A stretch of 64,000 nucleotides of DNA from Candidatus Aminicenantes bacterium. GTDB lineage: Bacteria; Acidobacteriota; Aminicenantia; Aminicenantales; UBA8522. The translations under genes were made by a program, and so were the position numbers. The notes below the pieces were generated by a model. That model ran no database searches. It was not told the DNA's origin and worked only from the letters and a program-made list of their open reading frames with translations. Where the stretch lies: assembly GCA_037444845.1 (NCBI GenBank), contig JBBILQ010000001.1, positions 25,494 to 89,493 on the forward strand, read 5' to 3'. Positions within the stretch are counted from its first letter, which is position 1. Each line of letters begins with the position of its first letter. This document shows positions 1-64,000 of this stretch, one piece after another.

Positions 1-197
1 TTGTGGCCATCGCCCAGAAATCTCTCCAGAAAAAGTTAGGGGCGAGGGGCCTGAGGACGATCATCGAGGATCTCATGCTTGATCTCATGTATGACCTCCC
101 CTCATCCAAGAAAGCGACCAAGATTGAGGTCTCAAGAAAAATGGTGGAAGAGGACGGACAGGCCTTCGAACGACTAAAAAGAGCAGTGGGAGAATAG
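1..197 (+). CDS. clpX: ATP-dependent Clp protease ATP-binding subunit ClpX, C-terminal fragment (gene starts upstream of window)
   Basis: Translation ...[23 protein letters not shown]... matches conserved ClpX C-terminus; sits directly upstream of lon as in the common clpX-lon arrangement; reading frame open from position 1. Confidence 0.8.
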
Positions 198-198
198 G

Positions 199-2628
199 AT
201 GAGCCATGAAATGAACAGCGGCACAGAAATGATCCGGAACATCCCGCTTATCCCGTTGCGAGACCTGGTCATCTTCCCTTCAACGTTGGTGCCGTTCATC
301 ATCGGGAGGCCGTCTTCTATCCAGGCGCTGGATAAAGCCGCAGAAAAAGATAAAATGATCTTCCTCTCCGCCCAAATGAATGCCTCATTGGACAACCCTT
401 CGCCCAAAGATATCTATTCCCTGGGAGTCACCGCCAAGATTATCCGGACGGTCAAATCCGACGAGAAGAATGTTAAGGTCATTGTCGAGGCGAAGAAAAG
501 GGCGCGGGTCATCGAGTACCTGAGCACTTTTCCGTATTATCAAGTCCTGGCAAAAGTCATCCGGGAAATAGAGGACAACAGCCCGGAAATAAAAGAACTC
601 CTGAAAAGGGTTCTGGCCTTGTTTGAGGATTACCTGAAAGTCAACCAGAATGCCAACATCGAGTCCATCATCCCTGCCTTGAGGGACACGACTCCGGAGA
701 GAACGAGTGATATCATCTCTTCCCATCTCTACCTGCCTCTCGAGGAAAAGCAGAACCTGTTGGAGACCATCAGCCCTCTCGAAAGGATCCGTCGTTTGAA
801 CTACCTTCTGGAGAACGAAATCCTGAAGATCCATTCAAAACTTCGGCGCGAGGGTTTCAAGCACGAGCGGCAGAAAGTCTCGGGCAAGGACAGCCGTCAG
901 AATATTTTCCCTGCCGGCCCCGGGTCGCGCAAAGAAGACCAGCCGAACGAAATCGAGGAACTCAAGCAAAAAGTCAAAAAGGCCAATATGCCTTCCGACG
1001 CCGAAGAAAAAGCCCTTAAGGAGATAGAAAGGCTGGAAACGATGCCGCCGATGTCGGCCGAGGCAACCGTCTGCCGGAACTACTTAGACTGGCTGATTTC
1101 CCTTCCGTGGAATAAAAAGAGTCGCGAGAAAAGAGACCTCAAGGAAGCCGAGAGGATTCTCGAAGAAGACCACTACGGGCTGGAAAAAGTCAAAGAAAGG
1201 ATCATAGAGTATCTTTCCATCAGGCAGTTAGTCAAGCATCCCAAGGGCGTCATCCTGGGACTCATTGGCCCGCCTGGAGTAGGGAAGAGTTCACTCGGCC
1301 GTTCGATTGCCCGGGCCACCGGCAGACAGTTCGTCCGGCTATCGCTTGGCGGCGTTCGCGACGAGGCTGAGATTCGGGGACACCGCCGGACTTATATCGG
1401 CGCTTATCCGGGCCGGATCATCCAGATGGTTAAAAGGGCCGGCACCAAAAATCCGGTGTTCCTGCTCGATGAAGTCGATAAGATGAGCATGGATTTCAGG
1501 GGCGACCCGGCGTCGGCCTTGATGGAAGTCCTCGACCCTGAGCAAAACAGCACATTTCTTGACCATTACATCGACACCGATTTCGACCTCTCTCAGGTCA
1601 TGTTTATCGTCACGGCCAACATGCTCGAGCCGATTCCTCGCCCTCTTGTCGACCGCATGGAAGTCATCCGCCTCCCAGGCTACACCGAGGATGAAAAGCT
1701 GCAGATCGCAAAGAAATTCTTGATTCCCAAACAGATGAAAGCGCACGGCCTGAAGCCCGCCAACTTGAAGATAATCGATCAGGCGCTCCAGAAGATCATC
1801 CGCGAGTACACGAGAGAGGCCGGGGTCCGAAACCTGGAAAGAGAGGTCACGTCGATCTGCCGCAAGCTCGTCAAGAAGGTTGTCCAAAAAGGTAAAGACC
1901 ACCGCGAAAGAGTCACGCCGAAGAACCTCGAAGCCTACCTGGGAATCCCCAGGTACAGGCGTTCAGAGATCGATAAGAAGGACGAAATCGGCGCCGCCAT
2001 CGGCATGGCCTGGACAGAGTTTGGCGGCGAGCTTTTGACCTTCGAATCAACCAAGGTCCACGGCAAGGGGAATTTCACGCTGACGGGGCAGTTGGGCGAA
2101 ATCATGCAGGAATCGGCCCAGGCTGCCTTCAGCTATGTCAGGGGAAAAATCTACGAGCTGAACATCGTCAAGGACCTCCACAAGAATTTTGATATTCATA
2201 TTCATGTCCCTGAAGGTTCCACGCCCAAAGAAGGGCCTTCAGCGGGAATCACCATCGCCACATCAATCATCTCCCTTCTGACCGAAATCCCGGTGAACAG
2301 AAGGATTGCCATGAGCGGGGAGATCACCCTCAAGGGGAGAGTCCTCCCTGTCGGCGGGATAAAAGAAAAACTCCTGGCGGCCCACAGGGAAGGAATCCGT
2401 GAAGCGATTATTCCCATCGATAATAAGCCGGACCTCAAGGATGTCCCCATGGTGATCAAAAAGGATTTGCGCATCCATCTCGTTGAAACGATGGACGAAG
2501 TCCTTAAGATAGTCCTGACCAAAGATCTTCCTCAGAAACCCCCAAAGGAGAAGATGATCTTGGCCCAGGAGCTTCCCCAGGAAGGGGAGGAGGGCAAGGG
2601 TCCGGCCGAACCTCCCTTCCCGCATTGA
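199..2628 (+). CDS. lon: ATP-dependent protease La (Lon)
   Basis: 809 aa; N-terminal LON domain, Walker A GPPGVGKSS, AAA+ core, C-terminal proteolytic domain with PKEGPSAGIT catalytic serine motif. Confidence 0.95.
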   Translation: MSHEMNSGTEMIRNIPLIPLRDLVIFPSTLVPFIIGRPSSIQALDKAAEKDKMIFLSAQMNASLDNPSPKDIYSLGVTAKIIRTVKSDEKNVKVIVEAKKRARVIEYLSTFPYYQVLAKVIREIEDNSPEIKELLKRVLALFEDYLKVNQNANIESIIPALRDTTPERTSDIISSHLYLPLEEKQNLLETISPLERIRRLNYLLENEILKIHSKLRREGFKHERQKVSGKDSRQNIFPAGPGSRKEDQPNEIEELKQKVKKANMPSDAEEKALKEIERLETMPPMSAEATVCRNYLDWLISLPWNKKSREKRDLKEAERILEEDHYGLEKVKERIIEYLSIRQLVKHPKGVILGLIGPPGVGKSSLGRSIARATGRQFVRLSLGGVRDEAEIRGHRRTYIGAYPGRIIQMVKRAGTKNPVFLLDEVDKMSMDFRGDPASALMEVLDPEQNSTFLDHYIDTDFDLSQVMFIVTANMLEPIPRPLVDRMEVIRLPGYTEDEKLQIAKKFLIPKQMKAHGLKPANLKIIDQALQKIIREYTREAGVRNLEREVTSICRKLVKKVVQKGKDHRERVTPKNLEAYLGIPRYRRSEIDKKDEIGAAIGMAWTEFGGELLTFESTKVHGKGNFTLTGQLGEIMQESAQAAFSYVRGKIYELNIVKDLHKNFDIHIHVPEGSTPKEGPSAGITIATSIISLLTEIPVNRRIAMSGEITLKGRVLPVGGIKEKLLAAHREGIREAIIPIDNKPDLKDVPMVIKKDLRIHLVETMDEVLKIVLTKDLPQKPPKEKMILAQELPQEGEEGKGPAEPPFPH

Positions 2629-2805
2629 TGAAAAGCCGAGATCGAGCACGCCAATTCGTTTCAGGACGATAAATGAAGCGACATCAGCTTGAATGACAGA
2701 ACAATAACCGAAGTTGAGGTTATCAGGACAAGAGAAAACCGGGACGCCCTGTGATGTCAATGTCATCGGGAAAAAACGAAAAAATGAGCCAAGGAGACGA
2801 ATGAG

Positions 2806-4086
2806 ATGAAAGAGTACAGTCTGGTTGAACTCGAAGAAAAAGAGAAGAAGGAGCTTCAAAAAATTGCAGGCCAAGCCGGCGTGGAAGATGAGGAAATTGA
2901 CGACGCCAGCAAGCACAACCTGATTTTCAGGATTCTTGAGGCCCAGGCCAAAAAGAATGGGCTGCTGTTTTCAGAGGGTGTGTTGGAATGTCTGGAAGAC
3001 GGGTTCGGCTTTCTCCGGGCGCCTGAGTTCAGTTATCTGCCGAGCCAGGACGACATCTACGTTTCTCCTTCGCAGATAAGGAAATTCCAGCTCCGCACGG
3101 GCGACACCATATCGGGCATCGTCCGGCCTCCAAAAAACGGCGAGAAATACTTCGCCCTGATCAAGATCGAAGCCATCAATTTCACTCACCCGGATGTTTT
3201 GCAGGACATGAGACGGAACGTTCACTTTGAGCACCTGACCCCGCTCTATCCCTTCGAGAAGATCAGCCTGGAAGACGGGAATGCCAAGAACATGAACGCC
3301 CGGATCATGGACCTCCTGACTCCGATTGGCAAGGGGCAGAGGGGGCTTATCGTCTCTCCGCCGCGGGCCGGGAAAACAACGCTGCTCAAGACGATCGCCA
3401 AGTCGATCGAGAAAAACCACCCCGAAATCTTCCTCATTGTCCTCCTCGTCGCAGAGCGACCGGAAGAAGTCACGGATTTTCAGAGAAGCGTTAACGGTGA
3501 AGTCGTCGCCTCGACTTTTGATGAGCCCCCGGCAAGAAACGCTCAAGTGGCGAATATCGTCCTCGAAAAAGCCAAGAGGCTGGTGGAAATAAAAAGAGAC
3601 GTTACCATTTTGCTCGACAGCGTGACCAGGTTGGCCAGAGCGCACAACGCCATCATCCCGCCATCGGGCAAGGTATTGTCAGGCGGAATCGACGCTAATG
3701 CGTTGAACAAACCTAAGAAATTCTTCGGTTCAGCCAGGAAAGTCGAGGAAGGGGGAAGCCTGACCATCGTGGCGACTGCCCTCGTTGATACAGGAAGCCG
3801 CATGGATGATGTCATTTTCGAAGAATTTAAGGGGACGGGGAACATGGAGATCAACCTGGACCGCAGGTTGGTGGACAAACGTCTTTTCCCGGCGATTGAC
3901 ATCAACAGGTCAGCCACGAGAAAAGAGGAGTTGCTCATCGAAGAAGCAGACCTCAACCGGATCTGGATTCTGAGGAAAGTCTTGAGCCAGCTCTCTGAAG
4001 TAGAAGCGATGGAGCTTTTGGTCGAAAAACTGGGTAAGACCAAGAAAAACTCGGACTTCCTGAACGCCATGAGCAAAGGGCTGTAA
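2806..4086 (+). CDS. rho: Transcription termination factor Rho
   Basis: 426 aa; N-terminal RNA-binding region (GFGFLR), Walker [11 protein letters not shown], typical Rho length; preceded by ~180 nt leader. Confidence 0.95.
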
Positions 4087-4161
4087 TTTCCCCAGAAACG
4101 AGGGGTGGCGCGGGCAAAGTCCGCGCCATATTTTGATTTTTCCCAAATAAATATTTGCTAG

Positions 4162-4315
4162 CCTGATCTATTCACAAAATGATACGATAAAACGCCCCCT
4201 CCCCTGGCGGGAGGGGATAGAGGGGAGGGGGAATCTTTGAATGATCCCCCTCACCCCGACCCTCTCCCACATGGGGAGAGGGGATTTTTTCCTTTCATTT
4301 CGTGAATAGTCCAGG
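4162..4315. mobile_element. 154-bp MITE-like element, copy 1 (imperfect terminal inverted repeats CCTGATCTATTCAC / GTGAATAGTCCAGG; flanked by CTAG direct repeat)
   Basis: 100% identical to 10112..10265; termini are reverse complements (12/14, extending to ~21 nt with ..AAATGA); CTAG at 4158-4161 and 4316-4319; internal GC-rich hairpins followed by T-runs on both strands; intergenic between convergent rho and parB. Confidence 0.65.
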
Positions 4316-4611
4316 CTAGTTTCTCTGCTATATAAGCTTGACATATTTGTAATCTAGGAATAGAAGCATAAACCGATAGAGGGAGCGGAAGGGTATTTTT
4401 GGGTAGATATCTCAAGAAAACGAACAAGAAAGACCAGAAACCGAAGAAAGAAGAGAAAAAGGAAAATAATATTGCGTCGCATAAGGGTTATTATGTCAAC
4501 TTTAATATTTTTTTACAAAAAGGCTACGCTTAATTCAGACAGAAGATACCATTCTTCTCAGGTTCTAGATTAATGACGCGAGATTCGCCCGCCTGCCTTT
4601 TGGGCGCCGCG

Positions 4612-5448
4612 CTAAGGTTTAGATTTCAATTTAGAAACAATATCTTCAAGAACCTTGATAATTTCTTCTTTGGTGACAGAATATTTCTTGAACTCAATGC
4701 GAAGATGATAATAATCGTTGTGTTGGGGGCTGTAACTAAATACGTAGGGCTTTCCTTTTTTGATTTTTCCTTTAATCTTCTTAGATAAATCGCGCGTATC
4801 TTCGCGGCGAAGCCCTCTTTGTCCGATTTCGTTGATGAGTCTTTCCATGTCTTCTTCTTTGTTTAGCTTTGCTATCTCTATGAGGGTGCTCCGGCTGGTG
4901 ATGTCGAACGACTGGCAAAGAGAGCGGAGATTTTTTGGAATTTTGGCTACGTTGATGATTTCCGTGATTGTTGACCGGGCTTTACCGATTTTTTCGGCAA
5001 GCTGGCCGTGGTTATAGCCATAAATATCGATAAGCGCATTCAAGCCGTCAGCTTCTTCGAACACATCCAGGTCTTTTCTTTGCAGGTTTTCAATAAGGGC
5101 AAGCTCAAGAGCTTCATTATCTTTCACGTTCATCTCAATACAGGGAATTTCGGTGAGGCCGGCATTTTTTGAGGCCACAAAGCGGCGCTCTCCAGCGATG
5201 ATTTCATAGCGGTCGTTCTTTGGACGAACAAGGATAGGTTCGAGGACTCCTTTGGCTCTTACAGAAGCGGTAAGCTCGTCAAGATTTCCCAATTCGTTGC
5301 GGGCCTGTTGAGGGTTGGGGTCAATTTTATTAAGAGAAATCATCCTGATGCGAGGCCCGGAAGCTCGTGAAGAAATAAGGTCGACAAAATGACCATCATG
5401 CCGCATGGCGATTGAATCAGGCAACCCGGAGCGTTTAGTTTTCTGCAC
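4612..5448 (-). CDS. parB: ParB/Spo0J-family chromosome partitioning protein (start codon uncertain; internal Met alternatives at ~5406)
   Basis: ParB N-terminal box LNKIDPNPQQAR, GERRFVASKNAGLTEIPC, HTH region; immediately downstream of parA on same strand. Confidence 0.85.
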   Translation of the reverse strand: MQKTKRSGLPDSIAMRHDGHFVDLISSRASGPRIRMISLNKIDPNPQQARNELGNLDELTASVRAKGVLEPILVRPKNDRYEIIAGERRFVASKNAGLTEIPCIEMNVKDNEALELALIENLQRKDLDVFEEADGLNALIDIYGYNHGQLAEKIGKARSTITEIINVAKIPKNLRSLCQSFDITSRSTLIEIAKLNKEEDMERLINEIGQRGLRREDTRDLSKKIKGKIKKGKPYVFSYSPQHNDYYHLRIEFKKYSVTKEEIIKVLEDIVSKLKSKP

Positions 5449-6200
5449 GTTGGATAATCTCCTCAGCTATTTTTCTGTATTGATAGGCTCCAACAGAATT
5501 GGGGGCATACGTGAATATGGATTCTTTATACGCAGGGCTTTCTTCAAGCTTAACGCTTTTAGAGACGAGCGTTTTGAAGACGAGATTGCCAAAGACTTTG
5601 CGAATTCTCTTGACGACGTCTTTTGAAATGTTGGTCCTCTTATCATGAAGCGTGATTAAAATCCCGAGGATGCGCAATTCCGGGTTGGCCACTCTTTTTA
5701 CTTTATCGACCGTCTCGATGAGGTCGTCCGTCCCTTCCAGGCAAAGATAGGAAGACTGGATGGGAATCAAAATATGAGTTGCAGCAACAAGAGAGTTGAG
5801 GGTGATGAGCCCGAGGGTCGGCGGGGTATCAATGACGATATGCGTATAATTTTCTCTTACCGGCTCAAGGATCTCCTTAAGGCGATAGTGACCGTCAATC
5901 TCGCCTAACAATGATGGCTCAAGCTTGGCCATTGAAATCTTTGAGATGGCGATATCAAGCCCGGGTATGGTTGACCTAGAAATGATCGTTTCGATGTTCT
6001 CTTCTTGGCGCATCATGACATCATAGAGAGATTTCGAGAAGCAGCTCGGGTCATTCAGGACGGATATTGTGCTGTGGGCCTGGGGGTCTGTGTCAACAAG
6101 AAGCATCTTTTGGCCCATCAAAGCGAGAGCGGCCGAAATGTTGAGAGCCGTCGTCGTCTTCCCTACTCCGCCTTTCTGATTCGTGATCGCAATAATCAAG
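5435..6200 (-). CDS. parA: ParA/Soj-family partitioning ATPase
   Basis: Deviant Walker A IIAITNQKGGVGKTTT; probable TTG start at 6200..6198 preceded by GGAGG RBS (ORF-track Met at 6265 gives an atypical hydrophobic extension). Confidence 0.9.
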
Positions 6201-6453
6201 AACAGCCTCCGTCCAGGGCGAGCGATTTTAAAAAATAGCATAATGAAAGAAAAAGAAAAAAGCAAGAAAATGAATAAGCAAAACTTGGAAGAAGTAGAAG
6301 AAATGTCGGCATGCCGACATTTAGTTAAATAGATGAAAATAAAGTAGTTATATTATTTTAGAACGAGATAGAAGGCATGTGTTATGAAACATAATGATTG
6401 AAAAAATAAATCGATTGAAGGGAAAAAAGCGATCAAGTATAATCGGAAAAATC

Positions 6454-7869
6454 ATCATGAACAAACGGGCAGAGAGCGGGTCAAAACCGAGGTTCATCCA
6501 GAAGATGAACCTTATGGATTCGGTATTCCTGGTAATGGGTGCAGTCATTGGTTCTGGGATTTTCATGACCACGGGGTTTATCGCGGAGTTCGTTCCATCC
6601 GCTTTCATGGTGTTGACCGTATGGCTGATAGGCGGAATAGTAACGCTTTGCGGCGCTTTATCCTTCGGTGAGCTGGGTTCGATGTTTCCTAAAGCAGGGG
6701 GGCAATTTGTTTACCTCAAAGAAGCTTACGGGGATTGGGCGGGATTCCTTTTTGGCTGGACATTTTTCTGGGTCATTGAGTGCGGCGGGATTGCCGCCCT
6801 GGCCGTCGGGTTTGCCGAATATGCGGGCTATTTCTTGCCCGGGCTCTCTCCCCAGGCCTCTTTAATAAAAGCAGAGATCGCGGGCATCCCATTGTCTCTT
6901 TCAGCTGGTCAATTCGTGGCGGTAGGGTCAATAGCAGTGCTTTCTGTCATAAATTATCTGGGGATAAAAAGCGGCATACTCGTCCAGAACTTCTTCACAT
7001 TCTTGAGAATCGGCTGTCTGGCGGCCATTGTCTTAGGCGGTTGGTTTATCGGCAGCAAATCAGGCGTCAAGGATCTGGGTCAATTTTTTGCCTCCTCAGG
7101 GCCTCTCGACGTCAAATTCATGGGGTTGGCCTTGTTCGCGGTGCTCTGGACCTATGACGGCTGGTATTCGGTTAGCTGCGCCGCCGAAGAGATAAAAAAC
7201 CCAAAGCGAAACATCCCGCTGAGTCTATTCCTGGGAACGGCAGCGGTTACGATTATTTATCTTCTAGTTAATATGGTCTATATCATGGCCGTGCCGATTG
7301 AACGGATGAAGGGAGTCGCCCGCGTCGGAGAGCTGGTCGCAACCTCCCTATTCGGTCATAAAGGGGCTTTTTTGATCGCTGCGGGCATCACGGTGACAAT
7401 ATTCGGTTGCCTTAGCGCCACGATTCTCTACGGGCCAAGGGTTTATTATGCAATGGCCAAGGAACGTCTATTTTTCAAGCGCATGAGCTTCATTCATCAG
7501 CGTTTTAGGGTCCCCACCACAGCTATTACCTTCCAGGCGGTTTGGTCTTCGCTTCTCTGTCTGTCAGGGACATACCAGACGCTTTATGAATATGTCATCT
7601 TTGCGCTTGTTTTATTTTTTGCGGCAACCGGAGCTGCCGTCATCATTCTCAGAATAACGCAGCCTGAGAAACCCAGGCCTTACAGAACCTGGGGGTATCC
7701 CATCATCCCGGCGGTGTTTATAATCGTCAACCTGGCCATATTCCTGAACAGCATCCTCTCGCAGCCTTTCGAATCTGCTCTCGGGCTGGCCATTATCCTG
7801 GCAGGTGTCCCGGCCTATATTTTCTGGAGAAAAAGAAAGACGGCGGCTGCAGGCCAAGAGAACATGTGA
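6454..7869 (+). CDS. Amino acid permease (APC superfamily)
   Basis: ~12 predicted TM segments, N-terminal GAVIGSGIF signature typical of APC transporters; start taken at MNKRAE.. (ORF track begins 6394). Confidence 0.8.
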   Translation: MMNKRAESGSKPRFIQKMNLMDSVFLVMGAVIGSGIFMTTGFIAEFVPSAFMVLTVWLIGGIVTLCGALSFGELGSMFPKAGGQFVYLKEAYGDWAGFLFGWTFFWVIECGGIAALAVGFAEYAGYFLPGLSPQASLIKAEIAGIPLSLSAGQFVAVGSIAVLSVINYLGIKSGILVQNFFTFLRIGCLAAIVLGGWFIGSKSGVKDLGQFFASSGPLDVKFMGLALFAVLWTYDGWYSVSCAAEEIKNPKRNIPLSLFLGTAAVTIIYLLVNMVYIMAVPIERMKGVARVGELVATSLFGHKGAFLIAAGITVTIFGCLSATILYGPRVYYAMAKERLFFKRMSFIHQRFRVPTTAITFQAVWSSLLCLSGTYQTLYEYVIFALVLFFAATGAAVIILRITQPEKPRPYRTWGYPIIPAVFIIVNLAIFLNSILSQPFESALGLAIILAGVPAYIFWRKRKTAAAGQENM

Positions 7870-8067
7870 AAAAGCCTATATCCTATCAAATCTATAAATT
7901 AGATAGGAAAAATAGGAAATTAAAGAGCGGCTGCGACGACAACCTCCCTTCGAGAAACGCCTCGTCCTCTTGGAGGAGAGCAAAGAGCGAAAAAGTCAAT
8001 GCGTTTTTTCCTTTTTTCAATTATAATATTTTTCAAGATTAAAGAACATACAAAAGGTGGCTCTGTC

Positions 8068-9210
8068 ATGAAAGAAACAAAACTCATTTTTATCATCTTT
8101 ATGTTGATTTCGACAGCATTGCGAGGCGAGAAGGTCATCACGATAGGCCAGGCGGGAACCGAAGGAGAGATCGCTTTCCCCAGGCAGGTGGCAGAAGGGC
8201 CTGACGGCAACATCTATGTCTATGACCAGGCGGATGCCTTGATCAAGGTCTATTCTTCGGCGGGCGATTATCTCCGGAAAATCGGCGGAAAAGGCCAGGG
8301 GCCGGGTGAAATTCAGCGGGCTGAGGGAGTTTCTTTCGGCTTCACGGCCGACGGCAGGCTCTTCTTCACCGAATTCTTCGGCGGACATCCCTGGATTACG
8401 GTGGTCAAGCTCGACGGCGAGCTCGATCGAGTGATTAAGCCTCAGGTCAAGGAATTTTTTGGCATATCCAGGGCAGTCGCGCTCCCGGGAGGGAACTTTC
8501 TGATTGAACTTGTCTTCCTCGGCCAGCCGGAAAAAGAAAAGGATTACTTCTACCATCGCTCTCTCCGCGAAATAGCGCTTCTCGATAGTGAAGGCAGGAT
8601 CCTATCCCGCATCAAGCAGACCAACCACATCACTCGGATTTCCTATGTCCATGATGGGGCCGACTCGCCCATCCCCTACACTCCGATGTTCCTCTGGTGT
8701 CCTTATGATGAGAGCTCCGTCCTTTTCTCGGAGGGGCTTGAGACCAACATCCAGGTGATCGACTACTCGGGGAAACTGGTCCGCAAAATCGAGACTTCTC
8801 TGCCAAAGGCGGAAAAGGTGACCAGCAAAGACTTGGATGAATGGAGAAAACGGCGCCGGGAAATGACCCAGAGCCGCGATCCTGACTGGTGGGCCCGCTT
8901 CGGTAAGGTCATTGAAAAATACAAGAAATCTATCTACCCCTATAAGCCTACTATCTGGGAGATCAATCGGACACCCCGGGGCCGTTTCCTGATCGCCTCA
9001 AGGAGAGAAAGTGATGACGCGCGGGCAAGATACTGGCTCATGGATAAGGATGGAAAACAGCTGCTCAAGGTTGACACATCAGTCTGGATCATGGGGATCT
9101 CGCCAAGTTTTATTTTTTTGGGGCAGGTAGACGAAGACGGCATTCCTTCGATCCGGGCTCTCCGGCGCCAGGGGAAGGAAGAAGAGGATCTTCTCAGGCT
9201 CTGTGACTGA
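8068..9210 (+). CDS. Secreted NHL-repeat-like beta-propeller protein (hypothetical)
   Basis: Signal peptide MKETKLIFIIFMLISTAL; repeats resembling NHL units (GNIYVYDQADALIKVYSSAGDYL..G.GPGEIQRAEGVSF); RBS AAGGTGG before ATG 8068. Confidence 0.5.
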   Translation: MKETKLIFIIFMLISTALRGEKVITIGQAGTEGEIAFPRQVAEGPDGNIYVYDQADALIKVYSSAGDYLRKIGGKGQGPGEIQRAEGVSFGFTADGRLFFTEFFGGHPWITVVKLDGELDRVIKPQVKEFFGISRAVALPGGNFLIELVFLGQPEKEKDYFYHRSLREIALLDSEGRILSRIKQTNHITRISYVHDGADSPIPYTPMFLWCPYDESSVLFSEGLETNIQVIDYSGKLVRKIETSLPKAEKVTSKDLDEWRKRRREMTQSRDPDWWARFGKVIEKYKKSIYPYKPTIWEINRTPRGRFLIASRRESDDARARYWLMDKDGKQLLKVDTSVWIMGISPSFIFLGQVDEDGIPSIRALRRQGKEEEDLLRLCD

Positions 9211-10848
9211 TGCACGAGGCGCCCTTCTGCTCCTTCGTTTCAATAAAATCGACCCCTCCCGGCTTAATCTCTTCCAATGCATAATCTCCGCTATCCTTTT
9301 TCACAACTCTCCAGGACTCATTGAGTTTCAAGATCCAGCCGTCCCCTTTGATTTCTTTTCCTTCAATAATCTGTGGTTCGGATACGGTAACCCGCCGCCA
9401 GTTTTTGTCAATCAACAAGCCTTTTTCCACTTCCAGGTTGCCCCATTTATCAATGATGTGCGCTGTCCTGTAAACGCTTCCGTATTCTTCCAGGGGAAAT
9501 ATCTCCTGCGGGTTAAAGCTAATGTTCATCTTGATCAAGTCTATTTTCAAACTGGGCTTGTCAATGAAAATGCTTTTGTACTCTTTGAGGAGCTGGTTTT
9601 GTTTGTCCTGAAATGCCCTTTCGGCTTTTATCAGCTCCTCGCCATCGTATTTATAGTATCTTCTCTCTGCTTCCGTTTTCAAATCGTCCGGCAACTGGAA
9701 AGAAAGGGCTTTTTCCATGATTTCGCCGAATTCGCTCGTGTTGTTTAAGCTACTTCTCCACTCAACCTTTAACTCATCTAAGAGTATCCCGTAGGCCGGC
9801 CCAGTTTGATAGGCAAATGACCAGTTAAAGGATATCTGCGCCTCTGCATTTTTTATTCGCCTTTCCATCTCTATCATCAGAGCCTCTGGCGGATACCCGC
9901 ATAATTTTGCGCCGGTATATTCTGCCAGTCCTTCGTGCATTTCAAATCTGCTCTCGTTCACGCGGGCAGATTGGAAAATTTTGTGTCTGCAATTCCTGAA
10001 AATCAAAGCATCCTCGATCGCTTCCAGCCTGTCGTGGTCGGCGGAAAGCAGAGCCTTTCTTAAGGCGCGCCATTCAAGCTTTAAATAGATTCTCCCGTCC
10101 AACGTATCCAGCCTGATCTATTCACAAAATGATACGATAAAACGCCCCCTCCCCTGGCGGGAGGGGATAGAGGGGAGGGGGAATCTTTGAATGATCCCCC
10201 TCACCCCGACCCTCTCCCACATGGGGAGAGGGGATTTTTTCCTTTCATTTCGTGAATAGTCCAGGTCAGATGGCTGTTGTCCGTATTCACAGGCGGAAAT
10301 CCGATGCCCTTCTGTATCCGGTGCCAGGATTCGTGCGCTAACAGCCAATTCCTGTCCTGTTTATTGTCCCTGGATAAATGATCCCAGATCACCATGGTCC
10401 ATTTTTCTCCATACAGGTCAGCTGCTGTATTGGCAGGATTAATCTCTTTCGCCAATTCCCCGATGAATACATTTCCCCTTTTTTTGAAAGTATTCAGCAT
10501 GTTTTGCTGATTGGCGACGACGGCTCTGGATGCGGGATCGACAAACAGCACTTTGCCGTAAAGGTTGACACGCCACAGCCTGCCATTGTCTTTTTCTGAT
10601 ATTTCTTTTAGTTCCTCGAAATATCGAGAAGCTAAATCAATATCAATGGATGCTTCCTGGCTTGCTCCGGCCTTCCCGGAAGGGAATGATCCGATACACA
10701 CGATCAGCATGATGAAAAAAGCGACTCGTTTCGGCATTGTCACAACTCCAATCATCATTACGGGTCTTCGCATAATAGTACGGATGAAATATCCAAAAGG
10801 TTTTCGAGAGAGAAAAGCGTGGCCTGATACTCCACTGAGCAGCAGCAA
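9194..10848 (-). pseudogene. Secreted HExxH zinc-metallopeptidase gene split by MITE insertion (N-terminal fragment 10848..10267, C-terminal fragment 10111..9194)
   Basis: N-fragment: signal peptide + LLAHESWHRIQ (HExxH); ORF runs 19 codons into the repeat then stops. C-fragment ORF has no ATG for its first 54 codons (track start is TTG). Removing element 10112..10265 plus one CAG repeat joins ...NSHL|DTLDGRIYLKLEW... in the same frame. C-fragment carries EMHEGLAEY, reminiscent of the M1 NEGFAxY third-ligand motif. Confidence 0.55.
10112..10265. mobile_element. 154-bp MITE-like element, copy 2, inserted within metallopeptidase coding sequence (flanked by CAG/CAG within cCAG...tCAG)
   Basis: Identical over all 154 nt to 4162..4315; same orientation; flanking sequence differs outside the element; 3-bp direct repeat CAG at 10109-10111 and 10267-10269. 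Confidence 0.65.
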
Positions 10849-11070
10849 GGCCAGGCCCTGGACTTCTTCTCCCCCGTCTCCCCTCCCCCATCGCTTTGTT
10901 CTGCGTGCAAGGCTGGAAGGCTCGTTACCCGCCTGACCGGCGAGCCTGCCCGTTTCATTGTCCTATTCGTGCTTTCGAGCGTGGCGTAGATACGTCCCCT
11001 TATCTTTTTCGATTTGCTAAGCGGAAAGAGGTGCTTCTGAAAATAACGGAGAGTCGGCATCGACAGCGCT

Positions 11071-12825
11071 TTAGCCTGTAAAATAGAGGTAAGCGGCAAG
11101 GATCAATAGAAGGACAATGGCTGAGGCGATGACGTCGCCGCGGCCCCAGCTGACGCGTGATTTCAACCGGTCTTCGGCAGTCCTGGTGGCATACGTCAGC
11201 CCGCTCATCCTTTCGTAAGAAGGTTCCTTGGTCAGGTAACTGACGACAATCATGACCACGACACAGACGATGAAAATGACCAGGCTGTAGTACTGGAAAA
11301 AGATATTGTTGATGACCCAGAAAAACGAGCCTTCCTGGTAGGAAAAGCCTTTCAATAATTTTACTGGCGTGTCCACCGCCAGGCGGAAAAGGCCAAGGGA
11401 AAAGCCTGTCACCAGAGCAGCCAGACATCCCTTGCTGTTCAACCTTTTCATGAAAACCCCGAAGAAAAAGACGACAAAGATCGGCGGCGCCAGATAAGCC
11501 TGGATTCCCTGGAGATAGTCATACAACCCCTTCCCCCCTCGAATGACCGGGATCCAGAAAAGACCGATGGCTACCATCACTGTCGTGGCCACCCTCCCCA
11601 TCCAGACGAGTTGCTGCTGTGTCGCTTTAGGCCGCATCCGCGAGTAAAAATCCATTGTGAAGAGCGCAGAGGAAGCGTTGAAAACCCCGGCCAAGGAGCT
11701 CATCAGGGCTGCTAAGAGTCCTGCCACCACCATTCCCCGCACACCGATGGGTAGAACATGGGCCACTAGAAGCGGAAAGGCCTTCTGAGCGTTATCCCGG
11801 AGGAGCTCCCCGCTGGGGCCAAAAAATTCCTGTTGGAGGATAGGCACCTGGCCGCTCTTGGCAAGGGCGAACGTAATCATCCCGGGGATGATGAAGATAA
11901 ATACCGGCAAAAGCTTAAAAAAGGACGCTGTGATTGACCCCCGCCTGGCTTCCCGCTCATCCCTGGCTCCTAGAGCTCGCTGGACGATGTACTGGTCGGT
12001 GCACCAGTACCACAAACCGATGATCGGGGCGCAGAAGAGCATCCCCAGCCAGGGATAGTTGTCATTGAAATACCAGGCCATTCGACCCGCTTCCTTGACT
12101 GGTTCCCAAGTTCCTTCTAACCCGGACGGAACCAACGGCTTCCATAGGTTGAACATCTCTGAGCCGGCGATGGAACGCAACGCTTCCCATCCTCCCAGCG
12201 CTTTGAGCCCGAACAGGGTCACGAGGATCGAGCCAAAAACCAGCACGATAGTCTGCATCGCTTCTGTGTAGGCAACGGCCCGTAACCCGCCGAGAATTGT
12301 ATAGACGCCCGTAAAGACAATGACCAGGATGGAGCCAATCCAGAAGCTGTCAAGGCCGAGGAATCGAACTTCCGGCAGCAGCACGCTGAAGACTATCCCG
12401 CCCGCAAAGATGCCGACGGCGATCTTCGTCAGGACGTAGGCGACCAGGGAGATGAGAGAAAGCACGGTCCTTGACGCCGGCGAGAACCGCCGCTCCAGGA
12501 ATTCCGGCATCGTGAAGACCTTCGAGCGCATGTAGAAAGGAACCATGACCCAGGCCAGGACCAGAAGACACCAGGCATGGAGCTCATAGTGCGCCATGGC
12601 CACCCCATCAGTCGCGCCCGAACCCGCCAGGCCGACCAGGTGTTCAGAGCCGATGTTGGAAGAGAAAATGGAAGCCCCGACGATGAACCAGCCCAGGTGG
12701 CGACCGGCCAGAAAATAATCCGTGGAGGTCTTCTGCCCCTGCCGGATGACCCACCAGGATATCCCCAGAATGACCAGGAAATAAAGAGCAATAATCATCC
12801 AGTCAATCGCCTGAAGTCCGCTCAT
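11071..12825 (-). CDS. Sodium:solute symporter family (SSF) transporter
   Basis: 584 aa, ~13-14 TM; N-terminal DYFLAGR motif and GxxxSxN region typical of SSF (SglT/PutP-like) transporters. Confidence 0.85.
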   Translation of the reverse strand: MSGLQAIDWMIIALYFLVILGISWWVIRQGQKTSTDYFLAGRHLGWFIVGASIFSSNIGSEHLVGLAGSGATDGVAMAHYELHAWCLLVLAWVMVPFYMRSKVFTMPEFLERRFSPASRTVLSLISLVAYVLTKIAVGIFAGGIVFSVLLPEVRFLGLDSFWIGSILVIVFTGVYTILGGLRAVAYTEAMQTIVLVFGSILVTLFGLKALGGWEALRSIAGSEMFNLWKPLVPSGLEGTWEPVKEAGRMAWYFNDNYPWLGMLFCAPIIGLWYWCTDQYIVQRALGARDEREARRGSITASFFKLLPVFIFIIPGMITFALAKSGQVPILQQEFFGPSGELLRDNAQKAFPLLVAHVLPIGVRGMVVAGLLAALMSSLAGVFNASSALFTMDFYSRMRPKATQQQLVWMGRVATTVMVAIGLFWIPVIRGGKGLYDYLQGIQAYLAPPIFVVFFFGVFMKRLNSKGCLAALVTGFSLGLFRLAVDTPVKLLKGFSYQEGSFFWVINNIFFQYYSLVIFIVCVVVMIVVSYLTKEPSYERMSGLTYATRTAEDRLKSRVSWGRGDVIASAIVLLLILAAYLYFTG

Positions 12826-13020
12826 CGTTTTCCATCCTTTTTTCTTCAGAAATAGGCATAAAGTTTATCAAAATATTCCTTGTCCTGACAACTCAAATCA
12901 TTGGCTCTATTCCGCTCCTCCTTCGATTGAAACGAGAATTCTTTCAAAACCGGAAAAAATGAGGGATGTGGCAAAGCGTCGAGGAGATTTAAAACGATGT
13001 TTCCCGCAGGTCGGGCTTGT

Positions 13021-13842
13021 TCAGTAACGGGCAGGAGCTTGCCGGGGAACAATTTCGCCGTCAATTCCGATGACCTGTTTCTGGATTTCGACCGGGGCGC
13101 CGGAGAGCGCGGCCGCTCGTTCGACGATCCGGCAGAGCCCTGAGCAGCAGGGAACGGTCATGATGGCGACGGTCAGGGAGCGCGGGTGGTTCTGGCGGAG
13201 GATCTCGGCCAGTTTCTCCGCGTAGCCCTCGGTCTCATCCAGCTTCGGGCAGGCGATGATGAGCTTTTTTCCCCGGAGAAGGTCCTGGTGAAAACTCCCT
13301 AATGCAAAAGCCGTGCAGTCGGCTGCGACAAGAAGGTCACTATCTTTAAAATACGGAGCATAGGGCGATACCAGATGGAGCTGGATCGGCCACTGGCGGA
13401 GTTCTGAAGCAGCCGAGACGGACCTCCCCTCTTCTCGGGCCTTTTCTTCAGGGATTTCGCAGGCTGCGCTTCCCGGGCAGCCCGAGAAGTTCATTTTCTG
13501 GCTTGCGAGGCCAGGCCGGGAACAGTCTTCATGAACAGGTTGCCGGGCCTCCCCGCCGATCCCATGCACGAGCCGCGCGGCCTTCGGCCCTCTTGTCCGC
13601 GCAACGTGTTCATAAGCAGCCAGGGGGTCGTAGTCTTCGCTTTCTCTTTCAATGATCTTGAGCGCACCTGTCGGGCAGACATCCAGGCAGGCGCCCATGC
13701 CGTCGCAATAGATTTCCTTCACGAGGACCGCCTTGTTCTCCTCGTCCAGGGCCAATGCGCCCTCGGCGCACGCTGTGGTGCAGAGGCCGCACCCGTCGCA
13801 TTTATCCCTGTCGATCTCGATGATTTTTCTTTTTGCCATTGT
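13021..13842 (-). CDS. 4Fe-4S dicluster ferredoxin-domain protein with C-terminal Cys-rich domain
   Basis: CDGCGLCTTAC and CDGMGACLDVCP two [4Fe-4S] motifs; start ATG 13842 preceded by AGGAG; additional CCSGLC motif near C-terminus; downstream of a Crp/Fnr gene. Confidence 0.7.
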   Translation of the reverse strand, partial: TMAKRKIIEIDRDKCDGCGLCTTACAEGALALDEENKAVLVKEIYCDGMGACLDVCPTGALKIIERESEDYDPLAAYEHVARTRGPKAARLVHGIGGEARQPVHEDCSRPGLASQKMNFSGCPGSAACEIPEEKAREEGRSVSAASELRQWPIQLHLVSPYAPYFKDSDLLVAADCTAFALGSFHQDLLRGKKLIIACPKLDETEGYAEKLAEILRQNHPRSLTVAIMTVPCCSGLCRIVERAAALSGAPVEIQKQVIGIDGEIVPRQAPARY

Positions 13843-13920
13843 CGGAACTCCTTCTCTATTAAATCCACTACCGAAACAATACCAGGAAGGTTCCAGGAAT
13901 TCCTTGACTTTGGTCAAAAA

Positions 13921-14541
13921 TTAACAGATGAGCTCTTCGCGCAGCCCCTGGCAGTTCTTTACCCGGATGCTCCGGCCTCTGACGTCGATCAGGCCGTCCT
14001 GCTTCATGTCCCGCAAGTTCCTTGATAGCGTCTCACTCGCCGTGCCCAGAAGCCTGGCCAGGTCGGCTTTCTTGATTTTCAGGTCGACAACGCAGCCCTT
14101 ATCGCCAGAGCAATGGGAAAGGAGGTACTGGGCGAGCCTCTGGCGGACCGTCCGAAGCCCGAGTGCCTCGATCCGCTCGTTGAGGATGAGGCACTTGCGG
14201 GCAAGGAGCCCGAGGAAAAAACGGGACAAGCCAGGGCTTTTTTCGAGCTTCCTGAAGAAAGCATCTCTCTCGAAGTAAAGAACCTCGGAATCTTTTGTTG
14301 TCTCGGCGAAGGCGGGAAACCGGCCGGCCGCAAAGACAGCCGCTTCGCCAAAAAAATCACCCGGCTGGAGCCTTACCACCTCGATTTCCCTGCCCTTCTC
14401 GTCCATCCTAAAGACACGGATTTCTCCCGATAGAACATAGAAGAAGCCACGCGCTTCCTCCCCTGCACTGAAGAGAAGCTCCTTTTTGCTGTGTTTCTTT
14501 TTGATGCCAAGGGTCTGGATTTGCTTGTCTAATATTTTCAT
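13921..14541 (-). CDS. Crp/Fnr-family transcriptional regulator
   Basis: N-terminal cNMP-binding beta-barrel (FFGEAAVF..), C-terminal HTH (ADLARLLGTASETLSRNLRDM). Confidence 0.85.
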   Translation of the reverse strand: MKILDKQIQTLGIKKKHSKKELLFSAGEEARGFFYVLSGEIRVFRMDEKGREIEVVRLQPGDFFGEAAVFAAGRFPAFAETTKDSEVLYFERDAFFRKLEKSPGLSRFFLGLLARKCLILNERIEALGLRTVRQRLAQYLLSHCSGDKGCVVDLKIKKADLARLLGTASETLSRNLRDMKQDGLIDVRGRSIRVKNCQGLREELIC

Positions 14542-14658
14542 GTGAGCTTTCCCTCCACGTTAGAGCAGGAAAGCCGCGCCAGTTTCACGCCTATCCTAAC
14601 TCATGATGCTGCCTCGTCAGGCTATTTGGCTTCAGGCCGGAATCTTATCTCTGGCATT

Positions 14659-15468
14659 TTATCCCCGCTCCACAGGCAGAATCAGGCAAGTCGGTCCTCC
14701 CCTCCCCTTCACGAACTCGGAAAGGTCGAGGAAATGAACCCTGTAATTAGCCTCCTTAAGAGCTCTGGCAGCGACCGTGTTCTTTTTCTCGGCGATGACC
14801 TCATTATTGCCCAGGGAGATGACATTGCCGCTTACGGAATGACCGCGGGATATCGTGATTGTCTCGAAGCCTGATAAGAAACCGCGGGGGAAAAGGCCGC
14901 CGCAGCACAGGACCGCCTTTGTCCCGACCAGACTCATGGCCCCTCCGATGTGGAGGTAAGGCGGCGGCAGGATGATGACGCGGACCTCATAGCCCATGGC
15001 CTCGAGAAGGCGGGAAAGCTGTTTTACGCCCGCGGAGTTTGTCCGCACGGACTGGCCGACGAAAGCGACATCGCCAGCCAGGATGACGTCACCGCCCTCG
15101 ACCGTCCCTGGAGGACGGATTTCGCCGGCGCAGGGAACGCCAACCGCATCAAGAGCAGCAGCCATCCAGTCTTCCTCGCCTCGGCGTGTCCGCAAGCCCA
15201 TCCTGAGTTTGATGTAGCCCTCTGGCGTAACCAGGCTCGAGTCCCGGGTAAACACAGAATTGGGATGGCCAGAAAGCTCCTTAAGACGGACGACGCGTGC
15301 TCCTGATTTCCTCAAGAGCGCGCAGAGGCGGCGGTGCTGTTCAATGGCTTTTGCCCTGACAGCCACTTGCTCGATGTTATGGGCTTGGGGGTCCCTCACG
15401 CTGAAGTACTCTTTTCGCGGCGGCGAAACGACGACGCGCCTCAGCCTGTCGCCTTCATTCCTTACCAT
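14659..15468 (-). CDS. Dimethylarginine dimethylaminohydrolase-like enzyme (amidinotransferase/arginine-deiminase fold)
   Basis: 269 aa; DDAH-like motifs incl. FTRDS and C-terminal active-site cysteine context GGPTCLILPVER. Confidence 0.7.
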   Translation of the reverse strand: MVRNEGDRLRRVVVSPPRKEYFSVRDPQAHNIEQVAVRAKAIEQHRRLCALLRKSGARVVRLKELSGHPNSVFTRDSSLVTPEGYIKLRMGLRTRRGEEDWMAAALDAVGVPCAGEIRPPGTVEGGDVILAGDVAFVGQSVRTNSAGVKQLSRLLEAMGYEVRVIILPPPYLHIGGAMSLVGTKAVLCCGGLFPRGFLSGFETITISRGHSVSGNVISLGNNEVIAEKKNTVAARALKEANYRVHFLDLSEFVKGRGGPTCLILPVERG

Positions 15469-15532
15469 GGCCGTATCCTTTGTTCCTGTTCTTTAGCCGT
15501 AGTTTTTAGCGTATCAATTCCCAACATACCAC

Positions 15533-17557
15533 CTACAAGTTTTCAAAATGAAGATTTTCGGCAAGCCGCCGGAGGATGTCCGGCGCGTCGGTTCCCTCGA
15601 CTTTCAAGATAAAGACCTCAATACCCCAGCAGACGGCGAGCGCTGCTCGTGAGTTCTCAGCATTGATAATGGCGAGCGCAGGCTGAGTGCTGGCGACTTC
15701 TATCTTGATCTCCTCACCTCCAGGTATAAGCGCGCTCAGCTTTTTCTGTGCTTCTTTTGCTGCGTCCTGCCATGGATAAACTTCATGCTGCTCCAAAGCA
15801 ATATGCTCACCCGAAGAGCCATCGCGGGCGCGTCCATGACCCTTGAGGGCAACAACCGTTCTGTCTGGCCAAACGGCATCGAGCTTTGTGAACTGGAAAT
15901 CGTCCGGTTTTTCCAGCGTGATACAGAGCCAGGGGTTTTGGTAACGGTTTCCCTCAATAAAAAAGGGTTTCCCGTCAGCCGGAACCATGCGGGTCTTGCC
16001 ATCGATCTCGTATTCCAGGATTTCGATATCGACCTGGCCGAAGACCTGCTGGGCCGCCCCCAGGCCAAGCTCACCCGGGCCTTCAGTCAGAGAAGACGCG
16101 AGGATGGCAATCCTGGTGGCGTCGGCGGCACCCTCGTTAACGATGGCTGCGTCCAGCGGCACCCATTCCTCTCCGGCCAGGACTTCTGTCCAGGCGTGGC
16201 CGCCAAACATGCCCAGAGCGTAGACATAGCCCAGAACAATTCTCGACGGGATGCCCGCAGCTCTGGTAAGTGTGGCCAAGAGAGTCGCGTACCCCATGCA
16301 TGTGCCCCGCCGGTCTTTAAAAATCTCCGTTGCCGGGGCGAAAACGAGCCCTAAATCAAAGGTCATGTTTTCTGTAACCCAGCGTTTGAGTCTGATAGCT
16401 GCCCGGAAAGCGTTTTTTTCCTGGCCGACAAGCTCGTCAGCGAGGCGCCTGATCTCTATGTCATCCGACTGGATATAAGCATTCGGCTCGAGGATGGCGC
16501 TATTTTGCTCGGTTAAAGCCACCGGGAAGAGCGTCTCTTTCCCGGGTTCTATCCTCGTAACTTCCAGGATGAGCATTTTTTCTGTTTTCTCGATAACTCT
16601 TTGGCCGGGCCGGGTCAGTTCCGGCCAGCCTAACTCCGGGTTTCGATGGGTCAGGCGGACTTTTAGCCGGTCGATTGGCTTAGCTCTTGGTAAACGGATA
16701 TTGGCCTTGACGATGGATCTTTCATATATTTCGACTGGCAATTCTCCGGCTGAGGCAGCGAGAAGCGCTCGTTCTCTGTCGGATCGGATGGCCTCGATGA
16801 GGCCGAACGGCCCGGGCTCTTGCTGCTTGATGATAAAGCCTTCCTCATCCAGCCAGAGCGTCCGTATAGTCGGCATATCTTTTAGAGTTTCTTCGATTCT
16901 GAGAGCTGTCACGCTTGCGCCGGCTATTTCAAGGTTCTCCCGGGCTTTGAGGGCGCGCGAGAGCATTGTAGCCAGAGAGGCTGCGCCGATGAATGTCGGA
17001 ACTGATACCGTATCGCCTATCTCTCTGAGCCCATGCCTCGACATCATCCTGATGCCTTCCGGGCCAAAAAGCTCGCCTTTGTACCCGAGCTTCCGGGTGT
17101 AAGACTTTCCGCCGGCTTCGCTCCGGAGCTCGATAATGCCTTCCTTAATAGACGCCTCTGTCACCGTTATTTGATTGGAAAGCTTCATTTCAACCCGAGT
17201 AGCCAGAAGGTGACCGCTGGGATCCTCCTCGGTGACCGAAAAAGACGTGAGTTCCACCCGGCTTCCCATCCGGTTGAGGACGAGGCGCATCTCTGTTTTG
17301 GTCTTAAAGCGTGTGGGACCGGCCGCGGTTTCTCCGGGGGAAGCACTCAAAAGGACCTCGCGAAGATAACCGGCCTCAATTCCCCCAATTCTCACCACAT
17401 ACCATAGCTCAGAAGCCCTTAGCCGGGCATTATGAGAGAGCTTTTGGAGGAGCGTCTGCCCTTGAAAGACCAGGTTCAAGCAAAGGAGCAGGATGATTGC
17501 TCTCAGGATTTTCAGCCGGCCAAAAGCGCTATTGAGATAACAAGCTTCTAACTTCAT
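15533..17557 (-). CDS. Secreted transglutaminase-like (cysteine-protease-fold) domain protein
   Basis: Signal peptide; core GTCMGYATL...GGHAWTEV...D matches the transglutaminase-like Cys-His-Asp triad; ~380 aa N-terminal domain of unknown function. Confidence 0.75.
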   Translation of the reverse strand: MKLEACYLNSAFGRLKILRAIILLLCLNLVFQGQTLLQKLSHNARLRASELWYVVRIGGIEAGYLREVLLSASPGETAAGPTRFKTKTEMRLVLNRMGSRVELTSFSVTEEDPSGHLLATRVEMKLSNQITVTEASIKEGIIELRSEAGGKSYTRKLGYKGELFGPEGIRMMSRHGLREIGDTVSVPTFIGAASLATMLSRALKARENLEIAGASVTALRIEETLKDMPTIRTLWLDEEGFIIKQQEPGPFGLIEAIRSDRERALLAASAGELPVEIYERSIVKANIRLPRAKPIDRLKVRLTHRNPELGWPELTRPGQRVIEKTEKMLILEVTRIEPGKETLFPVALTEQNSAILEPNAYIQSDDIEIRRLADELVGQEKNAFRAAIRLKRWVTENMTFDLGLVFAPATEIFKDRRGTCMGYATLLATLTRAAGIPSRIVLGYVYALGMFGGHAWTEVLAGEEWVPLDAAIVNEGAADATRIAILASSLTEGPGELGLGAAQQVFGQVDIEILEYEIDGKTRMVPADGKPFFIEGNRYQNPWLCITLEKPDDFQFTKLDAVWPDRTVVALKGHGRARDGSSGEHIALEQHEVYPWQDAAKEAQKKLSALIPGGEEIKIEVASTQPALAIINAENSRAALAVCWGIEVFILKVEGTDAPDILRRLAENLHFENL

Positions 17558-17849
17558 TCGTCCTCTTCAATGCCTTCTTTTCGTTCCTGCTCCCAGAAAA
17601 AGGGAAGTTATTATTCCTCAGTTGCGGCCTTTAGTCAAAAATGGAGCTGCTTGACAAAGTCCTCTTGAAGCGCTGATCTATCCTTCAATGTGCGGCTGCC
17701 TGCAAAAAACGTCTCCGGTTTCCTAACGCTTTGTATCTTATTCATACCCAATTAGATGTGTCAACTGCAAAATCCTTCTTGCCGCATTATCTTATTTGAG
17801 GTATTTTTTGAAGCCCTATACTTTCTTTAAAATAATGCAAGGAGGAATC

Positions 17850-20800
17850 ATGAGAAGAATAGCCACGATATTCTTAATTTGCATCCATTGCTTTTTCTTA
17901 GGTTTTCAAACCCTGGAAACCGTGGAAAGCGTTGGGGTCTGGGAGGATAAATTGATCATCCCGACCTACGAAGTATGTGCCGACAATCCGTATCCATGGT
18001 TCAATGAATGGAAAAGCGACGCGCCAATCTACCCTTATCCTTTCAAGGACTGTATGTCGTGGAAGAAGACCGAAAAAGAATACATCACGCTTGTCCTTGA
18101 AAACGAGTATCTTCGCGTTATTGTTTTGCCCGAAATTGGAGGTCACCTGTATCGGTTCGTTGACAAGGTCAACAACAGAGACATCATTTATACCAACCAT
18201 GTCATTAAGCCTGGTTACTTCGGTGTGCGCGGCGGGTGGTGCTCGGGAGGTTTTGAGTTCAACTTTCCAAAGGCACATTCTCCGACCACTATCTCACCTA
18301 TTGACTATGCCATACGGTCTAATCCTGACGGAAGTGCCTCTATTATCGTTGGGGACCTGGAAAGAATGTATCGAATGAAGTGGCAGGTTGTTCTGACTTT
18401 GCATCCAGGCAAGTGCTTTCTGGAGCAGGAGGTAACGCTGCACAATCGGACGCTTCTGCCGCACCGATATCACTGGTGGACAATTGTAGCAATGCACCCC
18501 AATGATAACACACAGGTCATATTTCCATCGGCGCGAATTATAAACCATCCCCAGGAATACATTATCACCTGGCCAATATGGATGGGGAGAGACAACAGCT
18601 TGTACAAGACTTTGCACCATCGTTTTGGCTCTGACTGGTCAATGCTCGAACCTTGGGATGGCTTCTTTTGTTATTATGACCATGGCATTGATGCTGGGCT
18701 GGTGCACGTCGCTAACAAACACGTGCTGGGAGGAACAAAGTACTTCTCGTATGGTAACACCACATCGGGAAGGTTCCATTCTGCCTACGTCATGTCGGAC
18801 GAGGACGGTCCCTACGACGAGATCGATAGTGGTCTCTTCTTGACTCAGGCCGACCACGAGATCTTCGAGCCTCTCGGTGTAAGGCACTGGCGTGAGTATT
18901 GGTATCCGGTGAATGGGACCCAAGGGCTCATAAAGGCCACAAGGGATGCCGCTTTGAATGGATGGAGAGATGGCGATCAGATCAATGTTGCATTGAACGT
19001 GAATTCCCTGCTGGAGGAGGGACGGATAATAGTTAAGACTGGTGAAGTGACGGCTATTGACGAGAGCTTTTCCCTCTCACCAGGAAAGGCCTATCAAAAG
19101 AAGGTCATGGCACCCTACGGTAGACTGTCGGTGGCTGTGACTGACTCCCAAGGCGAAGATATCTTGCGCTTCGCCGAGACTCCAATCGATGAAAGCAGCC
19201 TACCACCGGAAGGTCCGGTTTTAAAAAGGGAAAAAGATATCGAGGACATGAGCGTTGAAGAGGCTTGCCTGGCAGGGATATCTGCGCTGCGAGAGGAGAA
19301 ACCGTGGGAAGCACAGAAGTTTTTCAAGGGAGCCTTGAGGAAAGATCCTGGCCACTCTGCCGCACATTTGCAACTTGGTATTATCTACCTGAACCAGGGT
19401 TTGTGGAATGAGGCGGCGTCAGAGCTGAGGGCCGCGCTCAAGAGAAATCCCATGCAGGGCATGCCGCACTACTATCTGGGAGTGCTCCACAAGCTGATAG
19501 GCAACATGGGGCAGGCTGTTAACGACTTCTGGAAGGCAGCAAGATACACTGATGGGTACGGGAAAGCACACCATTGTCTCGGTCAAATCGCTCTTGCTGA
19601 AGCTGACTTTTTCAAAGCCATAGAGCATTTCCAAAACGCGCTTAAGGTAAACAGCCGCTCGGCAGAGACACAGGGATTTTTAGGGGCTGCGTACAGGAAA
19701 TCCGGCTGCTTCGAAGATGCTCAGGAAACAATCAAACTCATACTTCAAGACCAGCCCATTGATCACCTCGCGGCTTTCGAAGCATATCTACTTTCCAAGA
19801 AAGCCCACGAGAATGAAGAAGAGACGCTTGCGGCATTCCGTAAGCTGATGCGTGGCTGCGTCCACTCGTACATGGAGCTGTCGTGGACCTATGCAAATTG
19901 TGGGATGTATCAGGAGGCAATTGAGGTTTTGGATGACATTGTAAAAAGAGGTAAAGATGAACTCTATCCGATGTGTTACTATCAACTGGGCTATCTCTAC
20001 AGGAGAATCGGTGATGAGCAAAGAGCCGCAGTGCTGTATAGGATGGCGCGCTCAGCAAAAGATTGGCGATACGTATTTCCCAATCGTCTTGAGGAAATGT
20101 TGGTTCTGGAGGATGTGCTCAGCCATCAGCCAGATGACTACGGTGCGCGGTATGCCTTAGGGAACCTGCTGTCCTCTCGCTATCGATATCAGCACGCTAT
20201 AAAAGAGTGGGAAGCAGCCGCAGCATCAGCTGAAGCTGCAACAAAAGCCGATCGGCAGCGTCATGGCGCATGCCTGACCGCGCTTTATCGAAACCTTGCA
20301 TTTTTGCATTGGAAGAAAGAGAAAAAGATTGATAAGGCCATTTCCTATTATCGTGAAGCCATTGAATATGCACGCGGGCATTTCCAGTGCTGGGTAGAGC
20401 TTGCCCAGTTGTATAAGGAGGTAGAAGGTACCGACGAGGCTATCGCTGTGCTTGAATCTGGTCTGCGTGGGGTGACAAGACCGGCGGAGTTGGCTCTGGC
20501 ATTAGCTCCCCTGTATTTCGAGAGGAAGCAATACGACCGGATCATCGATATGCTGCCGAAGTACAAAAATGATGATTGGAAATCGCTGGAGGCACAGCGA
20601 TGGGTAAGGCGGGCGCGTCTTGAGAAAGGCAAGGCCTCCTTCAAGGCAGGTAAATTCGAGCAAGCGCTGAAAGAATTCTCAAAGGCAACAAAGATTTGCC
20701 GGGAGAACATACCCGTGCAAAACCTGCTGGTGCGCGAATTTGCCGAGATCCACTGGTGGGCGGGAAACACATATGCCAAGATGGGCAAACCCGATGAGGC

Positions 20801-21140
20801 AAGGAAGTGTTGGGCAGAAGTTGAGCTGGAGTGGCATGAACAGATATCACCTCTCAACTTCTACAAGGCAAAATGCCTCCAGGCTATTGGAAAGCATGCC
20901 GAGGCCGAGAAATTGCTCCGGGAGATGCTATTCTTTGGTGGAATGTATGCAAATCGCTACCCCCACAAGGGAGAAGATGCTAAGACGAGAATTGGCATGT
21001 ATAAATACCTGCAGGCACTCGCATACGAAGGGTTAGGCATGCAAGATGAAGCCACCAGACTCTATAACGAAGTATTGCAACTGATACCTGAACACGAGGA
21101 GGCCAAGGAGAAATTGCAAGTGGAAGCGCTAAAGAAGTAG
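17850..21140 (+). CDS. Large secreted protein: N-terminal mutarotase-like/DUF5107-type domain plus multiple C-terminal TPR repeats
   Basis: RBS GGAGG at 17841; signal peptide MRRIATIFLICIHCFFLGF; C-terminal half rich in TPR-like 34-aa repeats (e.g. AAHLQLGIIYLNQGLWNEAASELRAALKRNP). Confidence 0.65.
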   Translation: MRRIATIFLICIHCFFLGFQTLETVESVGVWEDKLIIPTYEVCADNPYPWFNEWKSDAPIYPYPFKDCMSWKKTEKEYITLVLENEYLRVIVLPEIGGHLYRFVDKVNNRDIIYTNHVIKPGYFGVRGGWCSGGFEFNFPKAHSPTTISPIDYAIRSNPDGSASIIVGDLERMYRMKWQVVLTLHPGKCFLEQEVTLHNRTLLPHRYHWWTIVAMHPNDNTQVIFPSARIINHPQEYIITWPIWMGRDNSLYKTLHHRFGSDWSMLEPWDGFFCYYDHGIDAGLVHVANKHVLGGTKYFSYGNTTSGRFHSAYVMSDEDGPYDEIDSGLFLTQADHEIFEPLGVRHWREYWYPVNGTQGLIKATRDAALNGWRDGDQINVALNVNSLLEEGRIIVKTGEVTAIDESFSLSPGKAYQKKVMAPYGRLSVAVTDSQGEDILRFAETPIDESSLPPEGPVLKREKDIEDMSVEEACLAGISALREEKPWEAQKFFKGALRKDPGHSAAHLQLGIIYLNQGLWNEAASELRAALKRNPMQGMPHYYLGVLHKLIGNMGQAVNDFWKAARYTDGYGKAHHCLGQIALAEADFFKAIEHFQNALKVNSRSAETQGFLGAAYRKSGCFEDAQETIKLILQDQPIDHLAAFEAYLLSKKAHENEEETLAAFRKLMRGCVHSYMELSWTYANCGMYQEAIEVLDDIVKRGKDELYPMCYYQLGYLYRRIGDEQRAAVLYRMARSAKDWRYVFPNRLEEMLVLEDVLSHQPDDYGARYALGNLLSSRYRYQHAIKEWEAAAASAEAATKADRQRHGACLTALYRNLAFLHWKKEKKIDKAISYYREAIEYARGHFQCWVELAQLYKEVEGTDEAIAVLESGLRGVTRPAELALALAPLYFERKQYDRIIDMLPKYKNDDWKSLEAQRWVRRARLEKGKASFKAGKFEQALKEFSKATKICRENIPVQNLLVREFAEIHWWAGNTYAKMGKPDEARKCWAEVELEWHEQISPLNFYKAKCLQAIGKHAEAEKLLREMLFFGGMYANRYPHKGEDAKTRIGMYKYLQALAYEGLGMQDEATRLYNEVLQLIPEHEEAKEKLQVEALKK

Positions 21141-21223
21141 GTCAAAGGGTCGGCAAAACGCGGGTCGGAGCGCACGTGGTCGAATCCGGCGCTCAAAACG
21201 CGCTGATGCTCTGAGAAAGGAGT

Positions 21224-21802
21224 TTATCTTCGGTATTTCCCCATGAGCTGGCCCTGGGCCAGGATGTGCCCTTCCATGGCTTTGAGGAGCTCAGCTTTGG
21301 TTGCGCCGGCCGGAAGGTTGAGGACAGCGTCCAGAGCATACAGCTTGAAAAAATACCGGTGCGTTCCGCCCGGCGGACAGGGGCCGCCATAACCAATACG
21401 GCGAAAGTCGTTCCGGCCTTGTTTAGCGCCGTTCTTGAGTTCCCTGTCTGGCGGGATTGCTTCGGGAAGCCCTTTCTCAGTTGCCGGCAGGTTGAAAAGC
21501 ACCCAGTGGACCCAGGTGCCCATGGGTGCGTCCGGGTCATCGGAGATAAGAGCAATCGTCTCGGCACCTTCCGGCACTCCTGTCCAGGAAAGTGGCGGAG
21601 AGACATCCTCGCCGTCACACGTGTATTTGCGGGGAATCATCCCGCCTTCCTCAAATGCCGTGCTCGTGATTTTAATGTCCATGTTGCCTCCTCCCATTAA
21701 AAGAGAACCCCTGATTATCCCTTCCTCGGGCGAAGCCATGGCTTGAGCCATGATGCCAGAGAGGAAGAGTACCAAAAAAAGAATCGGTCGGCTTAACTTC
21801 AT
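21224..21802 (-). CDS. YbhB/YbcL-family (PEBP / Raf-kinase-inhibitor-like) periplasmic protein
   Basis: Signal peptide; SPPLSW, DPDAP..GTWVHWVLFN and YGGPCPPGGTHRYFFKLYALD motifs typical of bacterial PEBP. Confidence 0.85.
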   Translation of the reverse strand: MKLSRPILFLVLFLSGIMAQAMASPEEGIIRGSLLMGGGNMDIKITSTAFEEGGMIPRKYTCDGEDVSPPLSWTGVPEGAETIALISDDPDAPMGTWVHWVLFNLPATEKGLPEAIPPDRELKNGAKQGRNDFRRIGYGGPCPPGGTHRYFFKLYALDAVLNLPAGATKAELLKAMEGHILAQGQLMGKYRR

Positions 21803-21924
21803 CTCGGACCTCTTGCTTGGAGTCTGTTAACCTAAGGTCTCTTTTCTATTTTCTCACTCTCTGTAAAGGGCGTCAATGACATCTTGTAAAAAATGAGGCA
21901 AAATACTAACCTATTAGAGAATTT

Positions 21925-23700
21925 TTGGCGGTGAGCATGGCCTGCACGATCAGAGTTCCCTCGCACCGAAAGACGATCCTCGCCCAGAAAGGTGAGGTGC
22001 TGGCAGAGGTTCTCCGGCGGGCGGGCATCCCCCTTGTTCTTTTCTGCAACCAGCGCGGCCTGTGCGGAAAATGCTCTGTCGAGGTCATCAAAGGCAAGCT
22101 GCCCGCGCCCGCAGAAAAAGAAAAATTCTTGTGGAAACAAAAGATCCTCTCAAGGAATCAGCGGCTCTCCTGCCTGTTTGAAATCAAAAGCGACCTCGAA
22201 ATCGGCGTTCCTTTTCGCTCGACAGTCCAGGAAGTGCCGATCCTCCCCGCCCTTAAGCGAACCTCCGTCTCGATCTACCCGGCTGTGAAAAAGTATGTCC
22301 TCGGGATACCCCGGCCTCGAATCTCCTCCCCAGAGTCTCTTTTTGAGCTTCTTCTCGACGGCCTTGGTGAGAAACACTTGAAGGTTTCGCCATCGCTGCT
22401 CGGAGAGCTCGCTTCGATGCTGGAAAAAGCGAAATACAAAGTGGTTGTTATCATTCACCGCGATAAAGAAATCATTGACCTCCGGCCAGCAACAGAAGAC
22501 TCCCCCATCTTCGGTCTGGCCATTGACGCAGGGACGACGACTCTGGTCATGGAACTTGTCGAGCTCGACAGCGGAAAAACAGTGGACAGCCAGGCCGCTT
22601 TTAACGCACAGGCGAGCCGCGGGGCGGATGTCATCTCCAGGATAACCTATGCCCTGTCCGGACAAGAGAAGGCAGGAGAGCTCAGGACTCTGGTCCTGAA
22701 CACTCTCAACCGCATGATCAGCCAGGTTCTCGAGAGAAATAATATTTTGCCCTCCTCCGTCTATGAAATCGTCGTCTCCGGGAACACGGTCATGAATCAT
22801 CTCCTCCTGGGCGTTCCAGTCCATTCTCTCGCTGTGGCGCCCTATCAGGCTGTTTTTTCCCGTCTCCCCTATTTCTCAGCTCAGGAGACCGGTTTCGCTG
22901 TCCACCCCGAGGCCAGAGTTTATGTCTCTCCTAATGTTAAAAGCTTTGTCGGAGGCGATATAGCCTCAGGCCTCTTGGCTTCGCGATTGGACAGACTGAA
23001 GGGAAATTTTCTGTTCATCGACCTGGGCACGAACGGAGAGATCGCGCTCAAGACAGGCAAGAGTCTTATCGCCACCTCAACAGCCGCCGGGCCGGCGTTT
23101 GAAGGGATGAACATCAGTTGCGGCATGCCGGCTCTGGCCGGAGCCGTTTATAAGGTAGAGGACGTTTCTGGTAAACTCAAACTCCGCGCTTTGGCCGGCA
23201 AGCCGGCCCGGGGAGTCTGCGGGACTGGCCTCATTGACCTCATCGCCATCTTCCTCAAAAGAGGAGAGATTTCCCCTCGGGGAGCCATCCTGAACAGAGA
23301 GAAGCGGCTTCATATCGCCAAGGGGATTTCTCTCACTCAGGATGATATCCGGCAGGTTCAGCTTGCTTGCGCCGCCATCAAGACCGGCATCCGGCTAATG
23401 CTCAAACGGAATGGCCTCCGGGAAGCTGAGCTTGACGGCGTTTACATCGCCGGCGCTTTCGGCAATTACCTCAACATCGAGAACAGCATGAGGATCGGAC
23501 TCCTGCCAAGCATCGAGGAGCGCAGGGTTATATTCGTCGGGAATTCTTCTCTGGCTGGAGCCAGGCAATTGCTTGTTTCCTTGAAGGAACGGGAAAGAGT
23601 GGAATCGCTGATCAAGAAAGTCAGCTATCGAACGTTAGCCTCCGACCCGCTTTTTCAGGATCATTTTGTCAAAGCCCTTGAGTTGAAGAGCTGGCCGTAA
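21925..23700 (+). CDS. RACo-type corrinoid reductive activase (2Fe-2S ferredoxin domain + ASKHA/DUF4445 ATPase domain)
   Basis: N-terminal plant-type [2Fe-2S] motif CNQRGLCGKCSV (C-x4-C-x2-C...C), long ASKHA-like C-terminal domain; immediately upstream of corrinoid protein and MttB-family genes. Confidence 0.75.
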   Translation: MAVSMACTIRVPSHRKTILAQKGEVLAEVLRRAGIPLVLFCNQRGLCGKCSVEVIKGKLPAPAEKEKFLWKQKILSRNQRLSCLFEIKSDLEIGVPFRSTVQEVPILPALKRTSVSIYPAVKKYVLGIPRPRISSPESLFELLLDGLGEKHLKVSPSLLGELASMLEKAKYKVVVIIHRDKEIIDLRPATEDSPIFGLAIDAGTTTLVMELVELDSGKTVDSQAAFNAQASRGADVISRITYALSGQEKAGELRTLVLNTLNRMISQVLERNNILPSSVYEIVVSGNTVMNHLLLGVPVHSLAVAPYQAVFSRLPYFSAQETGFAVHPEARVYVSPNVKSFVGGDIASGLLASRLDRLKGNFLFIDLGTNGEIALKTGKSLIATSTAAGPAFEGMNISCGMPALAGAVYKVEDVSGKLKLRALAGKPARGVCGTGLIDLIAIFLKRGEISPRGAILNREKRLHIAKGISLTQDDIRQVQLACAAIKTGIRLMLKRNGLREAELDGVYIAGAFGNYLNIENSMRIGLLPSIEERRVIFVGNSSLAGARQLLVSLKERERVESLIKKVSYRTLASDPLFQDHFVKALELKSWP

Positions 23701-23741
23701 AGCCGGTTGGGCCGGCCCCCAGTTTAAAAGGAGGACTCAGG

Positions 23742-24404
23742 ATGAAGGAAGAAATGTTGGAAAAAATGGCCAGGGCCATTGTAGACGGGCAAAGAGCAGA
23801 AGCTGAATCCCTGGCCAGAGAAGCCGTTATGAACCGTCTGGACCTTCTTGAGGTCATCGAGAGAGGTTTTGTGCCCGGCATTCAGAAAGTCGGCGAACTA
23901 TGGGAAAAAGGAGACTATTTTCTGCCCGAGCTCATCAGCTCGGCCGAAAGCATGAAAGCCGCCATGGCCGTCATCCAGCCTGAGCTGCGCCGCGCCAAAA
24001 TCGACGCGCCATCCAAAGGAAAAGCAGTCATTGGAACAGTTGAAGGTGACATCCATGACATCGGCAAGAACCTCGTCGCTTCCATGCTCCAGGCCCACGG
24101 GTTTGAGGTCCATGACCTTGGCGCAGATATCAAGTTGGGAAAATTCATCGATAAGGCGCAGGAGACCAGGGCCGACTTTATCTGCCTGTCCGCGCTCCTG
24201 ACGACGACCATGCTCGGCCAGAAAAGGCTCATCGAGATGCTCAAAGCCTCAGGCCTGAGGGAACAGTTCATGGTGCTTGTCGGCGGAGCGCCTGTCACCC
24301 AGAGCTGGGCGGATGATATCGAAGCTGACGGCTACGCCGAGAACGCACTGGCTGCTGTCAGTCTTGCCGTCCGGCTGATGGAAAGGAAGCGGGCAAAAAA
24401 ATAA
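23742..24404 (+). CDS. Cobalamin-binding corrinoid protein (methyltransferase cognate, MtxC-like)
   Basis: 220 aa; B12-binding DxHxxG motif (GDIHDIGKN), N-terminal helical cap; typical size of MtmC/MtbC/MttC/MtgC. Confidence 0.85.
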   Translation: MKEEMLEKMARAIVDGQRAEAESLAREAVMNRLDLLEVIERGFVPGIQKVGELWEKGDYFLPELISSAESMKAAMAVIQPELRRAKIDAPSKGKAVIGTVEGDIHDIGKNLVASMLQAHGFEVHDLGADIKLGKFIDKAQETRADFICLSALLTTTMLGQKRLIEMLKASGLREQFMVLVGGAPVTQSWADDIEADGYAENALAAVSLAVRLMERKRAKK

Positions 24405-24419
24405 AGCAAGGGGAAAGCC

Positions 24420-25877
24420 ATGATCAAGCCAAAAAGACCGAAGCTCGAGCTTTTGACCAAGTCTTTTATCCAAAAAATCGTCGATGAGGCCTTTCTTCTT
24501 CTGGGAAGGCACGGGGTCTTTGTGGAAAACGAGGCGGCTCTGACTCTCCTTCGAGAAGGAGGAGCGGAAATAAACGAAACCACAAGACGCGTAAGATTAA
24601 GCGGTGGCCTGATTGAGGAGTGCCTTTCTTCCGCTCCCTCCACCATCACACTTTATGATAGGGCAGGCGAGAAGGAGTTTGTCGTCGGAGGGGATCAGGT
24701 TCATTTTGACCCCGGGTCAGCGGCCGTGACGATCCTCGACCATGCCACCGGGGCAGAAAGGAAGGCAGTGACTGATGACCTTGTCAAATTCTCCCGGTTG
24801 ACCGACTTGCTCACACATTTCCACTTCCAGAGCACGGGGCTTGTGAGCTCGGACGTGCCGGAAGAAATTGCCGATGTCTATCGCCTTTACATTTGCCTTC
24901 AGTATTCGTCCAAGCCCGTGGTCACCGGGACGTTTCGGGTGGAAGGATTCAAACCCATGTTCGACACGCTCGTGGCCATCAGGGGGAGCGAGGCAAACTT
25001 GGCTGAGAAGCCTTTGGCCATTTTCGACGCCTGCCCCTCCCCTCCCCTCAAATGGAGCAACCTCACAGCCCAGAGCCTCGTTGATTGCTGCCGCGCGGGA
25101 ATTCCCTCTGAGCTGATTTCTATGGGCATGACTGGTGCGACTTCGCCAGTGACGATAGCCGGTACGCTGGTCCAGCATGTCGCTGAAAACCTTTCCGGCC
25201 TGGTTATCGCTCAACTGGCCAAACCCGGCGCTCGTGTTATCTTCGGCGGCTCTCCCTCGAGCTTTGACATGCGGCGCGGCACGACACCCATGGGCGCTAT
25301 AGAGACGATGATGATCGATGTGGCCTATGCCCAGATCGGAAAATTCCTGAACTTGCCGACTCATGCGTACATGGGACTGAGCGACTCCAAGGTCAACGAT
25401 TTTCAGGCCGGGTTGGAAACCGGGATAGGCGCTGTGCTGGCTGCCCTTGCCGGCATTAACGTCGTCTCAGGACCCGGGATGCTCAATTTCGAGAGCTCGC
25501 AGAGCCTGGAAAAGCTGGTCATCGATAACGAAACCTGCGGCCTCGCTTATCGGCTTGCCGAGGGCATCTCCCAGCGCGACGAGCCGCTGGCTCTTGAGCT
25601 TTTTGATTCTCTGGGCAAGGAGATGCAGTTCCTGACTCTCCCCCACACGCGAAAATGGTACCGCCTCGAACATACGTTTCCGGCAGTTACCGACCGCGAG
25701 ACTTACGATGCCTGGGTGGCCATGGGCAAGAAAACAATGGCCGACCGTGCCGCTGAACGCGTCGAACAGCTTTTAAGAGAGAATCCGCCAGCCCTCCCCG
25801 ATCCAGCGATCGTCCAGGAGCTTCAGAAGATCATGCTCGTGGAAGCGCGAAAAGCCGGCCTCGAAAGACTCCCCTGA
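24420..25877 (+). CDS. MttB-superfamily (trimethylamine methyltransferase-like) substrate:corrinoid methyltransferase, non-pyrrolysine type
   Basis: 485 aa TIM-barrel-size protein with MttB-family similarity along length; ORF is uninterrupted (no in-frame amber), as in quaternary-amine (glycine betaine/proline betaine/carnitine) MttB homologs. Confidence 0.8.
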   Translation: MIKPKRPKLELLTKSFIQKIVDEAFLLLGRHGVFVENEAALTLLREGGAEINETTRRVRLSGGLIEECLSSAPSTITLYDRAGEKEFVVGGDQVHFDPGSAAVTILDHATGAERKAVTDDLVKFSRLTDLLTHFHFQSTGLVSSDVPEEIADVYRLYICLQYSSKPVVTGTFRVEGFKPMFDTLVAIRGSEANLAEKPLAIFDACPSPPLKWSNLTAQSLVDCCRAGIPSELISMGMTGATSPVTIAGTLVQHVAENLSGLVIAQLAKPGARVIFGGSPSSFDMRRGTTPMGAIETMMIDVAYAQIGKFLNLPTHAYMGLSDSKVNDFQAGLETGIGAVLAALAGINVVSGPGMLNFESSQSLEKLVIDNETCGLAYRLAEGISQRDEPLALELFDSLGKEMQFLTLPHTRKWYRLEHTFPAVTDRETYDAWVAMGKKTMADRAAERVEQLLRENPPALPDPAIVQELQKIMLVEARKAGLERLP

Positions 25878-26009
25878 TGTAAAAATTACTCAGCCGTCTT
25901 CAAGGATCGTCCGGCTGTTGAATATTTTATCTCTATTATGGTAATCATATTTTGAAACTCAACGTGTGAGTTCGAGTCTTTTTGGTCTGACCGGCCTGAC
26001 GAGGAACAG

Positions 26010-28661
26010 ATGAGAATCATGAAGAACAAAAACTTAGTGATTCTATGGCTCCTTGTTGGAATCGGGTTTGTGTTGAGGATATGGGGAACAGCCGGCGTCT
26101 ACATAAGAGGCGATGACTATATGCAGATCCACCAGGCAGGCATTGCGTACAATGAGTATGTTGACGCTGACGTTGGCTATCCTGTGTTTTATCAATACGT
26201 CGGCGGATTTATCCTTAAGGCGTTGAATAAGTTTCTTTACGTGATGGGGGCGATTGAAAAGGGGCACAAAAAAGAATGGAGCTACGATGAAGTCGCCATC
26301 ATCATGAGAATTCTTTCCGGTTTTTATGGAGCCATTTCTATTCTGTTGGTTTATCTTATTGCGAAGAAACTTTACGATGAGAAAGCCGCTCTTCTTTCCT
26401 CATTCTTTCTCACGTTCACCTTCTTTCACATTTTGACCGGGCATACGGCCCTTCTGGACAATCAGATGGGCTTTTTTATTCTTCTTGGCTTCCTGTTCAT
26501 GGTTGGCATAGCGAAAGAAGGAAAAACCCATCACTACCTTCTTGCCGGGTTGATGACGGGGTTTGCTATCTCTTCCAAATACAATGCCGTCTTTCTGGTT
26601 TTCACATTGCTTATCTCTCACATCATCCGCGTGTTTAAGAAAAAGAGGTTCTGGAAAATACTTTTTGATAAAAACATCATCCTTTCAGGACTCCTCCTCA
26701 TTTTTGGTTTCTTCCTGGGCAATCCTCCGGCCTGGATGGCGTTTAAAAAGTGGTCCAGTGGCATAGTTCAACTCGGTCGCATCATCCGCCAGCCAGACGC
26801 CTGGATGGTGACGTTTACTTTTTCCAATGTGTGGGATTTTTTGAAATACAACAAATACACGGGGGCAATTCTCAAGATTCACTACTCAATAAAAATCTCG
26901 TTGCTTCTATTGTTATTCTTAGGGCTTTTCATATTGATAAAAAGGCATAAAAAGGAAGACATTCTGCTTCTTTCATTCCCTTTCTTTTATGTCATCTTGG
27001 GACTTGGAATTTATGAGATCATAAGAGAAAGAGATCATTTCGCCCTCATCCCTTTCTATCTCATGATCGCCTCTGTCGCGTTTTTATGGCTCATCGAGGT
27101 GACAAAGAAACGTGTGCCTTCTCGAAAGATTCATTTTCTCATGTTTCTAATCCTGCTTATTCTTGCTTCTTATCCTTCTCTAAAAAACGCGGTGGACATC
27201 GCGTCCATTTTTCATGAAAGAGATACACTTGAATACGGGGAAGAATGGATTTATGAGAATATTCCGCCGAAGAGCACGAACGTATTCGAGATGTACACGC
27301 CCTTCGTTTATACTCCCATGGAGAAATATCAGTCCATTTTTCCGAACAGATTCCGACTGATGTTCTACTTCATCATGGGAAGATGGCTTAGAGAAAATCC
27401 TTTTGATTCCTTGAGAAAAGATGGCAGGTTTGTTCACGTATCGAACTTGAACCCCCGGAGGTTTATCGGGATAGAAAAATTTTATGCGAAAGAGCTGAGC
27501 TTTTATAAAAGGATTTTTAGAGAGTTTAAAGTGGTTAAAAAATTTTCACTGAGAGAGGTCGAATCAAAGAGTCCAACCCTATACATCTTTACGACGAAAA
27601 GACTTCCCCTTCGAGAAATCCCCTTGCTCTTTCCCGAACAACTCTCCTTGAATCAAAGGGAAACGGATATCTTTTTTGATGATCCGGGAATTTACGGCAA
27701 GAGCAATCTTATTTTTGTCCTGGAAGGAAGAGGTGCTGCTGAAAGGAGAATCCTTTCGCGGAAAGGGATCAAAGAGTTCGTTGTTTTCCTTTACGGAAAC
27801 GGCGGGGAAGAAGTCAAGATATTGGAGAAAAGGACGACCCTTGGACAATCGGGGTTTGCGTTTGTCCGTCTCCGTCTGCCCAAAAAAACTTATCCCTTCT
27901 CAGAACCCACGTATCGCATTCATATCAAGTCTCTTGCTGACCATCCAGTCCTGGTGAAGGTCCATCACGATCCGCTAAAAATTGGTTACGAGTTCTTCAA
28001 GAACGGCATGTTTGAAGAAGCGTCCAGGTTTTTTTCAGCAGCGAGAGAAGAAAATCCCGACAACCCAGACGCCTTGTTGTACCTTCGCGAAACACGGACA
28101 CGAATGGGAAAGGAAATCGAAAAGCTTTCGGCCAGGGATGCAGATAGAATCCATTCCATTTTCAACCTCCAGAATATGGAGAATTGGATGAAAAGGATGG
28201 AAAAGATGACGGGAATCGACGTGGAATTTCTCATCGATTCGCTTTCTCTTTACCTCGAGGTTGAGGATCTTTCCGGGGATGATCCCGTTGTCCACGATCC
28301 AAAGTTTTTGAACCGCAAGGCGCTGCTGGCCGCCAAGCCTTCCCGCATCGAACTTCCCTTCTTTCTTCCGCAATCCTATGTGGCGACGATAAAGGCTTCT
28401 AACCCGGAAGGCCCGTTAACCTCCGACCTCAAGATTTTTTCCGCGGGACGCTTCTGGGCCCCAACGAAGGTTGATCGTGGTGGAGATTTATTCTGGTGTA
28501 TCGAGATTCCTTTCCAAAAAGACATGGACACCGCTTCTCTTGACATCGATGTCAAGGATTCTTTTCTCCTCCTCGACAGCATCTGGATAAGGCCGGATAT
28601 CAGAAATTTCTTCGTGGAGAAAAAAGGAGACCTTTCCTTTCTCTCCCCTCACGAGAGGTAA
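26010..28661 (+). CDS. GT-C-fold (ArnT/PMT-like) membrane glycosyltransferase-like protein with large C-terminal soluble domain
   Basis: ~12 TM N-terminal half with acidic DD motif in first extracytoplasmic loop (IRGDDYMQIH), aromatic-rich loops; C-terminal ~450 aa soluble with TPR-like segment; visibly AT-richer than flanking genes. Confidence 0.5.
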   Translation: MRIMKNKNLVILWLLVGIGFVLRIWGTAGVYIRGDDYMQIHQAGIAYNEYVDADVGYPVFYQYVGGFILKALNKFLYVMGAIEKGHKKEWSYDEVAIIMRILSGFYGAISILLVYLIAKKLYDEKAALLSSFFLTFTFFHILTGHTALLDNQMGFFILLGFLFMVGIAKEGKTHHYLLAGLMTGFAISSKYNAVFLVFTLLISHIIRVFKKKRFWKILFDKNIILSGLLLIFGFFLGNPPAWMAFKKWSSGIVQLGRIIRQPDAWMVTFTFSNVWDFLKYNKYTGAILKIHYSIKISLLLLLFLGLFILIKRHKKEDILLLSFPFFYVILGLGIYEIIRERDHFALIPFYLMIASVAFLWLIEVTKKRVPSRKIHFLMFLILLILASYPSLKNAVDIASIFHERDTLEYGEEWIYENIPPKSTNVFEMYTPFVYTPMEKYQSIFPNRFRLMFYFIMGRWLRENPFDSLRKDGRFVHVSNLNPRRFIGIEKFYAKELSFYKRIFREFKVVKKFSLREVESKSPTLYIFTTKRLPLREIPLLFPEQLSLNQRETDIFFDDPGIYGKSNLIFVLEGRGAAERRILSRKGIKEFVVFLYGNGGEEVKILEKRTTLGQSGFAFVRLRLPKKTYPFSEPTYRIHIKSLADHPVLVKVHHDPLKIGYEFFKNGMFEEASRFFSAAREENPDNPDALLYLRETRTRMGKEIEKLSARDADRIHSIFNLQNMENWMKRMEKMTGIDVEFLIDSLSLYLEVEDLSGDDPVVHDPKFLNRKALLAAKPSRIELPFFLPQSYVATIKASNPEGPLTSDLKIFSAGRFWAPTKVDRGGDLFWCIEIPFQKDMDTASLDIDVKDSFLLLDSIWIRPDIRNFFVEKKGDLSFLSPHER

Positions 28662-28668
28662 AAACGGC

Positions 28669-30948
28669 ATGGGGATTTTTTCGCGCGAAACCCGGAAAAG
28701 GAGGGATCTTTTCATTGTGATTCTTTTGGCCGGGTTTTTCTTGAGGTTCTGGGGATTGTCTTCCGACCTCATGAGAACAGATGATGCCGCCGTTGCTCAA
28801 ACGATCCTGGCGGTCTACCACGGTGTTTTTAACGAAGATTCGATCCTCCAGAGCTCGTTTTTTTTCACCTTTTTTCCTGCCCTTGTGATGAAAGGAATCT
28901 CCGTTTTTCTGTCGACGATTTTTTTTCATAAAGAAGCCTCTGTTTATCCCTTCACGTTGAGCCAGACTATTTTCCTCTCAAGAGTCGTCATCGCATTCAT
29001 GGGATTTCTGAGCATTCCCGTTCTCTATCTTTCCATGAAGAGGCTGGCCCGGGAACAGACAGCTCTTTTGGGAACATTCCTCTTTTCCATCTCCTTTGTT
29101 CACATCTTCCACAGCCACAGACTTGCCCCCGACATTCCAGCCGCTTTCTTCGTGCTTTTGTGCCTGTATTGTTCCCTGGCCATCTATGAATCTGGAAGAT
29201 GGCACAATTATTTTCTTGCGGGAGTCTTTGCCGGGCTCGCAGCATTGTCGAAGCCCGCTGCGGGTTTAGCCGTGCTTGTCATCGTTTGTGCCCATTTTCT
29301 GAGATGGCAAAGAGGAAAACCGTTGTTCCCAACCGTTTTTAGCCTCAAGCTGTTCCTTGGCGTTTTTTCGTTTCTTCTGGGACTGGTGATGGGCCATTGT
29401 GTGTTCATTAAAAAATTTCCCTCCTTGACGCGATCGATGTCACTTCTTTTTAGGCTTGAGCCTCAGCCAGAAAATATTTCATTGACGATGAAGCCAGCAG
29501 GAATCGTTGGACAGATGCTTACAACCAAGCATGGCCAGGCATTTGCTCATGTCTTCTCCGTAGAGGGCGCGATTTTTTTCTTTTTGATCGTCTTCGGCGT
29601 TGTCATGATTTTTTTTCTCAAGAGAAAAAAAGAAACCCTGCTTTTTTTTGCCTTTCCCATCCTCTATCTGGCCGCTATCTCGCTCATCGGCATGCGTTCG
29701 CTCAGAGACCTTGTATTCCTCTCTCCCTTTTATTCTTCTGTTGCGGCGCTGGGATTATTTTTTCTGGTCGATCGAAGATGGAAGAAACGTGGAAGAACAA
29801 CCGCTCGTGCGGTCGTCGCCCTACTGCTCATCGCGATTTTTGGCCGCGCTGTCTGCAACGGATACTTGATCTGGGATGATGATACATCCGAGATTTCTCA
29901 TAGATGGATGCTCAGGAATATGAGCGAAGAAACACGAAACAAAACCTCCCTCTCCGCGGATCTTCAAGAGCATGGGTGCGTCAAGGAGTTCTTTCTCAAA
30001 GAAATTGAATCCAAAAATGCTCCGATAAAGATTTACAGAGGAACAAATATGAAGACGCAGAAAATGCGCCTTCCGCTTCCTGACGTTCCCTATCAGAAAA
30101 AGATTCCGAGAGAGTTTGAGATTCTGGACGGGAGTCCATACGGGAAGGAGACCAAAAGTTTCTGGATTGAAGAAGGGGATAGAATTGAAAGAATATTCAT
30201 ATCCAGAAAGCCTTTAAGAGGAATTGCTATATTTTTTCTCAGCAATGAATCGGATGGCTCTGTCGCAATAAGGAATTCCGTCCAGAAGAAGACAATCAAG
30301 CTGGAAAAAGGAAAAAACACGCGCATCGTCATGAAGCCTTTTTTGTCCTTTCCCTACCATAAATATCGCTACAGCATAAGGATAGAGGGAAAGAAAGGAC
30401 TAAGGGGCTCGTTCGTAAGAGTTGTCCCTGATCAAATCGAAGCGGGACGTCCATTCCCTGACGATGGGTTGGACAAGGAAGCCAGACAGGAAACAAGCAT
30501 CGACCCCGATTTTTTTGCCGAATCCAAAAGCATAAAGCTTCAGGCAGAAGACATGGAACAGAAAAGTTCCCAGCTCGTCGAATCTGATTCTTTTTCCGGC
30601 GGAAAGGGAATGATGTTCATGAAAGACGGAGAGGAGGGGCAGCTTTCTTCCTCCCGGTTAATCCTGTATCCAGGAAAATACAGCCTTCAGCTGAACGTGA
30701 TATTTCTGGGCGCACAAAAATCAATTCATTCCTCCATTGCCTTTATTCAAGGCAATCGGAAAACGGAATACCGGATATCTCCTGAAAACTCGTCTTTTTC
30801 TGAGAATATGGCCAAGATTGACCTTGCCTTCGATATATCCGAGTTGAAACCTTTCTCCATACATATCGCAATCAAAGAAAGGGATACTTTTATCCTTGAT
30901 TATTTAAAAATCTCTCCTTCTTTGGATGGGCTCTTTTTGGAAAAATAA
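28669..30948 (+). CDS. GT-C-fold (ArnT/PMT-like) membrane glycosyltransferase-like protein, paralog of upstream gene
   Basis: Same architecture (LRFWGL..MRTDDAAVAQT first-loop DD motif, multi-TM N-terminus, soluble C-terminus); starts 8 nt after previous stop. Confidence 0.5.
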   Translation: MGIFSRETRKRRDLFIVILLAGFFLRFWGLSSDLMRTDDAAVAQTILAVYHGVFNEDSILQSSFFFTFFPALVMKGISVFLSTIFFHKEASVYPFTLSQTIFLSRVVIAFMGFLSIPVLYLSMKRLAREQTALLGTFLFSISFVHIFHSHRLAPDIPAAFFVLLCLYCSLAIYESGRWHNYFLAGVFAGLAALSKPAAGLAVLVIVCAHFLRWQRGKPLFPTVFSLKLFLGVFSFLLGLVMGHCVFIKKFPSLTRSMSLLFRLEPQPENISLTMKPAGIVGQMLTTKHGQAFAHVFSVEGAIFFFLIVFGVVMIFFLKRKKETLLFFAFPILYLAAISLIGMRSLRDLVFLSPFYSSVAALGLFFLVDRRWKKRGRTTARAVVALLLIAIFGRAVCNGYLIWDDDTSEISHRWMLRNMSEETRNKTSLSADLQEHGCVKEFFLKEIESKNAPIKIYRGTNMKTQKMRLPLPDVPYQKKIPREFEILDGSPYGKETKSFWIEEGDRIERIFISRKPLRGIAIFFLSNESDGSVAIRNSVQKKTIKLEKGKNTRIVMKPFLSFPYHKYRYSIRIEGKKGLRGSFVRVVPDQIEAGRPFPDDGLDKEARQETSIDPDFFAESKSIKLQAEDMEQKSSQLVESDSFSGGKGMMFMKDGEEGQLSSSRLILYPGKYSLQLNVIFLGAQKSIHSSIAFIQGNRKTEYRISPENSSFSENMAKIDLAFDISELKPFSIHIAIKERDTFILDYLKISPSLDGLFLEK

Positions 30949-33900
30949 CTAAAGCTTGACCTCTGCCGGCGCCTTGATGGGCTTCTGTCCCGATTCCTCA
31001 AGCGCCCTGTTCAGAGCCGGCAGGTCCTCTCGGATGAGCCTGTTGAGTTTTTCGACCAGGGCATCGACTTTCCTGGATATATCTTCGAGCTGCGCGAGGT
31101 CTGTCTTGGTCGGGGCAGAAGGATGACCGGCAATAGATGTCCCCAAGGTTAGAAGCATCTGGTTCAAGGACCCTCCCCGCAGGACATCTTCACGCGTCCG
31201 CTGCGCCGTGATATCGCCGGGAACAATTGCTTTTTCAACAGGATGGAATTTTTCCTCAAAGGTTTTTAAGGCGATGGCCAACGACTCAGGCTGCTTCTCT
31301 TCCTTCTTGAGGTCCTTCATCAGGCCTTCCGCCTCCCTGCGGATATTCGTGGCTGCTGTTATGGATAATCCCATTTTTTTCGAAAGAATCAACAGCTCAG
31401 CGATGGCTTCGTGCTGTTCTTTTATCTCCTCTGTAGATACCTGAAACCTTGGATCGGCCAGGACAGCGGCCTGAGATTTGAATTTCTGGCCGTCCACGTT
31501 GAGCTCAACCGTGAATTCACCCGGTTCGACGAGCGGCAAGGAGGCAAACCCTATGGCAGGCGGAGTGACTTTGGTCCCATCTTTTGATTTGGGCGCAGTC
31601 TGGAGACTCCAGTATTCTCTCTGGAGGCCCTCCTGGATGGCCAGGTTGAGCTCAAAAACCGTCTCGCCGTCTTTGTTGAAAATGGTTACCTTAGGCTTTT
31701 CCTTGGGCTTAGCCAGAAGATGAGCGGTGATGGCCATCCCATAGGCTGGGTTTTTCGCGGCAAAAACGGGTTTTGTCCAGGATTCCCGGCGCGAGGACAT
31801 GTGATAAGCGAACGTCGGCCGGATGCTAAACATGCGGGCCGGAGCCGAAAGGACTTCTGGGCGCATCTCCTGGAGGAAGGAAATGTCGTCCAGAATCCAT
31901 ATCCCGCGGCCGTGGGTGCCGATAATCAGGTCATTGTCGCGGGGGTGGATGGCAATATCGTGGACGGCCACGGTCGGGAGGTTGTTCTTCAAGGAAAACC
32001 AGGAGGCGCCGCCGTCGAGAGAGGCAAAAACGCCGAACTCGGTGCCGACAAAGAGGAGATTCTTGTTCTTCACATCCTCGCGGATGACGTTGACCCAGCC
32101 GAACGGCAGGTTGCTCTTGATGGATTTCCAGGTTTTTCCGAAGTCCGTCGTCTTGAAGACGTACGTGCCATAATCATCGTGGCGGTGGCCGTCAAAAGCG
32201 GCGTATGCCGTGCCCGCTTCAAAACGCGAAGCCTCTACCCTGGAACACCAGGTTCCGGTAGGGAGTCCCGGGATGCGGCGGACGACATTTTCCCAGGTTT
32301 TGCCGTTGTCCCGGGTAAGTTGGAGGTTGCCGTCGTCCGTGCCGCACCAGATCACGCCCCTTTCTACGGGAGACTCGGAGATGGCCGTGATTGTGCAGTG
32401 GCTTTCCGCGCCCGTGTTATCGAGAGTGATCGGCCCGCCCGAATCTTTCTGCTTGGCCTGGTCATTGGTCGTCAGGTCTGGGCTGATGATCTCCCAGGAG
32501 GATCCCCTGTCTTGTGTCCTGAAAAGGTAATTTCCGCCGGTGTAGACAGTCGCGGAGTCGTGGGGCGAGATGTGGATGGGCGAGTTCCAATTGAACCGGT
32601 AAGGAGGGTCACTTAGTCCTCCGATCGGTTTTATCATTTTACTCTTACCGATCCGCCAGTCGTAGCGGTAGAGGTTGTTGACCTGCCAGTTGCTGTAAAC
32701 TGTGTTCGGGTCATTCGGGTCGGGCTGAGCAAAAAACCCGTCTCCGCCTCCGATGCTCGTCCAGTCGTCGTTGGCGATGCCAGCGCTGTCCGTAGTGGCG
32801 CTCGGGCCGGCCCAGCTGCCGTTGTCCTGAAGCCCGCAGTAGACGTAATACGGTTGCCGCATGTCGTACCCGACCTGGTAGACCTGGGCCAGGTCCATGC
32901 TCTGGACCGGAAGCCAGCTCTTTCCTCCGTCGTAAGAGATATCGATCCCGCCGTCATTGCCCTCGATGAGATGGAGCGGGTTGGAGGGGTTGATCCAGAG
33001 AGCATGGTGGTCCGGGTGGATGCCAAAACCGATGGACCTGAATTTCTGGCCGCCGTCCGTGGAGACGTGAAGCCCGGTTGAGAGCACGTAGACGACCTTG
33101 TCGTTTGTCGGGTCAACGCGGATATGGCTGTAGTAGAACGGCCGCGTGTTGACCCGCCTATACGTCTGGACGTCACACATCCTTTTCCACGTCTCTCCAT
33201 GGTCTTCTGAGCGCCAGATTCCGCCGTCCTTGTGCTCGATGAGAGCATAGACGACCCCGGGAGCGCTCCTGGCCACATCAATTCCAATCCGGCCCATGAT
33301 GCCCTCGGGCAGGTCTTTGGTCAGGTGCTTCCAGGTTTCGCCGCCGTCTGTCGTTTTATAAAGGCCGCTTCCCGGGCCGCCAGAGGAAAAATGATAAGGA
33401 AGCCGGCGGTGTTCGTAGGCGGCCGCATAGAGGATGAGGCTGTCGCCGGGGTCCATGGCCAAGTCGGCAAACCCCGTATCGGCGTTGACGTAAAGGACTT
33501 TTTTCCAGGTTTTGCCGCCGTCGATGGTTTTATAAATCCCCCTCTCTTCGTTCGGCCCCCACAAATGGCCCATGGCCGCGACATAGATTATATTGGGATC
33601 GCCGGGGTTAATGATGATGCGGCGGATATGTCGTGTTTCCTTGAGGCCCATATTCTGCCAGGTTTTGCCGCCGTCCACAGATTTGTAAACGCCATCGCCG
33701 ATGGTGACGCTGTTGCGGCAGGTGGCCTCCCCTGTCCCGACCCAGACGATGTCCGGATGAGACGGCGCGATAGTGACGTCGCCGACAGAGACAGTCGCTT
33801 CCTTATGGAACACAGGGCTCCAGGTGACGCCGCTGTTCTCCGACTTCCAGACGCCGCTCGGGCCGATGGCGGCGTATATGATCCACGGCTTCTCCGCGAC

Positions 33901-34080
33901 GGCGTCGATGTCGACTGTTCGGCCTCCCATCACGGCAGGGCCCAAAGCCCTCCAGGAGAATTTTTCGTAGAGCTTTCCGACCTTGTCTGCGCTCTGAGCC
34001 TGGACGAGCAAAGGGAAGAGCGCAAGAGAAACAAGCGGCCAAAGCCATTTTCCGGATAACCCGGCAGACAATCTGGACAT
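30949..34080 (-). CDS. Secreted BNR/Asp-box-repeat tandem beta-propeller protein (Sortilin-Vps10/GH74-like)
   Basis: Start ATG 34080 (GGAGG RBS), signal peptide; >=10 Asp-box repeats S/T-x-D-x-G-x-T-W (SVDGGKTW, TIDGGKTW, TTDGGETW, SEDHGETW, TRDNGKTW, TTDFGKTW...). Confidence 0.75.
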   Translation of the reverse strand: MSRLSAGLSGKWLWPLVSLALFPLLVQAQSADKVGKLYEKFSWRALGPAVMGGRTVDIDAVAEKPWIIYAAIGPSGVWKSENSGVTWSPVFHKEATVSVGDVTIAPSHPDIVWVGTGEATCRNSVTIGDGVYKSVDGGKTWQNMGLKETRHIRRIIINPGDPNIIYVAAMGHLWGPNEERGIYKTIDGGKTWKKVLYVNADTGFADLAMDPGDSLILYAAAYEHRRLPYHFSSGGPGSGLYKTTDGGETWKHLTKDLPEGIMGRIGIDVARSAPGVVYALIEHKDGGIWRSEDHGETWKRMCDVQTYRRVNTRPFYYSHIRVDPTNDKVVYVLSTGLHVSTDGGQKFRSIGFGIHPDHHALWINPSNPLHLIEGNDGGIDISYDGGKSWLPVQSMDLAQVYQVGYDMRQPYYVYCGLQDNGSWAGPSATTDSAGIANDDWTSIGGGDGFFAQPDPNDPNTVYSNWQVNNLYRYDWRIGKSKMIKPIGGLSDPPYRFNWNSPIHISPHDSATVYTGGNYLFRTQDRGSSWEIISPDLTTNDQAKQKDSGGPITLDNTGAESHCTITAISESPVERGVIWCGTDDGNLQLTRDNGKTWENVVRRIPGLPTGTWCSRVEASRFEAGTAYAAFDGHRHDDYGTYVFKTTDFGKTWKSIKSNLPFGWVNVIREDVKNKNLLFVGTEFGVFASLDGGASWFSLKNNLPTVAVHDIAIHPRDNDLIIGTHGRGIWILDDISFLQEMRPEVLSAPARMFSIRPTFAYHMSSRRESWTKPVFAAKNPAYGMAITAHLLAKPKEKPKVTIFNKDGETVFELNLAIQEGLQREYWSLQTAPKSKDGTKVTPPAIGFASLPLVEPGEFTVELNVDGQKFKSQAAVLADPRFQVSTEEIKEQHEAIAELLILSKKMGLSITAATNIRREAEGLMKDLKKEEKQPESLAIALKTFEEKFHPVEKAIVPGDITAQRTREDVLRGGSLNQMLLTLGTSIAGHPSAPTKTDLAQLEDISRKVDALVEKLNRLIREDLPALNRALEESGQKPIKAPAEVKL

Positions 34081-34192
34081 CTTGCCTCCTTCTTTCTTTA
34101 CATCTTCAAGGAAATTCATTATAAGATACGTCCTTGATAAAATATAGTTTTCCCTCAGCTTAACATGAAGATTTTGCAGGAAGGAGGATGGA

Positions 34193-36244
34193 ATGACGCG
34201 CGGGATGTCGGTTTTTCTTTCTGTTGGCCTCGGCCTTGGCATCGCCTGTGCGGCGGCCTGGGCTGCAGATATTTCTTTTAGCCAGTATCATAAACCCGAA
34301 GAAGTCAACGCCCTGCTCAAGTCCCTGGCTTCACAGAAGCGGCAACTGGCCAGGTTCATCAGCCTGGGTAAATCGAGCGCCGGCACAGAAATCGCAGCGC
34401 TCCGGCTGGCTGCTCAGCCCAAGGGTAGCACAGACCCGGATTCCCGGCCGGCGGTGTTCATCTCCGCCAACCTGGAGGGCATTCACCTGGTCGGAACCGA
34501 AGCCGCCTTGAAGCTGGCCGAAAAGTTGATCAAAGGTTATGGCTCCGATAAGTTGGTCACCGGGCTGTTAGATACAAGAACAATATATGTGGCGCCGCTC
34601 CTCAACCCGGACGCAGCGCAAGCCTATTTCTCTTCGCCACGCTTTGAGAAGGTGACGAACAGCCGGCCCATCGACGACGACCTGGATATGAAGACTGACG
34701 AGGACGGTCCGGATGACCTGAACAACGACGGCCTGATCACCCAGATGCGGGTCAAGGACCCCGAGGGAAAATGGATTGCCGACCCGGCCGAGCCCAGGCT
34801 CATGCGCCTCGCTGACCCGAAAAAGGGGGAGAAAGGTGTCTATACGCTTTACACGGAAGGCCTGGATAATGACAGCGACGGCGAGTTCAATGAGGACCCG
34901 CCGGGCGGAGTCGCCATCAACCGCAATTTCCCTCATGATTTCGAGTACAATACACGGATCGCGGGACTGTGGCCAGTCTCTGAAGAAGAAACGCTGGCCC
35001 TGGTCAGGTTTCTTGTTACGCATCGCCATATCGCTATGGTCCTGAACTTTTCTACTGAGAACACCATCCTTAATCTGCAGCAGACAGGACAGGCCCGGGC
35101 GGGCGCAGACAGAGTCAGAGTCCCTCGCCAGTTTGCTTCCTTCCTCGGCCTCGAACCCGACCAGGAATACACCCTCAAGGAGATTGCCGAAGCAGCAAGA
35201 GCCTCGGGCATGGGAGGCGGCATGGAAATCACCGAAGACATGGTGGCCTCTTTCCTCGGGTTGGGCCCGGCCGTGACCATCGACCGCCAGGACATGCCCT
35301 TTCTCGAGGCGATCCAGAAGGAATATAAGGACGCGCTCAAAGAGGCCAAAGTCGATTATCCAGAAAAAAGGGCTAAGGGCGTGGGCAAGGGCTCTTTTGT
35401 CGCCTACTGCTATTATCAGTACGGCGTTCCTGTCTTCTCTGTCGATTTATGGTCGGTGCCAGAGCCGAAAAAGGAACCGGCCAAGGACGCCCTCACAGAG
35501 GAAAAGTTGAAATCTATGTCCTCCGAAGAGTTCCTGGCGCTCGGAGAGGACAGGATTTCGGCTTTCCTCAAAGAGCAGGGAGCTCCGCCGAATTTCAGCG
35601 CCGAGATGCTCATCAAAATGGTCAAGTCCGGCCAGGTAACGCCGCCGCGGATGGCCGATATGATGGCAAAAATGCCCCGGCGGCCCCAACCAGATGGCGA
35701 TGAGCACCCGGACCTCTACATCCTGAAATGGGCCGACGAAGCCTGGAAAGGCAAGGGCTTTGTGCCCTGGACGCCGTTTAAGCACCCGACCTTAGGAGAA
35801 GTGGAAATTGGCGGGTTTATTCCCCTCCTTAAGATTAATCCTGCGCCCGAAGAGATGGAAAAGACGCTCGCGGTCCATGCTGATTTTTACGTCAGACTGA
35901 TGACAAAACTTCCTGAGCTTCAGGTTCGGGAGGCAAAGGTCGAGGCTCTTAGCCAGGAGCTTTACCAGGTTACGGTCTTCCTGACCAATGAGGGCTGGTT
36001 CCCGACGTCTACTGCCCAGGGCCAGCGGGCCCAAACTGCCTGGCCGATTAGAGTGACTCTGAAAACGGAACCGGGGCAAAGCGTCTTTTCAGGACGACCT
36101 GTCGAGACAATTCCTTTTCTCGGCGGGAGTGGCGGCACCAAAAAAGTAGAATGGACAGTCAGGGGAAAGAAAGGCTCCCGCCTGACCGTTACCGCGGGCT
36201 CGCCGAAGTTAGGCACGGTCACGGCGACGATTATCCTGGAGTAA
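34193..36244 (+). CDS. M14 carboxypeptidase-family paralog with non-canonical zinc motif (ExxH instead of HxxE) - possible pseudo-enzyme
   Basis: Signal peptide; aligns with downstream M14 paralog along length incl. Asp-rich insert (DDDLDMKTDEDGPDDLNNDG); where paralog has NIHGNEIQGAE this protein has NLEGIHLVGTE. Confidence 0.65.
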   Translation: MTRGMSVFLSVGLGLGIACAAAWAADISFSQYHKPEEVNALLKSLASQKRQLARFISLGKSSAGTEIAALRLAAQPKGSTDPDSRPAVFISANLEGIHLVGTEAALKLAEKLIKGYGSDKLVTGLLDTRTIYVAPLLNPDAAQAYFSSPRFEKVTNSRPIDDDLDMKTDEDGPDDLNNDGLITQMRVKDPEGKWIADPAEPRLMRLADPKKGEKGVYTLYTEGLDNDSDGEFNEDPPGGVAINRNFPHDFEYNTRIAGLWPVSEEETLALVRFLVTHRHIAMVLNFSTENTILNLQQTGQARAGADRVRVPRQFASFLGLEPDQEYTLKEIAEAARASGMGGGMEITEDMVASFLGLGPAVTIDRQDMPFLEAIQKEYKDALKEAKVDYPEKRAKGVGKGSFVAYCYYQYGVPVFSVDLWSVPEPKKEPAKDALTEEKLKSMSSEEFLALGEDRISAFLKEQGAPPNFSAEMLIKMVKSGQVTPPRMADMMAKMPRRPQPDGDEHPDLYILKWADEAWKGKGFVPWTPFKHPTLGEVEIGGFIPLLKINPAPEEMEKTLAVHADFYVRLMTKLPELQVREAKVEALSQELYQVTVFLTNEGWFPTSTAQGQRAQTAWPIRVTLKTEPGQSVFSGRPVETIPFLGGSGGTKKVEWTVRGKKGSRLTVTAGSPKLGTVTATIILE

Positions 36245-36256
36245 GAGGAGGAAACG

Positions 36257-38026
36257 ATGCGTAGAATCGTTAAAAAGATATCAGACCTTCTCGTCATCAT
36301 GGTTTTCCTGGCCGGTCTCGGGCCGGGAAATCTTTTTTCAGCGGAGGTTGAGCTTTCCTTCGACCGTTTCTACGACCATGCAGAGCTTACGCGCGCTCTC
36401 AAAACCCTGCAGGGCGCTTACCCCGAACTCATGACCCTTAAGTCCATCGGCAAATCTTTCCAGGGAAGGGACATCTGGGTAGCGGTCCTGACCAACCCCC
36501 GCACTGGCCCGGCAGAGCGCAAACCCGGCTACTACATCGACGGCAACATCCACGGCAACGAAATCCAGGGAGCGGAGGTCGCCCTTTACGCCGTCTCGTA
36601 TCTCCTGAAAAACCAAGGAAAAACCGAGCTGGCCACGCGCCTTCTTGATGAAAGGGTTTTTTACGTTGTTCCCACCATGAACCCGGACGGCCGCGATTAC
36701 TACATCAACCAGGCCTCTGACCCGAACTCGCCGCGTTCCGGGCTCATGCCCTACGATTCCGACCGGGATGGCCTCGCCGATGAGGACGGGCCCGAAGACC
36801 TGGACGGCGACGGCTCGATCACGATGATGCGCAAGAAAGACCCGAACGGCACGCACAAGCCCCATCCGGAAGACCCCCGCATCCTCCTCCCCGTCAAACC
36901 CGGGGAAAAAGGGGAATACATCCTGCTTGGCCAGGAAGGGATCGACAATGACGGCGACGGCCTCATCAACGAAGATGGCCTGGGCGGCTATGACATGAAC
37001 CGCAACTACGGCTACAACTGGCAGCCGGCTTACGTCCAGCGGGGAGCCGGAGACTATCCCTTCTGTTTTCCAGAGACCCAGGCAGTCCGCGATTTTCTGT
37101 TAGCCCATCCGAACATCGCCGGCGCCCAGAATTTCCACAATTTCGGAGGCATGATCCTGCGCGGCCCGGGCGCGAAGAACATGGGCGAATACAACCCCGC
37201 CGACAGGCGCGTTTATGATACGATCGGGAAAAAGGGCGAAAAAATCCTGCCCGGTTACCGGTATTTAACCGTTTATAAAGATATGTACACGGTTTACGGC
37301 GGGAGCATCGATTACCTCTATTGCGTCCTGGGCATTTTCACGTTTTCCAACGAGCTCGACATGGACCCGCTGGCAGAGCAGAGGCAGCGCGGTGGAAGGG
37401 GCGGCGAAGAGGAGGATGAGGACGTCATGGCCATGCTCTTTCGGGAAGGAAGGCTGGAGGAAATGGTCTACCATGATCTGGTCCTCCTGGGCGAGCAGTT
37501 CAGCGAGTGGAAGCCTTACCAGCATCCTCTTTACGGAGAAATCGAGATCGGCGGCGTCAAGAAGTTCGCCCGCCGCGTCCCTCCCCTCTTCAAGCTGGCA
37601 GAAACCTGCCACCGCAACGCTGCCTTCTGCCTCTACCACGCCGACCAGCTGGCCCGTCTGGAAATTGAAAAAACAGAAGTGACCAGGCTAAAAGATGACC
37701 TTTATCAAGTCGACGTAACAGTAGCCAACAGCAGGCCGACGCCCTCGATGTCTGTCGTGGCGGCCCAGAACAAGCTTCATCGTGCCGACCAGTTCAAGGT
37801 TACAGGCTCCAAAGTTGAGCTTGTCGCCGCCGGTCAGATTGTGGACAGATTTCGCGGCCTCACAAGAAAAATAAAAACCCGGGATAATGCCTTTTGGGTG
37901 GAAAGCGGCGTACCCGGATTCGGGCGTCTGGAATTCCGGCTTCTCCTAAATGGCCAGGGTCAGGTTGAGCTTGTTTTTAACTCCTTAAAGGGAGGCTATA
38001 AAACGAAATCGCTTACCCTGAAATAA
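36257..38026 (+). CDS. M14-family zinc carboxypeptidase
   Basis: Signal peptide; canonical HxxE zinc motif (GNIHGNEIQGAE), Asp-rich insert DSDRDGLADEDGPEDLDGDG, NRNYGYNW; begins 13 nt after previous gene. Confidence 0.8.
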   Translation: MRRIVKKISDLLVIMVFLAGLGPGNLFSAEVELSFDRFYDHAELTRALKTLQGAYPELMTLKSIGKSFQGRDIWVAVLTNPRTGPAERKPGYYIDGNIHGNEIQGAEVALYAVSYLLKNQGKTELATRLLDERVFYVVPTMNPDGRDYYINQASDPNSPRSGLMPYDSDRDGLADEDGPEDLDGDGSITMMRKKDPNGTHKPHPEDPRILLPVKPGEKGEYILLGQEGIDNDGDGLINEDGLGGYDMNRNYGYNWQPAYVQRGAGDYPFCFPETQAVRDFLLAHPNIAGAQNFHNFGGMILRGPGAKNMGEYNPADRRVYDTIGKKGEKILPGYRYLTVYKDMYTVYGGSIDYLYCVLGIFTFSNELDMDPLAEQRQRGGRGGEEEDEDVMAMLFREGRLEEMVYHDLVLLGEQFSEWKPYQHPLYGEIEIGGVKKFARRVPPLFKLAETCHRNAAFCLYHADQLARLEIEKTEVTRLKDDLYQVDVTVANSRPTPSMSVVAAQNKLHRADQFKVTGSKVELVAAGQIVDRFRGLTRKIKTRDNAFWVESGVPGFGRLEFRLLLNGQGQVELVFNSLKGGYKTKSLTLK

Positions 38027-38091
38027 AGAGAGCTTGGCCGTGATTTCTTTATGCTTTTCGAGAGAAGCCATTTTTTCTTCCGAAGAGACGG

Positions 38092-39492
38092 CTACGCCCA
38101 ACCCCATGTTTCCCGATAAGCGGGTACATCAACATTCCAGCCCTTCTGTCTCACGATAACATCCATAAGGCTCTGAGAGACGTTTTTTTCTCCGTGAGTC
38201 AGGAAGACCTGAGGGTAAGGGATGGTGAAATTGCCCAGCCATTTGAGAAGGCCCGTTCTGCCGGCGTGGCCTGAGAAACCCTGGATTTGCCTGACTTGAG
38301 CCCTAACCGGATGCTGCTGGCCGAAGATCCGCACTTCCGGCTGGCCATCCAGGATCTGCCTTCCGAGCGTTCCTGTAGCCTGGTATCCAACAAACAGGAT
38401 GGTCGGCTCAGGCCGTGAGATATTCTGGACCAGGTGATGTTTGATCCGGCCAGCCGTGCACATGCCTGAGCCGGCCATGATCAGGCAGGGACGGCGGAAG
38501 GAATTAATGGCCTTGGATTCTTCCTTGGTCCGGGTGAATATGAGGCCTGAGAACTTGAACGGCGACGCGCCAGAACGGAATAGGCCCGTCGTTTCTTCGT
38601 CCAGGCACTCGTGATGGTGGAGAAAAACCTCGGTCACATTTGTGGCCATCGGGCTGTCCAGGAAGACAGGCAGGCGCGGAATTCGTTTCTGTCTCACCAG
38701 ACGGCTCAGATGAAAAAGGAGCTCCTGAGCCCTCTCCACGGCGAAAACTGGTATGACCACGTTTCCCCCTGCCCTGACTGTCTCGCTGATGATGTCAGCG
38801 AGCATGGTTTCTTCGTCGGACGGGTCTTCGTGATCCCGGTCTCCGTACGTTGATTCCATGATTACAGCGTCGGCTCGCTCGAACATGGAAGGGTCCCGAA
38901 CCAAAGGTTTCTTCCATTGGCCTATATCGCCCGTGAAGATGATGATGCGGTGCCGATTCATCTCCTTGATCGTGAGCTCGATCATGCTCGACCCCAGAAT
39001 ATGGCCGGCATCGCAAAAACGGACCTGGAGCGTCTTGCTCAAAGGAATTGCTTTTTCGTAGGGCGCCGTTCTGACAAGCTTCAGGGCTTTCTCTACCTCG
39101 GCCTCGGTGTAAAGCGGTATTTCAGGGTGAGGTCCGTGCCGGCCTTCCTTCTTGTGGCGTTTTTTCTTGTACTCGGCGTCTTCTACTTGGATTCTCGCAG
39201 CGTCGCAGAGGACGATCGGAAGGAGCTCGGCTGTGGCCGGAGTGGCTATGATTTTTCCGCGATAACCTTCCCGGACAATCTTCGGGATGAGCCCAGAATG
39301 GTCCAGGTGGACATGGGTGAGAAGCAGGCATTCGATTGTCTCGGGAGGGACCGGGAAAGGCGCCCAGTTGCGATCAAGATAGGCCCTTTCCTGGTAGAGG
39401 CCGCAGTCGATGAGAAACCGCTGATTATCGGTCTCCACAAGATAGCAGGAACCTGTGACTTGTTGGTTGGCGCCCAAGAATTGGATTCGCAA
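38092..39492 (-). CDS. MBL-fold beta-CASP ribonuclease (RNase J/CPSF-like)
   Basis: HxHxDH motif (LTHVHLDHSG) in N-terminal metallo-beta-lactamase domain followed by beta-CASP and RNA-specificity C-terminal region. Confidence 0.85.
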   Translation of the reverse strand: MRIQFLGANQQVTGSCYLVETDNQRFLIDCGLYQERAYLDRNWAPFPVPPETIECLLLTHVHLDHSGLIPKIVREGYRGKIIATPATAELLPIVLCDAARIQVEDAEYKKKRHKKEGRHGPHPEIPLYTEAEVEKALKLVRTAPYEKAIPLSKTLQVRFCDAGHILGSSMIELTIKEMNRHRIIIFTGDIGQWKKPLVRDPSMFERADAVIMESTYGDRDHEDPSDEETMLADIISETVRAGGNVVIPVFAVERAQELLFHLSRLVRQKRIPRLPVFLDSPMATNVTEVFLHHHECLDEETTGLFRSGASPFKFSGLIFTRTKEESKAINSFRRPCLIMAGSGMCTAGRIKHHLVQNISRPEPTILFVGYQATGTLGRQILDGQPEVRIFGQQHPVRAQVRQIQGFSGHAGRTGLLKWLGNFTIPYPQVFLTHGEKNVSQSLMDVIVRQKGWNVDVPAYRETWGWA

Positions 39493-39557
39493 CAGGCTGT
39501 CTTTCCAGATTAAAATAGGAACAGCCAGTTTACTAATTTTTCCGGCGGCCGGTCAAA

Positions 39558-40049
39558 TCAAGGTTTCATTTTACCAAGACGAAATTCGGCGGGAAACCGC
39601 TCTTCGAGAATCTCCTGCCACGCTCTCCGCCGCGGAAAAAAGATGAATTCCAGGACAAGAGAGACGAACAGGAGATAATAGAAATTCCTGCTTGACCCGG
39701 TCAGGAGAAAGAGGACGAAGCCGAGCAATGCCGGGATTTCAGCCACGACAGCCGTGATCACAGCCGCCCGGCTGAGCCTGAGGGTTCTTTCCTCGGGGCG
39801 GTCGCCAGATATTCCCTTCATCAAGCTCCGGTTGAGAATCCTCGTAAGAAGGATAGCGACAATGGCGAGGCCGTAAAAAATAAACACCAACAGGCGGGCG
39901 TGCGAGGGCCTGGATAGGCCTGAGAAAAAGCCCATCCGCGACTTCACTAATTCGACGATAAGGGCGTAGAGGAAAATGCCGGCGATGATAGCGCCGCAAA
40001 CCAGCGTTGTCGTCCGGAAAACCTTCTTCCAATCGGCCACGTCCACCAT
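39558..40049 (-). CDS. Hypothetical small membrane protein (4 predicted TM)
   Basis: ORF with hydrophobic segments; same strand and directly upstream of beta-CASP RNase gene; no recognisable motifs. Confidence 0.4.
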   Translation of the reverse strand: MVDVADWKKVFRTTTLVCGAIIAGIFLYALIVELVKSRMGFFSGLSRPSHARLLVFIFYGLAIVAILLTRILNRSLMKGISGDRPEERTLRLSRAAVITAVVAEIPALLGFVLFLLTGSSRNFYYLLFVSLVLEFIFFPRRRAWQEILEERFPAEFRLGKMKP

Positions 40050-40131
40050 TCCTGCCGCCTCCTTGTTCTTATCCTAACAGAACCAGGGGGAGAGACGCAA
40101 CACGTTGTCGCTCGCCAACCAATAAGCCGAG

Positions 40132-40515
40132 TTATCTGTTCTCCTCCTCGATGACATCGTGGAGTTGCTTAAGAAAATCGGGGGTCGCCGAGGTGACGCG
40201 GTTCCAGTTCGGTATCAGCGGGGAGTACAGGGGGTTTTCCAGGAATTCGCGGCCGGCGATCTGGATGGCCTGGGTAAAGGCCTCGACCGTGATGGTCTCC
40301 TGGTGGCGGTCGAAAAAGAGACCGTTCAGGGCAGCGTCGTCATTGTACCGCTTGATCGTGTCCTGGGCAGTGCGAAGATAATTGATGACGAGGGTGTTGA
40401 GGATGCTCTCGCTGACGCAGGCGCCCTCGATGGCCAGGTTGCGAAAAACGGCCTTGGCAATATCGATGGATATCTTCTTCAGGCTATAGAATTGCATCAT
40501 CTTCAACGATGCCAT
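40132..40515 (-). CDS. Hypothetical protein
   Basis: 127-aa ORF, no recognisable motif; positioned at head of the minus-strand unit ending in the beta-CASP RNase. Confidence 0.35.
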   Translation of the reverse strand: MASLKMMQFYSLKKISIDIAKAVFRNLAIEGACVSESILNTLVINYLRTAQDTIKRYNDDAALNGLFFDRHQETITVEAFTQAIQIAGREFLENPLYSPLIPNWNRVTSATPDFLKQLHDVIEEENR

Positions 40516-40571
40516 TTAAATGTTTAAGCCAGCTGACCCCTTAGCGCTCGTTATGCTATAATCGTGAAACT

Positions 40572-42020
40572 ATGAAAATCGCGATGTTGAGCTCGGAGGT
40601 TGTGCCTTATGCCAAGACCGGCGGTCTGGCGGATGTCACGGGGGCATTACCCAAGTACCTGAGCGAAGCAGGAGCGGAGGTGCGGGTTTTCCTGCCGCTC
40701 TACAGAGAGACGAAAAAAAAGAACCTGCCCCTCGAGAAGGTGGTCGATGGCCTCAAGCTCGAATGGGCCGGAAAAACCGAGCTGTACTCAATTTGGGAAC
40801 ACCGCCAGAATTCCCTCTCTTTTCTCTTTGTCGAGAAGGACGCCTATTTCGACCGGGATTATCTTTATGGAAACACGCAAGGAGATTATCCTGATAACGG
40901 CGAGCGATTCGCCTTTTTCTGCCGGGCGGCGCTCGAGACTCTGAAAGTCCTGGGGTTTCAACCCGATATCCTCCACAGCCACGACTGGCAGGCGGCTATG
41001 ACGCTGGCCTATCATAAGCTTGGATATGCGGATGACACGTTTTTTTCTTCCGCTCGTTCTCTCTTTACCATTCACAACCTGGCCTACCAGGGAATTTTCG
41101 AACGGGAGGTGCTCGGCAGGATCGGACTTCCTGATGCCCTCTTCAATATGGAGGACCTCGAGTTTTATGGCAAAGTAAACTTCCTCAAGGCGGGTGTCTT
41201 ATACTCCACAGCCGTTAGCACGGTCAGCCCCCGTTATAGCCAGGAAATCCAGACGCCCGAGTTCGGGCATCGCTTGGACGGGTTGCTGAGAAAACGCCAC
41301 TACGACCTCTACGGTATCCTGAACGGTGTCGATTATTCCGAATGGAATCCAGCCACCGACAGGTTCATCGCCAGGAATTTTGACGCCGACAGCCTGACCG
41401 GAAAGGAAGAATGCAAGAAAGATCTGCTTCAATCTTTTTCTCTGCCGCCTGAAGCTGAGAAGGAGCCGGTCGTGGGTATGGTGTCGCGTCTGGCGGGCCA
41501 AAAGGGCTTTGACCTTCTCACACAGGCCGTCGAGGAGATTTTCCGAAGCGGAGCCAATCTCATCATCCTGGGGACGGGCGAGGAGGTATACCAGCACGCG
41601 CTCCAGGCGGTCCAGAAGCAGCATCCCCGGCGCTTTGGCCTGAAGATTGCTTTTGATGAGGGTCTGGCTCATAAAGTCTATGCCGGGAGCGATATCTTCC
41701 TCATCCCTTCCCGTTATGAGCCCTGCGGCCTGACCCAGATGTACAGCCTTCGCTACGGGACGGTGCCGGTGGTCCGGGCGACCGGCGGCCTGGAGGACAC
41801 CATCCGGGAATTCAACCCGGAAAAACAGGCCGGCAATGGGTTCAAGTTTGTTGAGTACGAGAAGACCGCCCTCGTCAACGCTGTCCGGAGGGCTTTGGCT
41901 GTTTACCAGGATAAGGAAAAATGGCAGACTCTCATGAAGAACGCCATGGCATGCGATTTTTCCTGGGAGCGGTCAGCCCGCGAGTATATCCGCCTTTACA
42001 AACGCCTTTTATCACCCTGA
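40572..42020 (+). CDS. glgA: Glycogen (starch) synthase, ADP-glucose type
   Basis: N-terminal E-x7-KTGGLADV motif (SSEVVPYAKTGGLADV), GT5 architecture, 482 aa. Confidence 0.9.
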   Translation: MKIAMLSSEVVPYAKTGGLADVTGALPKYLSEAGAEVRVFLPLYRETKKKNLPLEKVVDGLKLEWAGKTELYSIWEHRQNSLSFLFVEKDAYFDRDYLYGNTQGDYPDNGERFAFFCRAALETLKVLGFQPDILHSHDWQAAMTLAYHKLGYADDTFFSSARSLFTIHNLAYQGIFEREVLGRIGLPDALFNMEDLEFYGKVNFLKAGVLYSTAVSTVSPRYSQEIQTPEFGHRLDGLLRKRHYDLYGILNGVDYSEWNPATDRFIARNFDADSLTGKEECKKDLLQSFSLPPEAEKEPVVGMVSRLAGQKGFDLLTQAVEEIFRSGANLIILGTGEEVYQHALQAVQKQHPRRFGLKIAFDEGLAHKVYAGSDIFLIPSRYEPCGLTQMYSLRYGTVPVVRATGGLEDTIREFNPEKQAGNGFKFVEYEKTALVNAVRRALAVYQDKEKWQTLMKNAMACDFSWERSAREYIRLYKRLLSP

Positions 42021-42055
42021 AGGCATCTAACCTGTCATTTTGCGAATAATCCGGG

Positions 42056-43081
42056 CTAACTTGAGCTTCGCATGAAACCGGCTGCGGTCTCTGGCGGCAC
42101 GGGGTTGATGTAAAAACCCGTTCCCCACTCGAACCCCGCCACCCGTGTAAGAACAGGGATAATCTCGAGGTGCCAGTGGAAGCTCTCTCTCAGGTTGGCC
42201 CAACCTTCGTGAGGCAAATTGGGATTGGGCGCCTGGTGGATGTAAAAATTAAAAGGGGGGTCGGAGAGGATGACCTTGAGTTTCCCCAGGGTCGTCTTTA
42301 TCGTCCTGGCCAGCCAGAGGGATTCGACTTTGGTCAGGCACGTGTACCAGGCGGAGTGCCGCAGCGGATAGATTCGCATTTCAAAGGGGAAGCGTGGGGC
42401 AAAAGGAGCCATGACGCAAAAATGTTCGTTGCGCAGGATGAGCCGCTCGCCCTCGCTCGTCTCATCGCGGATGATACGGCAGATGATGCATTCGCCGTGC
42501 TGCCGATGAAGCCTCTCGCAACCATAAAGCTCCTCGTTGACCTTCTTGGGGATGATGGGAGTGGCCACAATCTGGGAATGCGGATGGCTGAGGGATGCGC
42601 CGGCCTCCCGTCCTTTGTTCTTGAAAACATGGACATACTTGTACTGGAACTCCTTCTCGATACTGAGCACGCGCTTCTTATAGGTCTCCAGCACTTGTTG
42701 GATGTGGTAAAGGGGCAGGTCGGGAAGCTCCCTGTCGTGGTCGGGAGTTTCGATGACGACCTCGTGCACGCCCACGCCGTCCATCCAGCGGAATATCCCG
42801 TCCTCATGCTGGACAGGGGGCATACCCCTTGTCAGAGCCGGGAATTTGTTGGGAACGACCCGAACCAGCCACCCCGGTTTATTAGGCCGCGTTCCGTTTT
42901 TCCGCAGCGCGTAGACCTCGCGGGGGGTTTTGGATTCGTTACCCTCGCAGAAAGGGCAAAAGCCTGCCGGTTCCTTTTTTTTCTCCGTCGGAGCGGGCCT
43001 GAAGTCATCCGGCCTTTTGCCCCTTTCGGCGGCGATGATGACCCAGCGGCCGCTGATGATATCCTTCCGTAACTGGGACAT
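42056..43081 (-). CDS. GalT-like HIT-family hexose-1-phosphate nucleotidyltransferase (galactose-1-P uridylyltransferase or ADP-glucose phosphorylase-type)
   Basis: Zinc-knuckle CPFCEGNE and active-site HPHSQ motif; last gene of the alpha-glucan operon. Confidence 0.8.
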   Translation of the reverse strand: MSQLRKDIISGRWVIIAAERGKRPDDFRPAPTEKKKEPAGFCPFCEGNESKTPREVYALRKNGTRPNKPGWLVRVVPNKFPALTRGMPPVQHEDGIFRWMDGVGVHEVVIETPDHDRELPDLPLYHIQQVLETYKKRVLSIEKEFQYKYVHVFKNKGREAGASLSHPHSQIVATPIIPKKVNEELYGCERLHRQHGECIICRIIRDETSEGERLILRNEHFCVMAPFAPRFPFEMRIYPLRHSAWYTCLTKVESLWLARTIKTTLGKLKVILSDPPFNFYIHQAPNPNLPHEGWANLRESFHWHLEIIPVLTRVAGFEWGTGFYINPVPPETAAGFMRSSS

Positions 43082-43084
43082 TTT

Positions 43085-43444
43085 CTACCCGATGAGCTCC
43101 TTGATTTTAGATTTGAGCTCGTCTAGGGAGGCGGATTTGACGATGTACGCGTCTGCCGCCCAGGTCATGAAATCGTGCTTGTAGCTCTGGTAGGCGGTAT
43201 TGATGATGATGGGGATGTCCTTGCGGAGAGCCATGATCTGGGTGATGAGCTCGATCCCGTTCTTGACCGGCATCCGGATGTCCGTGACGATGAGGTCAAA
43301 CGGCTGCTTATTGATCTGCTGCACGGCCGTTTCGGCGTCTGAGACGGCGATCACTTTGTACCCCTCCCGTGTCAGCTCTTCGCGGTAGAGCAGACAGAGG
43401 TTTTTTTCGTCCTCGACGATGAGGAGTTTTTTCTTTTTTTTCAT
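43085..43444 (-). CDS. Single-domain response regulator (CheY-like receiver only)
   Basis: 119 aa; receiver motifs LLIVEDE, phospho-acceptor D in DLIVTDIRMP, conserved T/K; 4-nt overlap with upstream kinase gene. Confidence 0.85.
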   Translation of the reverse strand: MKKKKKLLIVEDEKNLCLLYREELTREGYKVIAVSDAETAVQQINKQPFDLIVTDIRMPVKNGIELITQIMALRKDIPIIINTAYQSYKHDFMTWAADAYIVKSASLDELKSKIKELIG

Positions 43445-44781
43445 CCCCCTCCCCCTGTTCTAAAATACAGTTTAAAAGTTGTCCCCTGCCCTTCCTGGCT
43501 TTCAACGACAATCTTTCCGTCGCAGGCCTCCATGAATCTCTTGACATAGGCTAGGCCGAGCCCGATTCCCTTTTCCTTGGTCGAGACAAAGGTCTCGAAT
43601 ATTTTTCCTTTGACCGATTCCGGAATGCCCTGGCCATCGTCCTCGACCGAGATGACCACCCAGTCGTTATTTTCACGGTAGGCACGGAGGAGGACATGTC
43701 CCCCGTCCTCGAGGGCATCCAGGGCGTTTTCTACGACATTCCGCAACGCCTCTCCTAAGTGGATCGGGTCGCAAAGAATGCTGACCAGGCCGTCTTCGAT
43801 TTCTGTCTTCAAAACGACCTTTCGGCCCACGATGAGCGGCTTGACGGCGTCTTTGACCAGCTTGAAGGTCTCCCTGATGTTGACTGAGACCTTCTCCTTG
43901 ATATCGACGCGGAAGAAGCGCGTCAGGCGGAGCATGATTCGCTCCAGGCGCGCGATTTCCTTCCGGATGATCTTGAAATTCCTCTTCTTTTTCCGCTCGG
44001 TTGTCCGCGGATCGAGCAACTGGTCGATGAACCCGCCCATCGTCACGAGGGGGGTGCGAAGCTGGTGGGTGACGAACATGGCCATCTCTCCGAACGCCGC
44101 CCGCCTCCTCATTTCTACAGCCCTTCTCTGGAGCTTGGTCACGTAGATGTAGTTTCCCGCCGCCAGCCCGCAGATGCTCGCCAGCTCGATGTCCTGCCTC
44201 TCTATGGGGCGGCGAGTGATGGCGTTGTCGAGGATGATTTCGCCGAATATTTCCTCCTGGGAGAGCAAAGGAATGCAGAGAAACTCATCGGTTCCGATGA
44301 CATCCAGAAAATGCCTGTCCACCAGAGGCTCTCTGGTTGCTTCCCGGACCAGGATTATTTCTCTGGATGAAGCGGCCAATGCGGGAATGACGGGATTCCT
44401 CGAATGAAGAGGAAAGGAGATTTTTTTTACATTCTGAACGAGCGGGTTGGTCTCGCTGGCGAGGAGGGCCCGGTTGTGCTCGATGATCTCGGTATACCCG
44501 ACCCCGGGGGTGGAGAGGACTTCCCAGATGTCAGCGGCTTCTTCCGGAGAGGCGGGTCCGAGCCAGAACTCACCTTTCAAGCTGGCATTATCGGCGAGGA
44601 AAAGCATCGCCCGGTTGAAGCCCAGGCCGGGACCCGCAGTCAGCGCCGTCAGGATGACGAGCAAGTTGTCCATGAGCGAAAAAGGCTGGAAAAAGCTCTG
44701 GGCGAGGATAGAGAATATCTGAAGCTCTTTCGAGACACCGCGGGGAAGTTCGTGAAGGAAAGGGTGATACTTTTCGATCAT
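43441..44781 (-). CDS. GAF-domain sensor histidine kinase (cytoplasmic)
   Basis: Two GAF-like N-terminal regions, HisKA H-box (VTHQLRTPL), HATPase_c G-boxes (GIGLGLAYVKRF...GQGTTFKLYF); no TM segments. Confidence 0.85.
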   Translation of the reverse strand: MIEKYHPFLHELPRGVSKELQIFSILAQSFFQPFSLMDNLLVILTALTAGPGLGFNRAMLFLADNASLKGEFWLGPASPEEAADIWEVLSTPGVGYTEIIEHNRALLASETNPLVQNVKKISFPLHSRNPVIPALAASSREIILVREATREPLVDRHFLDVIGTDEFLCIPLLSQEEIFGEIILDNAITRRPIERQDIELASICGLAAGNYIYVTKLQRRAVEMRRRAAFGEMAMFVTHQLRTPLVTMGGFIDQLLDPRTTERKKKRNFKIIRKEIARLERIMLRLTRFFRVDIKEKVSVNIRETFKLVKDAVKPLIVGRKVVLKTEIEDGLVSILCDPIHLGEALRNVVENALDALEDGGHVLLRAYRENNDWVVISVEDDGQGIPESVKGKIFETFVSTKEKGIGLGLAYVKRFMEACDGKIVVESQEGQGTTFKLYFRTGGGG

Positions 44782-45959
44782 TCAAGTCTCCAGTTTTTGG
44801 GCACGACGCGGATGTCCCCCTGGCTGATGAAGTGCTTCCTGTCCTCTTTGATGTCGTGTCCGATCGCGAAACGGTCAGGAATCCGGGAGAATTTATCGAC
44901 GATGGCCCGGCGCAGCCGGGCTCCTTTTCCGACCTGAACTCCTTCAAAGAGGATGGAATCCTGGACGCGGGCTCGGGGGGCGATTGTTACACCGGGCGAG
45001 ATGATTGAATTCTGAACCGTTCCGCCGTCAAAGCGACAGCCTGCGCTGATGATGGACTTTTTGATATCGCTCCGCTGGACGAGGGTTGGGCCATGCTGGG
45101 CTTTGTAGGTCCTGATCGGCCAGGAACTATCGTCCAGAGAAAAGGGCGGCCTGGAAGAGAGAAAGGCCATGTTGGCCTTCCAGTAGGCGCCGATCGTACC
45201 GATGTCTTCCCAGTATCCATCAAAGAGATAGCCGAAGACCCGGGCTTTGTGAATCAGCCGCGGGATGATGTCTCTTCCAAAGTCGTGGCTGCTGGAACGG
45301 TCCTTGGCGTCCTGGATGAGCGCTTTGATCAGGATGGGCGTCCGAAAAAGATAGACGCCCATGGAAATAAGAGATGATTTTTTATCCCATGGTAAGAAAG
45401 GAGGTTGAGGGGGTTTTTCCAGGAATTCATTGATTCTATGGTCATTGTCCACGGCCACGACGCCGAAACGGCTGGCCTCAGCAAGGGGAACAACCTTGGC
45501 CAGGATCACGGCATCCGCCTTTTTTTCAATGTAGAATTTGATGATTTTTCGGTAATCGGCACGATAAACATGGTCGCCTGAAAGGACCAGAATGACCTCG
45601 GGATTTTCCTGCTGGATGGTGTAGATATTCTGGAAGACGGCGTCCGCCGTTCCCTCGTACCAGTGTTCGCTTACCCTTCCTTGGGCGGGCAGCGAGATAA
45701 TATAGCCTCCGCTCTCCGCATGAAAAATGTTCCAGCCGTAAAGAATATGCCTTTCCAGGGATAAGGATTTATACTGGGTCAGCAGGGCAATCTTGCGCAG
45801 CCCCGAGTTCAGAGAATTGGAAAGGCTGAAATCGATGATCCGGTAGCTGCCCAGGAAGGGGACGGATGGCTTGGCCCGGTGCTTGGTCAAAGGGTAGAGC
45901 CTCTCCCCTTTTCCTCCACAGAGGATCATGACCAGAATTTTTTCAGATAAGGTCACCAT
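44778..45959 (-). CDS. glgC: Glucose-1-phosphate adenylyltransferase
   Basis: GGKGERLYPLTKHRAKPSVPFLGSYRIIDF nucleotidyltransferase motif, left-handed beta-helix C-terminus. Confidence 0.9.
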   Translation of the reverse strand: MVTLSEKILVMILCGGKGERLYPLTKHRAKPSVPFLGSYRIIDFSLSNSLNSGLRKIALLTQYKSLSLERHILYGWNIFHAESGGYIISLPAQGRVSEHWYEGTADAVFQNIYTIQQENPEVILVLSGDHVYRADYRKIIKFYIEKKADAVILAKVVPLAEASRFGVVAVDNDHRINEFLEKPPQPPFLPWDKKSSLISMGVYLFRTPILIKALIQDAKDRSSSHDFGRDIIPRLIHKARVFGYLFDGYWEDIGTIGAYWKANMAFLSSRPPFSLDDSSWPIRTYKAQHGPTLVQRSDIKKSIISAGCRFDGGTVQNSIISPGVTIAPRARVQDSILFEGVQVGKGARLRRAIVDKFSRIPDRFAIGHDIKEDRKHFISQGDIRVVPKNWRLE

Positions 45960-47595
45960 CGGGCGTCACGATCGCAGCGAATACGCTATCCTCTTCTTCC
46001 CAGGTAGCCAGATGCTTCTGTTCGTCCTGGCTGAGCGGGTCATTCCTTTTCAGCCAATCGACGAGCGTTTTAGCTCTTTGGAAGTGCTCAGCGGCCCTGT
46101 TTTCTGCGTAATCGCGGGCTGTCCAGGTTGAAATGAGAAAAGGCCAGTCCGAGCTCTCCAGGAGAAACTTTTCACGGATGAATTGCCTGTACAGCTCAGG
46201 TTTTTTTTTGGCCAGAGAAAGCGGCAGCCGCTGGTCTTCCTCCTCCACCCAATAGATTTTTTCCCATATCCAGGCCGTGTCATCGTTGAACCAGATCCAG
46301 TGGAATCCCCCTGTTCCCCACGAGCCTTCGGGGAGGCTGACGAGGACATGAGGGCGGAGCGCCTCTAAGCAATCGGTTGCCTTGTGAGGTTTCACTTCCC
46401 TCTCGTAAAATTTTTTTATCACTAAATAAAGCCATTCTGGGCCCTCGAACCACCAGTGACCAAAAAGCTCTGTATCATAGAGCGCGGCGACCGCGCCCTC
46501 GTCCTGTCCGTTCAGGCTGGCCGCAACAGAATCCACGAAATGCGCGGCATTTTCGTCTAGCCTCTCTTGAATCCTGCCCGGGTCGTAGGGTTGTTTATCG
46601 CCGAGGTCGGCGTCGCTTGAAGTAATCCGCCAGTAGCGCATGCCGCCCGGGAAATGTTTTTTGTGAAATTCAAGATACCAGCCGTCGCCGGGGTAGCCTG
46701 ACTTTCCGCTCCAAACCTGCACTCCCGATTTATCGTCCCGGACAAAAAACGGGACTCGCGAAGGATCAGCCAGGTAAGGAAAGTAGGGCGAGCCAGCAGC
46801 TTGTTTTCCGGTCTCGTAGCCCTTCCTGAATTTCTCCCAGAGAAGCTTGAGAGCCGGAAAGCGGTCGAGGTAGACGCCCCTGACCTCTCCGCCGCTGAGA
46901 AGGTGAGTGTCAACAAAGAAATAGCCCAACCCTTCTTCCCCCAAGATTTCGTCAACCCCCAGCCTGGGCACAGAACCGCCGCTCCCGATAGGCCGTTTCC
47001 AGGCGTACCGCGGCCGGTAGGCGCATTCAGGGAGCCAGAATCCTTGCGGGTCACGGCCGAAGTGCTGGCGGTAGACCGACTTTCCCTGGCGAACCTGCCG
47101 CCGGAGGCTTTCGTCCCGGGAAAGGAGGGGGAAGTAGGCGTGCGTGGCCGCTGAGGTCAGGACCTCAATCAGGCCTTCATCCTGCAGTTTCCGGAACCCT
47201 CCCAGGATGTCCTCCTTCCAGGTGTTGGTAAAAGCATCGCAGACCTTTTGATACCATGATTCCCAGTAAAAGGTCAGCGAGAGCAGAGTCCTGTTTCCTG
47301 TTTTCTCGAAATACGCCCTGTCCTGGCGAGCGATATCGATTTTCATCTGGAGATAATTTTTAAACCCTGAAGCAAAGCTTCTGCTTTTAAGCTGCTCCAT
47401 CAGCACGGGCGTGAAGGAGATGTTGACGTTGGGAGCAAAACCTTCATCTTTGAGGCGGTAGAAAACGTCTAACAGCGGCAGGTAGCTCTCTGCCGCCGCC
47501 TCGTGGAGCCAGTCCACCCCGTGAGGCCAATTCCCGTGAGCCAGGACATAGGGAATGTGACTGTGGAGGACTAAAGAGAAAAATTTAGACGCCAC
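45943..47595 (-). CDS. GH57-family 1,4-alpha-glucan branching enzyme-like
   Basis: N-terminal LVLHSHIPYV motif typical of GH57 branching enzymes; ~550 aa. Confidence 0.8.
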   Translation of the reverse strand: MASKFFSLVLHSHIPYVLAHGNWPHGVDWLHEAAAESYLPLLDVFYRLKDEGFAPNVNISFTPVLMEQLKSRSFASGFKNYLQMKIDIARQDRAYFEKTGNRTLLSLTFYWESWYQKVCDAFTNTWKEDILGGFRKLQDEGLIEVLTSAATHAYFPLLSRDESLRRQVRQGKSVYRQHFGRDPQGFWLPECAYRPRYAWKRPIGSGGSVPRLGVDEILGEEGLGYFFVDTHLLSGGEVRGVYLDRFPALKLLWEKFRKGYETGKQAAGSPYFPYLADPSRVPFFVRDDKSGVQVWSGKSGYPGDGWYLEFHKKHFPGGMRYWRITSSDADLGDKQPYDPGRIQERLDENAAHFVDSVAASLNGQDEGAVAALYDTELFGHWWFEGPEWLYLVIKKFYEREVKPHKATDCLEALRPHVLVSLPEGSWGTGGFHWIWFNDDTAWIWEKIYWVEEEDQRLPLSLAKKKPELYRQFIREKFLLESSDWPFLISTWTARDYAENRAAEHFQRAKTLVDWLKRNDPLSQDEQKHLATWEEEDSVFAAIVTPDGDLI

Positions 47596-49750
47596 TTTTT
47601 GCTCTCAAGATGACGTTGAAAGAAAAGCTTTGCTTCTGGTCCAGGATGATATGCCAATGCGGCAGGAAACACATGCCCTGATGAATTATATCATAACCCT
47701 CTTCGGATTGGGAGAGCGTCTGAAGCGGAAAATGCCAAATCTCTGGCGCAGGGGCAAATTCGAGCTCGAGCCTTCCGCCGAGAACGATCAGTTTTCCCGT
47801 TTTTTCCTCCCACTCATCGGCCAGCAGATAAAGATTCCATTCCGAGCCGAAAAGCAAAGAGAGTTCCATGGAGGAATCGGTGCTGACCACACAGGTGATG
47901 CTGACTTGCCCATCTCGGGGCTCAATTTCTTTTTTGACGAGGATGGGCGCCCTCTCTCCATCAACCCAGACATGTCCGTGCCTCTTGAGGAGGAGACGGC
48001 CCTGTCTAAGCTCTGGTTCGTATTCCTGGTTAACGAAATCTCCCTGTTCGCCATAGGTAATCCGGCGAAAGTCCTCCAGGCTCGTGCGGGGATGAAGAAA
48101 ATGGTCAAGGAGTGAAAACCGCGGATGCCAGTCATAACGGAGAAGAGCTTCGGCTTCGAGAGGAATCTTTTTGGCCAGCTCGTGGATACTTTTCCCCTCT
48201 CCGGGCTCCTCCTGTGCGCGGTGGTAGGATTCTTCCCTGCGGGAGAGGACATTCGAAAGGTTTCGGGAAAGCGGCCTGAAGTCGATCTCGACCAGGCTGC
48301 CTCCGAACGACGGCTTGGCCAGCAAGCCGAAGAAGGCATCGCGGTAAAAAAACTCCTCCCTGCCGTCGAGGTCATAGTCTGTTTTTTCCCAGCCCGGCCG
48401 GAGTCTTGCTTTCTTTTCCGCCTCTAAAAGATGGAAATAGGCCGCTTGCCGGAGATGAGGAAGGTAGAGACCACCGAAAACGCCATGCCAGTAGGCGTCG
48501 TTGCACTGGCCTCGATAAAGTTCCCGTGCCGCTTCCGGGATAGAGGGTCTCTGTTGTCCGACCGCTCGCGAAAGGAAGAGCATGCGCTTGTGGAGGTGGT
48601 TGCTTTCAGGGTACTTGACGAAAAATTCCCTGAAGAAGCCCCCCCTGAGAAGCCTTCGGGATTCGGGCGAGCTTTCTTTCTTGAGTTCCTTGAGCCGGCG
48701 GTAGTCTTCAGGTTCGAGAATCCACTCCATCATCTCCTCATAGGAAGCGGGCGGGATGTAAACCAGGCTGAAGGATGGGCCTGTATCCAGGTATTCCGAA
48801 TAGGTCATGGTCTGGATTGATTCTCTTTCAAGATATTCAAGAAAAGTCCTCAGCCACCTCTCCTCATAAACCCACTGCCTTGTGCCCGGCCAGAGGCCAA
48901 ACTTCTCGCCATCATCGGCGAGGATGGCCAGGCCGCCTCCAGCCTCGATTTCTTTGAAATAGGGGTTGATGTCATTGATCTGGCGGAAGGGAATGAGGTA
49001 GCGGAGTTTTTTGTCGATAGGAAAGAGGACCAAGGAATTTCCTTCCTCTTCTGTCATGTACGGACAGTGGATATCCCTTACTCCAGCATAATGAAAATGT
49101 TCTTCATCGAGAAGCGTGTACTCGATTCCAGCCAGAGCTAGGGTCTTGGCCAGCTGAGGTTCCCAGACTCTTTCAGTCAGCCAAGCGCCGCGCGGCCTGA
49201 CGCCGAAGTTCTCCTCCAGGAATTGGCGCATCAACCGGAGCTGGCCCTGCCGGTCTTCTTCAGGAATGACGGATAGGACGGGTTCGTAGAACCCGCCCCC
49301 TAAAAGCTCGGCCTGGCCCCGGCAGGCCATCTCTTTGACCAAGTCCCAGCATGATTTTTCATGGGATTCCATGTATTCCCACAGCGGCCCAGAGATGTGA
49401 AGGGCAAATTTGATACCCGGGTGTTCGGCCATTTCCTCGAGGAAAGGCCGGTAACAGTCGCGGAAAGCCTTCTTGAAGACGGCGGGAAAATTCCCCACCG
49501 GTTGATGGTTGTGAACGCCGAAAAGAAAAATTAAATCACTCACCGCGGGAATCCTTTCCTCCTTGCCGTTGAGCTCTTCGCAGGTAACCATCGAACAGGG
49601 CCGCGAATTCGGCCACTCCGGCCGCGTCGTCTTCACCAAACCACCAGAACCAGTCCGAACCCTCGGCCACATAAATCTCTTCCGAGGGACCGCATTCTTG
49701 CCTGGCCAGGGAAAGCCTTTCCCAGGCCGCGTTCTTGGCCGGATGGCCAA
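47585..49750 (-). CDS. GH57-family alpha-amylase/4-alpha-glucanotransferase-like (true start probably downstream of ORF-track Met, near ~49591 or a non-ATG start)
   Basis: GH57 region I LFGVHNHQPVGNF; long C-terminal domain; ORF-track N-terminus overlaps upstream gene by >200 nt so start is uncertain. Confidence 0.75.
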   Translation of the reverse strand: MAIRPRTRPGKGFPWPGKNAVPRKRFMWPRVRTGSGGLVKTTRPEWPNSRPCSMVTCEELNGKEERIPAVSDLIFLFGVHNHQPVGNFPAVFKKAFRDCYRPFLEEMAEHPGIKFALHISGPLWEYMESHEKSCWDLVKEMACRGQAELLGGGFYEPVLSVIPEEDRQGQLRLMRQFLEENFGVRPRGAWLTERVWEPQLAKTLALAGIEYTLLDEEHFHYAGVRDIHCPYMTEEEGNSLVLFPIDKKLRYLIPFRQINDINPYFKEIEAGGGLAILADDGEKFGLWPGTRQWVYEERWLRTFLEYLERESIQTMTYSEYLDTGPSFSLVYIPPASYEEMMEWILEPEDYRRLKELKKESSPESRRLLRGGFFREFFVKYPESNHLHKRMLFLSRAVGQQRPSIPEAARELYRGQCNDAYWHGVFGGLYLPHLRQAAYFHLLEAEKKARLRPGWEKTDYDLDGREEFFYRDAFFGLLAKPSFGGSLVEIDFRPLSRNLSNVLSRREESYHRAQEEPGEGKSIHELAKKIPLEAEALLRYDWHPRFSLLDHFLHPRTSLEDFRRITYGEQGDFVNQEYEPELRQGRLLLKRHGHVWVDGERAPILVKKEIEPRDGQVSITCVVSTDSSMELSLLFGSEWNLYLLADEWEEKTGKLIVLGGRLELEFAPAPEIWHFPLQTLSQSEEGYDIIHQGMCFLPHWHIILDQKQSFSFNVILRAKSGV

Positions 49751-50882
49751 CCCACCGGGAAAAACTCCCCAGCCAGGTGCCGGGGACCAACTCGACCTCT
49801 TCCCGCGGAGGATTGAGTTCCAAATAATCCTTAAGGAGGATGGGCGTTAGGCCGTCTTTTGCCATGAGCCGGCCGTAGAGCTCACGGAGGAAAGAAACCC
49901 CGTTATCCCTGTAGCCAGCCCAGGGATTTTCTCCGTCCAGGGCAATCACACAGATGCCCTGGTTTGCCTGGGCTCTCATCCGCTCGTCCAGCTTGCTCTC
50001 AAAATGGCTGACCGCGTTTTTTGCATCCCAGCGCTGGTATTCGAAACTGATGAGGTCCGAGAGCTCCCGGTCGCGGAAAAAAATGGCCAAGTCCTGGCAG
50101 GAGTAAGGTTTTGTCAGCAAAGCTCTGTCTGGAGCCTTTTTCAGGCTTTGCCACAGGAGGTTTTCGTCTGTGACGGCGTAAGAAAAGCCTTCCCTGGCGA
50201 CCGCCCTGGCCACGTCCAGGCTTATGCCGCCTTCTGAGGGCCAGAACCCCCTCGCGCAGCGGCTGAAGACCTCATTGAAGTACTTTCTGCCTTTCGAGAT
50301 CTGCGCTTTCCCATCCTCCGGGTGTTTGAAAGGAAGAGCCGGCATGATTGGCTCGTTTCCGACACCAAGGTCAAAAAGAAGAGGAAGGAGGGGGTGATAA
50401 TACGCCGATGTCGTGAGTTCGGCTTTGTCCTCCAGCCAGAGCCTTTTATAGAAGGGTATCACTTTCTTGTGGACATCTTTTTGAAGGCTGAGCAGGGAAT
50501 CTTTCTCTTGTCCCGCCTGAATGACGGGCGAAAAGATCGACCGAAGAACTCGAAGTTGAAGTTCCTTGTTATCCGTTTCTTTTTCTCCCCGAGGCATGAA
50601 TCCGGAAAGCAAGACTACATCAGAAGCCGCCAACTCCTGCGGGTTTTTTTCCAAAGCCTCCTTGAGAGAATCACGAGCTCCTCCCCGGCTGTAATCCTCA
50701 GCCTGCTCGAGGAGGCAGGGAACGAGGTTAAAAACACACGGAAATCCTGATTCCTCCGCTAAGTAGGCCATCTGATAATAGTTCTTAGTCAGGTGGTAGT
50801 TCACATAAGGAAGGAGGTATCGGCTGTTCCCTGGGTCCCTGTAAATGGGTTGGTGATGGTGCCAGAGGATGGATAAATACAT
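49536..50882 (-). CDS. GH57-like glycoside hydrolase family protein (third paralog)
   Basis: N-terminal ILWHHHQPIYRD (GH57 HQP signature); heads the minus-strand alpha-glucan operon. Confidence 0.65.
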   Translation of the reverse strand: MYLSILWHHHQPIYRDPGNSRYLLPYVNYHLTKNYYQMAYLAEESGFPCVFNLVPCLLEQAEDYSRGGARDSLKEALEKNPQELAASDVVLLSGFMPRGEKETDNKELQLRVLRSIFSPVIQAGQEKDSLLSLQKDVHKKVIPFYKRLWLEDKAELTTSAYYHPLLPLLFDLGVGNEPIMPALPFKHPEDGKAQISKGRKYFNEVFSRCARGFWPSEGGISLDVARAVAREGFSYAVTDENLLWQSLKKAPDRALLTKPYSCQDLAIFFRDRELSDLISFEYQRWDAKNAVSHFESKLDERMRAQANQGICVIALDGENPWAGYRDNGVSFLRELYGRLMAKDGLTPILLKDYLELNPPREEVELVPGTWLGSFSRWVGHPAKNAAWERLSLARQECGPSEEIYVAEGSDWFWWFGEDDAAGVAEFAALFDGYLRRAQRQGGKDSRGE

Positions 50883-51021
50883 CGAGAGTTTTTCTCGCTT
50901 TCAGGCATCGGCCTTTGGGGAAGACTTGCTTTCCCAGACCTTGAGGATGTCAGCTCTGTCGATTTCTTCGATCCGCTTGGCCGTGTACGCGCGAAGGGCT
51001 GTGACGTAATTCATCAACTCA

Positions 51022-51189
51022 GGTTTCTTCTTTTCTTCTTTTCTCCGCATTTTTCCAGTAATCCAGGCAGCTCGTATCGCAGAAATGCAGGACATAATCC
51101 TGCCCTTCGGCGTGCAGAGCAGCGGCCTTAGGGATCATTTTCTGACAAACATGGCAGGCGATTTTCTCGCTTTTTCCTTTTTTTTTCAT
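51022..51189 (-). CDS. Small YHS/TRASH-type metal-binding zinc-ribbon protein (55 aa, not in ORF track)
   Basis: MKKKGKSEKIACHVCQKMIPKAAALHAEGQDYVLHFCDTSCLDYWKNAEKRRKEET: C-x2-C...C-x3-C pattern of YHS/TRASH domains; own consensus promoter and AAAGGA RBS. Confidence 0.45.
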
Positions 51190-51227
51190 CTTCTGGTCCT
51201 TTCAGGAAAACCTATTTTTTTATTATT

Positions 51228-51256
51228 ATTATAGTGAAGGTTTCCACGCAAAGCAA
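51228..51256 (-). promoter_or_regulatory. Sigma70-like promoter for the small YHS gene: TTGCTT -17 nt- TATAAT
   Basis: On minus strand -35 TTGCTT (51256..51251), 17-nt spacer, -10 TATAAT (51233..51228), ~35 nt upstream of ATG 51189. Confidence 0.45.
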
Positions 51257-51374
51257 AAAGGCCCGTCCGTTGGGTTTGTCATCCTTCGCCCAATTCCCTC
51301 GGCTCGCCCAAGGCGCCTTCAGGACGGCCCTTTGCGCCGGTCATAAAAATCAGGTGTTAGTATTCTTCCCTGTC

Positions 51375-52496
51375 TCAACGATGGAGAAAGCTCCGCTCGC
51401 ATTCTGTCTCGTCGGGGCGGCGCGTGACGATCATGGCCAGTCCCAGCACATTGGCCCTGTCAATGACCTCCTGATCACGGACGGAACCAAGGGGATAGAT
51501 GATCGCTGTGATGCCGTTCGCGGCGGCGAGTTCCACGACATCGGGGAAAGGCATGAAGGCATCCGAGGCCAGGACGCAGTTTTCCGGGCCGTAGCCGCGC
51601 CGCGAAAACCGGATGGCGCAATCCGCGGCGTCGATCCGGCTGCGCTGTCCAGACCCGATGCCATGAACCTTGTCCTTCTGCCCGATGACAACCGCGTTGG
51701 AGCGGGTGAAACAGGCGACGATCCAGTTGAACACCGCTGCGTCAAGCTCGTCTGCTGTGGGCCGCCGGTCGGAGACGACATCGACGTCCTGGATGAACCG
51801 GATCCTGGAATCAAACCTTTTCTGGACGAGCAGGCCGCCGGCAACCCGCTTGAATTCCAGACCGTTATCTGTCGCCTCCCTATCCACGGGGCTTCCCATT
51901 CTGACAACACGCAGGGTCTTCCTTGCGGCCAATACCTCTAAGGCTTCTGGCGCGTAATCGGGCGCGTAGACGACCTCGATATTTCTCTGGCTTTCCACCA
52001 AAAGCCGGGCGAGGGGATCCGTAACACGGCCACTGAAGACATCGACACTCCCGAAATTGGAGAGAGGGTCGCTACCCCAGGCTTTGTCGAATGCCTCTTC
52101 GACTGTCTCCGCGACAGCCACTCCAGCGGGCATCTCGTGCTTGATCAACGCGCAGCTCGTTTGGTGAGGCCTTATTTCAGCCAGTTTCCGGACGATTCTT
52201 TGCCCCAGGTCCATGTCACCCATGTTGATATAGCTCAGCCCTTTGCTCCCTTCCTGCAGGACGCTCAGGGTAGCCATGTTCGGTCCAGTCGCGCCCTCTT
52301 CTGTATAGAAAGCGGCTGGATACCCGGGATTCTCGCCGTAGCGCATGGAAATTTTCTTGCGGAATTCCTGGCCGCCGAACGCGAGCTTTTCCGGAAAATC
52401 CTCCTCGACTTTCCTGGAATACTGAAGCCGGGCTGACTTGTCTATTTTTTCCATGGGCTTTACTTTACCTCTCGTTTTTATTGATGATGTGAACAT
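51375..52496 (-). CDS. purH: AICAR transformylase-domain-only PurH (no MGS-like IMP cyclohydrolase domain); start may be at Met 52454
   Basis: C-terminal ASDAFMPFPD motif and AICARFT-domain similarity throughout; ~360 aa instead of ~510 aa bifunctional PurH; directly follows purO. Confidence 0.8.
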   Translation of the reverse strand: MFTSSIKTRGKVKPMEKIDKSARLQYSRKVEEDFPEKLAFGGQEFRKKISMRYGENPGYPAAFYTEEGATGPNMATLSVLQEGSKGLSYINMGDMDLGQRIVRKLAEIRPHQTSCALIKHEMPAGVAVAETVEEAFDKAWGSDPLSNFGSVDVFSGRVTDPLARLLVESQRNIEVVYAPDYAPEALEVLAARKTLRVVRMGSPVDREATDNGLEFKRVAGGLLVQKRFDSRIRFIQDVDVVSDRRPTADELDAAVFNWIVACFTRSNAVVIGQKDKVHGIGSGQRSRIDAADCAIRFSRRGYGPENCVLASDAFMPFPDVVELAAANGITAIIYPLGSVRDQEVIDRANVLGLAMIVTRRPDETECERSFLHR

Positions 52497-53196
52497 CGAA
52501 CTTCAGATAATCTCGGCTTGACGCGTAGACACAGGCCACGGCGACCCGGTAGTCTCTGTCAGGGTCTTTGGGTTTGAGGGCTGAGTAGATGGCCTCGGCC
52601 ATGGTGGCCGCGTCCATCGCCTTGATTTCCACGGCCAGGGGATCGCCAAAGAACGAAGGGAGGGGTGTTGCCTCTTTGCCGGTATAAGTGGTGATTATCC
52701 TCCCTTTTCCAGGCTCAAGACCATAAGGAAAGAACAGTTTTTCTGATGTGCCATTGCCGGCTCTCTTGATGATACTCAAACAAGCCCGTCCGCTGGGGCA
52801 AGCGCAGCCGCTGATCCTCGGGGTAAAATGAGGAGCATCTGGCTCATAGGACCAGTTGCTTAGGGCTTGTCTCAAGACATCCTCGGGGTCTTTTCTTTTC
52901 CCGAAAGCTCTTACGATTTCTTCTGTATGCCGTCCGTTGGAGATGGCAATGCCTTGGCCGATAGCAATGGCCCTGTAAATGAGAAGCTCAGCCTGATCCT
53001 TTTTTATGGCTTCTTCGTCTGAAGGTTCGGTCCAGATGTTGCCGGCTTCGAGCTTCAGCCTCCTGGCCTGGCTGGAGGGCGACCTGCCGGTGATGGCGTA
53101 TCCAGCAATAACGTGCTCGGCAGTCCTGTCGAGGCCGATCAAGATAACCCGGCCGGGATAAGTCATGCCCTCCAGCACGGCCAGAGATTTGGTCAT
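52465..53196 (-). CDS. purO: Archaeal-type IMP cyclohydrolase PurO
   Basis: ~240 aa with PurO-family similarity (N-terminal GRVILIG..AGYAITGRS region); paired with IMPCH-less PurH. Confidence 0.7.
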   Translation of the reverse strand: MTKSLAVLEGMTYPGRVILIGLDRTAEHVIAGYAITGRSPSSQARRLKLEAGNIWTEPSDEEAIKKDQAELLIYRAIAIGQGIAISNGRHTEEIVRAFGKRKDPEDVLRQALSNWSYEPDAPHFTPRISGCACPSGRACLSIIKRAGNGTSEKLFFPYGLEPGKGRIITTYTGKEATPLPSFFGDPLAVEIKAMDAATMAEAIYSALKPKDPDRDYRVAVACVYASSRDYLKFDVHIINKNER

Positions 53197-53284
53197 CTCA
53201 TTTCCTCTTCATGGACGCTCCATTGATAGCATAGAGAGGGGGTGAAGTCAAAGCTGCGCGCCTGGGGTCGCCGGGAGACGGGGC

Positions 53285-54073
53285 TTGAGCCATCCGCGGG
53301 AATGCGGTAGAATGACGGTTCTGGAAACGAGGAGAGCAATGGAAAAGAAAATAGCGCCGCCCGAGATCGCTTACAAGAACATGGAGTTTCTCGAGTCCGA
53401 GGAGGCCCGGACGATCAGGATTCTGAGTGAAATCCTCGAACCGATGTACCGGCTGTCCAAATACAGAGTCCATACGACTGTGCTCTTCCTCGGCTCCTCC
53501 CGCGTCGAGCCTCAAAAGAAGACTTCTCCCCTGCTGAAATACTACTGGGATGCGGAAGAGCTGGCTTTTCGGCTGGCCACTTGGGCCATCAAGTTGAAGC
53601 CCAAGGGCAAGAATTTCGTCATCTGCACGGGCGGCGGACCGGGCATCATGGAGGCTGCCAACCGCGGCGCGTCCAGGGCTGGAGGCAAGTCGATCGGCAT
53701 GAATATTTCGCTCCCCCTGGAGCAGGCTCCTAACCTCTACATTTCTCCCGAGCTCTCGTTCCTTTTCTATTATTTCTTCACTCGCAAGTTCTGGCTGATC
53801 AACAAGGCCAAGGCTGTCGTTGCTTTTCCGGGAGGGTTCGGCACCCTGGATGAGCTGTTTGAGACGTTGACCCTGATCCAGACAGAGAAAATCTCGAAAG
53901 AGGACCTGTTCATCATCCTCTACGGGAAAGAATACTGGCAGAAGGCGATCAATTTCGATGCCCTTATCGACATGGGCACAATCTCGCCGGAAGACGCCAG
54001 GCTTTTCTGTTTTTGCTCGACGCCGCGGGAAGCATTTGCCCTGCTGAGGGCAAGGCTCAGGAAATTCCTGTAG
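53285..54073 (+). CDS. LOG-family protein (cytokinin riboside 5'-monophosphate phosphoribohydrolase / nucleotide 5'-monophosphate nucleosidase-like)
   Basis: GGGPGIMEA and PGGFGTLDELFE motifs characteristic of LOG/TIGR00730 Rossmann proteins. Confidence 0.8.
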   Translation: MSHPRECGRMTVLETRRAMEKKIAPPEIAYKNMEFLESEEARTIRILSEILEPMYRLSKYRVHTTVLFLGSSRVEPQKKTSPLLKYYWDAEELAFRLATWAIKLKPKGKNFVICTGGGPGIMEAANRGASRAGGKSIGMNISLPLEQAPNLYISPELSFLFYYFFTRKFWLINKAKAVVAFPGGFGTLDELFETLTLIQTEKISKEDLFIILYGKEYWQKAINFDALIDMGTISPEDARLFCFCSTPREAFALLRARLRKFL

Positions 54074-54506
54074 CCGGACCTGACTGCGAGCGTTTTCTTT
54101 TCTGGTAGAAAGCCAAGAAAACAAGAACTCCGGCTGCTGCGCCTAACGCGTCAGCCAGGAGGTCAAAAAGCTCAACCTCTCGTCCCGGCACAAAATATTG
54201 GTGAAACTCATCCAGGGCACCAAGACCGATCGTGACAAAGAAGGAGAGGATGGTTTTCATCCTGAGAGACAGGGTTGAGGCCTTAAAAAAGCCCAGGGAC
54301 AGGAGAAAAGCCAGGATGGCAAACTCGATGAAATGGGCAGCTTTATCCACAAGGTGGATATCAATGGGAATGTCGTAGTCCTTTGAGGAGAGGAAAAAAA
54401 TCAGCGAATAGTAGATCGCGGCGGGCAGGAAGGCAGCGTATTTTCTCATCGGCTCCGTGACAGAAGACGTATTGTAATGAAAAGCTCCTTGCGAGTCCAG
54501 AATCAT
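54057..54506 (-). CDS. VanZ-like family membrane protein
   Basis: 149 aa, 4 TM, conserved LDEFHQYFVPGR motif of VanZ family. Confidence 0.7.
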   Translation of the reverse strand: MILDSQGAFHYNTSSVTEPMRKYAAFLPAAIYYSLIFFLSSKDYDIPIDIHLVDKAAHFIEFAILAFLLSLGFFKASTLSLRMKTILSFFVTIGLGALDEFHQYFVPGREVELFDLLADALGAAAGVLVFLAFYQKRKRSQSGPATGIS

Positions 54507-54547
54507 TTGCCAGAAGCCGGGAAGATTGAGATAATAATTGCGGTGGC

Positions 54548-55204
54548 ATGGAAAACAGAAGATACAGGCAGGTGGACGGTCCTCGGTCCCCCCTGATTTT
54601 CATCTGCCTTGGCCTTGTCCTTGTTTCGGGATGCCGGGTACGACAGCACTATTTTCCTGAAGGGAACATCCAGACGGGTGAAGCCTCCTGGTACGGCGCT
54701 GAATTCCACGGAAAGCCCACCTCAAGCCGCGAGATCTACGACATGAACGACCTCACCGCTGCTCATAACACTCTGCCCCTCGGGACCGTTGTGATTGTTA
54801 CGAACTTGAGCAACGGCAAGTCGGTTGTCGTCAGGATCAACGACCGCGGTCCGTTTGTGAAGGGCAGGGTCATCGACCTCTCTTACGCGGCGGCAAGAGC
54901 CCTGGACATGATTGGGCCGGGCACAGCCCGGGTGCGGATCGAGGTCCTGCCTGAGGTCTCCCCTCCCCCTTCGGTGCCAAAATTTTCCGTCCAGGTCGGC
55001 TCCTTCATCCTCAAAAAAAATGCCGAAGCTCTTCGTCGCGAATTGGAGAAGAACATGGCCGGTGTTTATATCACTCCCTTCATGACGACGCAACAGGTTT
55101 ATTACAGAGTGCGCATCAGGGCTAAAACAAGGTTAGCCGCTCAGGAATTAGCCTCGGAGCTTTCTGCCAGAGGTTACACAGCCATCATCTTCGAAGACGA
55201 GTAG
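54548..55204 (+). CDS. rlpA: RlpA-family septal ring lytic transglycosylase (DPBB domain) with C-terminal SPOR domain
   Basis: Lipoprotein signal (LVLVSGC); DPBB motifs ASWYG..HGKPTSS..TAAH..LPLGT..V.V.N..NGKSVVVRINDRGPF; C-terminal SPOR-like region. Confidence 0.8.
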   Translation: MENRRYRQVDGPRSPLIFICLGLVLVSGCRVRQHYFPEGNIQTGEASWYGAEFHGKPTSSREIYDMNDLTAAHNTLPLGTVVIVTNLSNGKSVVVRINDRGPFVKGRVIDLSYAAARALDMIGPGTARVRIEVLPEVSPPPSVPKFSVQVGSFILKKNAEALRRELEKNMAGVYITPFMTTQQVYYRVRIRAKTRLAAQELASELSARGYTAIIFEDE

Positions 55205-56273
55205 GCTGGCTATCCTTTCTTTTGAAAAGGTAAGCCGAGTCCCGCAGTTTTTTATCGCTTCCGTCGTGGACAGCGAACCGCGACCCGCTCCACATGCTGG
55301 CTGAGCCGTACTGCCCTTTTTTATTGATGGCATAAAAGCTTAGCCCGAACCGTGGCCGGCCTTCGCTGTCAACGAGATGAGGCTGGAGTTTCGTTTTTTC
55401 GGCAATCTTTTGAAGCGCCTTGAGGCAGGCTTCTTCGGGAGAAGACCCCAGTCCCATGAAATTGACCACCATGTGGCTTCCGCAGGTGAGGATGTTGGCC
55501 TCTCCCCTCCCCGTTGACCCTGCTGCTCCGATGTCGTTATCCACATAAAGGCCAGCGCCAATAATGGGTGAATCGCCGACGCGGCCGGGGATTTTAAAGG
55601 CCAGGCCGGAGGTCGTGGTTACGCCCGCCAAGTTGGTTGCTCCATCGATGGCGATGCAGTTGATCGTGCCGTAGGAAGAGATGTAAGGCCGAAGCTCTTC
55701 GCCCAGCTTGTCCATTTTCGGGGGGAACCAGTTATCCCTCTCGGAAAGTGTTTCTTTCCAGCGAAGCCAGATTTGTCTGGCTTTGTCGGTGAGGAGATTT
55801 TCTTCTTTAAAGCCATGAGATAGTGCAAATTTTAACGCGCCTTCACCCGCGAGGAGCGCATGGTCGGTCCTTTCCATGACCAGTTTAGCCACCTTCGAGG
55901 GTGTTTTGATATTCCTCAGGCTGGCTACGGCGCCAGCATTATGGGTCGGGCCGTGCATTACCGAAGCGTCGAGCTCAACCGTACCCTCCTCGTTGGGCAG
56001 GCCTCCGTAACCTACGGACATGTCTTCGGGGTCTTCTTCGACAAGGTTGACACCGGCGATGACCGCATCGAGCGGATCACGACCGCTGCGGATCATCTCC
56101 AACGCTTTTTCTACAGCCTCGAGGCCGTTGCTGCTGGCTACAACACAGGGCCCTGCCCTAAGAGATCCGCCACTCTGGGTGCTGGAGAGGAGATCTTTTG
56201 TTCCCGCCAGGAAAGATGCCGCGCTCAGACTCACCCCTGTTTTCAAAAATCTTCTCCTTGTTACTCTGTGCAT
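55185..56273 (-). CDS. Periplasmic Ntn-hydrolase asparaginase-2 family enzyme (isoaspartyl peptidase / glycosylasparaginase-like), Tat-secreted
   Basis: Tat motif RRRFLKTG; autoproteolytic site GTINCIAID (Thr nucleophile) and GAGLYVDNDIGAAGSTGRGE motifs. Confidence 0.8.
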   Translation of the reverse strand: MHRVTRRRFLKTGVSLSAASFLAGTKDLLSSTQSGGSLRAGPCVVASSNGLEAVEKALEMIRSGRDPLDAVIAGVNLVEEDPEDMSVGYGGLPNEEGTVELDASVMHGPTHNAGAVASLRNIKTPSKVAKLVMERTDHALLAGEGALKFALSHGFKEENLLTDKARQIWLRWKETLSERDNWFPPKMDKLGEELRPYISSYGTINCIAIDGATNLAGVTTTSGLAFKIPGRVGDSPIIGAGLYVDNDIGAAGSTGRGEANILTCGSHMVVNFMGLGSSPEEACLKALQKIAEKTKLQPHLVDSEGRPRFGLSFYAINKKGQYGSASMWSGSRFAVHDGSDKKLRDSAYLFKRKDSQPTRLRR

Positions 56274-56386
56274 CACGTCGCCTCCTCGCAAAATCTTATG
56301 GGCATTACATTACTCAACTTTATCTCAACATGCAATATCAGGCGGGAGTTTGACAAGCCCAGACCTTTAAGTTAAAAGGGTCTCCC

Positions 56387-57559
56387 GTGACCAAAGAAAG
56401 ACAAATCCTCATCTCCGCCTCTCTCTTCCATGCCCTCAACGATGCGGCTACTGTAGCCGTGCCGATGATCTTTCCCCTCCTCTACAGCCAACAGTTTATC
56501 ATCCGCAGCTATTCTCAAATCGGGGTTCTGTCGAACCTCGGCCTGCTGACGACCTTTTTTTTTCAAATCCTCGTCGTCCAGGCGTCCCGAAGGCTCGGGT
56601 ACAAATCCTTTCTCTGCCTGAGTTTTATCGGCATCTCTCTCACCTTGCTCCTGATCTCTTGGGCGGCAGGGTTTGCGGCACTCCTTTTTCTTTACCTGCT
56701 TTTTCGCGCTTTTGATAGCTTCTATCACACGCTCGGCCTGGCCTGGGTCTCTCGGTCTCATCCCAGCCAGGGCATCGACCTGGCCATGGGAGTTCAGAGC
56801 GGGTCGGGCAACTTCGGCGTCTTTTTGGCTTTCATTTCCACGGGCTACCTGGCCCAGAGATTCGGCTGGCAGGTTCCGCTTCAATCCTGGTCGGCAGCTT
56901 GCCTCCTGCTCGGCCTGATGAGTTTCTTTCTTATCCGGAAAATCTCGTTTGCCTCCGATGACCTTGATTCCCTGGACTGGGCATCGTGGCGCCAGACCGT
57001 GGGCCGGGTCCGGGTCTATCTGGCCGGGTTCGTCTTCGGAGGAGCGTGTTGGGGCATAACCGTCTATTTCGCGCCGTCGCTCCTGCACCACAAGTTCCAT
57101 ATCTCTATGGGTAAGACCGGTGTTTTCATGGCCTTCTGGATTGGCCTTGGAACGCTCATGACCTATCTTTTCGGCTCGTTGAGCCGCAAGCTCGGCAGGT
57201 CCAGGGTTTATGAGATGGGGATCGTGGGCGCTTCTTTTTCCCTCCTCATTCTCGGCCTCGCGCCAAAACCAGCGCTGGCCGCGTTCGGGCTGCTTTCGCT
57301 CGGGACGTTCCTCTTCCTCATCTACCCAGCTCTGCAGTCCTACGTGGGGAATGCCGTGCCCGCCTCAAACCAGGCGCAGGCCTTCAGCATCGTTTCGAAC
57401 ATCCAGATGATCTCGGGCGCGGCCGCTTCCCTTGTTGCCGGCTTCCTGTCAGACCGGTTCGGGATCAGCTCGCCCTTCCTCTTGATGGGCTGTCTGGGCG
57501 CAGCCGCGGCGCTCTTCTCTGCCCTGCCCCGCTTGTCCGCAGCTAAATTCAAAACTTAG
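56387..57559 (+). CDS. MFS transporter
   Basis: 390 aa, 12 predicted TM helices in 6+6 arrangement. Confidence 0.75.
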   Translation: MTKERQILISASLFHALNDAATVAVPMIFPLLYSQQFIIRSYSQIGVLSNLGLLTTFFFQILVVQASRRLGYKSFLCLSFIGISLTLLLISWAAGFAALLFLYLLFRAFDSFYHTLGLAWVSRSHPSQGIDLAMGVQSGSGNFGVFLAFISTGYLAQRFGWQVPLQSWSAACLLLGLMSFFLIRKISFASDDLDSLDWASWRQTVGRVRVYLAGFVFGGACWGITVYFAPSLLHHKFHISMGKTGVFMAFWIGLGTLMTYLFGSLSRKLGRSRVYEMGIVGASFSLLILGLAPKPALAAFGLLSLGTFLFLIYPALQSYVGNAVPASNQAQAFSIVSNIQMISGAAASLVAGFLSDRFGISSPFLLMGCLGAAAALFSALPRLSAAKFKT

Positions 57560-57607
57560 CAAACAATGGCCTAATAATGCCAAAAGCAAGAAAGAAAGGA
57601 GATTGCC

Positions 57608-59263
57608 ATGCTTAAAGACAAAATACTGAGAAGGGATTTCTTGACGGCGATGCTAGCCGGGATTCCCGCTCTATCTCTTGACTGGGACTCGTTTCCCACG
57701 GGCCGACAACCCGGGTCAGCCAAAGACCAATGGGATGCTATCATCATCGGTGCTGGCCTTGGCGGGCTAAGCTGCGCCGCTGGGTTTGCCCGTCAGGGAT
57801 TCAAGCCGCTTGTCCTGGAGCAGCATTCCATCCCCGGCGGATATGCGACAACATTCAAACGTCCCGGCGGGTTTGAGTTTGATGTTTCATTGCACTCGAC
57901 CACCGTGAATGAGCGCAACGGTTTCCGCAACCTTATTCCTGGTTTTCCCGAGATCAAAGACATTGAATTTGTGCCGCATAAAGGCCTTTATCGAGCCATT
58001 TTCCCGGATTACGATATCAGAGTGCCGCAAAAAGATATCGCCGGCTACATCAAAATCCTGACCGGATACTTTCCTGAAGAAAAAGACGGCACTCAAAGGC
58101 TCTTCCAGGCAATGGAAGGCCTGGCTGCCGACCTCAACAAGTATTCGGGAATGGGTGGCAAGGTGGATATGTCCGCTTTTCCGCGCGATTTTCCTTATCT
58201 TTTCAAGAGCATAACCAGCACGTGGGGACAATTCCAGGATGCCTATATCAAAGATTCCAAGCTCAAAGCTGTCATCTCCTCGCTCTGGGGATATTTTGGG
58301 CTTCCGCCTTCCAGGCTCGCCAGTATCTATTATGCCCTTCCCCTTGCAGCCTATCTCGCCGAAGGCGGGTATTACCCGATCGGCAAATCTCAAAAGATCA
58401 GCAACACTCTTGCCAGGTTCATCGAGGAGCGGGGCGGAAAAGTTGTGCTTAAGGCTCGTGTGGAAAAGATCCTCGTCAAAGACCGTGCCGCTTATGGAGT
58501 CAAAACGGCTGACGGGACAGAATTTACAGGGAGAGTCATTGTCTCCAACGCCAACGCCTACGACACTTTCCATAAGATGATAGACAAGAAAGAATTCCTC
58601 AAGGATTATCTGGCCAGGATGGATCGCTTCAGCGTCAGTCTTTCCTCTTTTCAGATCTTCCTGGGATTGAAGAAGGACCTGATCGGGGAGTTGGGAATTG
58701 CTGATACTGAGATCTTCTATGAGCCGGGCTATGATCATGAGGCAGGCTACGAGGCTGCCCTCAAGGCAGACGTTGAAAACAGCGGTTTCGGCCTGACTCT
58801 TTACGATAACCTCTATCCCGGGTATTCTCCAGAAGGAAAGAACACACTGAACATCATCGTCCTTCAAGGATATGAGTCCTGGAAAAAATACGAGGCCGAC
58901 TATTTTGCTGGCCAAAAAGACATGTACCGGGCAGAGAAAGAACGGCTGGCGAGTGTCCTGATCAGGAAAGTCGAAGATATGCTCCTGCCCGGACTGGCAA
59001 AGGCCATTGAAGTGAAGGAAATCGGGACGCCTTTAACCAACGTCCGCTACACAAGCAACTACCGCGGAGCGATTTATGGCTGGGACCAGACCCTGGATAA
59101 TTCCATGCCGAGACGGCTCCCTCACAAGACCCCAGTCAAAAACCTTTATCTTGCCGGAGCCTGGACCCAACCTGGCCATGGCTATGGCGCCGTCATCCCC
59201 AGCGGCCTGGAGTGCTTCGGCGAGATAATGAGGGAGTGGCATCGGGACGACGCCAAAGAATGA
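57608..59263 (+). CDS. Tat-secreted FAD/NAD(P)-dependent oxidoreductase (phytoene desaturase/CrtI-like amine oxidase superfamily)
   Basis: Tat motif RRDFLT; dinucleotide-binding GxGxxG (IIGAGLGGL...LEQH..PGG) immediately after signal. Confidence 0.75.
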   Translation: MLKDKILRRDFLTAMLAGIPALSLDWDSFPTGRQPGSAKDQWDAIIIGAGLGGLSCAAGFARQGFKPLVLEQHSIPGGYATTFKRPGGFEFDVSLHSTTVNERNGFRNLIPGFPEIKDIEFVPHKGLYRAIFPDYDIRVPQKDIAGYIKILTGYFPEEKDGTQRLFQAMEGLAADLNKYSGMGGKVDMSAFPRDFPYLFKSITSTWGQFQDAYIKDSKLKAVISSLWGYFGLPPSRLASIYYALPLAAYLAEGGYYPIGKSQKISNTLARFIEERGGKVVLKARVEKILVKDRAAYGVKTADGTEFTGRVIVSNANAYDTFHKMIDKKEFLKDYLARMDRFSVSLSSFQIFLGLKKDLIGELGIADTEIFYEPGYDHEAGYEAALKADVENSGFGLTLYDNLYPGYSPEGKNTLNIIVLQGYESWKKYEADYFAGQKDMYRAEKERLASVLIRKVEDMLLPGLAKAIEVKEIGTPLTNVRYTSNYRGAIYGWDQTLDNSMPRRLPHKTPVKNLYLAGAWTQPGHGYGAVIPSGLECFGEIMREWHRDDAKE

Positions 59264-59269
59264 TGACTT

Positions 59270-59614
59270 TTATGGGTTCGCGATTTTTTCTTTTTTAGCG
59301 AACTCGAGATTTCTCACGCGGCTGGTATCCAGAAGAAAGCTGGCTACCTTTCCCGCCGCGTCGCGCTTGAACGTGAGATTCCAGATGCCCAGGACAAATC
59401 TGTCTTCAAGTGTGGGTTGCAGGGCTCCCGGAGGGGCGTTTCTATGGACGAAGCAGAGCTTCCCTTCTCTTAAATCAAGTCTGAAGGTTACGCCGAGTTC
59501 GTCGCTGGTGTAATCGCCTTCGTATTCTCTTGGTATTTTAGGGAAGCGCGAATACTGATCTGTTCTCAGGATTGCTTGAGCTTGAGGACGCGTCCAGGAA
59601 GCTGGCCGTTCCAC
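59270..59614 (-). CDS. Hypothetical protein (overlaps 3' end of upstream amidohydrolase gene by 49 nt)
   Basis: 114-aa ORF, no recognisable motifs; low confidence that it is expressed. Confidence 0.3.
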   Translation of the reverse strand: MERPASWTRPQAQAILRTDQYSRFPKIPREYEGDYTSDELGVTFRLDLREGKLCFVHRNAPPGALQPTLEDRFVLGIWNLTFKRDAAGKVASFLLDTSRVRNLEFAKKEKIANP

Positions 59615-61395
59615 CGCCCTTTCTCTATTACGATCTTTCCATTGACGAGAAGATACTCCACGCCCCGGCTGTGTTGATGTGGGTTGGAGATTGACGTTGG
59701 GGTCTTGATGTTGTTGAGGTCGAGGACAACGATGTCGGCCTTATAGCCTTCTCTGATCCATCCGCGATCGCTCCAGTTCATGATAGCGGCCGGCAGGGAC
59801 GTCTGGGAGCGGATGACGTGGGCAAGCGGGACGGCCTTCCGTTCGAGGGCGTATTTCTTGATTTTGTGGAGGAAAGTCGAATAGGACCGGATGTGGAGCA
59901 GGCCGATTCCATAGAAGGGCGCTGTGCCGTCGCTTCCCGTCCCGACGTAATCTTTCTTCATGATGCGCTCAATGTCTTCCTCGCTCATCTGGAGCGGGAT
60001 GCATTTGGCGCCCATGAGGTCGAGCTCGATGGCTGCGTCCTCGATGCTCTTTCCTTTGATCGCCGCCACCTCGGCCAGGGTTTTCCCTTCGAGGTTTTTC
60101 TCGACCGCAATCCCGACGACGATGTTTTCTGCGCCGACAGATTCCTCGATGCTCTGGCGGACCAGGCGTCGGATCCTCTCAACCTCAGCAGGGTCGCGAA
60201 GCCGGTCGATGAAGAAGCCTCTTTCCCGGGCGCTTTCAGGCCCCCGGAACGAATCCAGGTCAACAAGGCTTCGCGCCACAAGGCTAATCAGGCGCTGCCG
60301 CGGCAGGTCGGCCAGAAATCGCTCATGGCTGGGCGAGAGCGGGAAGAACGGCGTCATCTTTTTGTAAAGGTCGAGGAGCTCGGCGTCGCGGAGATAGCCG
60401 AGGATATTCGTCACGTCCTCTGCCCTCAGCCCCTGGGCTGCTTTCTCTCCCAGCCAGGCCTCTCGCGGGATGAGCGGCCGGTACGGATAGCCGCTGGGAA
60501 ACCTGTAGGGGTACTGGTCAGCCGTGATCGTTAACCCTCTGGCTTGAGCGTCTTCGATGAGCTGGCAGGCTTCTTTGGACAGGCCCCAGTTGGATTTGCC
60601 GAGCACTTTGAAATGCGAGATGTGGGCCCGCACTCCCGTCTTTTCCGAGATCTCCACTGTTTCCCTGATCGCTTCGAGCAGCTTCTCCCTCTCGTCCCGC
60701 ATATGGGTATGGTAGATTCCCTTATAAGGAGCAACGACTTTGACGAGCTCGATGACTTCATCGGTCTTGGCAAATGAGCCAGGGACATAAATCAACCCGG
60801 TTGAGATTCCGTTTGCTCCTTGCTCCATGGCCTCTTTGACCAGCGCTTTCATTTGATCAAGCTCGGAAGCTGTCGGCTCGCGGTTGTCCATACCCATGAC
60901 GATCTGCCGAACCTGGCCGTGGCCGACGAGAAGCGCGGCGTTCGGCCCGATTCCTTCGTCTGTCCATGTTTTGATAAGGTCATCAGCTTTCTCGAAAATC
61001 GGCCAGGCGCTGCCCCCGCATTGGCCGACGACGACTGTGGTGACACCCTGGAGGAGGTAGTTAAGACATGACCGGTTCTCCCGAAAATACATGCCCTCAT
61101 CCACATGGGTGTGGAGGTCAATGAAACCGGACGTCACATGACGACCGCGGGCATCGATGATTGCGGCAGCGCGGCCCTTGATTGACGGAGCCACTTTGAC
61201 GATGGTGTCCCCTTTGATTGCGACCTCCGTGGCCTTTGCCGGCCCGCCGGAGCCGTCGAAGACCAGCCCGTTCTTGATCAAGAGGTCATAATCAGGCGAG
61301 CCCGCCTGCTGTTGTCCCCGCGGAGCGGATCCGCCAGTTAGGAAAAAAGCTATGGCCGACGCCAGGATCATCCCCAAGAATGTCCTTTTTTTCAT
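59566..61395 (-). CDS. Secreted N-acyl-D-amino-acid deacylase (D-aminoacylase)-family amidohydrolase
   Basis: Signal peptide; metal-binding GFIDLHTHVD (HxH) and downstream His/Asp motifs of amidohydrolase superfamily; 609 aa. Confidence 0.8.
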   Translation of the reverse strand: MKKRTFLGMILASAIAFFLTGGSAPRGQQQAGSPDYDLLIKNGLVFDGSGGPAKATEVAIKGDTIVKVAPSIKGRAAAIIDARGRHVTSGFIDLHTHVDEGMYFRENRSCLNYLLQGVTTVVVGQCGGSAWPIFEKADDLIKTWTDEGIGPNAALLVGHGQVRQIVMGMDNREPTASELDQMKALVKEAMEQGANGISTGLIYVPGSFAKTDEVIELVKVVAPYKGIYHTHMRDEREKLLEAIRETVEISEKTGVRAHISHFKVLGKSNWGLSKEACQLIEDAQARGLTITADQYPYRFPSGYPYRPLIPREAWLGEKAAQGLRAEDVTNILGYLRDAELLDLYKKMTPFFPLSPSHERFLADLPRQRLISLVARSLVDLDSFRGPESARERGFFIDRLRDPAEVERIRRLVRQSIEESVGAENIVVGIAVEKNLEGKTLAEVAAIKGKSIEDAAIELDLMGAKCIPLQMSEEDIERIMKKDYVGTGSDGTAPFYGIGLLHIRSYSTFLHKIKKYALERKAVPLAHVIRSQTSLPAAIMNWSDRGWIREGYKADIVVLDLNNIKTPTSISNPHQHSRGVEYLLVNGKIVIEKGRWNGQLPGRVLKLKQS

Positions 61396-61456
61396 CTCAC
61401 TCTCTCCTTTGTTTTTTTAGTTGGCAGCATTCTTTATTTCTACAGATCGGCGCCGC

Positions 61457-62758
61457 TTATTTTTTCTCTTTGTTTCTCGGTTTGTATTTTTCCAGGAGCT
61501 CGGTGTAGATGCTGGATAGGTCAACTTCCTGGCCGTCTATAAAAACTCGGCTGATCGTGGTCCGGAGCTCGAGGATGTCGCCGTTGGCCAGGACGATGTT
61601 GGCGAGCTTCCCTTTCTCCAGGCTTCCCATGATGTCGGCGACTCCTAATATCTCTGCCGGGTTGATGGTCACAGCCCTGAGCGCCTCGCGCTTATCGAGG
61701 CCGAAAGCTGCCGCCTTTGCGGCATGATAGGGAAGGTCTTTGGCCAGGCTGGCGCTCTGGGAGGAAAAGGCGATCTTTACTCCTGCCTTCTGGAGCGCTG
61801 CCGGGTTTCGGTAGAGGGCGTCGTATCCATCTTCCCAGCTCGGCGGCATGTCGTAGAGAGAGCCGATAACTGCGGGAATTCCGGCCTCGGCAATTTCCTC
61901 TGCAACTTTCCATCCCTGAGTCACGCCAAAGAAGATGGCTTTTATTTTTTCTTCCTGGACAAACTTGATGGCCGCCCGGATATCCTTATCCGCGTAAACC
62001 GAGATCATCAGGGGCAACTCACCGTCGACCACCGGCAGGAGGAAATCGAGTTTTTCATCAAACTCCGGCATAGGAAGGAGCAGGTTCTTTGCTGCTGTCT
62101 CCCTCCTCTTCTGATAAAACCGGGCCTTGTTCAGCCAGTCTTTGAGCTCGATCACTTGCTTGGAAGCTTCTTCCTGGGGCGCCTGTTCTCGCTGGAAGCC
62201 ACGCCTGCTGATTGACGGAAATTCCACGTGCATGGCCACAGGGCTCTTGATGACCATCTCACCCGGGGTCCAGCCGGTGAGCCTGATGAGCCCGCTCTGG
62301 CCAGCGATAAGCCCGCCCGAAGGAACGACCAGAGCGGCCGTGATGCCGTTGGATCTGGTAATCGGGATGTGCATCGAATCAGGCCTCAGGGCTTCCGTCG
62401 ACCTGAGCTGCGGGTTGATTCTTCCTGTTTCCCGGTGGTCGATCGTCGCCGGGATGGAGCTGATTTCAGAAAGACCGAGAAAGCAGTAACTGTCGATCAT
62501 CCCAGGATAGGCGTAAAACCCGGCACCGTCCACGATCCTGGCGCCGACCGGGATCACGATGTCCTTACCGATGGCTTCAATAAATTTATCCTTAATGAGG
62601 ATGGTCCCGGCGGGAATATCGTCCCCGACCACGGGGACAATGTGGACGTTTTTGACAGCCGTGTACGGTTTGGTCTCATTCTGGCCGAAGACGAGCGAAG
62701 CCACAATGAAGAGGATTGAAAAGAGTATCAGGATGTGTTTTTTCATGTTTGACCTCAC
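61457..62758 (-). CDS. Secreted amidohydrolase-fold protein with degenerate active site (likely non-catalytic paralog)
   Basis: Signal peptide; where paralog has PGIIDSHSH this protein has PGMIDSYCF (HxH lost) and FSSQS instead of NSDS (catalytic Asp lost); 4-nt overlap with upstream intact paralog. Confidence 0.7.
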   Translation of the reverse strand: MRSNMKKHILILFSILFIVASLVFGQNETKPYTAVKNVHIVPVVGDDIPAGTILIKDKFIEAIGKDIVIPVGARIVDGAGFYAYPGMIDSYCFLGLSEISSIPATIDHRETGRINPQLRSTEALRPDSMHIPITRSNGITAALVVPSGGLIAGQSGLIRLTGWTPGEMVIKSPVAMHVEFPSISRRGFQREQAPQEEASKQVIELKDWLNKARFYQKRRETAAKNLLLPMPEFDEKLDFLLPVVDGELPLMISVYADKDIRAAIKFVQEEKIKAIFFGVTQGWKVAEEIAEAGIPAVIGSLYDMPPSWEDGYDALYRNPAALQKAGVKIAFSSQSASLAKDLPYHAAKAAAFGLDKREALRAVTINPAEILGVADIMGSLEKGKLANIVLANGDILELRTTISRVFIDGQEVDLSSIYTELLEKYKPRNKEKK

Positions 62759-64000
62759 CCCTTTTTCGGTTCCTTTTTTTGCTTGGCCGCTTCTTCCCGC
62801 TCGCTGAGATACTGGCTCCGGTCGAAATAAACCTCTCCCTCGATGATCGTCATTTCGCAGCGGGTGTAGGCGCTCAGAGGATGTTCGTTGAAGATGGCCA
62901 CGTCGCCGTGCTTGCCCGCTTCGAGGCTGCCGGCGATTTTCTCAACGCCGAGCTGGATGGCCGGGTTGAGCGTGACGAGTTTGAGCGCTTCTTCTTCGGG
63001 AAGGCCTCCGTACTTGATGGCCTTTGCAGCGTCGTTGAAGAGCCGGCGAATCCGCTCGGCGCTATCGGAGTTGATGGAGACGAGAATTCCGTTCTGGGCG
63101 CAATAGGCGGCCATCGGCGCGATGCCTTCTGCCGCCTCGACTTTGTAAGCCCAGTTGTCGAGGAAGATAGAAATGCCGATGCCTTCCCCGGCGAGCTCGG
63201 GCACGATCTTGTAGGCCTCGGGAATGTGTTCGAAACAGGCAATCTTGAAGCCGAATTCCTTGGACAGGTTGATGAACTCCAGGGTCTCGTCGGCCCTGTA
63301 AGAGTGGCAACGGGCGACGAGGTTCCCACGCAACAGCTCAGCCAGAGTATCGAGCCTCAGGTCTCGCCGCGGGGGCAGCAGCGTTTTCGGAGGACTCTTG
63401 GATTTGCTGACCTCGTTGTACCGATCCCATTGGCTCATGTATGTCCTGGCTCTGAGGAGTTCTCTCCGGATGATGGCGTTGACGCCCATCCGGGAGACTG
63501 GATAACGCGGCGGGCCGGTTGCGCCTATCCGGTTGGCCTGCTTGGGATTTTCTCCAAGGGCAAACTTGAGGGCTTTGTAAGCCTGGGGAACGACGAGCTC
63601 ATCGGACGGACGGCCTCTTTTTAGCTTCAAAGTCACGTTCCGGCCGCCGATCGGGTTCGCTGAGCCGTGCATCGTGTGGACCATGGTCACGCCGCCGCTC
63701 AAAGCGGTAAAAATGGACAGGTCCTCGGCGTCAATGACGTCGGCCATGTCAACCTCAGCGGTGATGACGTCGCCGGTTTCGTTCGTTCCTGAGAGCGCAA
63801 TGTGCGAATGCGAATCGATGATCCCGGGCAGGACAAACTTTCCGGAAGCGTCGATGACCTGAACTCCAGGAGGAGCTTGGATATTTTCCCCGATCTGCTT
63901 GATGATTCCTCCCATGATCAGGATGTCACCCCTGGGGATGACGCCCTTTGTTACGGTCAGGATTGTCCCGTTTTTGACCAGCAGGCTCCCGCCCGGCCAG
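62755..64000 (-). CDS. Amidohydrolase-family enzyme with intact metal-binding motifs (N-terminus lies beyond window end)
   Basis: PGIIDSHSHIA (HxH), later His and NSDS Asp motif; frame stays open upstream of the internal Met at 63915 through position 64000 (..LLVKNGTILTV..GDILIMGG). Confidence 0.75.
   Translation of the reverse strand, partial: WPGGSLLVKNGTILTVTKGVIPRGDILIMGGIIKQIGENIQAPPGVQVIDASGKFVLPGIIDSHSHIALSGTNETGDVITAEVDMADVIDAEDLSIFTALSGGVTMVHTMHGSANPIGGRNVTLKLKRGRPSDELVVPQAYKALKFALGENPKQANRIGATGPPRYPVSRMGVNAIIRRELLRARTYMSQWDRYNEVSKSKSPPKTLLPPRRDLRLDTLAELLRGNLVARCHSYRADETLEFINLSKEFGFKIACFEHIPEAYKIVPELAGEGIGISIFLDNWAYKVEAAEGIAPMAAYCAQNGILVSINSDSAERIRRLFNDAAKAIKYGGLPEEEALKLVTLNPAIQLGVEKIAGSLEAGKHGDVAIFNEHPLSAYTRCEMTIIEGEVYFDRSQYLSEREEAAKQKKEPKKG

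Follow-up and report, generated by a model that had tools for sequence, protein, structure and literature searches.

An apparent 154-bp MITE with a BoxC-type core interrupts a conserved gene in an uncultured Aminicenantes bacterium

How did the same short non-coding sequence come to lie both between two genes and within a third in the genome of an uncultured Aminicenantes bacterium? The window analysed here – a 64,000-nucleotide stretch of a Candidatus Aminicenantes contig – contains two copies of a 154-bp repeat, at positions 4162..4315 (copy 1, in the spacer between rho and parB) and 10112..10265 (copy 2, within a conserved gene). A first-pass annotation had described identical 154-nt copies in unrelated surroundings, and both direct reading and a repeat finder run over the window bear this out: 4160-4315 and 10110-10265 are 100% identical across 156 nt, made up of the 154-nt element and, on its left, an AG that is part of a flanking tetranucleotide. 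The flanks of the two copies are unrelated, with identities of 26%/16% when 50 nt are compared and 27%/20% when 100 nt are. A larger segmental duplication, which that annotation had named as the alternative to mobility, is excluded by these values.

The element has a simple anatomy, in which a GC-rich core of 89 nt lies between AT-rich arms of ~33 nt. In copy 1 the left arm (33 nt, 4162..4194, plus strand) carries the outer 21 nt CCTGATCTATTCACAAAATGA and the right arm (32 nt, 4284..4315, minus strand) the outer 21 nt CCTGGACTATTCACGAAATGA, read on the minus strand. These terminal inverted repeats (TIRs) are imperfect, as had been proposed, the outer CCTGATCTATTCACAAAATGA matching the reverse complement CCTGGACTATTCACGAAATGA at 18/21 positions and arm complementarity extending to 25/33. 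For comparison with transposon ends, the end-sequence type is CCTGRWCTATTCAC, also CCTGRWCTATTCACRAAATGA. A degenerate TIR search of the window returned the four element ends and one further site, with three mismatches, at 42035-42055, where shuffles give an expectation of 0.00. Either strand of the whole element folds into a single long hairpin, with folding energies of -99 and -107 kcal/mol and z scores of -8.9 and -10.5; the 14-nt spacer AATCTTTGAATGAT (4232..4245) forms its loop. In length the element falls within the range of MITEs (<~300 bp). Six-frame translation revealed no coding capacity in the 154 bp, all frames being short or interrupted, and Rfam returned 0 matches in the window at the gathering threshold, with generic miRNA-precursor hairpin matches far below it. 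Copy 1 is flanked by CTAG on both the left (4158..4161) and the right (4316..4319), a putative 4-bp target-site duplication or, alternatively, a TA duplicated within CTAG.

Copy 2 is informative about how the repeat arose, as it lies between CCAG (10108..10111) and TCAG (10266..10269) inside a conserved minus-strand gene of ~440 aa with an HExxH motif. The 5′ fragment of this gene is called as a 178-aa product (P0140, 10201..10737), which is genuine from 10267 upward; its last 21 codons (TWTIHEMKGKNPLSPCGRGSG) and stop come from the element. The 3′ fragment (P0003, 9194..10111) comprises a 302-aa ORF (9194-10102) plus 9 nt. When the 158 nt from 10112 to 10269 are deleted, ORF 10848..10267 fuses in frame with ORF 10102..9194, giving a 461-aa protein that aligns with no gap at the junction to intact homologues of 435-467 aa (P0001, 77% identity; P0002, 76%; 734 matches in total) and in which the invariant H156-L157-D158 is restored. 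Orthologous DNA at the empty site reads CAT-CTGG-AY, so that the target, CTGG on the gene strand and CCAG on the other, is present once in empty orthologues and as CCAG...TCAG when filled; the left flank is the same as the orthologous empty sites, and the right is its duplicate but for a single mismatch, a T at 10266 where the target has C. Comparison with these homologues shows copy 2 to be a precise insertion of 158 nt (154 + 4) that frameshifts and truncates a conserved gene. The restored frame and HLD, together with the empty orthologous CTGG sites, establish that a non-autonomous TIR element (MITE) has truly inserted here.

The split gene carries no other lesion, from which it follows that the insertion is recent. 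Recent mobility had been suggested earlier from the identity of the copies, and the interrupted gene and the empty sites in its orthologues now demonstrate mobility directly. The first-pass annotation had overlooked the disruption of a conserved gene by copy 2, and ORFs 9194-10102 and 10201-10737 should be annotated as one pseudogene. An in-frame peptide insertion like the Rickettsia RPEs is ruled out, as 158 is not divisible by 3 and the frame runs into a stop at 10201.

The source is a MAG in which two full copies are seen, and a repeat that is not mobile at all – the outcome of segmental duplication, of a gene-conversion tract, or of a MAG assembly artefact – has to be weighed on that account. 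We regard it as extremely improbable. The flanks become unrelated right beyond the 156 nt, and diverged copies are present in independent metagenomes. Mis-assembly is excluded because the two flanks of each copy belong together – those of copy 2 are the two halves of one gene, and rho and parB are also adjacent in a relative (L023) – and because two contigs, of 132 and 137 kb, carry records of the chimeric P0140 and of the 3′ fragment P0003.

The diverged copies come from a TIR scan of JGI metagenomes, in which 13 matches comprise three real copies of the MITE (L009, L017 and L021) and 10 chance matches. One of these (L017), in an Aminicenantes host, is 94% identical over 122 nt, and in the other two (L009 and L021) the contig ends fall within the element. 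The end of the right arm (4284..4315) is conserved in all three, and the flanking tetranucleotides seen among them are TTAA, TTAG and CTAG. The solo site in the window (42035..42055, minus strand) is a TIR-like sequence, CCCGGATTATTCGCAAAATGA, with three mismatches and a TTAG flank in a 35-nt spacer between convergent genes. About 0.01 such sites are expected by chance per window, by our estimate, and it is possibly a remnant of a related element. The ~80 kb of the source contig covered here hold two full identical copies and one solo end, and the 7.2 kb (L001) and 8.7 kb (L030) beyond the window hold neither a further copy nor a transposase.

The element is very probably a 154-bp non-autonomous DNA transposon (MITE) of uncultured Aminicenantes, with a BoxC core, that is moved by a DDE-type transposase encoded elsewhere. 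Such an enzyme would bind the AT-rich arms and either cut out or copy the element, whose insertion would duplicate a short target. The transposase itself, its family and ongoing activity are what we infer; the earlier proposal of a non-autonomous, MITE-like element that has TIRs and is flanked by a short duplication is supported by the filled and empty sites at copy 2. The targets are CTAG, TTAG and TTAA, with CCAG off-consensus. Five of the six flanks (CTAG twice, TTAG twice, and TTAA) fit 5′-YTAR-3′, the target that IS5 duplicates (PMC5009759), and the net insert of 154 + 4 nt at copy 2 is likewise as in the IS5 family; copy 2 (CCAG/TCAG) departs from the pattern. IS630, for its part, targets the TA of CTAG, which it duplicates (PMC2170065), and if the ends are read as R-CCTG...CAGG-Y, the flank is TA in 5/6 cases, copy 2 having CA instead. 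ISY100 is known to use off-target dinucleotides at low frequency (PMC2170065). The flanks therefore fit either an IS5-like 4-bp YTAR duplication or an IS630/Tc1-mariner-like duplication of TA in NTAN/CTAG, and duplications of 4 bp (IS5-like), 3 bp and 2 bp (IS630-like) read alike because CTAG is a palindrome and each of them requires one mismatch at copy 2.

Searches for a mobilising partner were made at several scales. All long ORFs in the window were scanned and include no transposase, in agreement with the first-pass annotation; the gene tables of ~16 kb outside also list none, and no RAYT-like or Y1/HUH transposase gene is present among the window ORFs. A TIR scan with near-exact 21-mers found no autonomous IS with matching ends in 185,579 species-representative genomes, a collection that evidently excludes the source MAG; it returned three lone 21-mers in coding DNA, attributed to chance (orthologous genes of two Nitrospiraceae MAGs, and one Bacteroidetes MAG). 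With the same near-exact 21-mers, no full-length IS with matching ends was present among the 13 JGI matches, and IMG/VR gave no partner and one chance match, on a contig shared with L019. When the 35-nt arms were each compared with plasmids by BLAST, no match was better than E = 1, and a relaxed TIR search (≤4 mismatches) over 355 kb of sequence found no inverted pairs able to bound an IS. The concatenated six-frame peptides of the element, compared with 5.8 billion proteins, yielded only the window's own chimeric product and one weak match. Several points stand against the MITE/DDE model: the searches produced no autonomous partner, ~80 kb contain no more than two full copies and a solo end, copy 1 yielded no empty site, and the flanks of copy 2 (CCAG and TCAG) are not perfect duplicates, with a target off-consensus for both candidate families.

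That one weak protein match led to BoxC doublets in L022, and the GC-rich interior of the element is, judged by its sequence, an inverted doublet of the known BoxC/PIT/TMECO intrastrand-triplex motif. This motif was first described in the 1990s, and besides E. coli it is present in >260 genomes (Holder et al. 2015, PMC4666352), with the published TMECO census covering 262 genomes, all proteobacterial. Unit B (4246..4283, minus strand) has the exact published pattern, CCCTCNCCC-N3-6-GGGNGAGGG-N3-GGGNGAGGG, a regular expression taken from PMC4666352 that also matches the E. coli and L022 units. It matches the minus strand at 4248-4282 and 10198-10232, the former reading CCCTCTCCC-CATGT-GGGAGAGGG-TCG-GGGTGAGGG, and the hairpin part of the pattern is present in the window in these two copies only, with 0 expected by chance. 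Unit A (4195..4231, plus strand), read from the sequence as CCCCCTCCCC-TGGC-GGGAGGGG-ATA-GAGGGGAGGGGG, is a variant with the same architecture of C-stem, G-stem and mirror G-stem, and does not match the strict published expression within three substitutions. The two units lie 14 nt apart, and E. coli units are similarly arranged as inverted pairs of type A and type B (PMC4666352). The 87-nt doublet is ~79% identical to the E. coli doublets, a figure that takes in the spacer ends; the latter occur in 5261/5426 E. coli genomes, with a median of 8 locations per genome. The first-pass annotation had read the GC-rich interior as terminators and the doublet went unnoticed. Its description of the element as novel holds for the AT-rich arms, which have no significant match in plasmids, Rfam or the 185,579 genomes, and fails for the GC-rich core. 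By these sequence comparisons the element is a real MITE, in which the arms are new and the core motif is long known.

The nature of the core brings a different agent of movement into consideration, in which the repeat resembles a REPIN or BIME, and a BoxC doublet with an extended stem moves as single-stranded hairpin DNA through a RAYT/IS200-IS605-type HUH enzyme, or by replication- or repair-linked hairpin insertion, and not by a DDE transposase. The apparent TIRs would then be an outer stem, and the flanking tetranucleotides would reflect target preference and not duplication. The folding of the whole element into one long hairpin is consistent with this, as is the presence of the same inverted-doublet core in the E. 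coli, Azospirillum and L022 BoxC doublets, all of which lack TIR arms. Moreover, a transposase has never been linked to these doublets (PMC4666352), and a partner IS was absent from the genome, metagenome and IMG/VR scans. However, copy 2 has CAG on both sides where the empty site has it once, and HUH-type insertion does not produce such a duplication; IS200/IS605-type insertion without duplication is ruled out at this site. If the right tetranucleotide is instead assigned to the element, the otherwise identical copies would have two neighbouring mismatches at that end, CT in one and TC in the other. The fit of 5/6 flanks to YTAR/NTAN, the target of DDE families, and the lack of a RAYT-like gene in the window also argue against hairpin-mediated movement, which we judge improbable. 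REP doublets, REPINs and BIMEs do resemble the element: they too are non-autonomous, pair a short GC-rich palindromic unit in inverted orientation to give a long hairpin, and usually lie between genes. They differ in being moved by RAYTs and in lacking both DDE-type TIR arms and target duplication, whereas the Aminicenantes element duplicates its target and has no RAYT in the window.

Copy 1 raises the question of whether the element serves its host. It lies between the convergent genes rho (2806-4086, plus strand) and parB (4612-5448, minus strand), whose identities come from Pfam, and no empty site was recovered for it: the rho-parB spacer of L023 is too diverged, and L024-L027 have an extra gene there. 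Terminator-like hairpins had been noted in both orientations, and a consensus scan sees them as a pattern, with one hairpin and T tract per strand inside the element. On the plus strand GATTTTTTCC follows the unit B hairpin, whose T6 tract is carried by the right arm, and on the minus strand CGTTTTATCG follows the unit A hairpin. Each comprises a 9-bp GC-rich hairpin of about -19 kcal/mol with its T tract (CCCTCTCCCACATGGGGAGAGGG + GATTTTTTCC on the plus strand, TCCCCTCCCGCCAGGGGAGGGGG + CGTTTTATCG on the minus strand), and the outward-facing hairpins abut the arm-borne tracts, so that as a side effect the element may stop transcription both ways. Such stopping may have polar effects at copy 2 and may insulate parB and rho at copy 1.

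A stronger version of this idea is that the element is mainly a host-useful bidirectional intrinsic terminator or insulator kept between convergent genes, its mobility being incidental. A gene ends just upstream of copy 1, of the L017 copy and of the solo end at 42035, and a scan of the minus strand found no other terminator-like site between parB and the element. Yet rho has its own stronger intrinsic terminator outside the MITE (4105..4139, plus strand; -21 kcal/mol), in which an 11-bp GC-rich stem (4105-4129) is followed by the T tract ATTTTGATTT in canonical form, 33 nt upstream of the element. PIT/BoxC units are reported to have neither promoter nor terminator activity in E. coli (PMC4666352), and together with the rho terminator this weakens the suggestion that bidirectional termination would be of use at copy 1. 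At copy 2 the element is inside a gene, which it destroys and where a terminator would be harmful. The minus-strand T tract is also weak (TTTTAT), and in a full-length transcript the whole-element hairpin competes with the local hairpins. Retention mainly as a terminator is thus a possibility that we hold only tentatively and consider somewhat unlikely, although the apposition of motif hairpins and arm T tracts makes the element a compact candidate bidirectional terminator.

Seen as a MITE moved by a DDE-type transposase, the element can be set beside several known systems. The ends of IS5 (GGAAGGTGCGAATAAG) are not known to be related to those of the element (CCTGGACTATTCAC). It departs from the IS5 family further in that the copy 2 target, CCAG/CTGG, does not conform to YTAR and has a mismatched duplicate, and in that no IS5-family transposase was found nearby (the window and ~16 kb). 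The IS630/Tc1-mariner-mobilised MITEs RUP of Streptococcus pneumoniae and Correia/NEMIS of Neisseria are similar in being non-coding, 100-160 bp long and able to form a whole-element hairpin, in having imperfect TIRs of ~20-26 nt, in occupying both intergenic and intragenic sites, and in being able to carry functional motifs. They also use TA-containing targets, and IS630 itself prefers the TA in CTAG (PMC2170065, PMC2229807). In contrast to them, the Aminicenantes element has arms without sequence similarity in the annotated collections searched, a CA in place of TA in the CCAG target of copy 2, a very low copy number as seen here, and a core that is a BoxC/TMECO doublet, which RUP and Correia/NEMIS lack.

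Naked BoxC units, as in E. coli, Azospirillum, Sphingomonas, Mitsuaria and L022, lack both AT-rich TIR arms and any recognised flanking duplication, whereas the Aminicenantes doublet is TIR-bounded. It also differs from published BoxC/PIT/TMECO units in being demonstrably inserted into a gene, in having a T tract after each hairpin, and in its Aminicenantes host, outside the proteobacterial census. The motif is reported to be widespread and associated with genome instability, and its describers never found units together with transposons or transposases (PMC4666352). It is conceivable, though we think it rather unlikely, that BoxC/PIT/TMECO doublets can travel as cargo of TIR-bounded MITEs, with the Aminicenantes element an intact vehicle just after insertion and the naked doublets of E. 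coli, Azospirillum and other bacteria decayed relics or seeded by horizontal transfer; the ~79% core identity would then reflect common descent and not triplex convergence.

A full-text search found no literature on miniature inverted-repeat elements in Aminicenantes. As a MITE the element represents ordinary biology, yet it provides a cleanly proven recent transposition in an uncultured member of this group. It also physically links the BoxC/PIT/TMECO motif to a mobile element bounded by TIRs and a target duplication. How BoxC/triplex doublets spread has hitherto been unexplained, and the link between motif and MITE offers a concrete, testable route by which they may be dispersed.

A repeat finder and a reading of both stretches showed 156 nt to be identical between positions 4160-4315 and 10110-10265, comprising a 154-nt unit (4162-4315 and 10112-10265) and an AG dinucleotide at its left. 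As proposed in the first-pass annotation, the surroundings of these two identical 154-nt copies are unrelated (16-27% identity over 50-100 nt of flank), and because this holds beyond the element limits, segmental duplication is ruled out. Copy 1 lies among the genes for Lon (199-2628), Rho (2806-4086, plus strand), ParB (4612-5448, minus strand) and ParA. The window's Rho protein is on record from contig CAZJPZ010000001.1 (132 kb) of MAG GCA_964548295.1, and the names in its 90% cluster are Candidatus Aminicenantes and Aminicenantales. Two AT-rich arms, 33 nt on the left and 32 nt on the right, enclose unit A and, to its right, unit B, with a 14-nt spacer between the units. Folding gives a single long hairpin for either strand (-99 and -107 kcal/mol, with z of -8.9 and -10.5). 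The terminal inverted repeats (TIRs) are imperfect, as had been described, with CCTGATCTATTCACAAAATGA agreeing with the reverse complement CCTGGACTATTCACGAAATGA at 18 of 21 positions and complementarity reaching 25 of 33. A degenerate 21-mer search recovers only the four element ends and one site with three mismatches (42035-42055), with 0.00 expected in shuffles.

On the minus strand copy 2 is adjoined by ORF 10201-10848, whose called product has 178 aa (10201-10737), and by the 302-aa ORF 9194-10102. The former enters the element and picks up 21 codons from it before its stop at 10201. Deleting 10112-10269 (158 nt, i.e. 154 + 4) fuses the two in frame (...DNSHL-DT-LDGRIYLK...) to give a 461-aa protein with 734 homologues, the best being intact (435-467 aa, 95% coverage; P0001 77%, P0002 76%). 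The junction is gap-free in the homologue alignment and regains the invariant H156-L157-D158, 18 residues past the invariant HExxH. In the two closest orthologues the empty site is CAT-CTGG-AC/AT, with CCAG present once on the window plus strand, whereas the filled site has CCAG at the left and TCAG at the right, with CAG duplicated perfectly and the fourth base mismatched; copy 1 is flanked by CTAG on both sides. This comparison of filled and empty sites shows that copy 2 inserted precisely and duplicated a short target, and it supports the 3-4 bp flanking duplication suggested previously, with one mismatch. The 158-nt insert shifts the reading frame (158 is not divisible by three) and brings in a stop, which inactivates the interrupted gene. 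Since the gene is without any further lesion and the copies are 100% identical, the evidence points to a recent insertion, strengthening the recent mobility previously argued from copy identity.

Mis-assembly is excluded because copy 2 is flanked by two halves of one gene, rho and parB are also adjacent in the relative L023, and the chimeric product of copy 2 (P0140) and the 3′ fragment (P0003) are recorded on two contigs that differ in length. That the repeat is simply a duplication or an artefact is hardly credible.

The interrupted gene (9194-10737, minus strand) belongs to a large uncharacterised family of ~440-aa proteins whose N-terminus resembles a signal peptide and which share an invariant HExxH along with many other invariant residues; it has at least 734 homologues in Acidobacteriota, Verrucomicrobiota, Zixibacteria and metagenomes. 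No Pfam domain was found in the family, and its product here is probably a secreted metallopeptidase, as predicted from sequence.

A TIR scan of the genome collection returned no relative – only three chance 21-mers, all in coding DNA – and a metagenome scan identified three genuine relatives. That on contig L017, which is without the left arm, is 94% identical over 122 nt, and those on L009 and L021 are each cut off by the contig end within the element. The gene beside the L017 copy has 87% identity to Aminicenantales proteins; in the L017 case, at least, the family keeps to this lineage. Starting at the conserved right end and moving outward, the flanking tetranucleotides are CTAG at copy 1 and L021, CTGA at copy 2, TTAA at L017, and TTAG at L009 and the solo end at 42035; five of these six flanks fit YTAR, the target and duplication of IS5 (PMC5009759). 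They are equally readable as TA in NTAN, with the element then one base longer at each end, as for IS630/Tc1-mariner elements, which target TA, IS630 preferring the TA of CTAG (PMC2170065). Because CTAG is palindromic and copy 2 has one mismatch under both schemes, the flanks fit IS5-like and IS630-like rules alike.

The element is very probably a MITE moved in trans by a putative IS5-like or IS630-like DDE transposase, which would be encoded elsewhere. A REPIN-like hairpin element driven by an HUH enzyme is very unlikely, given the target duplication at copy 2 and flanks of the YTAR/NTAN type. The long ORFs of the window include no transposase, as initially noted, and the gene tables of L001 and L030, which reach past the window by 7.2 kb and 8.7 kb respectively, add neither a transposase nor a further copy. 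The transposase with matching terminal repeats envisaged in the first-pass annotation did not turn up in the scans made, with no autonomous partner in any TIR scan (the genome collection, JGI metagenomes, IMG/VR and the 355 kb of DNA retrieved), and the arms gave no significant match to plasmids.

The solo end at 42035-42055 (CCCGGATTATTCGCAAAATGA on the minus strand, three mismatches, TTAG flank) occupies most of the 35-nt spacer between convergent starch-synthase-like (40572-42020, plus) and GalT-like (42056-43081, minus) genes, and its flank supplies the GalT-like stop codon. A related element may have left it behind, the estimated chance expectation being ~0.01 per window.

A weak protein match led to contig L022, where element positions 86-121 are repeated as inverted pairs (BLAST). 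Against all complete E. coli genomes, positions 35-121 were matched at ~79% in 5261 of 5426, at a median of 8 places each (e.g. between phnD and phnE in strain 13P460A, and as an array in the flgG-flgH interval), and plasmids of Azospirillum, Klebsiella, Enterobacter, Sphingomonas, Mitsuaria and Synechocystis also match. By these matches the GC-rich interior is the BoxC/PIT/TMECO motif, whose pattern is CCCTCNCCC-N3-6-GGGNGAGGG-N3-GGGNGAGGG (Holder et al. 2015, PMC4666352) and of which 3610 copies were counted in 262 proteobacterial genomes, frequently as type A and type B inverted pairs (PMC4666352). Unit B matches the pattern exactly (minus strand, 4248-4282 and 10198-10232), unit A (4195-4231, plus) is a variant that keeps the order of C-stem, G-stem and mirror G-stem, and alignment gives one common layout across the element, E. 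coli, Azospirillum and L022 doublets. The motif is confined to the two copies in the window and absent from ~150 kb of related Aminicenantes DNA. Unlike the Aminicenantes element, the other BoxC doublets inspected (including those of E. coli and L022) are without AT-rich arms. According to Holder et al., neither transposons or their transposase remnants nor plasmids were ever found in association with the motif, whose dispersal they call unexplained (PMC4666352), and no later paper altering that statement was found in the literature searched.

The phnD-phnE spacer (L031 587-710 versus L033) holds a BoxC doublet in E. coli 13P460A and REP/BIME-type palindromes in K-12, and two different repeat families alternate there. 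Doublets are also met within annotated coding sequence: in an N-acetylmuramoyl-L-alanine amidase ORF (P0143; L022 4998-5100), close to its 5′ end and leaving the frame open, and within a dihydrolipoamide acetyltransferase gene of a Sphingomonas plasmid (L044, ~170-290), reminiscent of in-frame palindromic-element insertions. Many plasmids of 54-60 kb from Klebsiella, Enterobacter, Citrobacter and E. coli, including several conjugative ones, carry single TMECO-like units (91% identity to unit B), and an Enterobacter strain pair differs by a 33-bp hairpin insertion, AACCCTCTCCCCAAAGGGGAGAGGGGACGATTA (PMC6048247). The L017 copy falls exactly on a synteny break (L017 1661-1956 against L035 6194-9716). 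In the relatives L035-L040 (83-85% nucleotide identity), which have no MITE, ~3.5 kb with three additional genes, for a 141-aa protein, an aminotransferase and an alpha-L-fucosidase, separates the gltB-like gene from the M50 peptidase. The break could be an element-adjacent deletion, which would fit the reported link between the motif and rearrangement.

The element had also been read as a terminator in both orientations, useful between rho and parB. A consensus scan finds one terminator-like site per strand (CCCTCTCCCACATGGGGAGAGGG then GATTTTTTCC on the plus strand, TCCCCTCCCGCCAGGGGAGGGGG then CGTTTTATCG on the minus), each hairpin at ~-19 kcal/mol; the T tracts are supplied by the arms, making this a feature of the Aminicenantes element and not of BoxC itself. 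A primarily host-useful bidirectional terminator would be compatible with mobility, and the hairpin/T-tract pattern stands on both strands, but four points speak against a need at copy 1: rho has its own, stronger terminator (4105-4129 plus ATTTTGATTT) 33 nt upstream of the element, PIT units showed neither promoter nor terminator activity in E. coli (PMC4666352), the local hairpins have to compete with the long one in a full-length transcript, and copy 2 is located within a gene. It is doubtful that the element terminates at all. Between parB and the element the consensus scan gave no terminator on the minus strand, and the element is a candidate for ending parB transcripts.

Elsewhere around copy 1, a Logan contig encoding an identical Rho protein (L002, SRR11582151; 3754-3791) breaks off within the native rho terminator hairpin, 38 nt past the rho stop and ~38 nt before the copy 1 start point in the window. 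Downstream of the parB stop, a 34-nt box (aatattgcgtcgcataagggttattatgtcaactt, 4468-4501) is 93-94% conserved in the relatives L023-L027, with the remainder of the spacer unalignable; it has no Rfam match and overlaps a minus-strand promoter-like site (4518-4490) directed towards the MITE. Five diverged 37-nt direct repeats at 32123-33689, within a 1097-aa BNR/sortilin-repeat ORF (30949-34242), are coding repeats of protein blades, unconnected with the MITE.

Bacterial MITEs are already known as a kind, and the novelty originally claimed holds for the arms and not for the interior, a known motif; no described MITE in Aminicenantes was found in the searched literature. As far as the evidence here goes, no BoxC/TMECO doublet has been described before that is joined to TIRs and a target duplication and is shown to have inserted. 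BoxC-carrying MITEs might even be the present or past vehicle spreading BoxC doublets among bacteria, an idea we rate as rather a long shot.

Follow-up and report, generated by a model that had tools for sequence, protein, structure and literature searches.

Insertion of a 154-bp palindromic element into a probable secreted zinc peptidase gene of an uncultivated Aminicenantes bacterium

In an uncultivated Aminicenantes bacterium, a non-coding mobile element of 154 bases, apparently a recent arrival, interrupts a gene midway and cuts in half what was probably the gene of a secreted zinc peptidase. The window, that is, the whole 64,000-nt stretch analysed, lies on contig JBBILQ010000001.1 of assembly GCA_037444845.1; Aminicenantes, a candidate lineage, is not known to have any member in culture. 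Splitting of a gene by an inserted element is an ordinary type of event, and it is very probable that the disrupted locus was an accessory, exported gluzincin-like gene (~440-460 aa) and that the agent was a non-autonomous MITE of 154 bp. For annotation, this means that two 'hypothetical proteins' of a public MAG (178 aa and 302 aa) belong to one disrupted gene.

Two reading frames of one gene

The minus-strand neighbours at 10737..10201 and 10102..9194 are the two halves of a single gene, whose break point falls between the invariant residues Leu157 and Asp158 (Table 1). The initial annotation had described an upstream ORF at 10848..10201 that encodes LLAHESWHRIQ and runs through NSHL into codons derived from the element; such a frame is seen, although its foreign tail comprises 21 codons rather than the 19 given there. 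The description of the downstream ORF, which opens with TTG and has its first ATG at codon 55, was likewise accurate, as was that of EMHEGLAEY some 76 residues past HExxH, with 76 residues lying between the second His and the Glu of HEGLAEY. Deletion of 158 nt (10109..10266 or an equivalent interval) produces a single open frame, ...CAT CTG GAT ACG TTG..., and the 461 repaired codons hold no further stops or frameshifts. This deletion yields the joined sequence printed previously. The 157-nt deletion proposed as its source (10112..10265 plus one CAG) leaves one base over, since the target is duplicated over 4 bp instead of 3, and was rejected as a repair for breaking the frame. The repaired protein is 461 aa, instead of the ~500 aa first estimated, because the true start is ATG 10737 (MPKRVAFF...), which agrees with the N-termini of homologues and with the gene call in GCA_964548295.1.

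Table 1. Coordinates of the disrupted gene, the inserted element and a second copy of the element in the window
Feature	Positions	Strand	Remarks
5' gene fragment, codons 1-157	10267..10737	-	Start per GCA_964548295.1 gene call and homologue N-termini; signal-peptide-like N-terminus MPKRVAFFIMLIVCIGSFPSGKAGA, beta-sheet subdomain with invariant NxANTA strand, HExxH helix
HExxH codons of upstream ORF	10335..10321	-
His codons of HExxH	10335..10333 and 10323..10321	-
Left target-site duplication	10266..10269	-	CTGA, one mismatch to the right duplication
MITE copy 2, 154 bp	10112..10265	-	Inside the peptidase gene
Terminal inverted repeats of copy 2	10245..10265 and 10112..10132		CCTGGACTATTCACGAAATGA pairs with CCTGATCTATTCACAAAATGA; 18/21 positions match
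Element-derived C-terminal tail of truncated product	10201..10266	-	TWTIHEMKGKNPLSPCGRGSG, 21 codons plus TGA (10203..10201)
BoxC/PIT/TMECO intrastrand-triplex consensus, exact match in MITE	10198..10232	-	CCCTCNCCC-N3-6-GGGNGAGGG-N3-GGGNGAGGG
Mirror terminator-like hairpin	10210..10232	+	Followed by GATTTTTTCC
Terminator-like hairpin	10145..10167	- (sense strand of the gene)	9 bp stem; -19.3 kcal/mol; then CGTTTTATCG
Right target-site duplication	10108..10111	-	CTGG, same as empty site of orthologues
3' gene fragment, codons 158-461 plus stop	9194..10108	-	Database ORF from TTG 10102; invariant Asp158, helical subdomain with EMHEGLAEYTG, C-terminal beta domain
Glu216 codon	9934..9932	-
MITE copy 1 (4162..4315) with flanks	4158..4319	-	Perfect CTAG/CTAG flanks; spacer of convergent rho and parB

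As the initial annotation had anticipated, a search with the repaired protein returned 2109 hits, with full-length matches that cross the junction and do not end or begin there. These homologues are typically 430-445 aa (~437 aa at full length) and cover 87-95% of the repaired protein, the top two with identities of 77% and 76%, and in a 12-sequence alignment the His-Leu-Asp across the junction is invariant. The uninterrupted allele that was suggested to exist in relatives is present in the DNA of three orthologues (L003-L005), which have the empty site CATCTGGAT and all read AACAGTCATCTGGAT, with the two segments of the window abutting and overlapping by CTG. No relative carries the element at the same site. 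Two other arrangements, unrelated proteins that meet at the junction and relatives in which the element separates individually conserved genes, were both examined, and neither holds. The proposal of one gene interrupted by MITE copy 2 is thus supported by the restored frame, by homologues that span the junction and by the empty site.

The inserted element and its relatives

A stretch of 156 nt is 100% identical at 4160-4315 and 10110-10265 (chance expectation, 0), and at three unrelated sites the MAG holds copies of 154 bp that are 100% identical to one another. The flanks are CTAG/CTAG for copy 1, CTGA/CTGG for copy 2 and TTAG/TTAG for copy 3. Because of the flanks of copies 1 and 3, the duplication is set at 4 bp; that of copy 2, first described as 3 bp, is an imperfect one that agrees in 3 of 4 bases. 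Models of a 3-bp (CTG) or a 2-bp (TG/TA) duplication were rejected, since the base past the right end co-varies with the opening base of the left flank: copy 3 has TTAG/TTAG, against CTAG/CTAG. The mismatch between CTGG and CTGA requires either a G-to-A change at 10266 after insertion or an imprecise event.

The arms of the inverted termini reach 71 nt at 76% complementarity, and the whole element is an imperfect palindrome that folds as a single hairpin of -99.9 kcal/mol. Its longest open frame across is 49-50 codons, its sole match in protein databases is a spurious 83-aa ORF drawn over another copy, and Rfam matched no family anywhere in the window. Being short (bacterial MITEs are under about 300-500 bp) and devoid of a transposase gene, with inverted termini, target duplications, multiple unrelated loci and an empty site, the element behaves as a bacterial MITE. 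Diverged relatives were found on three JGI metagenome contigs (L009, L013, L015), with 5' flanks of CTAG, TTAG and TTAA, and two of these contigs break inside the element. For copy 1 the comparison with an empty site fails: in the closest relatives the spacer between rho and parB has diverged too far to be aligned. Taken together, these copies point to a MITE family recently active in Aminicenantes.

YTAR is a documented target-duplication motif of IS5 elements (PMC10359306). Two of the three copies have YTAR flanks on both sides (CTAG, TTAG), the exception being copy 2 at the non-YTAR site CTGG. The termini CCTGGACTATTCAC were sought in the 64-kb window and in scanned genome and metagenome contigs, and no parent IS or transposase bearing them was found; the putative assignment to IS5 follows from the target motif. 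Genome contigs matched the terminal-repeat pattern only by chance, within unrelated sequence: in two Nitrospiraceae MAGs the match fell in a coding region, and a Bacteroidetes contig was also hit. Metagenome matches proved to be MITE ends or chance, and a BLAST of the element on plasmid records for a parent IS brought up BoxC-like repeats instead. In common with IS5-type MITEs, the element is 154 bp, non-coding and bounded by inverted termini, makes 4-bp CTAG or TTAG duplications, exists in several identical copies and disrupts a gene, and YTAR 4-bp targets are likewise used by ISXo1 (bioRxiv 10.1101/2023.04.27.538605). Unlike such MITEs, however, the copy in the peptidase gene stands at CTGG with an imperfect duplication, and other families that duplicate 4 bp may also be its source.

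A different likeness lies in the left arm of the MITE, which fits exactly the triplex consensus published for the BoxC/PIT/TMECO motifs of E. coli, whose triplex formation was examined by CD or NMR on oligonucleotides (PMC4666352). A second exact match is at 4248..4282 in copy 1, and none is expected in shuffled sequences. Moreover, the core of the MITE, made of two inverted motifs, aligns at ~78% with the paired BoxC repeats of E. coli, Klebsiella and Enterobacter. E. coli BoxC copies have been reported as always intergenic and never tied to mobility functions (PMC4666352), whereas in Aminicenantes the motif is part of an element that has inverted termini, flanking target duplications and a documented empty site, and of which one copy is intragenic. 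BoxC/PIT motifs occur widely among bacteria and are highly conserved, their spreading vehicle is not known, and a 2015 survey found no link to transposons. The resemblance could be convergence on a simple pattern of G/C blocks. That triplex motifs were dispersed as the core of IS5-type MITEs, the present element being an active example and the inverted BoxC pairs seen in enterobacteria their immobilised remains, is conceivable but rather unlikely. The exact match suggests a way, open to testing, in which such motifs might move.

Consequences for the gene and competing explanations

In the proposed course of events, with an IS5-type DDE transposase acting in trans, one that would recognise CCTGRWCTATTCAC termini and prefer YTAR targets, the MITE would have inserted at CTGG between the codons of Leu157 and Asp158 and created the 4-bp target duplication. 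The insertion adds 158 nt (158 mod 3 = 2), so that translation leaves the frame of the gene and meets a stop after 21 codons. The upstream product is thereby cut down to the signal peptide, beta subdomain and HExxH helix. The HEGLAEY helix and the C-terminal beta domain lie in the downstream part, which lacks a signal peptide and in which the first 54 codons contain no ATG. This 3' fragment sits behind two GC-rich hairpins; on the sense strand a T-run comes after one of them, and this sense-strand hairpin is predicted to act as a polar block ahead of the fragment. Termination inside the element is uncertain, because earlier studies cited in PMC4666352 saw no terminator activity in the PIT/BoxC motifs of E. 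coli.

In the same respect the element recalls SPRITE, Correia/NEMIS, RUP and BOX, which are also small palindromes that form long hairpins with GC-rich stems and T-runs on both strands (PMC10969869), and copy 1 lies between the convergent rho and parB, where a bidirectional terminator would fit. It differs from them in its unrelated sequence, and a terminator role is questionable for it in view of the negative findings on PIT motifs of E. coli (cited in PMC4666352). Because the presumed third zinc ligand is missing from ORF1, ORF2 has neither a signal peptide nor an ATG start, and the element contains terminator-like hairpins, the split allele is most likely null. The insertion would also be recent, since the split gene keeps all family-invariant residues; further evidence is the identity of the copies and the absence of excess divergence, the mean identity of the split gene to distant members being 42.2% versus 41.2-42.2% for intact relatives.

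Among other explanations, a reversible switch would leave a mixed population, in which precise excision through the duplication yields ON and OFF cells and the MAG records the majority allele. The gene has no secondary damage, and Xanthomonas IS with YTAR 4-bp targets provide a precedent, as they excise precisely with phenotypic reversion (bioRxiv 10.1101/2023.04.27.538605). However, the duplication is imperfect, the lack of decay fits a recent insertion equally well, and none of the databases searched holds an intact allele (none of >77% identity among 5.8 billion proteins), which makes a switch improbable. Still less probable is an old pseudogene, in which the MITE landed in the neutral DNA of a gene already dead or decaying. 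In favour of this view, the disrupted gene is accessory: it is wholly absent from the syntenic loci of related Aminicenantes whose rho is 97-98% identical, and for that reason is considered dispensable. Yet the 461 codons free of other lesions, the retention of every invariant residue and a divergence no greater than that of intact relatives all speak against decay before the insertion.

An assembly artefact, that is, a short repeat misthreaded into a gene intact in the true genome, is very improbable: the element is about one short read long and does break other assemblies (contigs L002, L009 and L015 end inside it), but a misjoin would neither duplicate the very 4 bp that form the target in orthologues nor keep both halves in perfect register, no intact allele is on record as stated above, a second MAG assembly (GCA_964548295.1) has the same structure on a contig 3 SNPs from the window, and an independent Logan contig (SRR11582151) begins 28 nt inside the element and crosses the right junction into the 3' fragment.

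Just as improbable is a tolerated or functional insertion, with the element read as an in-frame extra peptide or the two ORFs acting as reassembling subunits. Intragenic MITEs in frame have been documented in the Rickettsia palindromic elements (PMC10969869), likewise palindromes of ~150 bp inside protein-coding genes, and one frame of the present element is open throughout; those elements, however, are in frame and translated, whereas here the open frame differs from that of the gene and the host frame, shifted by 158 nt, reaches the TGA at 10203..10201 after 21 codons. The break also falls inside an invariant motif directly after the catalytic helix, and ORF2 would have no way of joining ORF1 outside the cell: it lacks a signal peptide, its first 54 codons hold no ATG, and no promoter-like site was found in 9900..11100.

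The peptidase family

Disruption of the gene by a recent MITE insertion being the preferred reading, the intact product can be considered from its relatives. In 49 sequences, H135-E-S-W-H139 is invariant within a predicted helix at 126-141, as is E216 of EMHEGLAEY within a predicted helix at 205-226, and the AF2 model (pLDDT 90.7) places both HExxH and HEGLAEY on helices. From the two motifs and a weak fold match, the protein is a probable zinc metallopeptidase. Pfam gave no match for the query at E <= 1 and none for the 49 members at E <= 10, NCBIfam and PDB sequence searches returned no family relative, and Foldseek against PDB gave nothing significant; hmmsearch matches to TPR and designed proteins were judged to be chance.

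M1 peptidases carry the motif NEGFAxY, together with the GxMEN exopeptidase motif and an HExxH-x18-E spacing. The initial annotation had likened the third-ligand motif to that of M1/gluzincin enzymes, and the resemblance stands, while membership in M1 does not, for want of GxMEN and with a spacing of 76 instead of 18. As in M1 aminopeptidases and LTA4 hydrolase (gluzincins, clan MA(E)), an HExxH helix follows a beta-sheet subdomain and a later helix bears an invariant xEG(L/F)AxY, here HEGLAEY. Unlike M1, the family has no match to Pfam Peptidase_M1, has an invariant NxANTA ~31 residues before HExxH, and contains two extra helices that extend the spacing to HExxH-x76-E. In addition, its members are ~437 aa with a C-terminal beta domain of their own, and lack the N-terminal and ERAP1-like C-terminal domains of M1.

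Because HExxH and HEGLAEY coexist with no relative in Pfam, NCBIfam or solved structures, this exported family of ~437 aa, hitherto undescribed, is a candidate new family of gluzincins and would be worth biochemical testing as such. By profile search it comprises 3128 representatives of 50%-identity clusters. Some longer members are fused to ECF sigma, DUF4440 or thioredoxin-like domains, a heterogeneous and uninformative set of partners.

One gene across the insertion site

The two minus-strand ORFs beside copy 2 of the 154-bp element, with HExxH in the first (ORF1) and EMHEGLAEY in the second (ORF2), are present as the initial annotation had described, apart from small corrections, and the analysis supports its reading of them as a single gene for a secreted zinc-peptidase-like protein that was recently inactivated by a MITE. 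That there is a single gene is borne out by homologues that span the break and by an empty site in orthologues. ORF1 reads ...NSHL, followed by 21 codons (TWTIHEMKGKNPLSPCGRGSG) and TGA, and ORF2 opens with TTG, its first ATG appearing only at codon 55. The inter-ORF stretch, 156 nt in length, is 100% identical to the repeat at 4160-4315. In-silico excision of 158 nt produces a single open frame through the junction CAT CTG GAT ACG TTG that had been printed, but the recipe offered for it, removal of the element plus three nucleotides (157 nt), leaves the frame broken; the extra base is explained by the third copy of the element, from which the target duplication is seen to be 4 bp (154 + 4 = 158).

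The repaired protein, 461 aa in length, has 2109 homologues at E <= 1e-3, nearly all of 430-445 aa and with query coverage of 87-95%, the top two being 77% and 76% identical to it. At the break point, His-Leu and Asp are invariant in a 12-sequence alignment, and in a set of 49 sequences this still holds for His and Leu, with Asp conservation of 90% or more. Across the insertion site, all three of the closest orthologues have the DNA sequence ...AACAGTCATCTGGAT(A/C)AA..., and in BLAST comparison positions 10267 and 10111 abut in orthologue DNA with a 3-nt overlap. Because homologues begin with MFKRIAFF or MSKRVAFF, the true start is ATG 10737, in agreement with the gene call of the NCBI record. 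The final ~21 residues of the repaired protein lie beyond the homologue ends and overlap the convergent neighbour gene.

Coordinates of the split gene, the copies of the element, the assembly differences and the model of the protein
Feature	Position	Strand	Remarks
ORF1	10848 to 10201	minus	contains LLAHESWHRIQ
ORF2	10102 to 9194	minus	contains EMHEGLAEY
Copy 1	4162..4315		flanks CTAG/CTAG; between convergent rho and parB genes
Copy 2	10112..10265		flanks CTGA/CTGG; inside the peptidase-like gene
Copy 3	L023:356-517 (GCA_964548295.1, CAZJPZ010000065.1)		flanks TTAG/TTAG; intergenic, 100% identical
Single-base differences from GCA_964548295.1 contig	10754, 16310, 18395
Model, N-terminal part	HExxH helix, residues 126-141		preceded by N-terminal helix and six-stranded sheet
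Model, helical subdomain	helix 205-226		carries EMHEGLAEY
Model, C-terminal domain	residues 343-437		all-beta

A family of exported peptidase-like proteins

The protein has no sequence match in Pfam, NCBIfam or PDB, even when profiles and lax thresholds are used. Searched with a profile, 1.84 billion representatives of 50%-identity clusters yield 3128 members at E <= 1e-3, of which 1104 reach E <= 1e-30. Among the homologues of the repaired protein, the hits that carry names are from MAGs of Acidobacteriota (Blastocatellia, Pyrinomonadaceae) and Zixibacteria. The family members are exported proteins of ~437 aa with the invariant motifs NxANTA, HExxH, HLD, LEWRAL, EMHEGLAEYTG and SFAYxxGPAYG, and as an undescribed peptidase-like family they are of modest added interest. 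The AlphaFold2 model is confident (pLDDT 90.7, pTM 0.84), and its layout supports a gluzincin-like catalytic domain and a putative peptidase. The proposed resemblance to M1 and gluzincin peptidases is supported in the layout, but membership of M1 is not: the model is only distantly similar to M1 enzymes, the repaired protein has no profile match to M1, an invariant NxANTA strand occupies the place of the missing GxMEN, and the spacing is HExxH-x76-E rather than the x18 of M1.

The element, its copies and its core

The terminal inverted repeats of the element, CCTGGACTATTCACGAAATGA and CCTGATCTATTCACAAAATGA, are imperfect, and as a whole it is an imperfect palindrome with arms of 71 nt and 76% complementarity, predicted to fold into a single hairpin (-99.9 kcal/mol, z = -9.4). 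Its body, CCTGG...CAGG, is identical in the three copies of one MAG, whose flanks define the 4-bp target duplication. Copy 3, traced through a spurious 83-aa ORF placed over it by the gene caller, lies upstream of a CarboxypepD_reg/OMP beta-barrel gene, at a distance of ~390 nt, and copy 1 follows closely on the terminator-like hairpin of rho itself. On three JGI metagenome contigs, diverged relatives occur with the 5' flanks CTAG, TTAG and TTAA. These three tetranucleotides fit YTAR, the motif that IS5 is documented to duplicate at its targets (PMC10359306) and that is also seen for ISXo1. The target of copy 2, CTGG, is not YTAR, and its left duplication carries A in place of G at 10266.

When the element was searched by BLAST against plasmid records for a parent IS, the hits were instead to intergenic repeats in E. 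coli, Klebsiella and Enterobacter, which align with its central 87 nt at ~78%, and to repeats in Azospirillum. These repeats correspond to BoxC/PIT/TMECO motifs, paired and inverted in the three enterobacteria, the published consensus being CCCTCNCCC-N3-6-GGGNGAGGG-N3-GGGNGAGGG (PMC4666352). On the minus strand the consensus is matched exactly at two places, 10198..10232 and 4248..4282, against a chance expectation of 0, and the other arm carries the variant C4TC4-N4-G3AG4-N5-G4AG4 on the opposite strand (10145-10181, plus). The 2015 survey of PMC4666352 describes this motif as widespread and conserved, always intergenic in E. coli and never tied to mobility functions or mobile elements, and leaves its manner of spread open; in the library searched, no paper was found that connects it with MITEs. 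Unlike E. coli BoxC, the motif is carried here by an element that has inverted termini and target duplications and for which an empty site is documented, and a BoxC-type core within a demonstrably mobile element is of modest added interest. The likeness may stem from shared ancestry, or a simple pattern of G/C blocks may have arisen convergently.

Between the stop codons of glgA and a galT-like gene, the minus strand at 42027-42059 reads TTAG-CCCGGATTATTCGCAAAATGACAGG-TTAG: 25 nt, resembling a fusion of the element's left terminus with its last four bases, stand between direct repeats of TTAG. This stretch may be what an internal deletion has left of a related element, or it may be due to chance.

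Age, consequences and genomic setting of the insertion

The same split gene is present in the record of GCA_964548295.1, whose contig CAZJPZ010000001.1 differs from the window by 3 SNPs in 20 kb, so that the two public assemblies (contigs of 137,748 and 132,317 nt) are slightly different consensuses of the same population. A Logan contig of run SRR11582151 starts 28 nt within the element and runs via CTGG into the 3' fragment, as expected where a repeat has broken a contig at a true junction. No intact allele above 77% identity was found in a collection of 5.8 billion proteins. Apart from the element the split gene bears no further lesion and retains every invariant residue, and with eight distant members of the family it shares 42.2% identity on average, versus 41.2-42.2% for intact relatives. 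Together with the identical copies, these features speak for a recent insertion and against a pseudogene that has long been dead. The event itself is ordinary: that MITEs and IS elements insert into genes is textbook knowledge (PMC10969869).

ORF1 would yield an exported 157-residue fragment with a 21-residue foreign tail, keeping the HExxH helix and lacking the HEGLAEY helix and the C-terminal domain. ORF2 lacks a signal peptide, and its best available start is the TTG, whose ribosome-binding context is weak; a search of its surroundings turned up no sigma-70-like promoter. In the sense strand of the element, a GC-rich hairpin of 9 bp (10167..10145, -19.3 kcal/mol) precedes CGTTTTATCG, and the opposite strand has a mirror-image hairpin with GATTTTTTCC. 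From the truncation, the missing signal peptide and promoter, and the hairpins, the allele would be expected to be null and to lose its 3' part through a polar effect, with the caveat for polar loss that E. coli PIT/BoxC motifs had no terminator activity in work cited by PMC4666352.

The rho protein of the window is 93-98% identical to its closest collection proteins, the organism-named ones being Candidatus Aminicenantes (93-95%). In two related Aminicenantes genomes (loci L017 and L020), rho is 97-98% identical, flanking genes are 82-84% identical in DNA, and the order rho-parB-parA-...-380-aa gene-SSF transporter is kept. The whole peptidase gene (window ~9194-11064) is absent from both otherwise syntenic loci (L017:17695-17924, L020:16525-16747), the gap between the 380-aa gene and the transporter gene being ~225 nt there versus 1.87 kb in the window, and its GC content is 44-49% against 50-59% in the flanks. 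Given this absence and lower GC, the gene is accessory in the lineage, either gained here or lost in both relatives, and its loss to a MITE probably costs little.

In the rho-parB spacer, downstream of parB (window ~4470-4500), lies a 27-nt block, GCGTCGCATAAGGATTATTATGTCAAC, which has no Rfam match and is nearly perfectly conserved in four genomes (the window, L017, L020 and a further related locus, L019) amid unalignable spacer.

Follow-up and report, generated by a model that had tools for sequence, protein, structure and literature searches.

A three-gene corrinoid methyltransferase cassette from Candidatus Aminicenantes as the candidate methyl-donor half of a split methionine synthase

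The 64-kb stretch of DNA analyzed here (the window) carries a cassette of three tightly packed plus-strand genes (21925-25877) for a RACo-type reductive activase, a corrinoid protein, and a nonpyrrolysine (non-Pyl) methyltransferase of the MttB superfamily. We propose with moderate confidence that the cassette is the methyl-donor half, together with the activase, of a split, MetH-like methionine synthase whose homocysteine module is encoded elsewhere in the genome, and that its role more probably lies in methionine synthesis than in the breakdown of betaines. The MttB homolog is predicted to be neither a Pyl-MttB nor an MtgB-like enzyme for acidic quaternary amines. The cluster type has been in print since 2022 as a hypothesis: for Ca. 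Electryoneota and other bacteria, where a non-Pyl MttB/MtgB homolog accompanies a homocysteine S-methyltransferase, a corrinoid protein, and an activation protein, it was independently proposed to be a methionine synthase of a new, corrinoid-dependent kind, without a named methyl donor (Williams et al. 2022, PMC9324843).

The cassette, its activase, and its corrinoid protein

Domain profiles bore out the gene identities and order in the first-pass annotation (a RACo-like activase, a 220-aa B12-binding protein, and a 485-aa MttB-superfamily protein), and the open reading frames lie where it placed them (Table 1). Gaps of 41 bp (activase/corrinoid gene) and 15 bp (corrinoid gene/MttB homolog) separate the genes. 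The activase frame is open from a TTG at 21925 (591 aa); because the NCBI call is 587 aa long, its start is probably the ATG at 21937. The promoter match, which lies about 30 nt before the RACo start, agrees with 9 of 12 consensus positions and is tentative, as the region holds 5 such sites against 1.8 expected and a consensus match is no evidence of function.

From its N terminus, the activase consists of a [2Fe-2S] ferredoxin domain (Fer2, 33 bits), a linker (RACo_linker, 44 bits), a middle domain (Raco_middle, 184 bits), and ASKHA ATPase domains (RACo_C_ter, 229 bits), and Cys37, 43, 46, and 79 are all present. With the NCBIfam models AcsV and RamA, it scored 397 bits and 158 bits, below the cutoffs of 800 and 500, respectively. 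The corrinoid protein has a helical cap (B12-binding_2, 77 bits) and a Rossmann domain (B12-binding, 99 bits), in which D103-I-H105-D-I-G forms the His-on DxHxxG motif. At 224.8 bits, the protein exceeds the 215.3-bit cutoff of TIGR02370, which models the cognate corrinoid proteins of methyltransferases, and it falls under the cutoffs of the MtgC (223 against 310 bits), MtbC, and MetH models. These scores assign it to the methylamine-methyltransferase type and not specifically to a MetH-like type, which counts against the methionine synthase reading. So does the activase, because activases of the RACo or RamA type typically belong to catabolic systems.

Table 1. Features of the cassette and of two transporter genes in the window
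Feature	Position	Strand	Description
APC-family (LAT-like) permease	6394-7869	+	Pfam AA_permease_2, 187 bits
SSF transporter	11071-12825	-	
Sigma-70-like promoter match, tentative	21876-21904	+	ATGACA, 17 nt, CAAAAT; consensus scan alone
RACo-type activase ("Type B")	21937-23700	+	587 aa; Fer2 + RACo_linker + Raco_middle + RACo_C_ter
Corrinoid (cobalamin-binding) methyl-carrier protein	23742-24404	+	220 aa; B12-binding_2 + B12-binding
Non-Pyl MttB-superfamily methyltransferase (MT1), uncharacterized subfamily	24420-25877	+	485 aa; PF06253

Gene context and the methyl acceptor

Context was counted in 53 related loci with enough flank; below, COR is the corrinoid gene, HCY the PF02574 gene, ACT the activation protein, and MTTB the MttB homolog. 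The corrinoid gene adjoins MTTB in 48 of the 53 loci, and 47 have a reactivation partner, either RACo or a Met_synt_B12-like (MetH-like) activation domain. A PF02574 homocysteine S-methyltransferase gene is found in 24, with four or more different gene orders and several phyla represented, and is absent from the operon in 29; the HCY proteins score 225 to 250 bits on Pfam, and their NC and GGCCGT zinc-site motifs are retained. In about 30 loci, orthologs of the activase (400 to 1056 bits) immediately precede (HCY)-COR-MTTB, and the window's own order, RACo-COR-MTTB, occurs in 15 fetched loci (two being copies of the window's locus) from several Aminicenantes clades. A neighbor-joining (NJ) tree has COR-HCY-ACT-MTTB throughout its basal clades and places the window clade within branches whose operons contain HCY. 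Neither the Pfam-annotated related loci nor the recurrent neighbor clusters checked yielded a pterin-binding gene.

Profile searches found no PF00809 (pterin-binding) or PF02574 protein in the window, and no such gene is present in the adjoining contig sequence (another 10 kb on the left and 7 kb on the right; about 80 kb in total), in agreement with the earlier remark that no methylcorrinoid:tetrahydrofolate (THF) methyltransferase is adjacent. The first-pass annotation allowed that the acceptor step is encoded elsewhere or is different, and this proved to be the key point. Homocysteine, and not THF, is the likely acceptor, because related operons encode an S-methyltransferase for homocysteine and no pterin-binding methyltransferase turned up in any of them. 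The lack of a PF02574 gene in these 80 kb, and in the operons of more than half of the related loci, weighs against the methionine synthase reading. In many Aminicenantes, the acs (CODH/ACS/CoFeSP) cluster ends with a PF02574 gene. One such gene (P0354) appears to be from the same genome as an MttB locus (L020) that consists of COR-MTTB alone, a precedent for an unlinked homocysteine module. The primary partner of such a PF02574 enzyme could, however, be CoFeSP instead of the cassette's corrinoid protein.

By homology, RACo would use ATP and a low-potential electron, delivered via its [2Fe-2S] cluster, to convert the inactive Co(II) form of the corrinoid protein back to Co(I), and the MttB-family TIM barrel would move the donor's methyl group to Co(I), leaving CH3-Co(III) on the corrinoid protein. 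Judging from the gene context of relatives, a stand-alone zinc-dependent PF02574 enzyme encoded elsewhere would transfer the methyl group to homocysteine and so form methionine. The proposed modules match those of MetH and of the split MetH/MtgBCDE of Phaeobacter and Ruegeria (donor TIM barrel, B12 domain, zinc homocysteine barrel, and reactivation; PMC12478193). The folate-binding barrel of MetH (pterin-binding PF00809) would be replaced by an MttB-type barrel (PF06253) and, in the window's lineage, the SAM-dependent activation domain by the ATP-dependent RACo. In Ruegeria, a single corrinoid protein serves both an MttB-family MtgB and the methionine synthase modules, and the partner methyltransferases are unlinked; that MtgB, however, is a true glycine betaine enzyme, and the pterin-binding MtgD is essential there (PMC12478193).

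The MttB homolog of the Electryoneota cluster is separate from MtgB and MttB and nearer to MttB (PMC9324843), and it is likened to the window protein by description; in fetched loci with this cluster type (COR-HCY-ACT-MTTB), the MttB homologs share the window protein's pocket signature. The window cassette differs in that it has neither the homocysteine methyltransferase nor a SAM-type activation protein but a RACo activase instead. The "core" methionine synthases MesB and MesC, for which CoFeSP is the proposed methyl source (Price et al. 2021, PMC7857596), are alike in concept, namely that anaerobes with Wood-Ljungdahl genes would make methionine independently of folate from a corrinoid protein that carries the methyl group, and the PF02574 gene at the end of the Aminicenantes acs cluster adds to the likeness. 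MesB and MesC are nevertheless MetE-like catalytic domains and not PF02574, and they have no MttB-family donor module.

It is possible, although we doubt it, that the cassette serves catabolic or assimilatory methylotrophy as MtgBCA and MtqBCA do, with the methyl group of an environmental methylated amine passing by way of methyl-corrinoid and an unlinked pterin-binding enzyme to THF and feeding C1 oxidation or the Wood-Ljungdahl pathway. An MT1, a corrinoid protein, and an ATP-dependent activase are the composition of catabolic systems, the corrinoid protein passes TIGR02370, acs genes adjoin the operon in related Aminicenantes, and an unlinked, shared methylcorrinoid:THF methyltransferase has a precedent in MtgBCD of R. 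pomeroyi (PMC12478193). Against this, PF00809 was found in none of the places searched (window, flanks, annotated related loci, and recurrent neighbor clusters), whereas PF02574 is present in nearly half of the loci, and the cassette has no linked transporter of the BCCT or OpuA type for betaine or choline. The MttB subfamily is also nearly ubiquitous among Aminicenantes species and therefore looks more like housekeeping than niche catabolism.

The corrinoid protein might also pass its methyl group to acetyl-CoA synthase machinery such as CoFeSP/ACS, making the cassette a folate-free entry point to the Wood-Ljungdahl pathway, but this is improbable. It is suggested by one Aminicenantes locus type with the order CooC-AcsD-AcsC-RACo-HCY-COR-MTTB. 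Clusters of this type also have CODH and ACS genes farther upstream, and no AcsE-like gene is visible within the 9- to 10-kb flanks examined; AcsE may, however, lie beyond those flanks. The window and its flanks (about 80 kb of contig) contain no acs genes, non-Aminicenantes members have COR-HCY-ACT-MTTB without them, and methyl transfer from corrinoid to corrinoid has no enzyme candidate here.

Substrate pocket of the MttB homolog

The MttB homolog matches PF06253 with 299 bits over profile positions 25 to 491 of 500. Its reading frame is uninterrupted, and at the pyrrolysine position stands CTG (Leu320, 25377-25379), two substitutions away from TAG, in keeping with the earlier statement that there is no in-frame amber codon. 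An AF2 model (pLDDT, 97.2) was compared by Foldseek with MttB of the Pyl trimethylamine system MttB/MttC/RamA of Methanosarcina barkeri (PDB 7xcl, 7xcn) and has the same fold (TM score to 7xcl, 0.94; rmsd, 1.8 Å; 32% identity). MttB is the nearest outgroup in the NJ tree, and the protein scores 398 bits on TIGR02369 (cutoff, 525). The partner logic is also alike in the two systems: an MT1, a His-on corrinoid protein, and an ATP-dependent reductive activase. However, the window activase is of the RACo type with a [2Fe-2S] N terminus, the downstream acceptor would not be coenzyme M, the conserved G110 and Y364 of MttB correspond to S100 and S350, and Pyl334 corresponds to L320. The residue register was verified, as the published MttB numbering was reproduced exactly.

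The pocket consists of S100, H315, Y317, L320, S350, F357, and E358, which are invariant across 40 clade members, and the signature SHYLSFE is identical between HCY-linked and HCY-less operons. By its sequence, the protein belongs to a large subfamily with a conserved pocket of its own, S-H/Q-Y-L-S-F-E, that occurs in Aminicenantes, Krumholzibacteriota, KSB1, Zixibacteria, and others; S-[H/Q]-[Y/F] is found in 48 of 117 full-length representatives of 50%-identity clusters.

Metagenome studies often give an MtgB-type label to any non-Pyl MttB homolog, and substrates such as glycine betaine, proline betaine, carnitine, and gamma-butyrobetaine had been suggested here. A function like that of MtgB in the glycine betaine:THF system MtgB/MtgC/MtgA of Desulfitobacterium hafniense (PDB 2qne, 9yce), or of its Eubacterium limosum relatives MtpB, MtcB, MtyB, and MthB, is nevertheless very unlikely. 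The window protein and MtgB are both non-Pyl PF06253 members with a cognate corrinoid protein (31% identity; TM score to 9yce, 0.93), and the MtgC model does score on the corrinoid protein, but below its cutoff. More than 150 clusters (50% identity) are nearer to the window protein than MtgB is, and the cassette has no linked MtgA/MtqA-type pterin methyltransferase. All four experimentally validated glycine betaine residues of MtgB (PMC13080624) are replaced (Y97 by S100, R312 by H315, and F356 by E358, with H348 deleted). The R312L exchange abolishes MtgB activity, and this arginine is conserved in every characterized non-Pyl member according to the text of the same paper (JBC 2026, PMC13080624), from which the residue in MtcB, MtpB, MtyB, and MthB was taken, so that these four are set apart by description. 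The characterized non-Pyl members all use acidic quaternary amines (PMC12155760). Because the window pocket lacks an Arg or His to bind a carboxylate and is made up of small polar residues plus a conserved Glu in their stead, such amines, glycine betaine included, are unlikely donors. The view that the substrate cannot be read from sequence was thus half right, in that the sequence does argue against the known substrates. We speculate that the pocket would suit either a methylammonium compound that lacks an acidic group or a polar donor of larger size.

Compared with an 88% identical relative (L012), the cassette is under purifying selection (dN/dS, 0.24 for RACo and 0.10 each for the corrinoid protein and the MttB homolog), implying that it is still functional without HCY. 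That it is a decaying remnant, three functionless genes left after loss of the homocysteine methyltransferase and activation domain found in related operons, is hardly credible given these ratios, the intact, full-length reading frames, the conservation of every pocket residue, and the recurrence of RACo-COR-MTTB.

Both transporters named as candidate importers by the first-pass annotation exist in the window; the SSF gene has one weak partial match among the other loci. In 15 related Aminicenantes loci, RACo directly follows a homolog of the APC permease, whereas about 14 kb of other genes intervene in the window. The window permease is 42% identical over its full length to that of one such locus (L060), and its best NCBIfam match is an L-type amino acid transporter (219 bits, below the cutoff of 702). 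It is possible that the permease is a functional partner of the cassette, although the adjacency could be plain synteny.

Genes of the cassette

The first-pass annotation had placed three open reading frames of a non-pyrrolysine MttB-family cassette at 21925-25877. Their positions are exact, all three lie on the forward strand, and the intergenic gaps are 41 and 15 bp. As to where the cassette begins, the first frame is indeed open from TTG at 21925, with GTG at 21931 and ATG at 21937 also in frame, and 21925 is probably 12 nt too far upstream. Because the NCBI annotation of the contig, CAZJPZ010000001.1 of metagenome-assembled genome GCA_964548295.1, gives a protein of 587 aa, the gene for RACo, an ATP-dependent reductive activase, probably starts at ATG 21937. 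All four Pfam domains of RACo exceed their cutoffs, in the order N-terminal [2Fe-2S] ferredoxin, linker, middle, and C-terminal ASKHA domain, and four Cys residues are present at its N terminus. Its AcsV score of 397 lies below the equivalog-type cutoff of 800, and it is therefore not classed as AcsV. The corrinoid protein passes the curated cutoff of TIGR02370, the family of methyltransferase cognate corrinoid proteins (224.8 bits against 215.3), and carries the His-on cobalt-ligand motif DxHxxG as DIHDIG from residue 103.

As had been read from the sequence at first, the MttB homolog has no amber codon: its frame is free of internal stops, and where pyrrolysine would be encoded it reads CTG, which differs from TAG at two positions. 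Rfam and tRNA scans of the window returned no match of either kind and thus neither a cobalamin riboswitch nor a tRNA-Pyl, and a terminator scan gave no excess over shuffled sequence.

Coordinates of the cassette, of other window features and of features in related loci (L-numbers)
Feature	Sequence	Position	Strand	Content
RACo gene	window	21925-23700	+	Fer2, RACo_linker, Raco_middle and RACo_C_ter (Pfam)
Corrinoid protein gene	window	23742-24404	+	220 aa; B12-binding_2 and B12-binding
MttB homolog gene	window	24420-25877	+	485 aa; full-length PF06253 (MTTB)
Genes between APC permease and RACo	window	7999-21802		DUF5128 beta-propeller, two hypotheticals, SSF symporter, 4Fe-4S protein, Crp-family regulator, DDAH/ADI-like amidinotransferase, transglutaminase-like, 1114-aa DUF5107-TPR, PEBP
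PMT gene pair	window	26010-30948		two tandem PMT_2/PMT-type (dolichyl-phosphate-mannose-like) glycosyltransferase genes between MttB and sortilin/BNR
Glycogen/alpha-glucan cluster	window	40572-50882		three GH57 enzymes (branching-enzyme-like, amylase/4-alpha-glucanotransferase, third GH57), GlgA-like starch synthase, GlgC-like nucleotidyltransferase, GalT-like protein, GAF histidine kinase
IMP cyclohydrolase and PurH	window	51375-53196		PF07826 (PurO-like, 243 aa) directly upstream of PF01808 (profile positions 62-309)
Amidohydrolase run	window and beyond (L096)	59566-63915; L096 5598-11830	one strand	four consecutive paralogous genes (Amidohydro_1/3, 429-609 aa)
acs-RACo-HCY cluster	L092	1-9885
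acs-RACo-HCY cluster	L093	1-9885
acs-RACo-HCY cluster	L094	1-9879
acs-RACo-HCY cluster	L019, L035, L037, L040, L066			upstream of MttB match
Distant MttB paralog	L003	717-4558
Distant MttB paralog	L019	11684-13129
Distant MttB paralog	L026	3508-4956
Distant MttB paralog	L034	9503-10981
Distant MttB paralog	L017	1927-3387
Distant MttB paralog	L029	1040-2473

Fold and active site of the MttB homolog

The MttB homolog matches PF06253 with 299.4 bits (cutoff 25), its residues 3-471 covering profile positions 25-491 of 500. We used an AF2 model built from a 116-sequence alignment (pLDDT 97.2) and discarded a version made from 40 close homologs (pLDDT 52). In Foldseek comparisons, this predicted structure superposes on solved members of the family (TM 0.94 to 7xcl and 0.93 to 9yce; rmsd 1.8 Å over about 478 columns), so the protein is predicted to be a TIM-barrel with a C-terminal dimerization extension. 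By sequence it is equidistant from pyrrolysine-containing MttB (Pyl-MttB, 7xcl; 222 bits) and the glycine betaine methyltransferase MtgB (2qne/9yce; 219 bits). Against TIGR02369, the Pyl-type MttB model, it scores 398.1 bits, below the NCBIfam equivalog cutoff of 525.

We compared the residues on which the two characterized activities depend. The alignment register is trustworthy because it reproduced exactly the published numbering of six MttB and four MtgB residues. In Pyl-MttB, the conserved Gly110 and Tyr364 activate pyrrolysine (PMC9842639). These residues correspond to Ser100 and Ser350 of the window protein, and Pyl334 aligns to Leu320, a position held by Leu, Ile, Val or Met in most relatives. 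The MtgB glycine betaine site was established by mutagenesis and a ligand-bound structure in a 2026 JBC study, in which Y97 and F356 make cation-pi contacts to the quaternary nitrogen and R312 and H348 bind the carboxylate (PMC13080624). By phmmer and MAFFT, Y97 is replaced by S100, R312 by H315, and F356 by E358, while H348 falls in a one-residue deletion beside S350. According to PMC13080624, R312 is kept in MtcB, MtpB, MtyB and MthB, enzymes whose substrates are acidic quaternary amines, as PMC12155760 also notes. For these four Eubacterium limosum proteins the Arg is taken from the text of PMC13080624; the window protein differs from them in having His315 there, and 49 of the 59 representatives of the subfamily have H or Q at this position. 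With the MtgB and Pyl-MttB residues replaced and the TIGR02369 cutoff missed, the window protein therefore belongs to neither characterized kind. An MtgB-like function is thus contradicted by the predicted active site; the first-pass annotation had left the substrate open and named betaine-type quaternary amines for non-Pyl MttB homologs in general. Compared with the MtgB pocket, four residues have changed to smaller or acidic ones (Y to S, R to H, H deleted, F to E), which argues against an acidic betaine. Speculatively, a cationic methylammonium compound without an acid group, or a larger polar donor, would be compatible with such a pocket. CdmB, the chloromethane dehalogenase, was considered as a precedent within the MttB family and rejected; in its paper the MttB superfamily serves only as a comparison.

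Searched exhaustively, 1.84 billion representatives of clusters at 50% identity yielded 1375 matches at E <= 1e-30. The 150th best match to the window protein still scored 235 bits, above the scores of MtgB or MttB; therefore, more than 150 clusters at 50% identity are nearer to it than any characterized enzyme. Ser100, His/Gln315 and Tyr/Phe317 occur together in 48 of the 117 full-length representatives among the top matches, 28 of those 48 also have Glu358, and only 7 of the 117 have Arg at position 315. S100, H315, Y317, L320, S350 and E358 are invariant in 40 sequences of the Aminicenantes clade. Judged by these sequences, the window protein's group forms a subfamily that is large, coherent and marked by a pocket of its own. 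The subfamily has at least 555 matches in GTDB species-representative genomes, with very many Aminicenantes species among them, and relatives of the window protein are overwhelmingly labelled Aminicenantes. Many species-representative metagenome-assembled genomes whose MttB locus groups with those of Aminicenantes carry the titles "uncultured Eubacteriales bacterium" or "Clostridiales bacterium" (L012-L091); this is probably placeholder or erroneous taxonomy and would mislead name-based surveys.

Gene neighbourhoods and the link to homocysteine

Related loci were collected by exact-protein look-ups and by a scan of GTDB species-representative genomes with a 14-sequence alignment, giving 80 loci at 54-88% identity. 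Their neighbours were annotated with seeds from the window and the first loci, a sample being verified by Pfam, and were counted in the 53 loci whose flanks extend 4 kb or more upstream and 1.5 kb or more downstream. The operon includes a corrinoid protein (COR) in 48 of the 53, RACo or a small Met_synt_B12-like activation protein (ACT) in 47, and a PF02574 homocysteine S-methyltransferase (HCY) in 24. Across all fetched loci, the order COR-HCY-ACT-MTTB occurs 12 times plus rearranged variants (Krumholzibacteriota, Zixibacteria, Ignavibacteria, Terriglobales and unnamed lineages); RACo-HCY-COR-MTTB (8 plus variants) and COR-ACT-MTTB (10, among them the syntenic locus L010) come from Aminicenantes. 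The window's own type, RACo-COR-MTTB, is found 15 times in Aminicenantes, including two copies of the window's own locus and its closest relatives, L012 and L013.

The PF02574 genes of the related loci score 225-250 bits, their zinc-ligand motifs NC and GGCCGT are kept in at least 95% of 27 sequences, and in NCBIfam their closest models are those for the homocysteine domains of YitJ, BHMT and MetH. The activation proteins match MetH solely in its C-terminal activation region, and weakly. In a neighbour-joining tree, for which 7xcl, 2qne/9yce and 4yyc were the references, Pyl-MttB is the nearest outgroup and the basal branches are those of the COR-HCY-ACT-MTTB operons. The window clade falls inside a mixed Aminicenantes clade, among proteins from COR-HCY-ACT-MTTB and RACo-HCY-COR-MTTB operons. 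The pocket signature SHYLSFE (S100, H315, Y317, L320, S350, F357, E358) is the same with or without HCY in the operon, and therefore the enzyme appears to be isofunctional across architectures. The cassette's MttB homolog thus belongs to a large uncharacterized subfamily tied, on genomic context, to homocysteine methylation, and the window's version has RACo but no homocysteine module.

Several loci have a further, distantly related MttB paralog (about 170-200 bits to the window protein) next to the main operon or close by. Their pocket signatures, GSGALGS or SFFCHNG-like, are far from SHYLSFE, and the one in L003 is accompanied by a corrinoid protein of its own, an SNF-family transporter, a DUF885 gene and a Met_synt_B12-like protein. 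A single methyl-transfer system may be supplied by several donor modules.

That no methylcorrinoid:tetrahydrofolate methyltransferase (MtgA-like) lies adjacent, as first noted, holds for the window, 17 kb of extra contig and the related loci examined. The pterin-binding domain PF00809 had no match in the window, where essentially every substantial ORF was searched with Pfam, or in the 17 kb of extra contig, and no pterin-binding protein was found in the Pfam-annotated related loci or the recurrent neighbour clusters checked, a few clusters in 4-6 loci being left unannotated. For PF02574, the window's ORFs in all six frames gave no match at E <= 10, and the flanking contig likewise gave none. 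A MetH-type SAM-binding activation protein (Met_synt_B12-like) is absent from the window, where RACo is the reactivation partner instead. In the window's genome, neither a homocysteine nor a pterin methyltransferase was found within about 34 kb before the cassette and about 45 kb after it, and the flanking contig beyond the window holds only housekeeping and amidohydrolase genes.

In other genomes, the homocysteine module can be unlinked. The HCY gene P0354 closes an acs cluster of CODH, ACS, CooC, AcsD, AcsC and a 635-aa AcsV-like RACo, and it appears to lie in the same genome as L020, an MttB locus with only COR-MTTB. On a 4.07-Mb chromosome, COR-MTTB lies 5 kb after an acs-RACo-HCY cluster.

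Searching with an operon-embedded HCY protein (matches listed at 70% identity or more) brought out this arrangement in several Aminicenantes genomes, where a stand-alone PF02574 gene ends an acs cluster of CooS/Prismane, CdhC/ACS, CooC, AcsD, AcsC and a 635-aa RACo. HCY there sits roughly where the methyl-THF:CoFeSP methyltransferase AcsE might be expected, with no PF00809 visible in the flanks. This placement suggests methionine synthesis directly from methyl-CoFeSP, which is analogous to the MesB proposal but involves a different catalytic family.

The surroundings of the window locus are partly shared and partly its own. A backbone of Rho, ParA/ParB, APC permease, RACo-(HCY)-COR-MTTB and beta-CASP nuclease is common to about 15 Aminicenantes loci, and the segment of MTTB, a sortilin/BNR protein and two M14 peptidases to about 20; compared with those loci, the window lacks HCY between RACo and COR. 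The APC permease and RACo, adjacent in about 15 related loci, are separated in the window by about 14 kb of genes, of which PEBP and transglutaminase are matched in L012 (88% identical); the DUF5107 and SSF proteins had no match within the 17-kb stretch fetched for that locus. At least 20 related loci have the sortilin gene immediately after MttB, without intervening PMT genes. The PMT pair, with a GC content of 0.42-0.48 against about 0.55 around it, was probably inserted recently; outside the window species PMT1 was seen in L012 alone, and PMT2 is confined to the window species. The SSF transporter, first suggested as a candidate importer, was rejected as a linked one: some 9 kb separate it from the cassette, its strand is the opposite one, and among other loci it has just one weak partial match (34% identity, 35% coverage). 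The APC permease is LAT-like rather than a betaine/choline carrier and does not settle the donor.

Proposed methyl transfer and its alternatives

The cassette, for which we observed domain composition, a cofactor-ligand motif, fold, pocket residues, conserved gene contexts and purifying selection, is real and functional-looking, and it is not of the betaine type. Judged by their homologs in MttBC/RamA, MtgBC and RACo/CoFeSP, RACo would spend ATP to reduce Co(II) to Co(I), which the MttB homolog would then methylate on the corrinoid protein. Gene context in the relatives suggests that the methyl group could pass to homocysteine through a stand-alone PF02574 protein, making the system a split analogue of MetH.

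Williams et al. (2022) described this cluster type in Ca. Electryoneota and "diverse bacteria" and hypothesized a novel corrinoid-dependent methionine synthase whose methyl donor is not known (PMC9324843). A literature search returned no later experimental work on it. The idea of a methionine synthase is therefore not categorically new, having stood in the literature as a hypothesis since 2022. By the tree and SHYLSFE, the window MttB homolog comes from a clade of such clusters, the Electryoneota proteins being likened by their description. Their cluster has HCY and ACT, whereas the window cassette is without both and has RACo instead.

We tentatively propose a joint reading, which we consider somewhat more apt to fail than to hold as a whole: the subfamily would be a new functional class and would serve as donor module in a B12-dependent methionine synthase that is widespread, the folate-binding barrel of MetH having been displaced there by one of MttB type. 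The donor would lie outside the known range, being neither pyrrolysine-activated trimethylamine nor an acidic quaternary amine, with a non-acidic methylammonium compound or even a methylated pterin as candidates. In Aminicenantes the system would be integrated with acs, PF02574 following the RACo gene in a cluster with no AcsE-like gene visible, and the window would hold a derived variant with ATP-dependent RACo and an unlinked homocysteine module.

A catabolic route, in which the methyl group goes to THF, is possible because the window itself has no acceptor gene, its activase is of the ATP-dependent type and some relatives lie beside acs genes; linked pterin methyltransferases give it no positive support. 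Direct hand-over of the methyl group to CoFeSP/ACS is suggested by a single pointer, adjacency in one locus type. An MtgB-like function is contradicted by the active site, and gene decay by purifying selection on the cassette (dN/dS 0.10-0.24 against L012) and by the recurrence of RACo-COR-MTTB in relatives.

Non-Pyl MttB homologs in metagenomes are routinely annotated as trimethylamine or glycine betaine methyltransferases, and such annotations are the basis for inferring that methylamines or betaines are cycled, that methanogens face competition and even that methyl groups are supplied for mercury methylation. This subfamily has none of the determinants of those two activities, and its genomic context ties it to homocysteine methylation. 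If the proposed methionine synthase is real, much of what is counted as "mttB/mtgB" in metagenomes from sediments and the subsurface would represent methionine biosynthesis, not methylotrophy. The superfamily would gain a seventh substrate class, unlike the first six in kind, and MetH-like enzymes would have swapped modules on both sides, with PF06253 for PF00809 as the donor barrel and RACo for the SAM domain in reactivation. The gap is well defined and testable, with consequences for how "mttB" genes in metagenomes are read: the conserved pocket (S100, H315, Y317, S350, E358) offers concrete targets for mutagenesis, and a system of three or four small genes is suited to heterologous reconstitution.

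Three other features of the window are recorded in the table. The archaeal-type IMP cyclohydrolase next to a PurH with only the AICAR formyltransferase part is a split arrangement replacing the usual bifunctional bacterial PurH. A glycogen/alpha-glucan cluster is organized around three GH57-family enzymes. The amidohydrolase run adjoins an FAD amine oxidase and an MFS transporter and could form a catabolic island acting on a nitrogen heterocycle or related compound.
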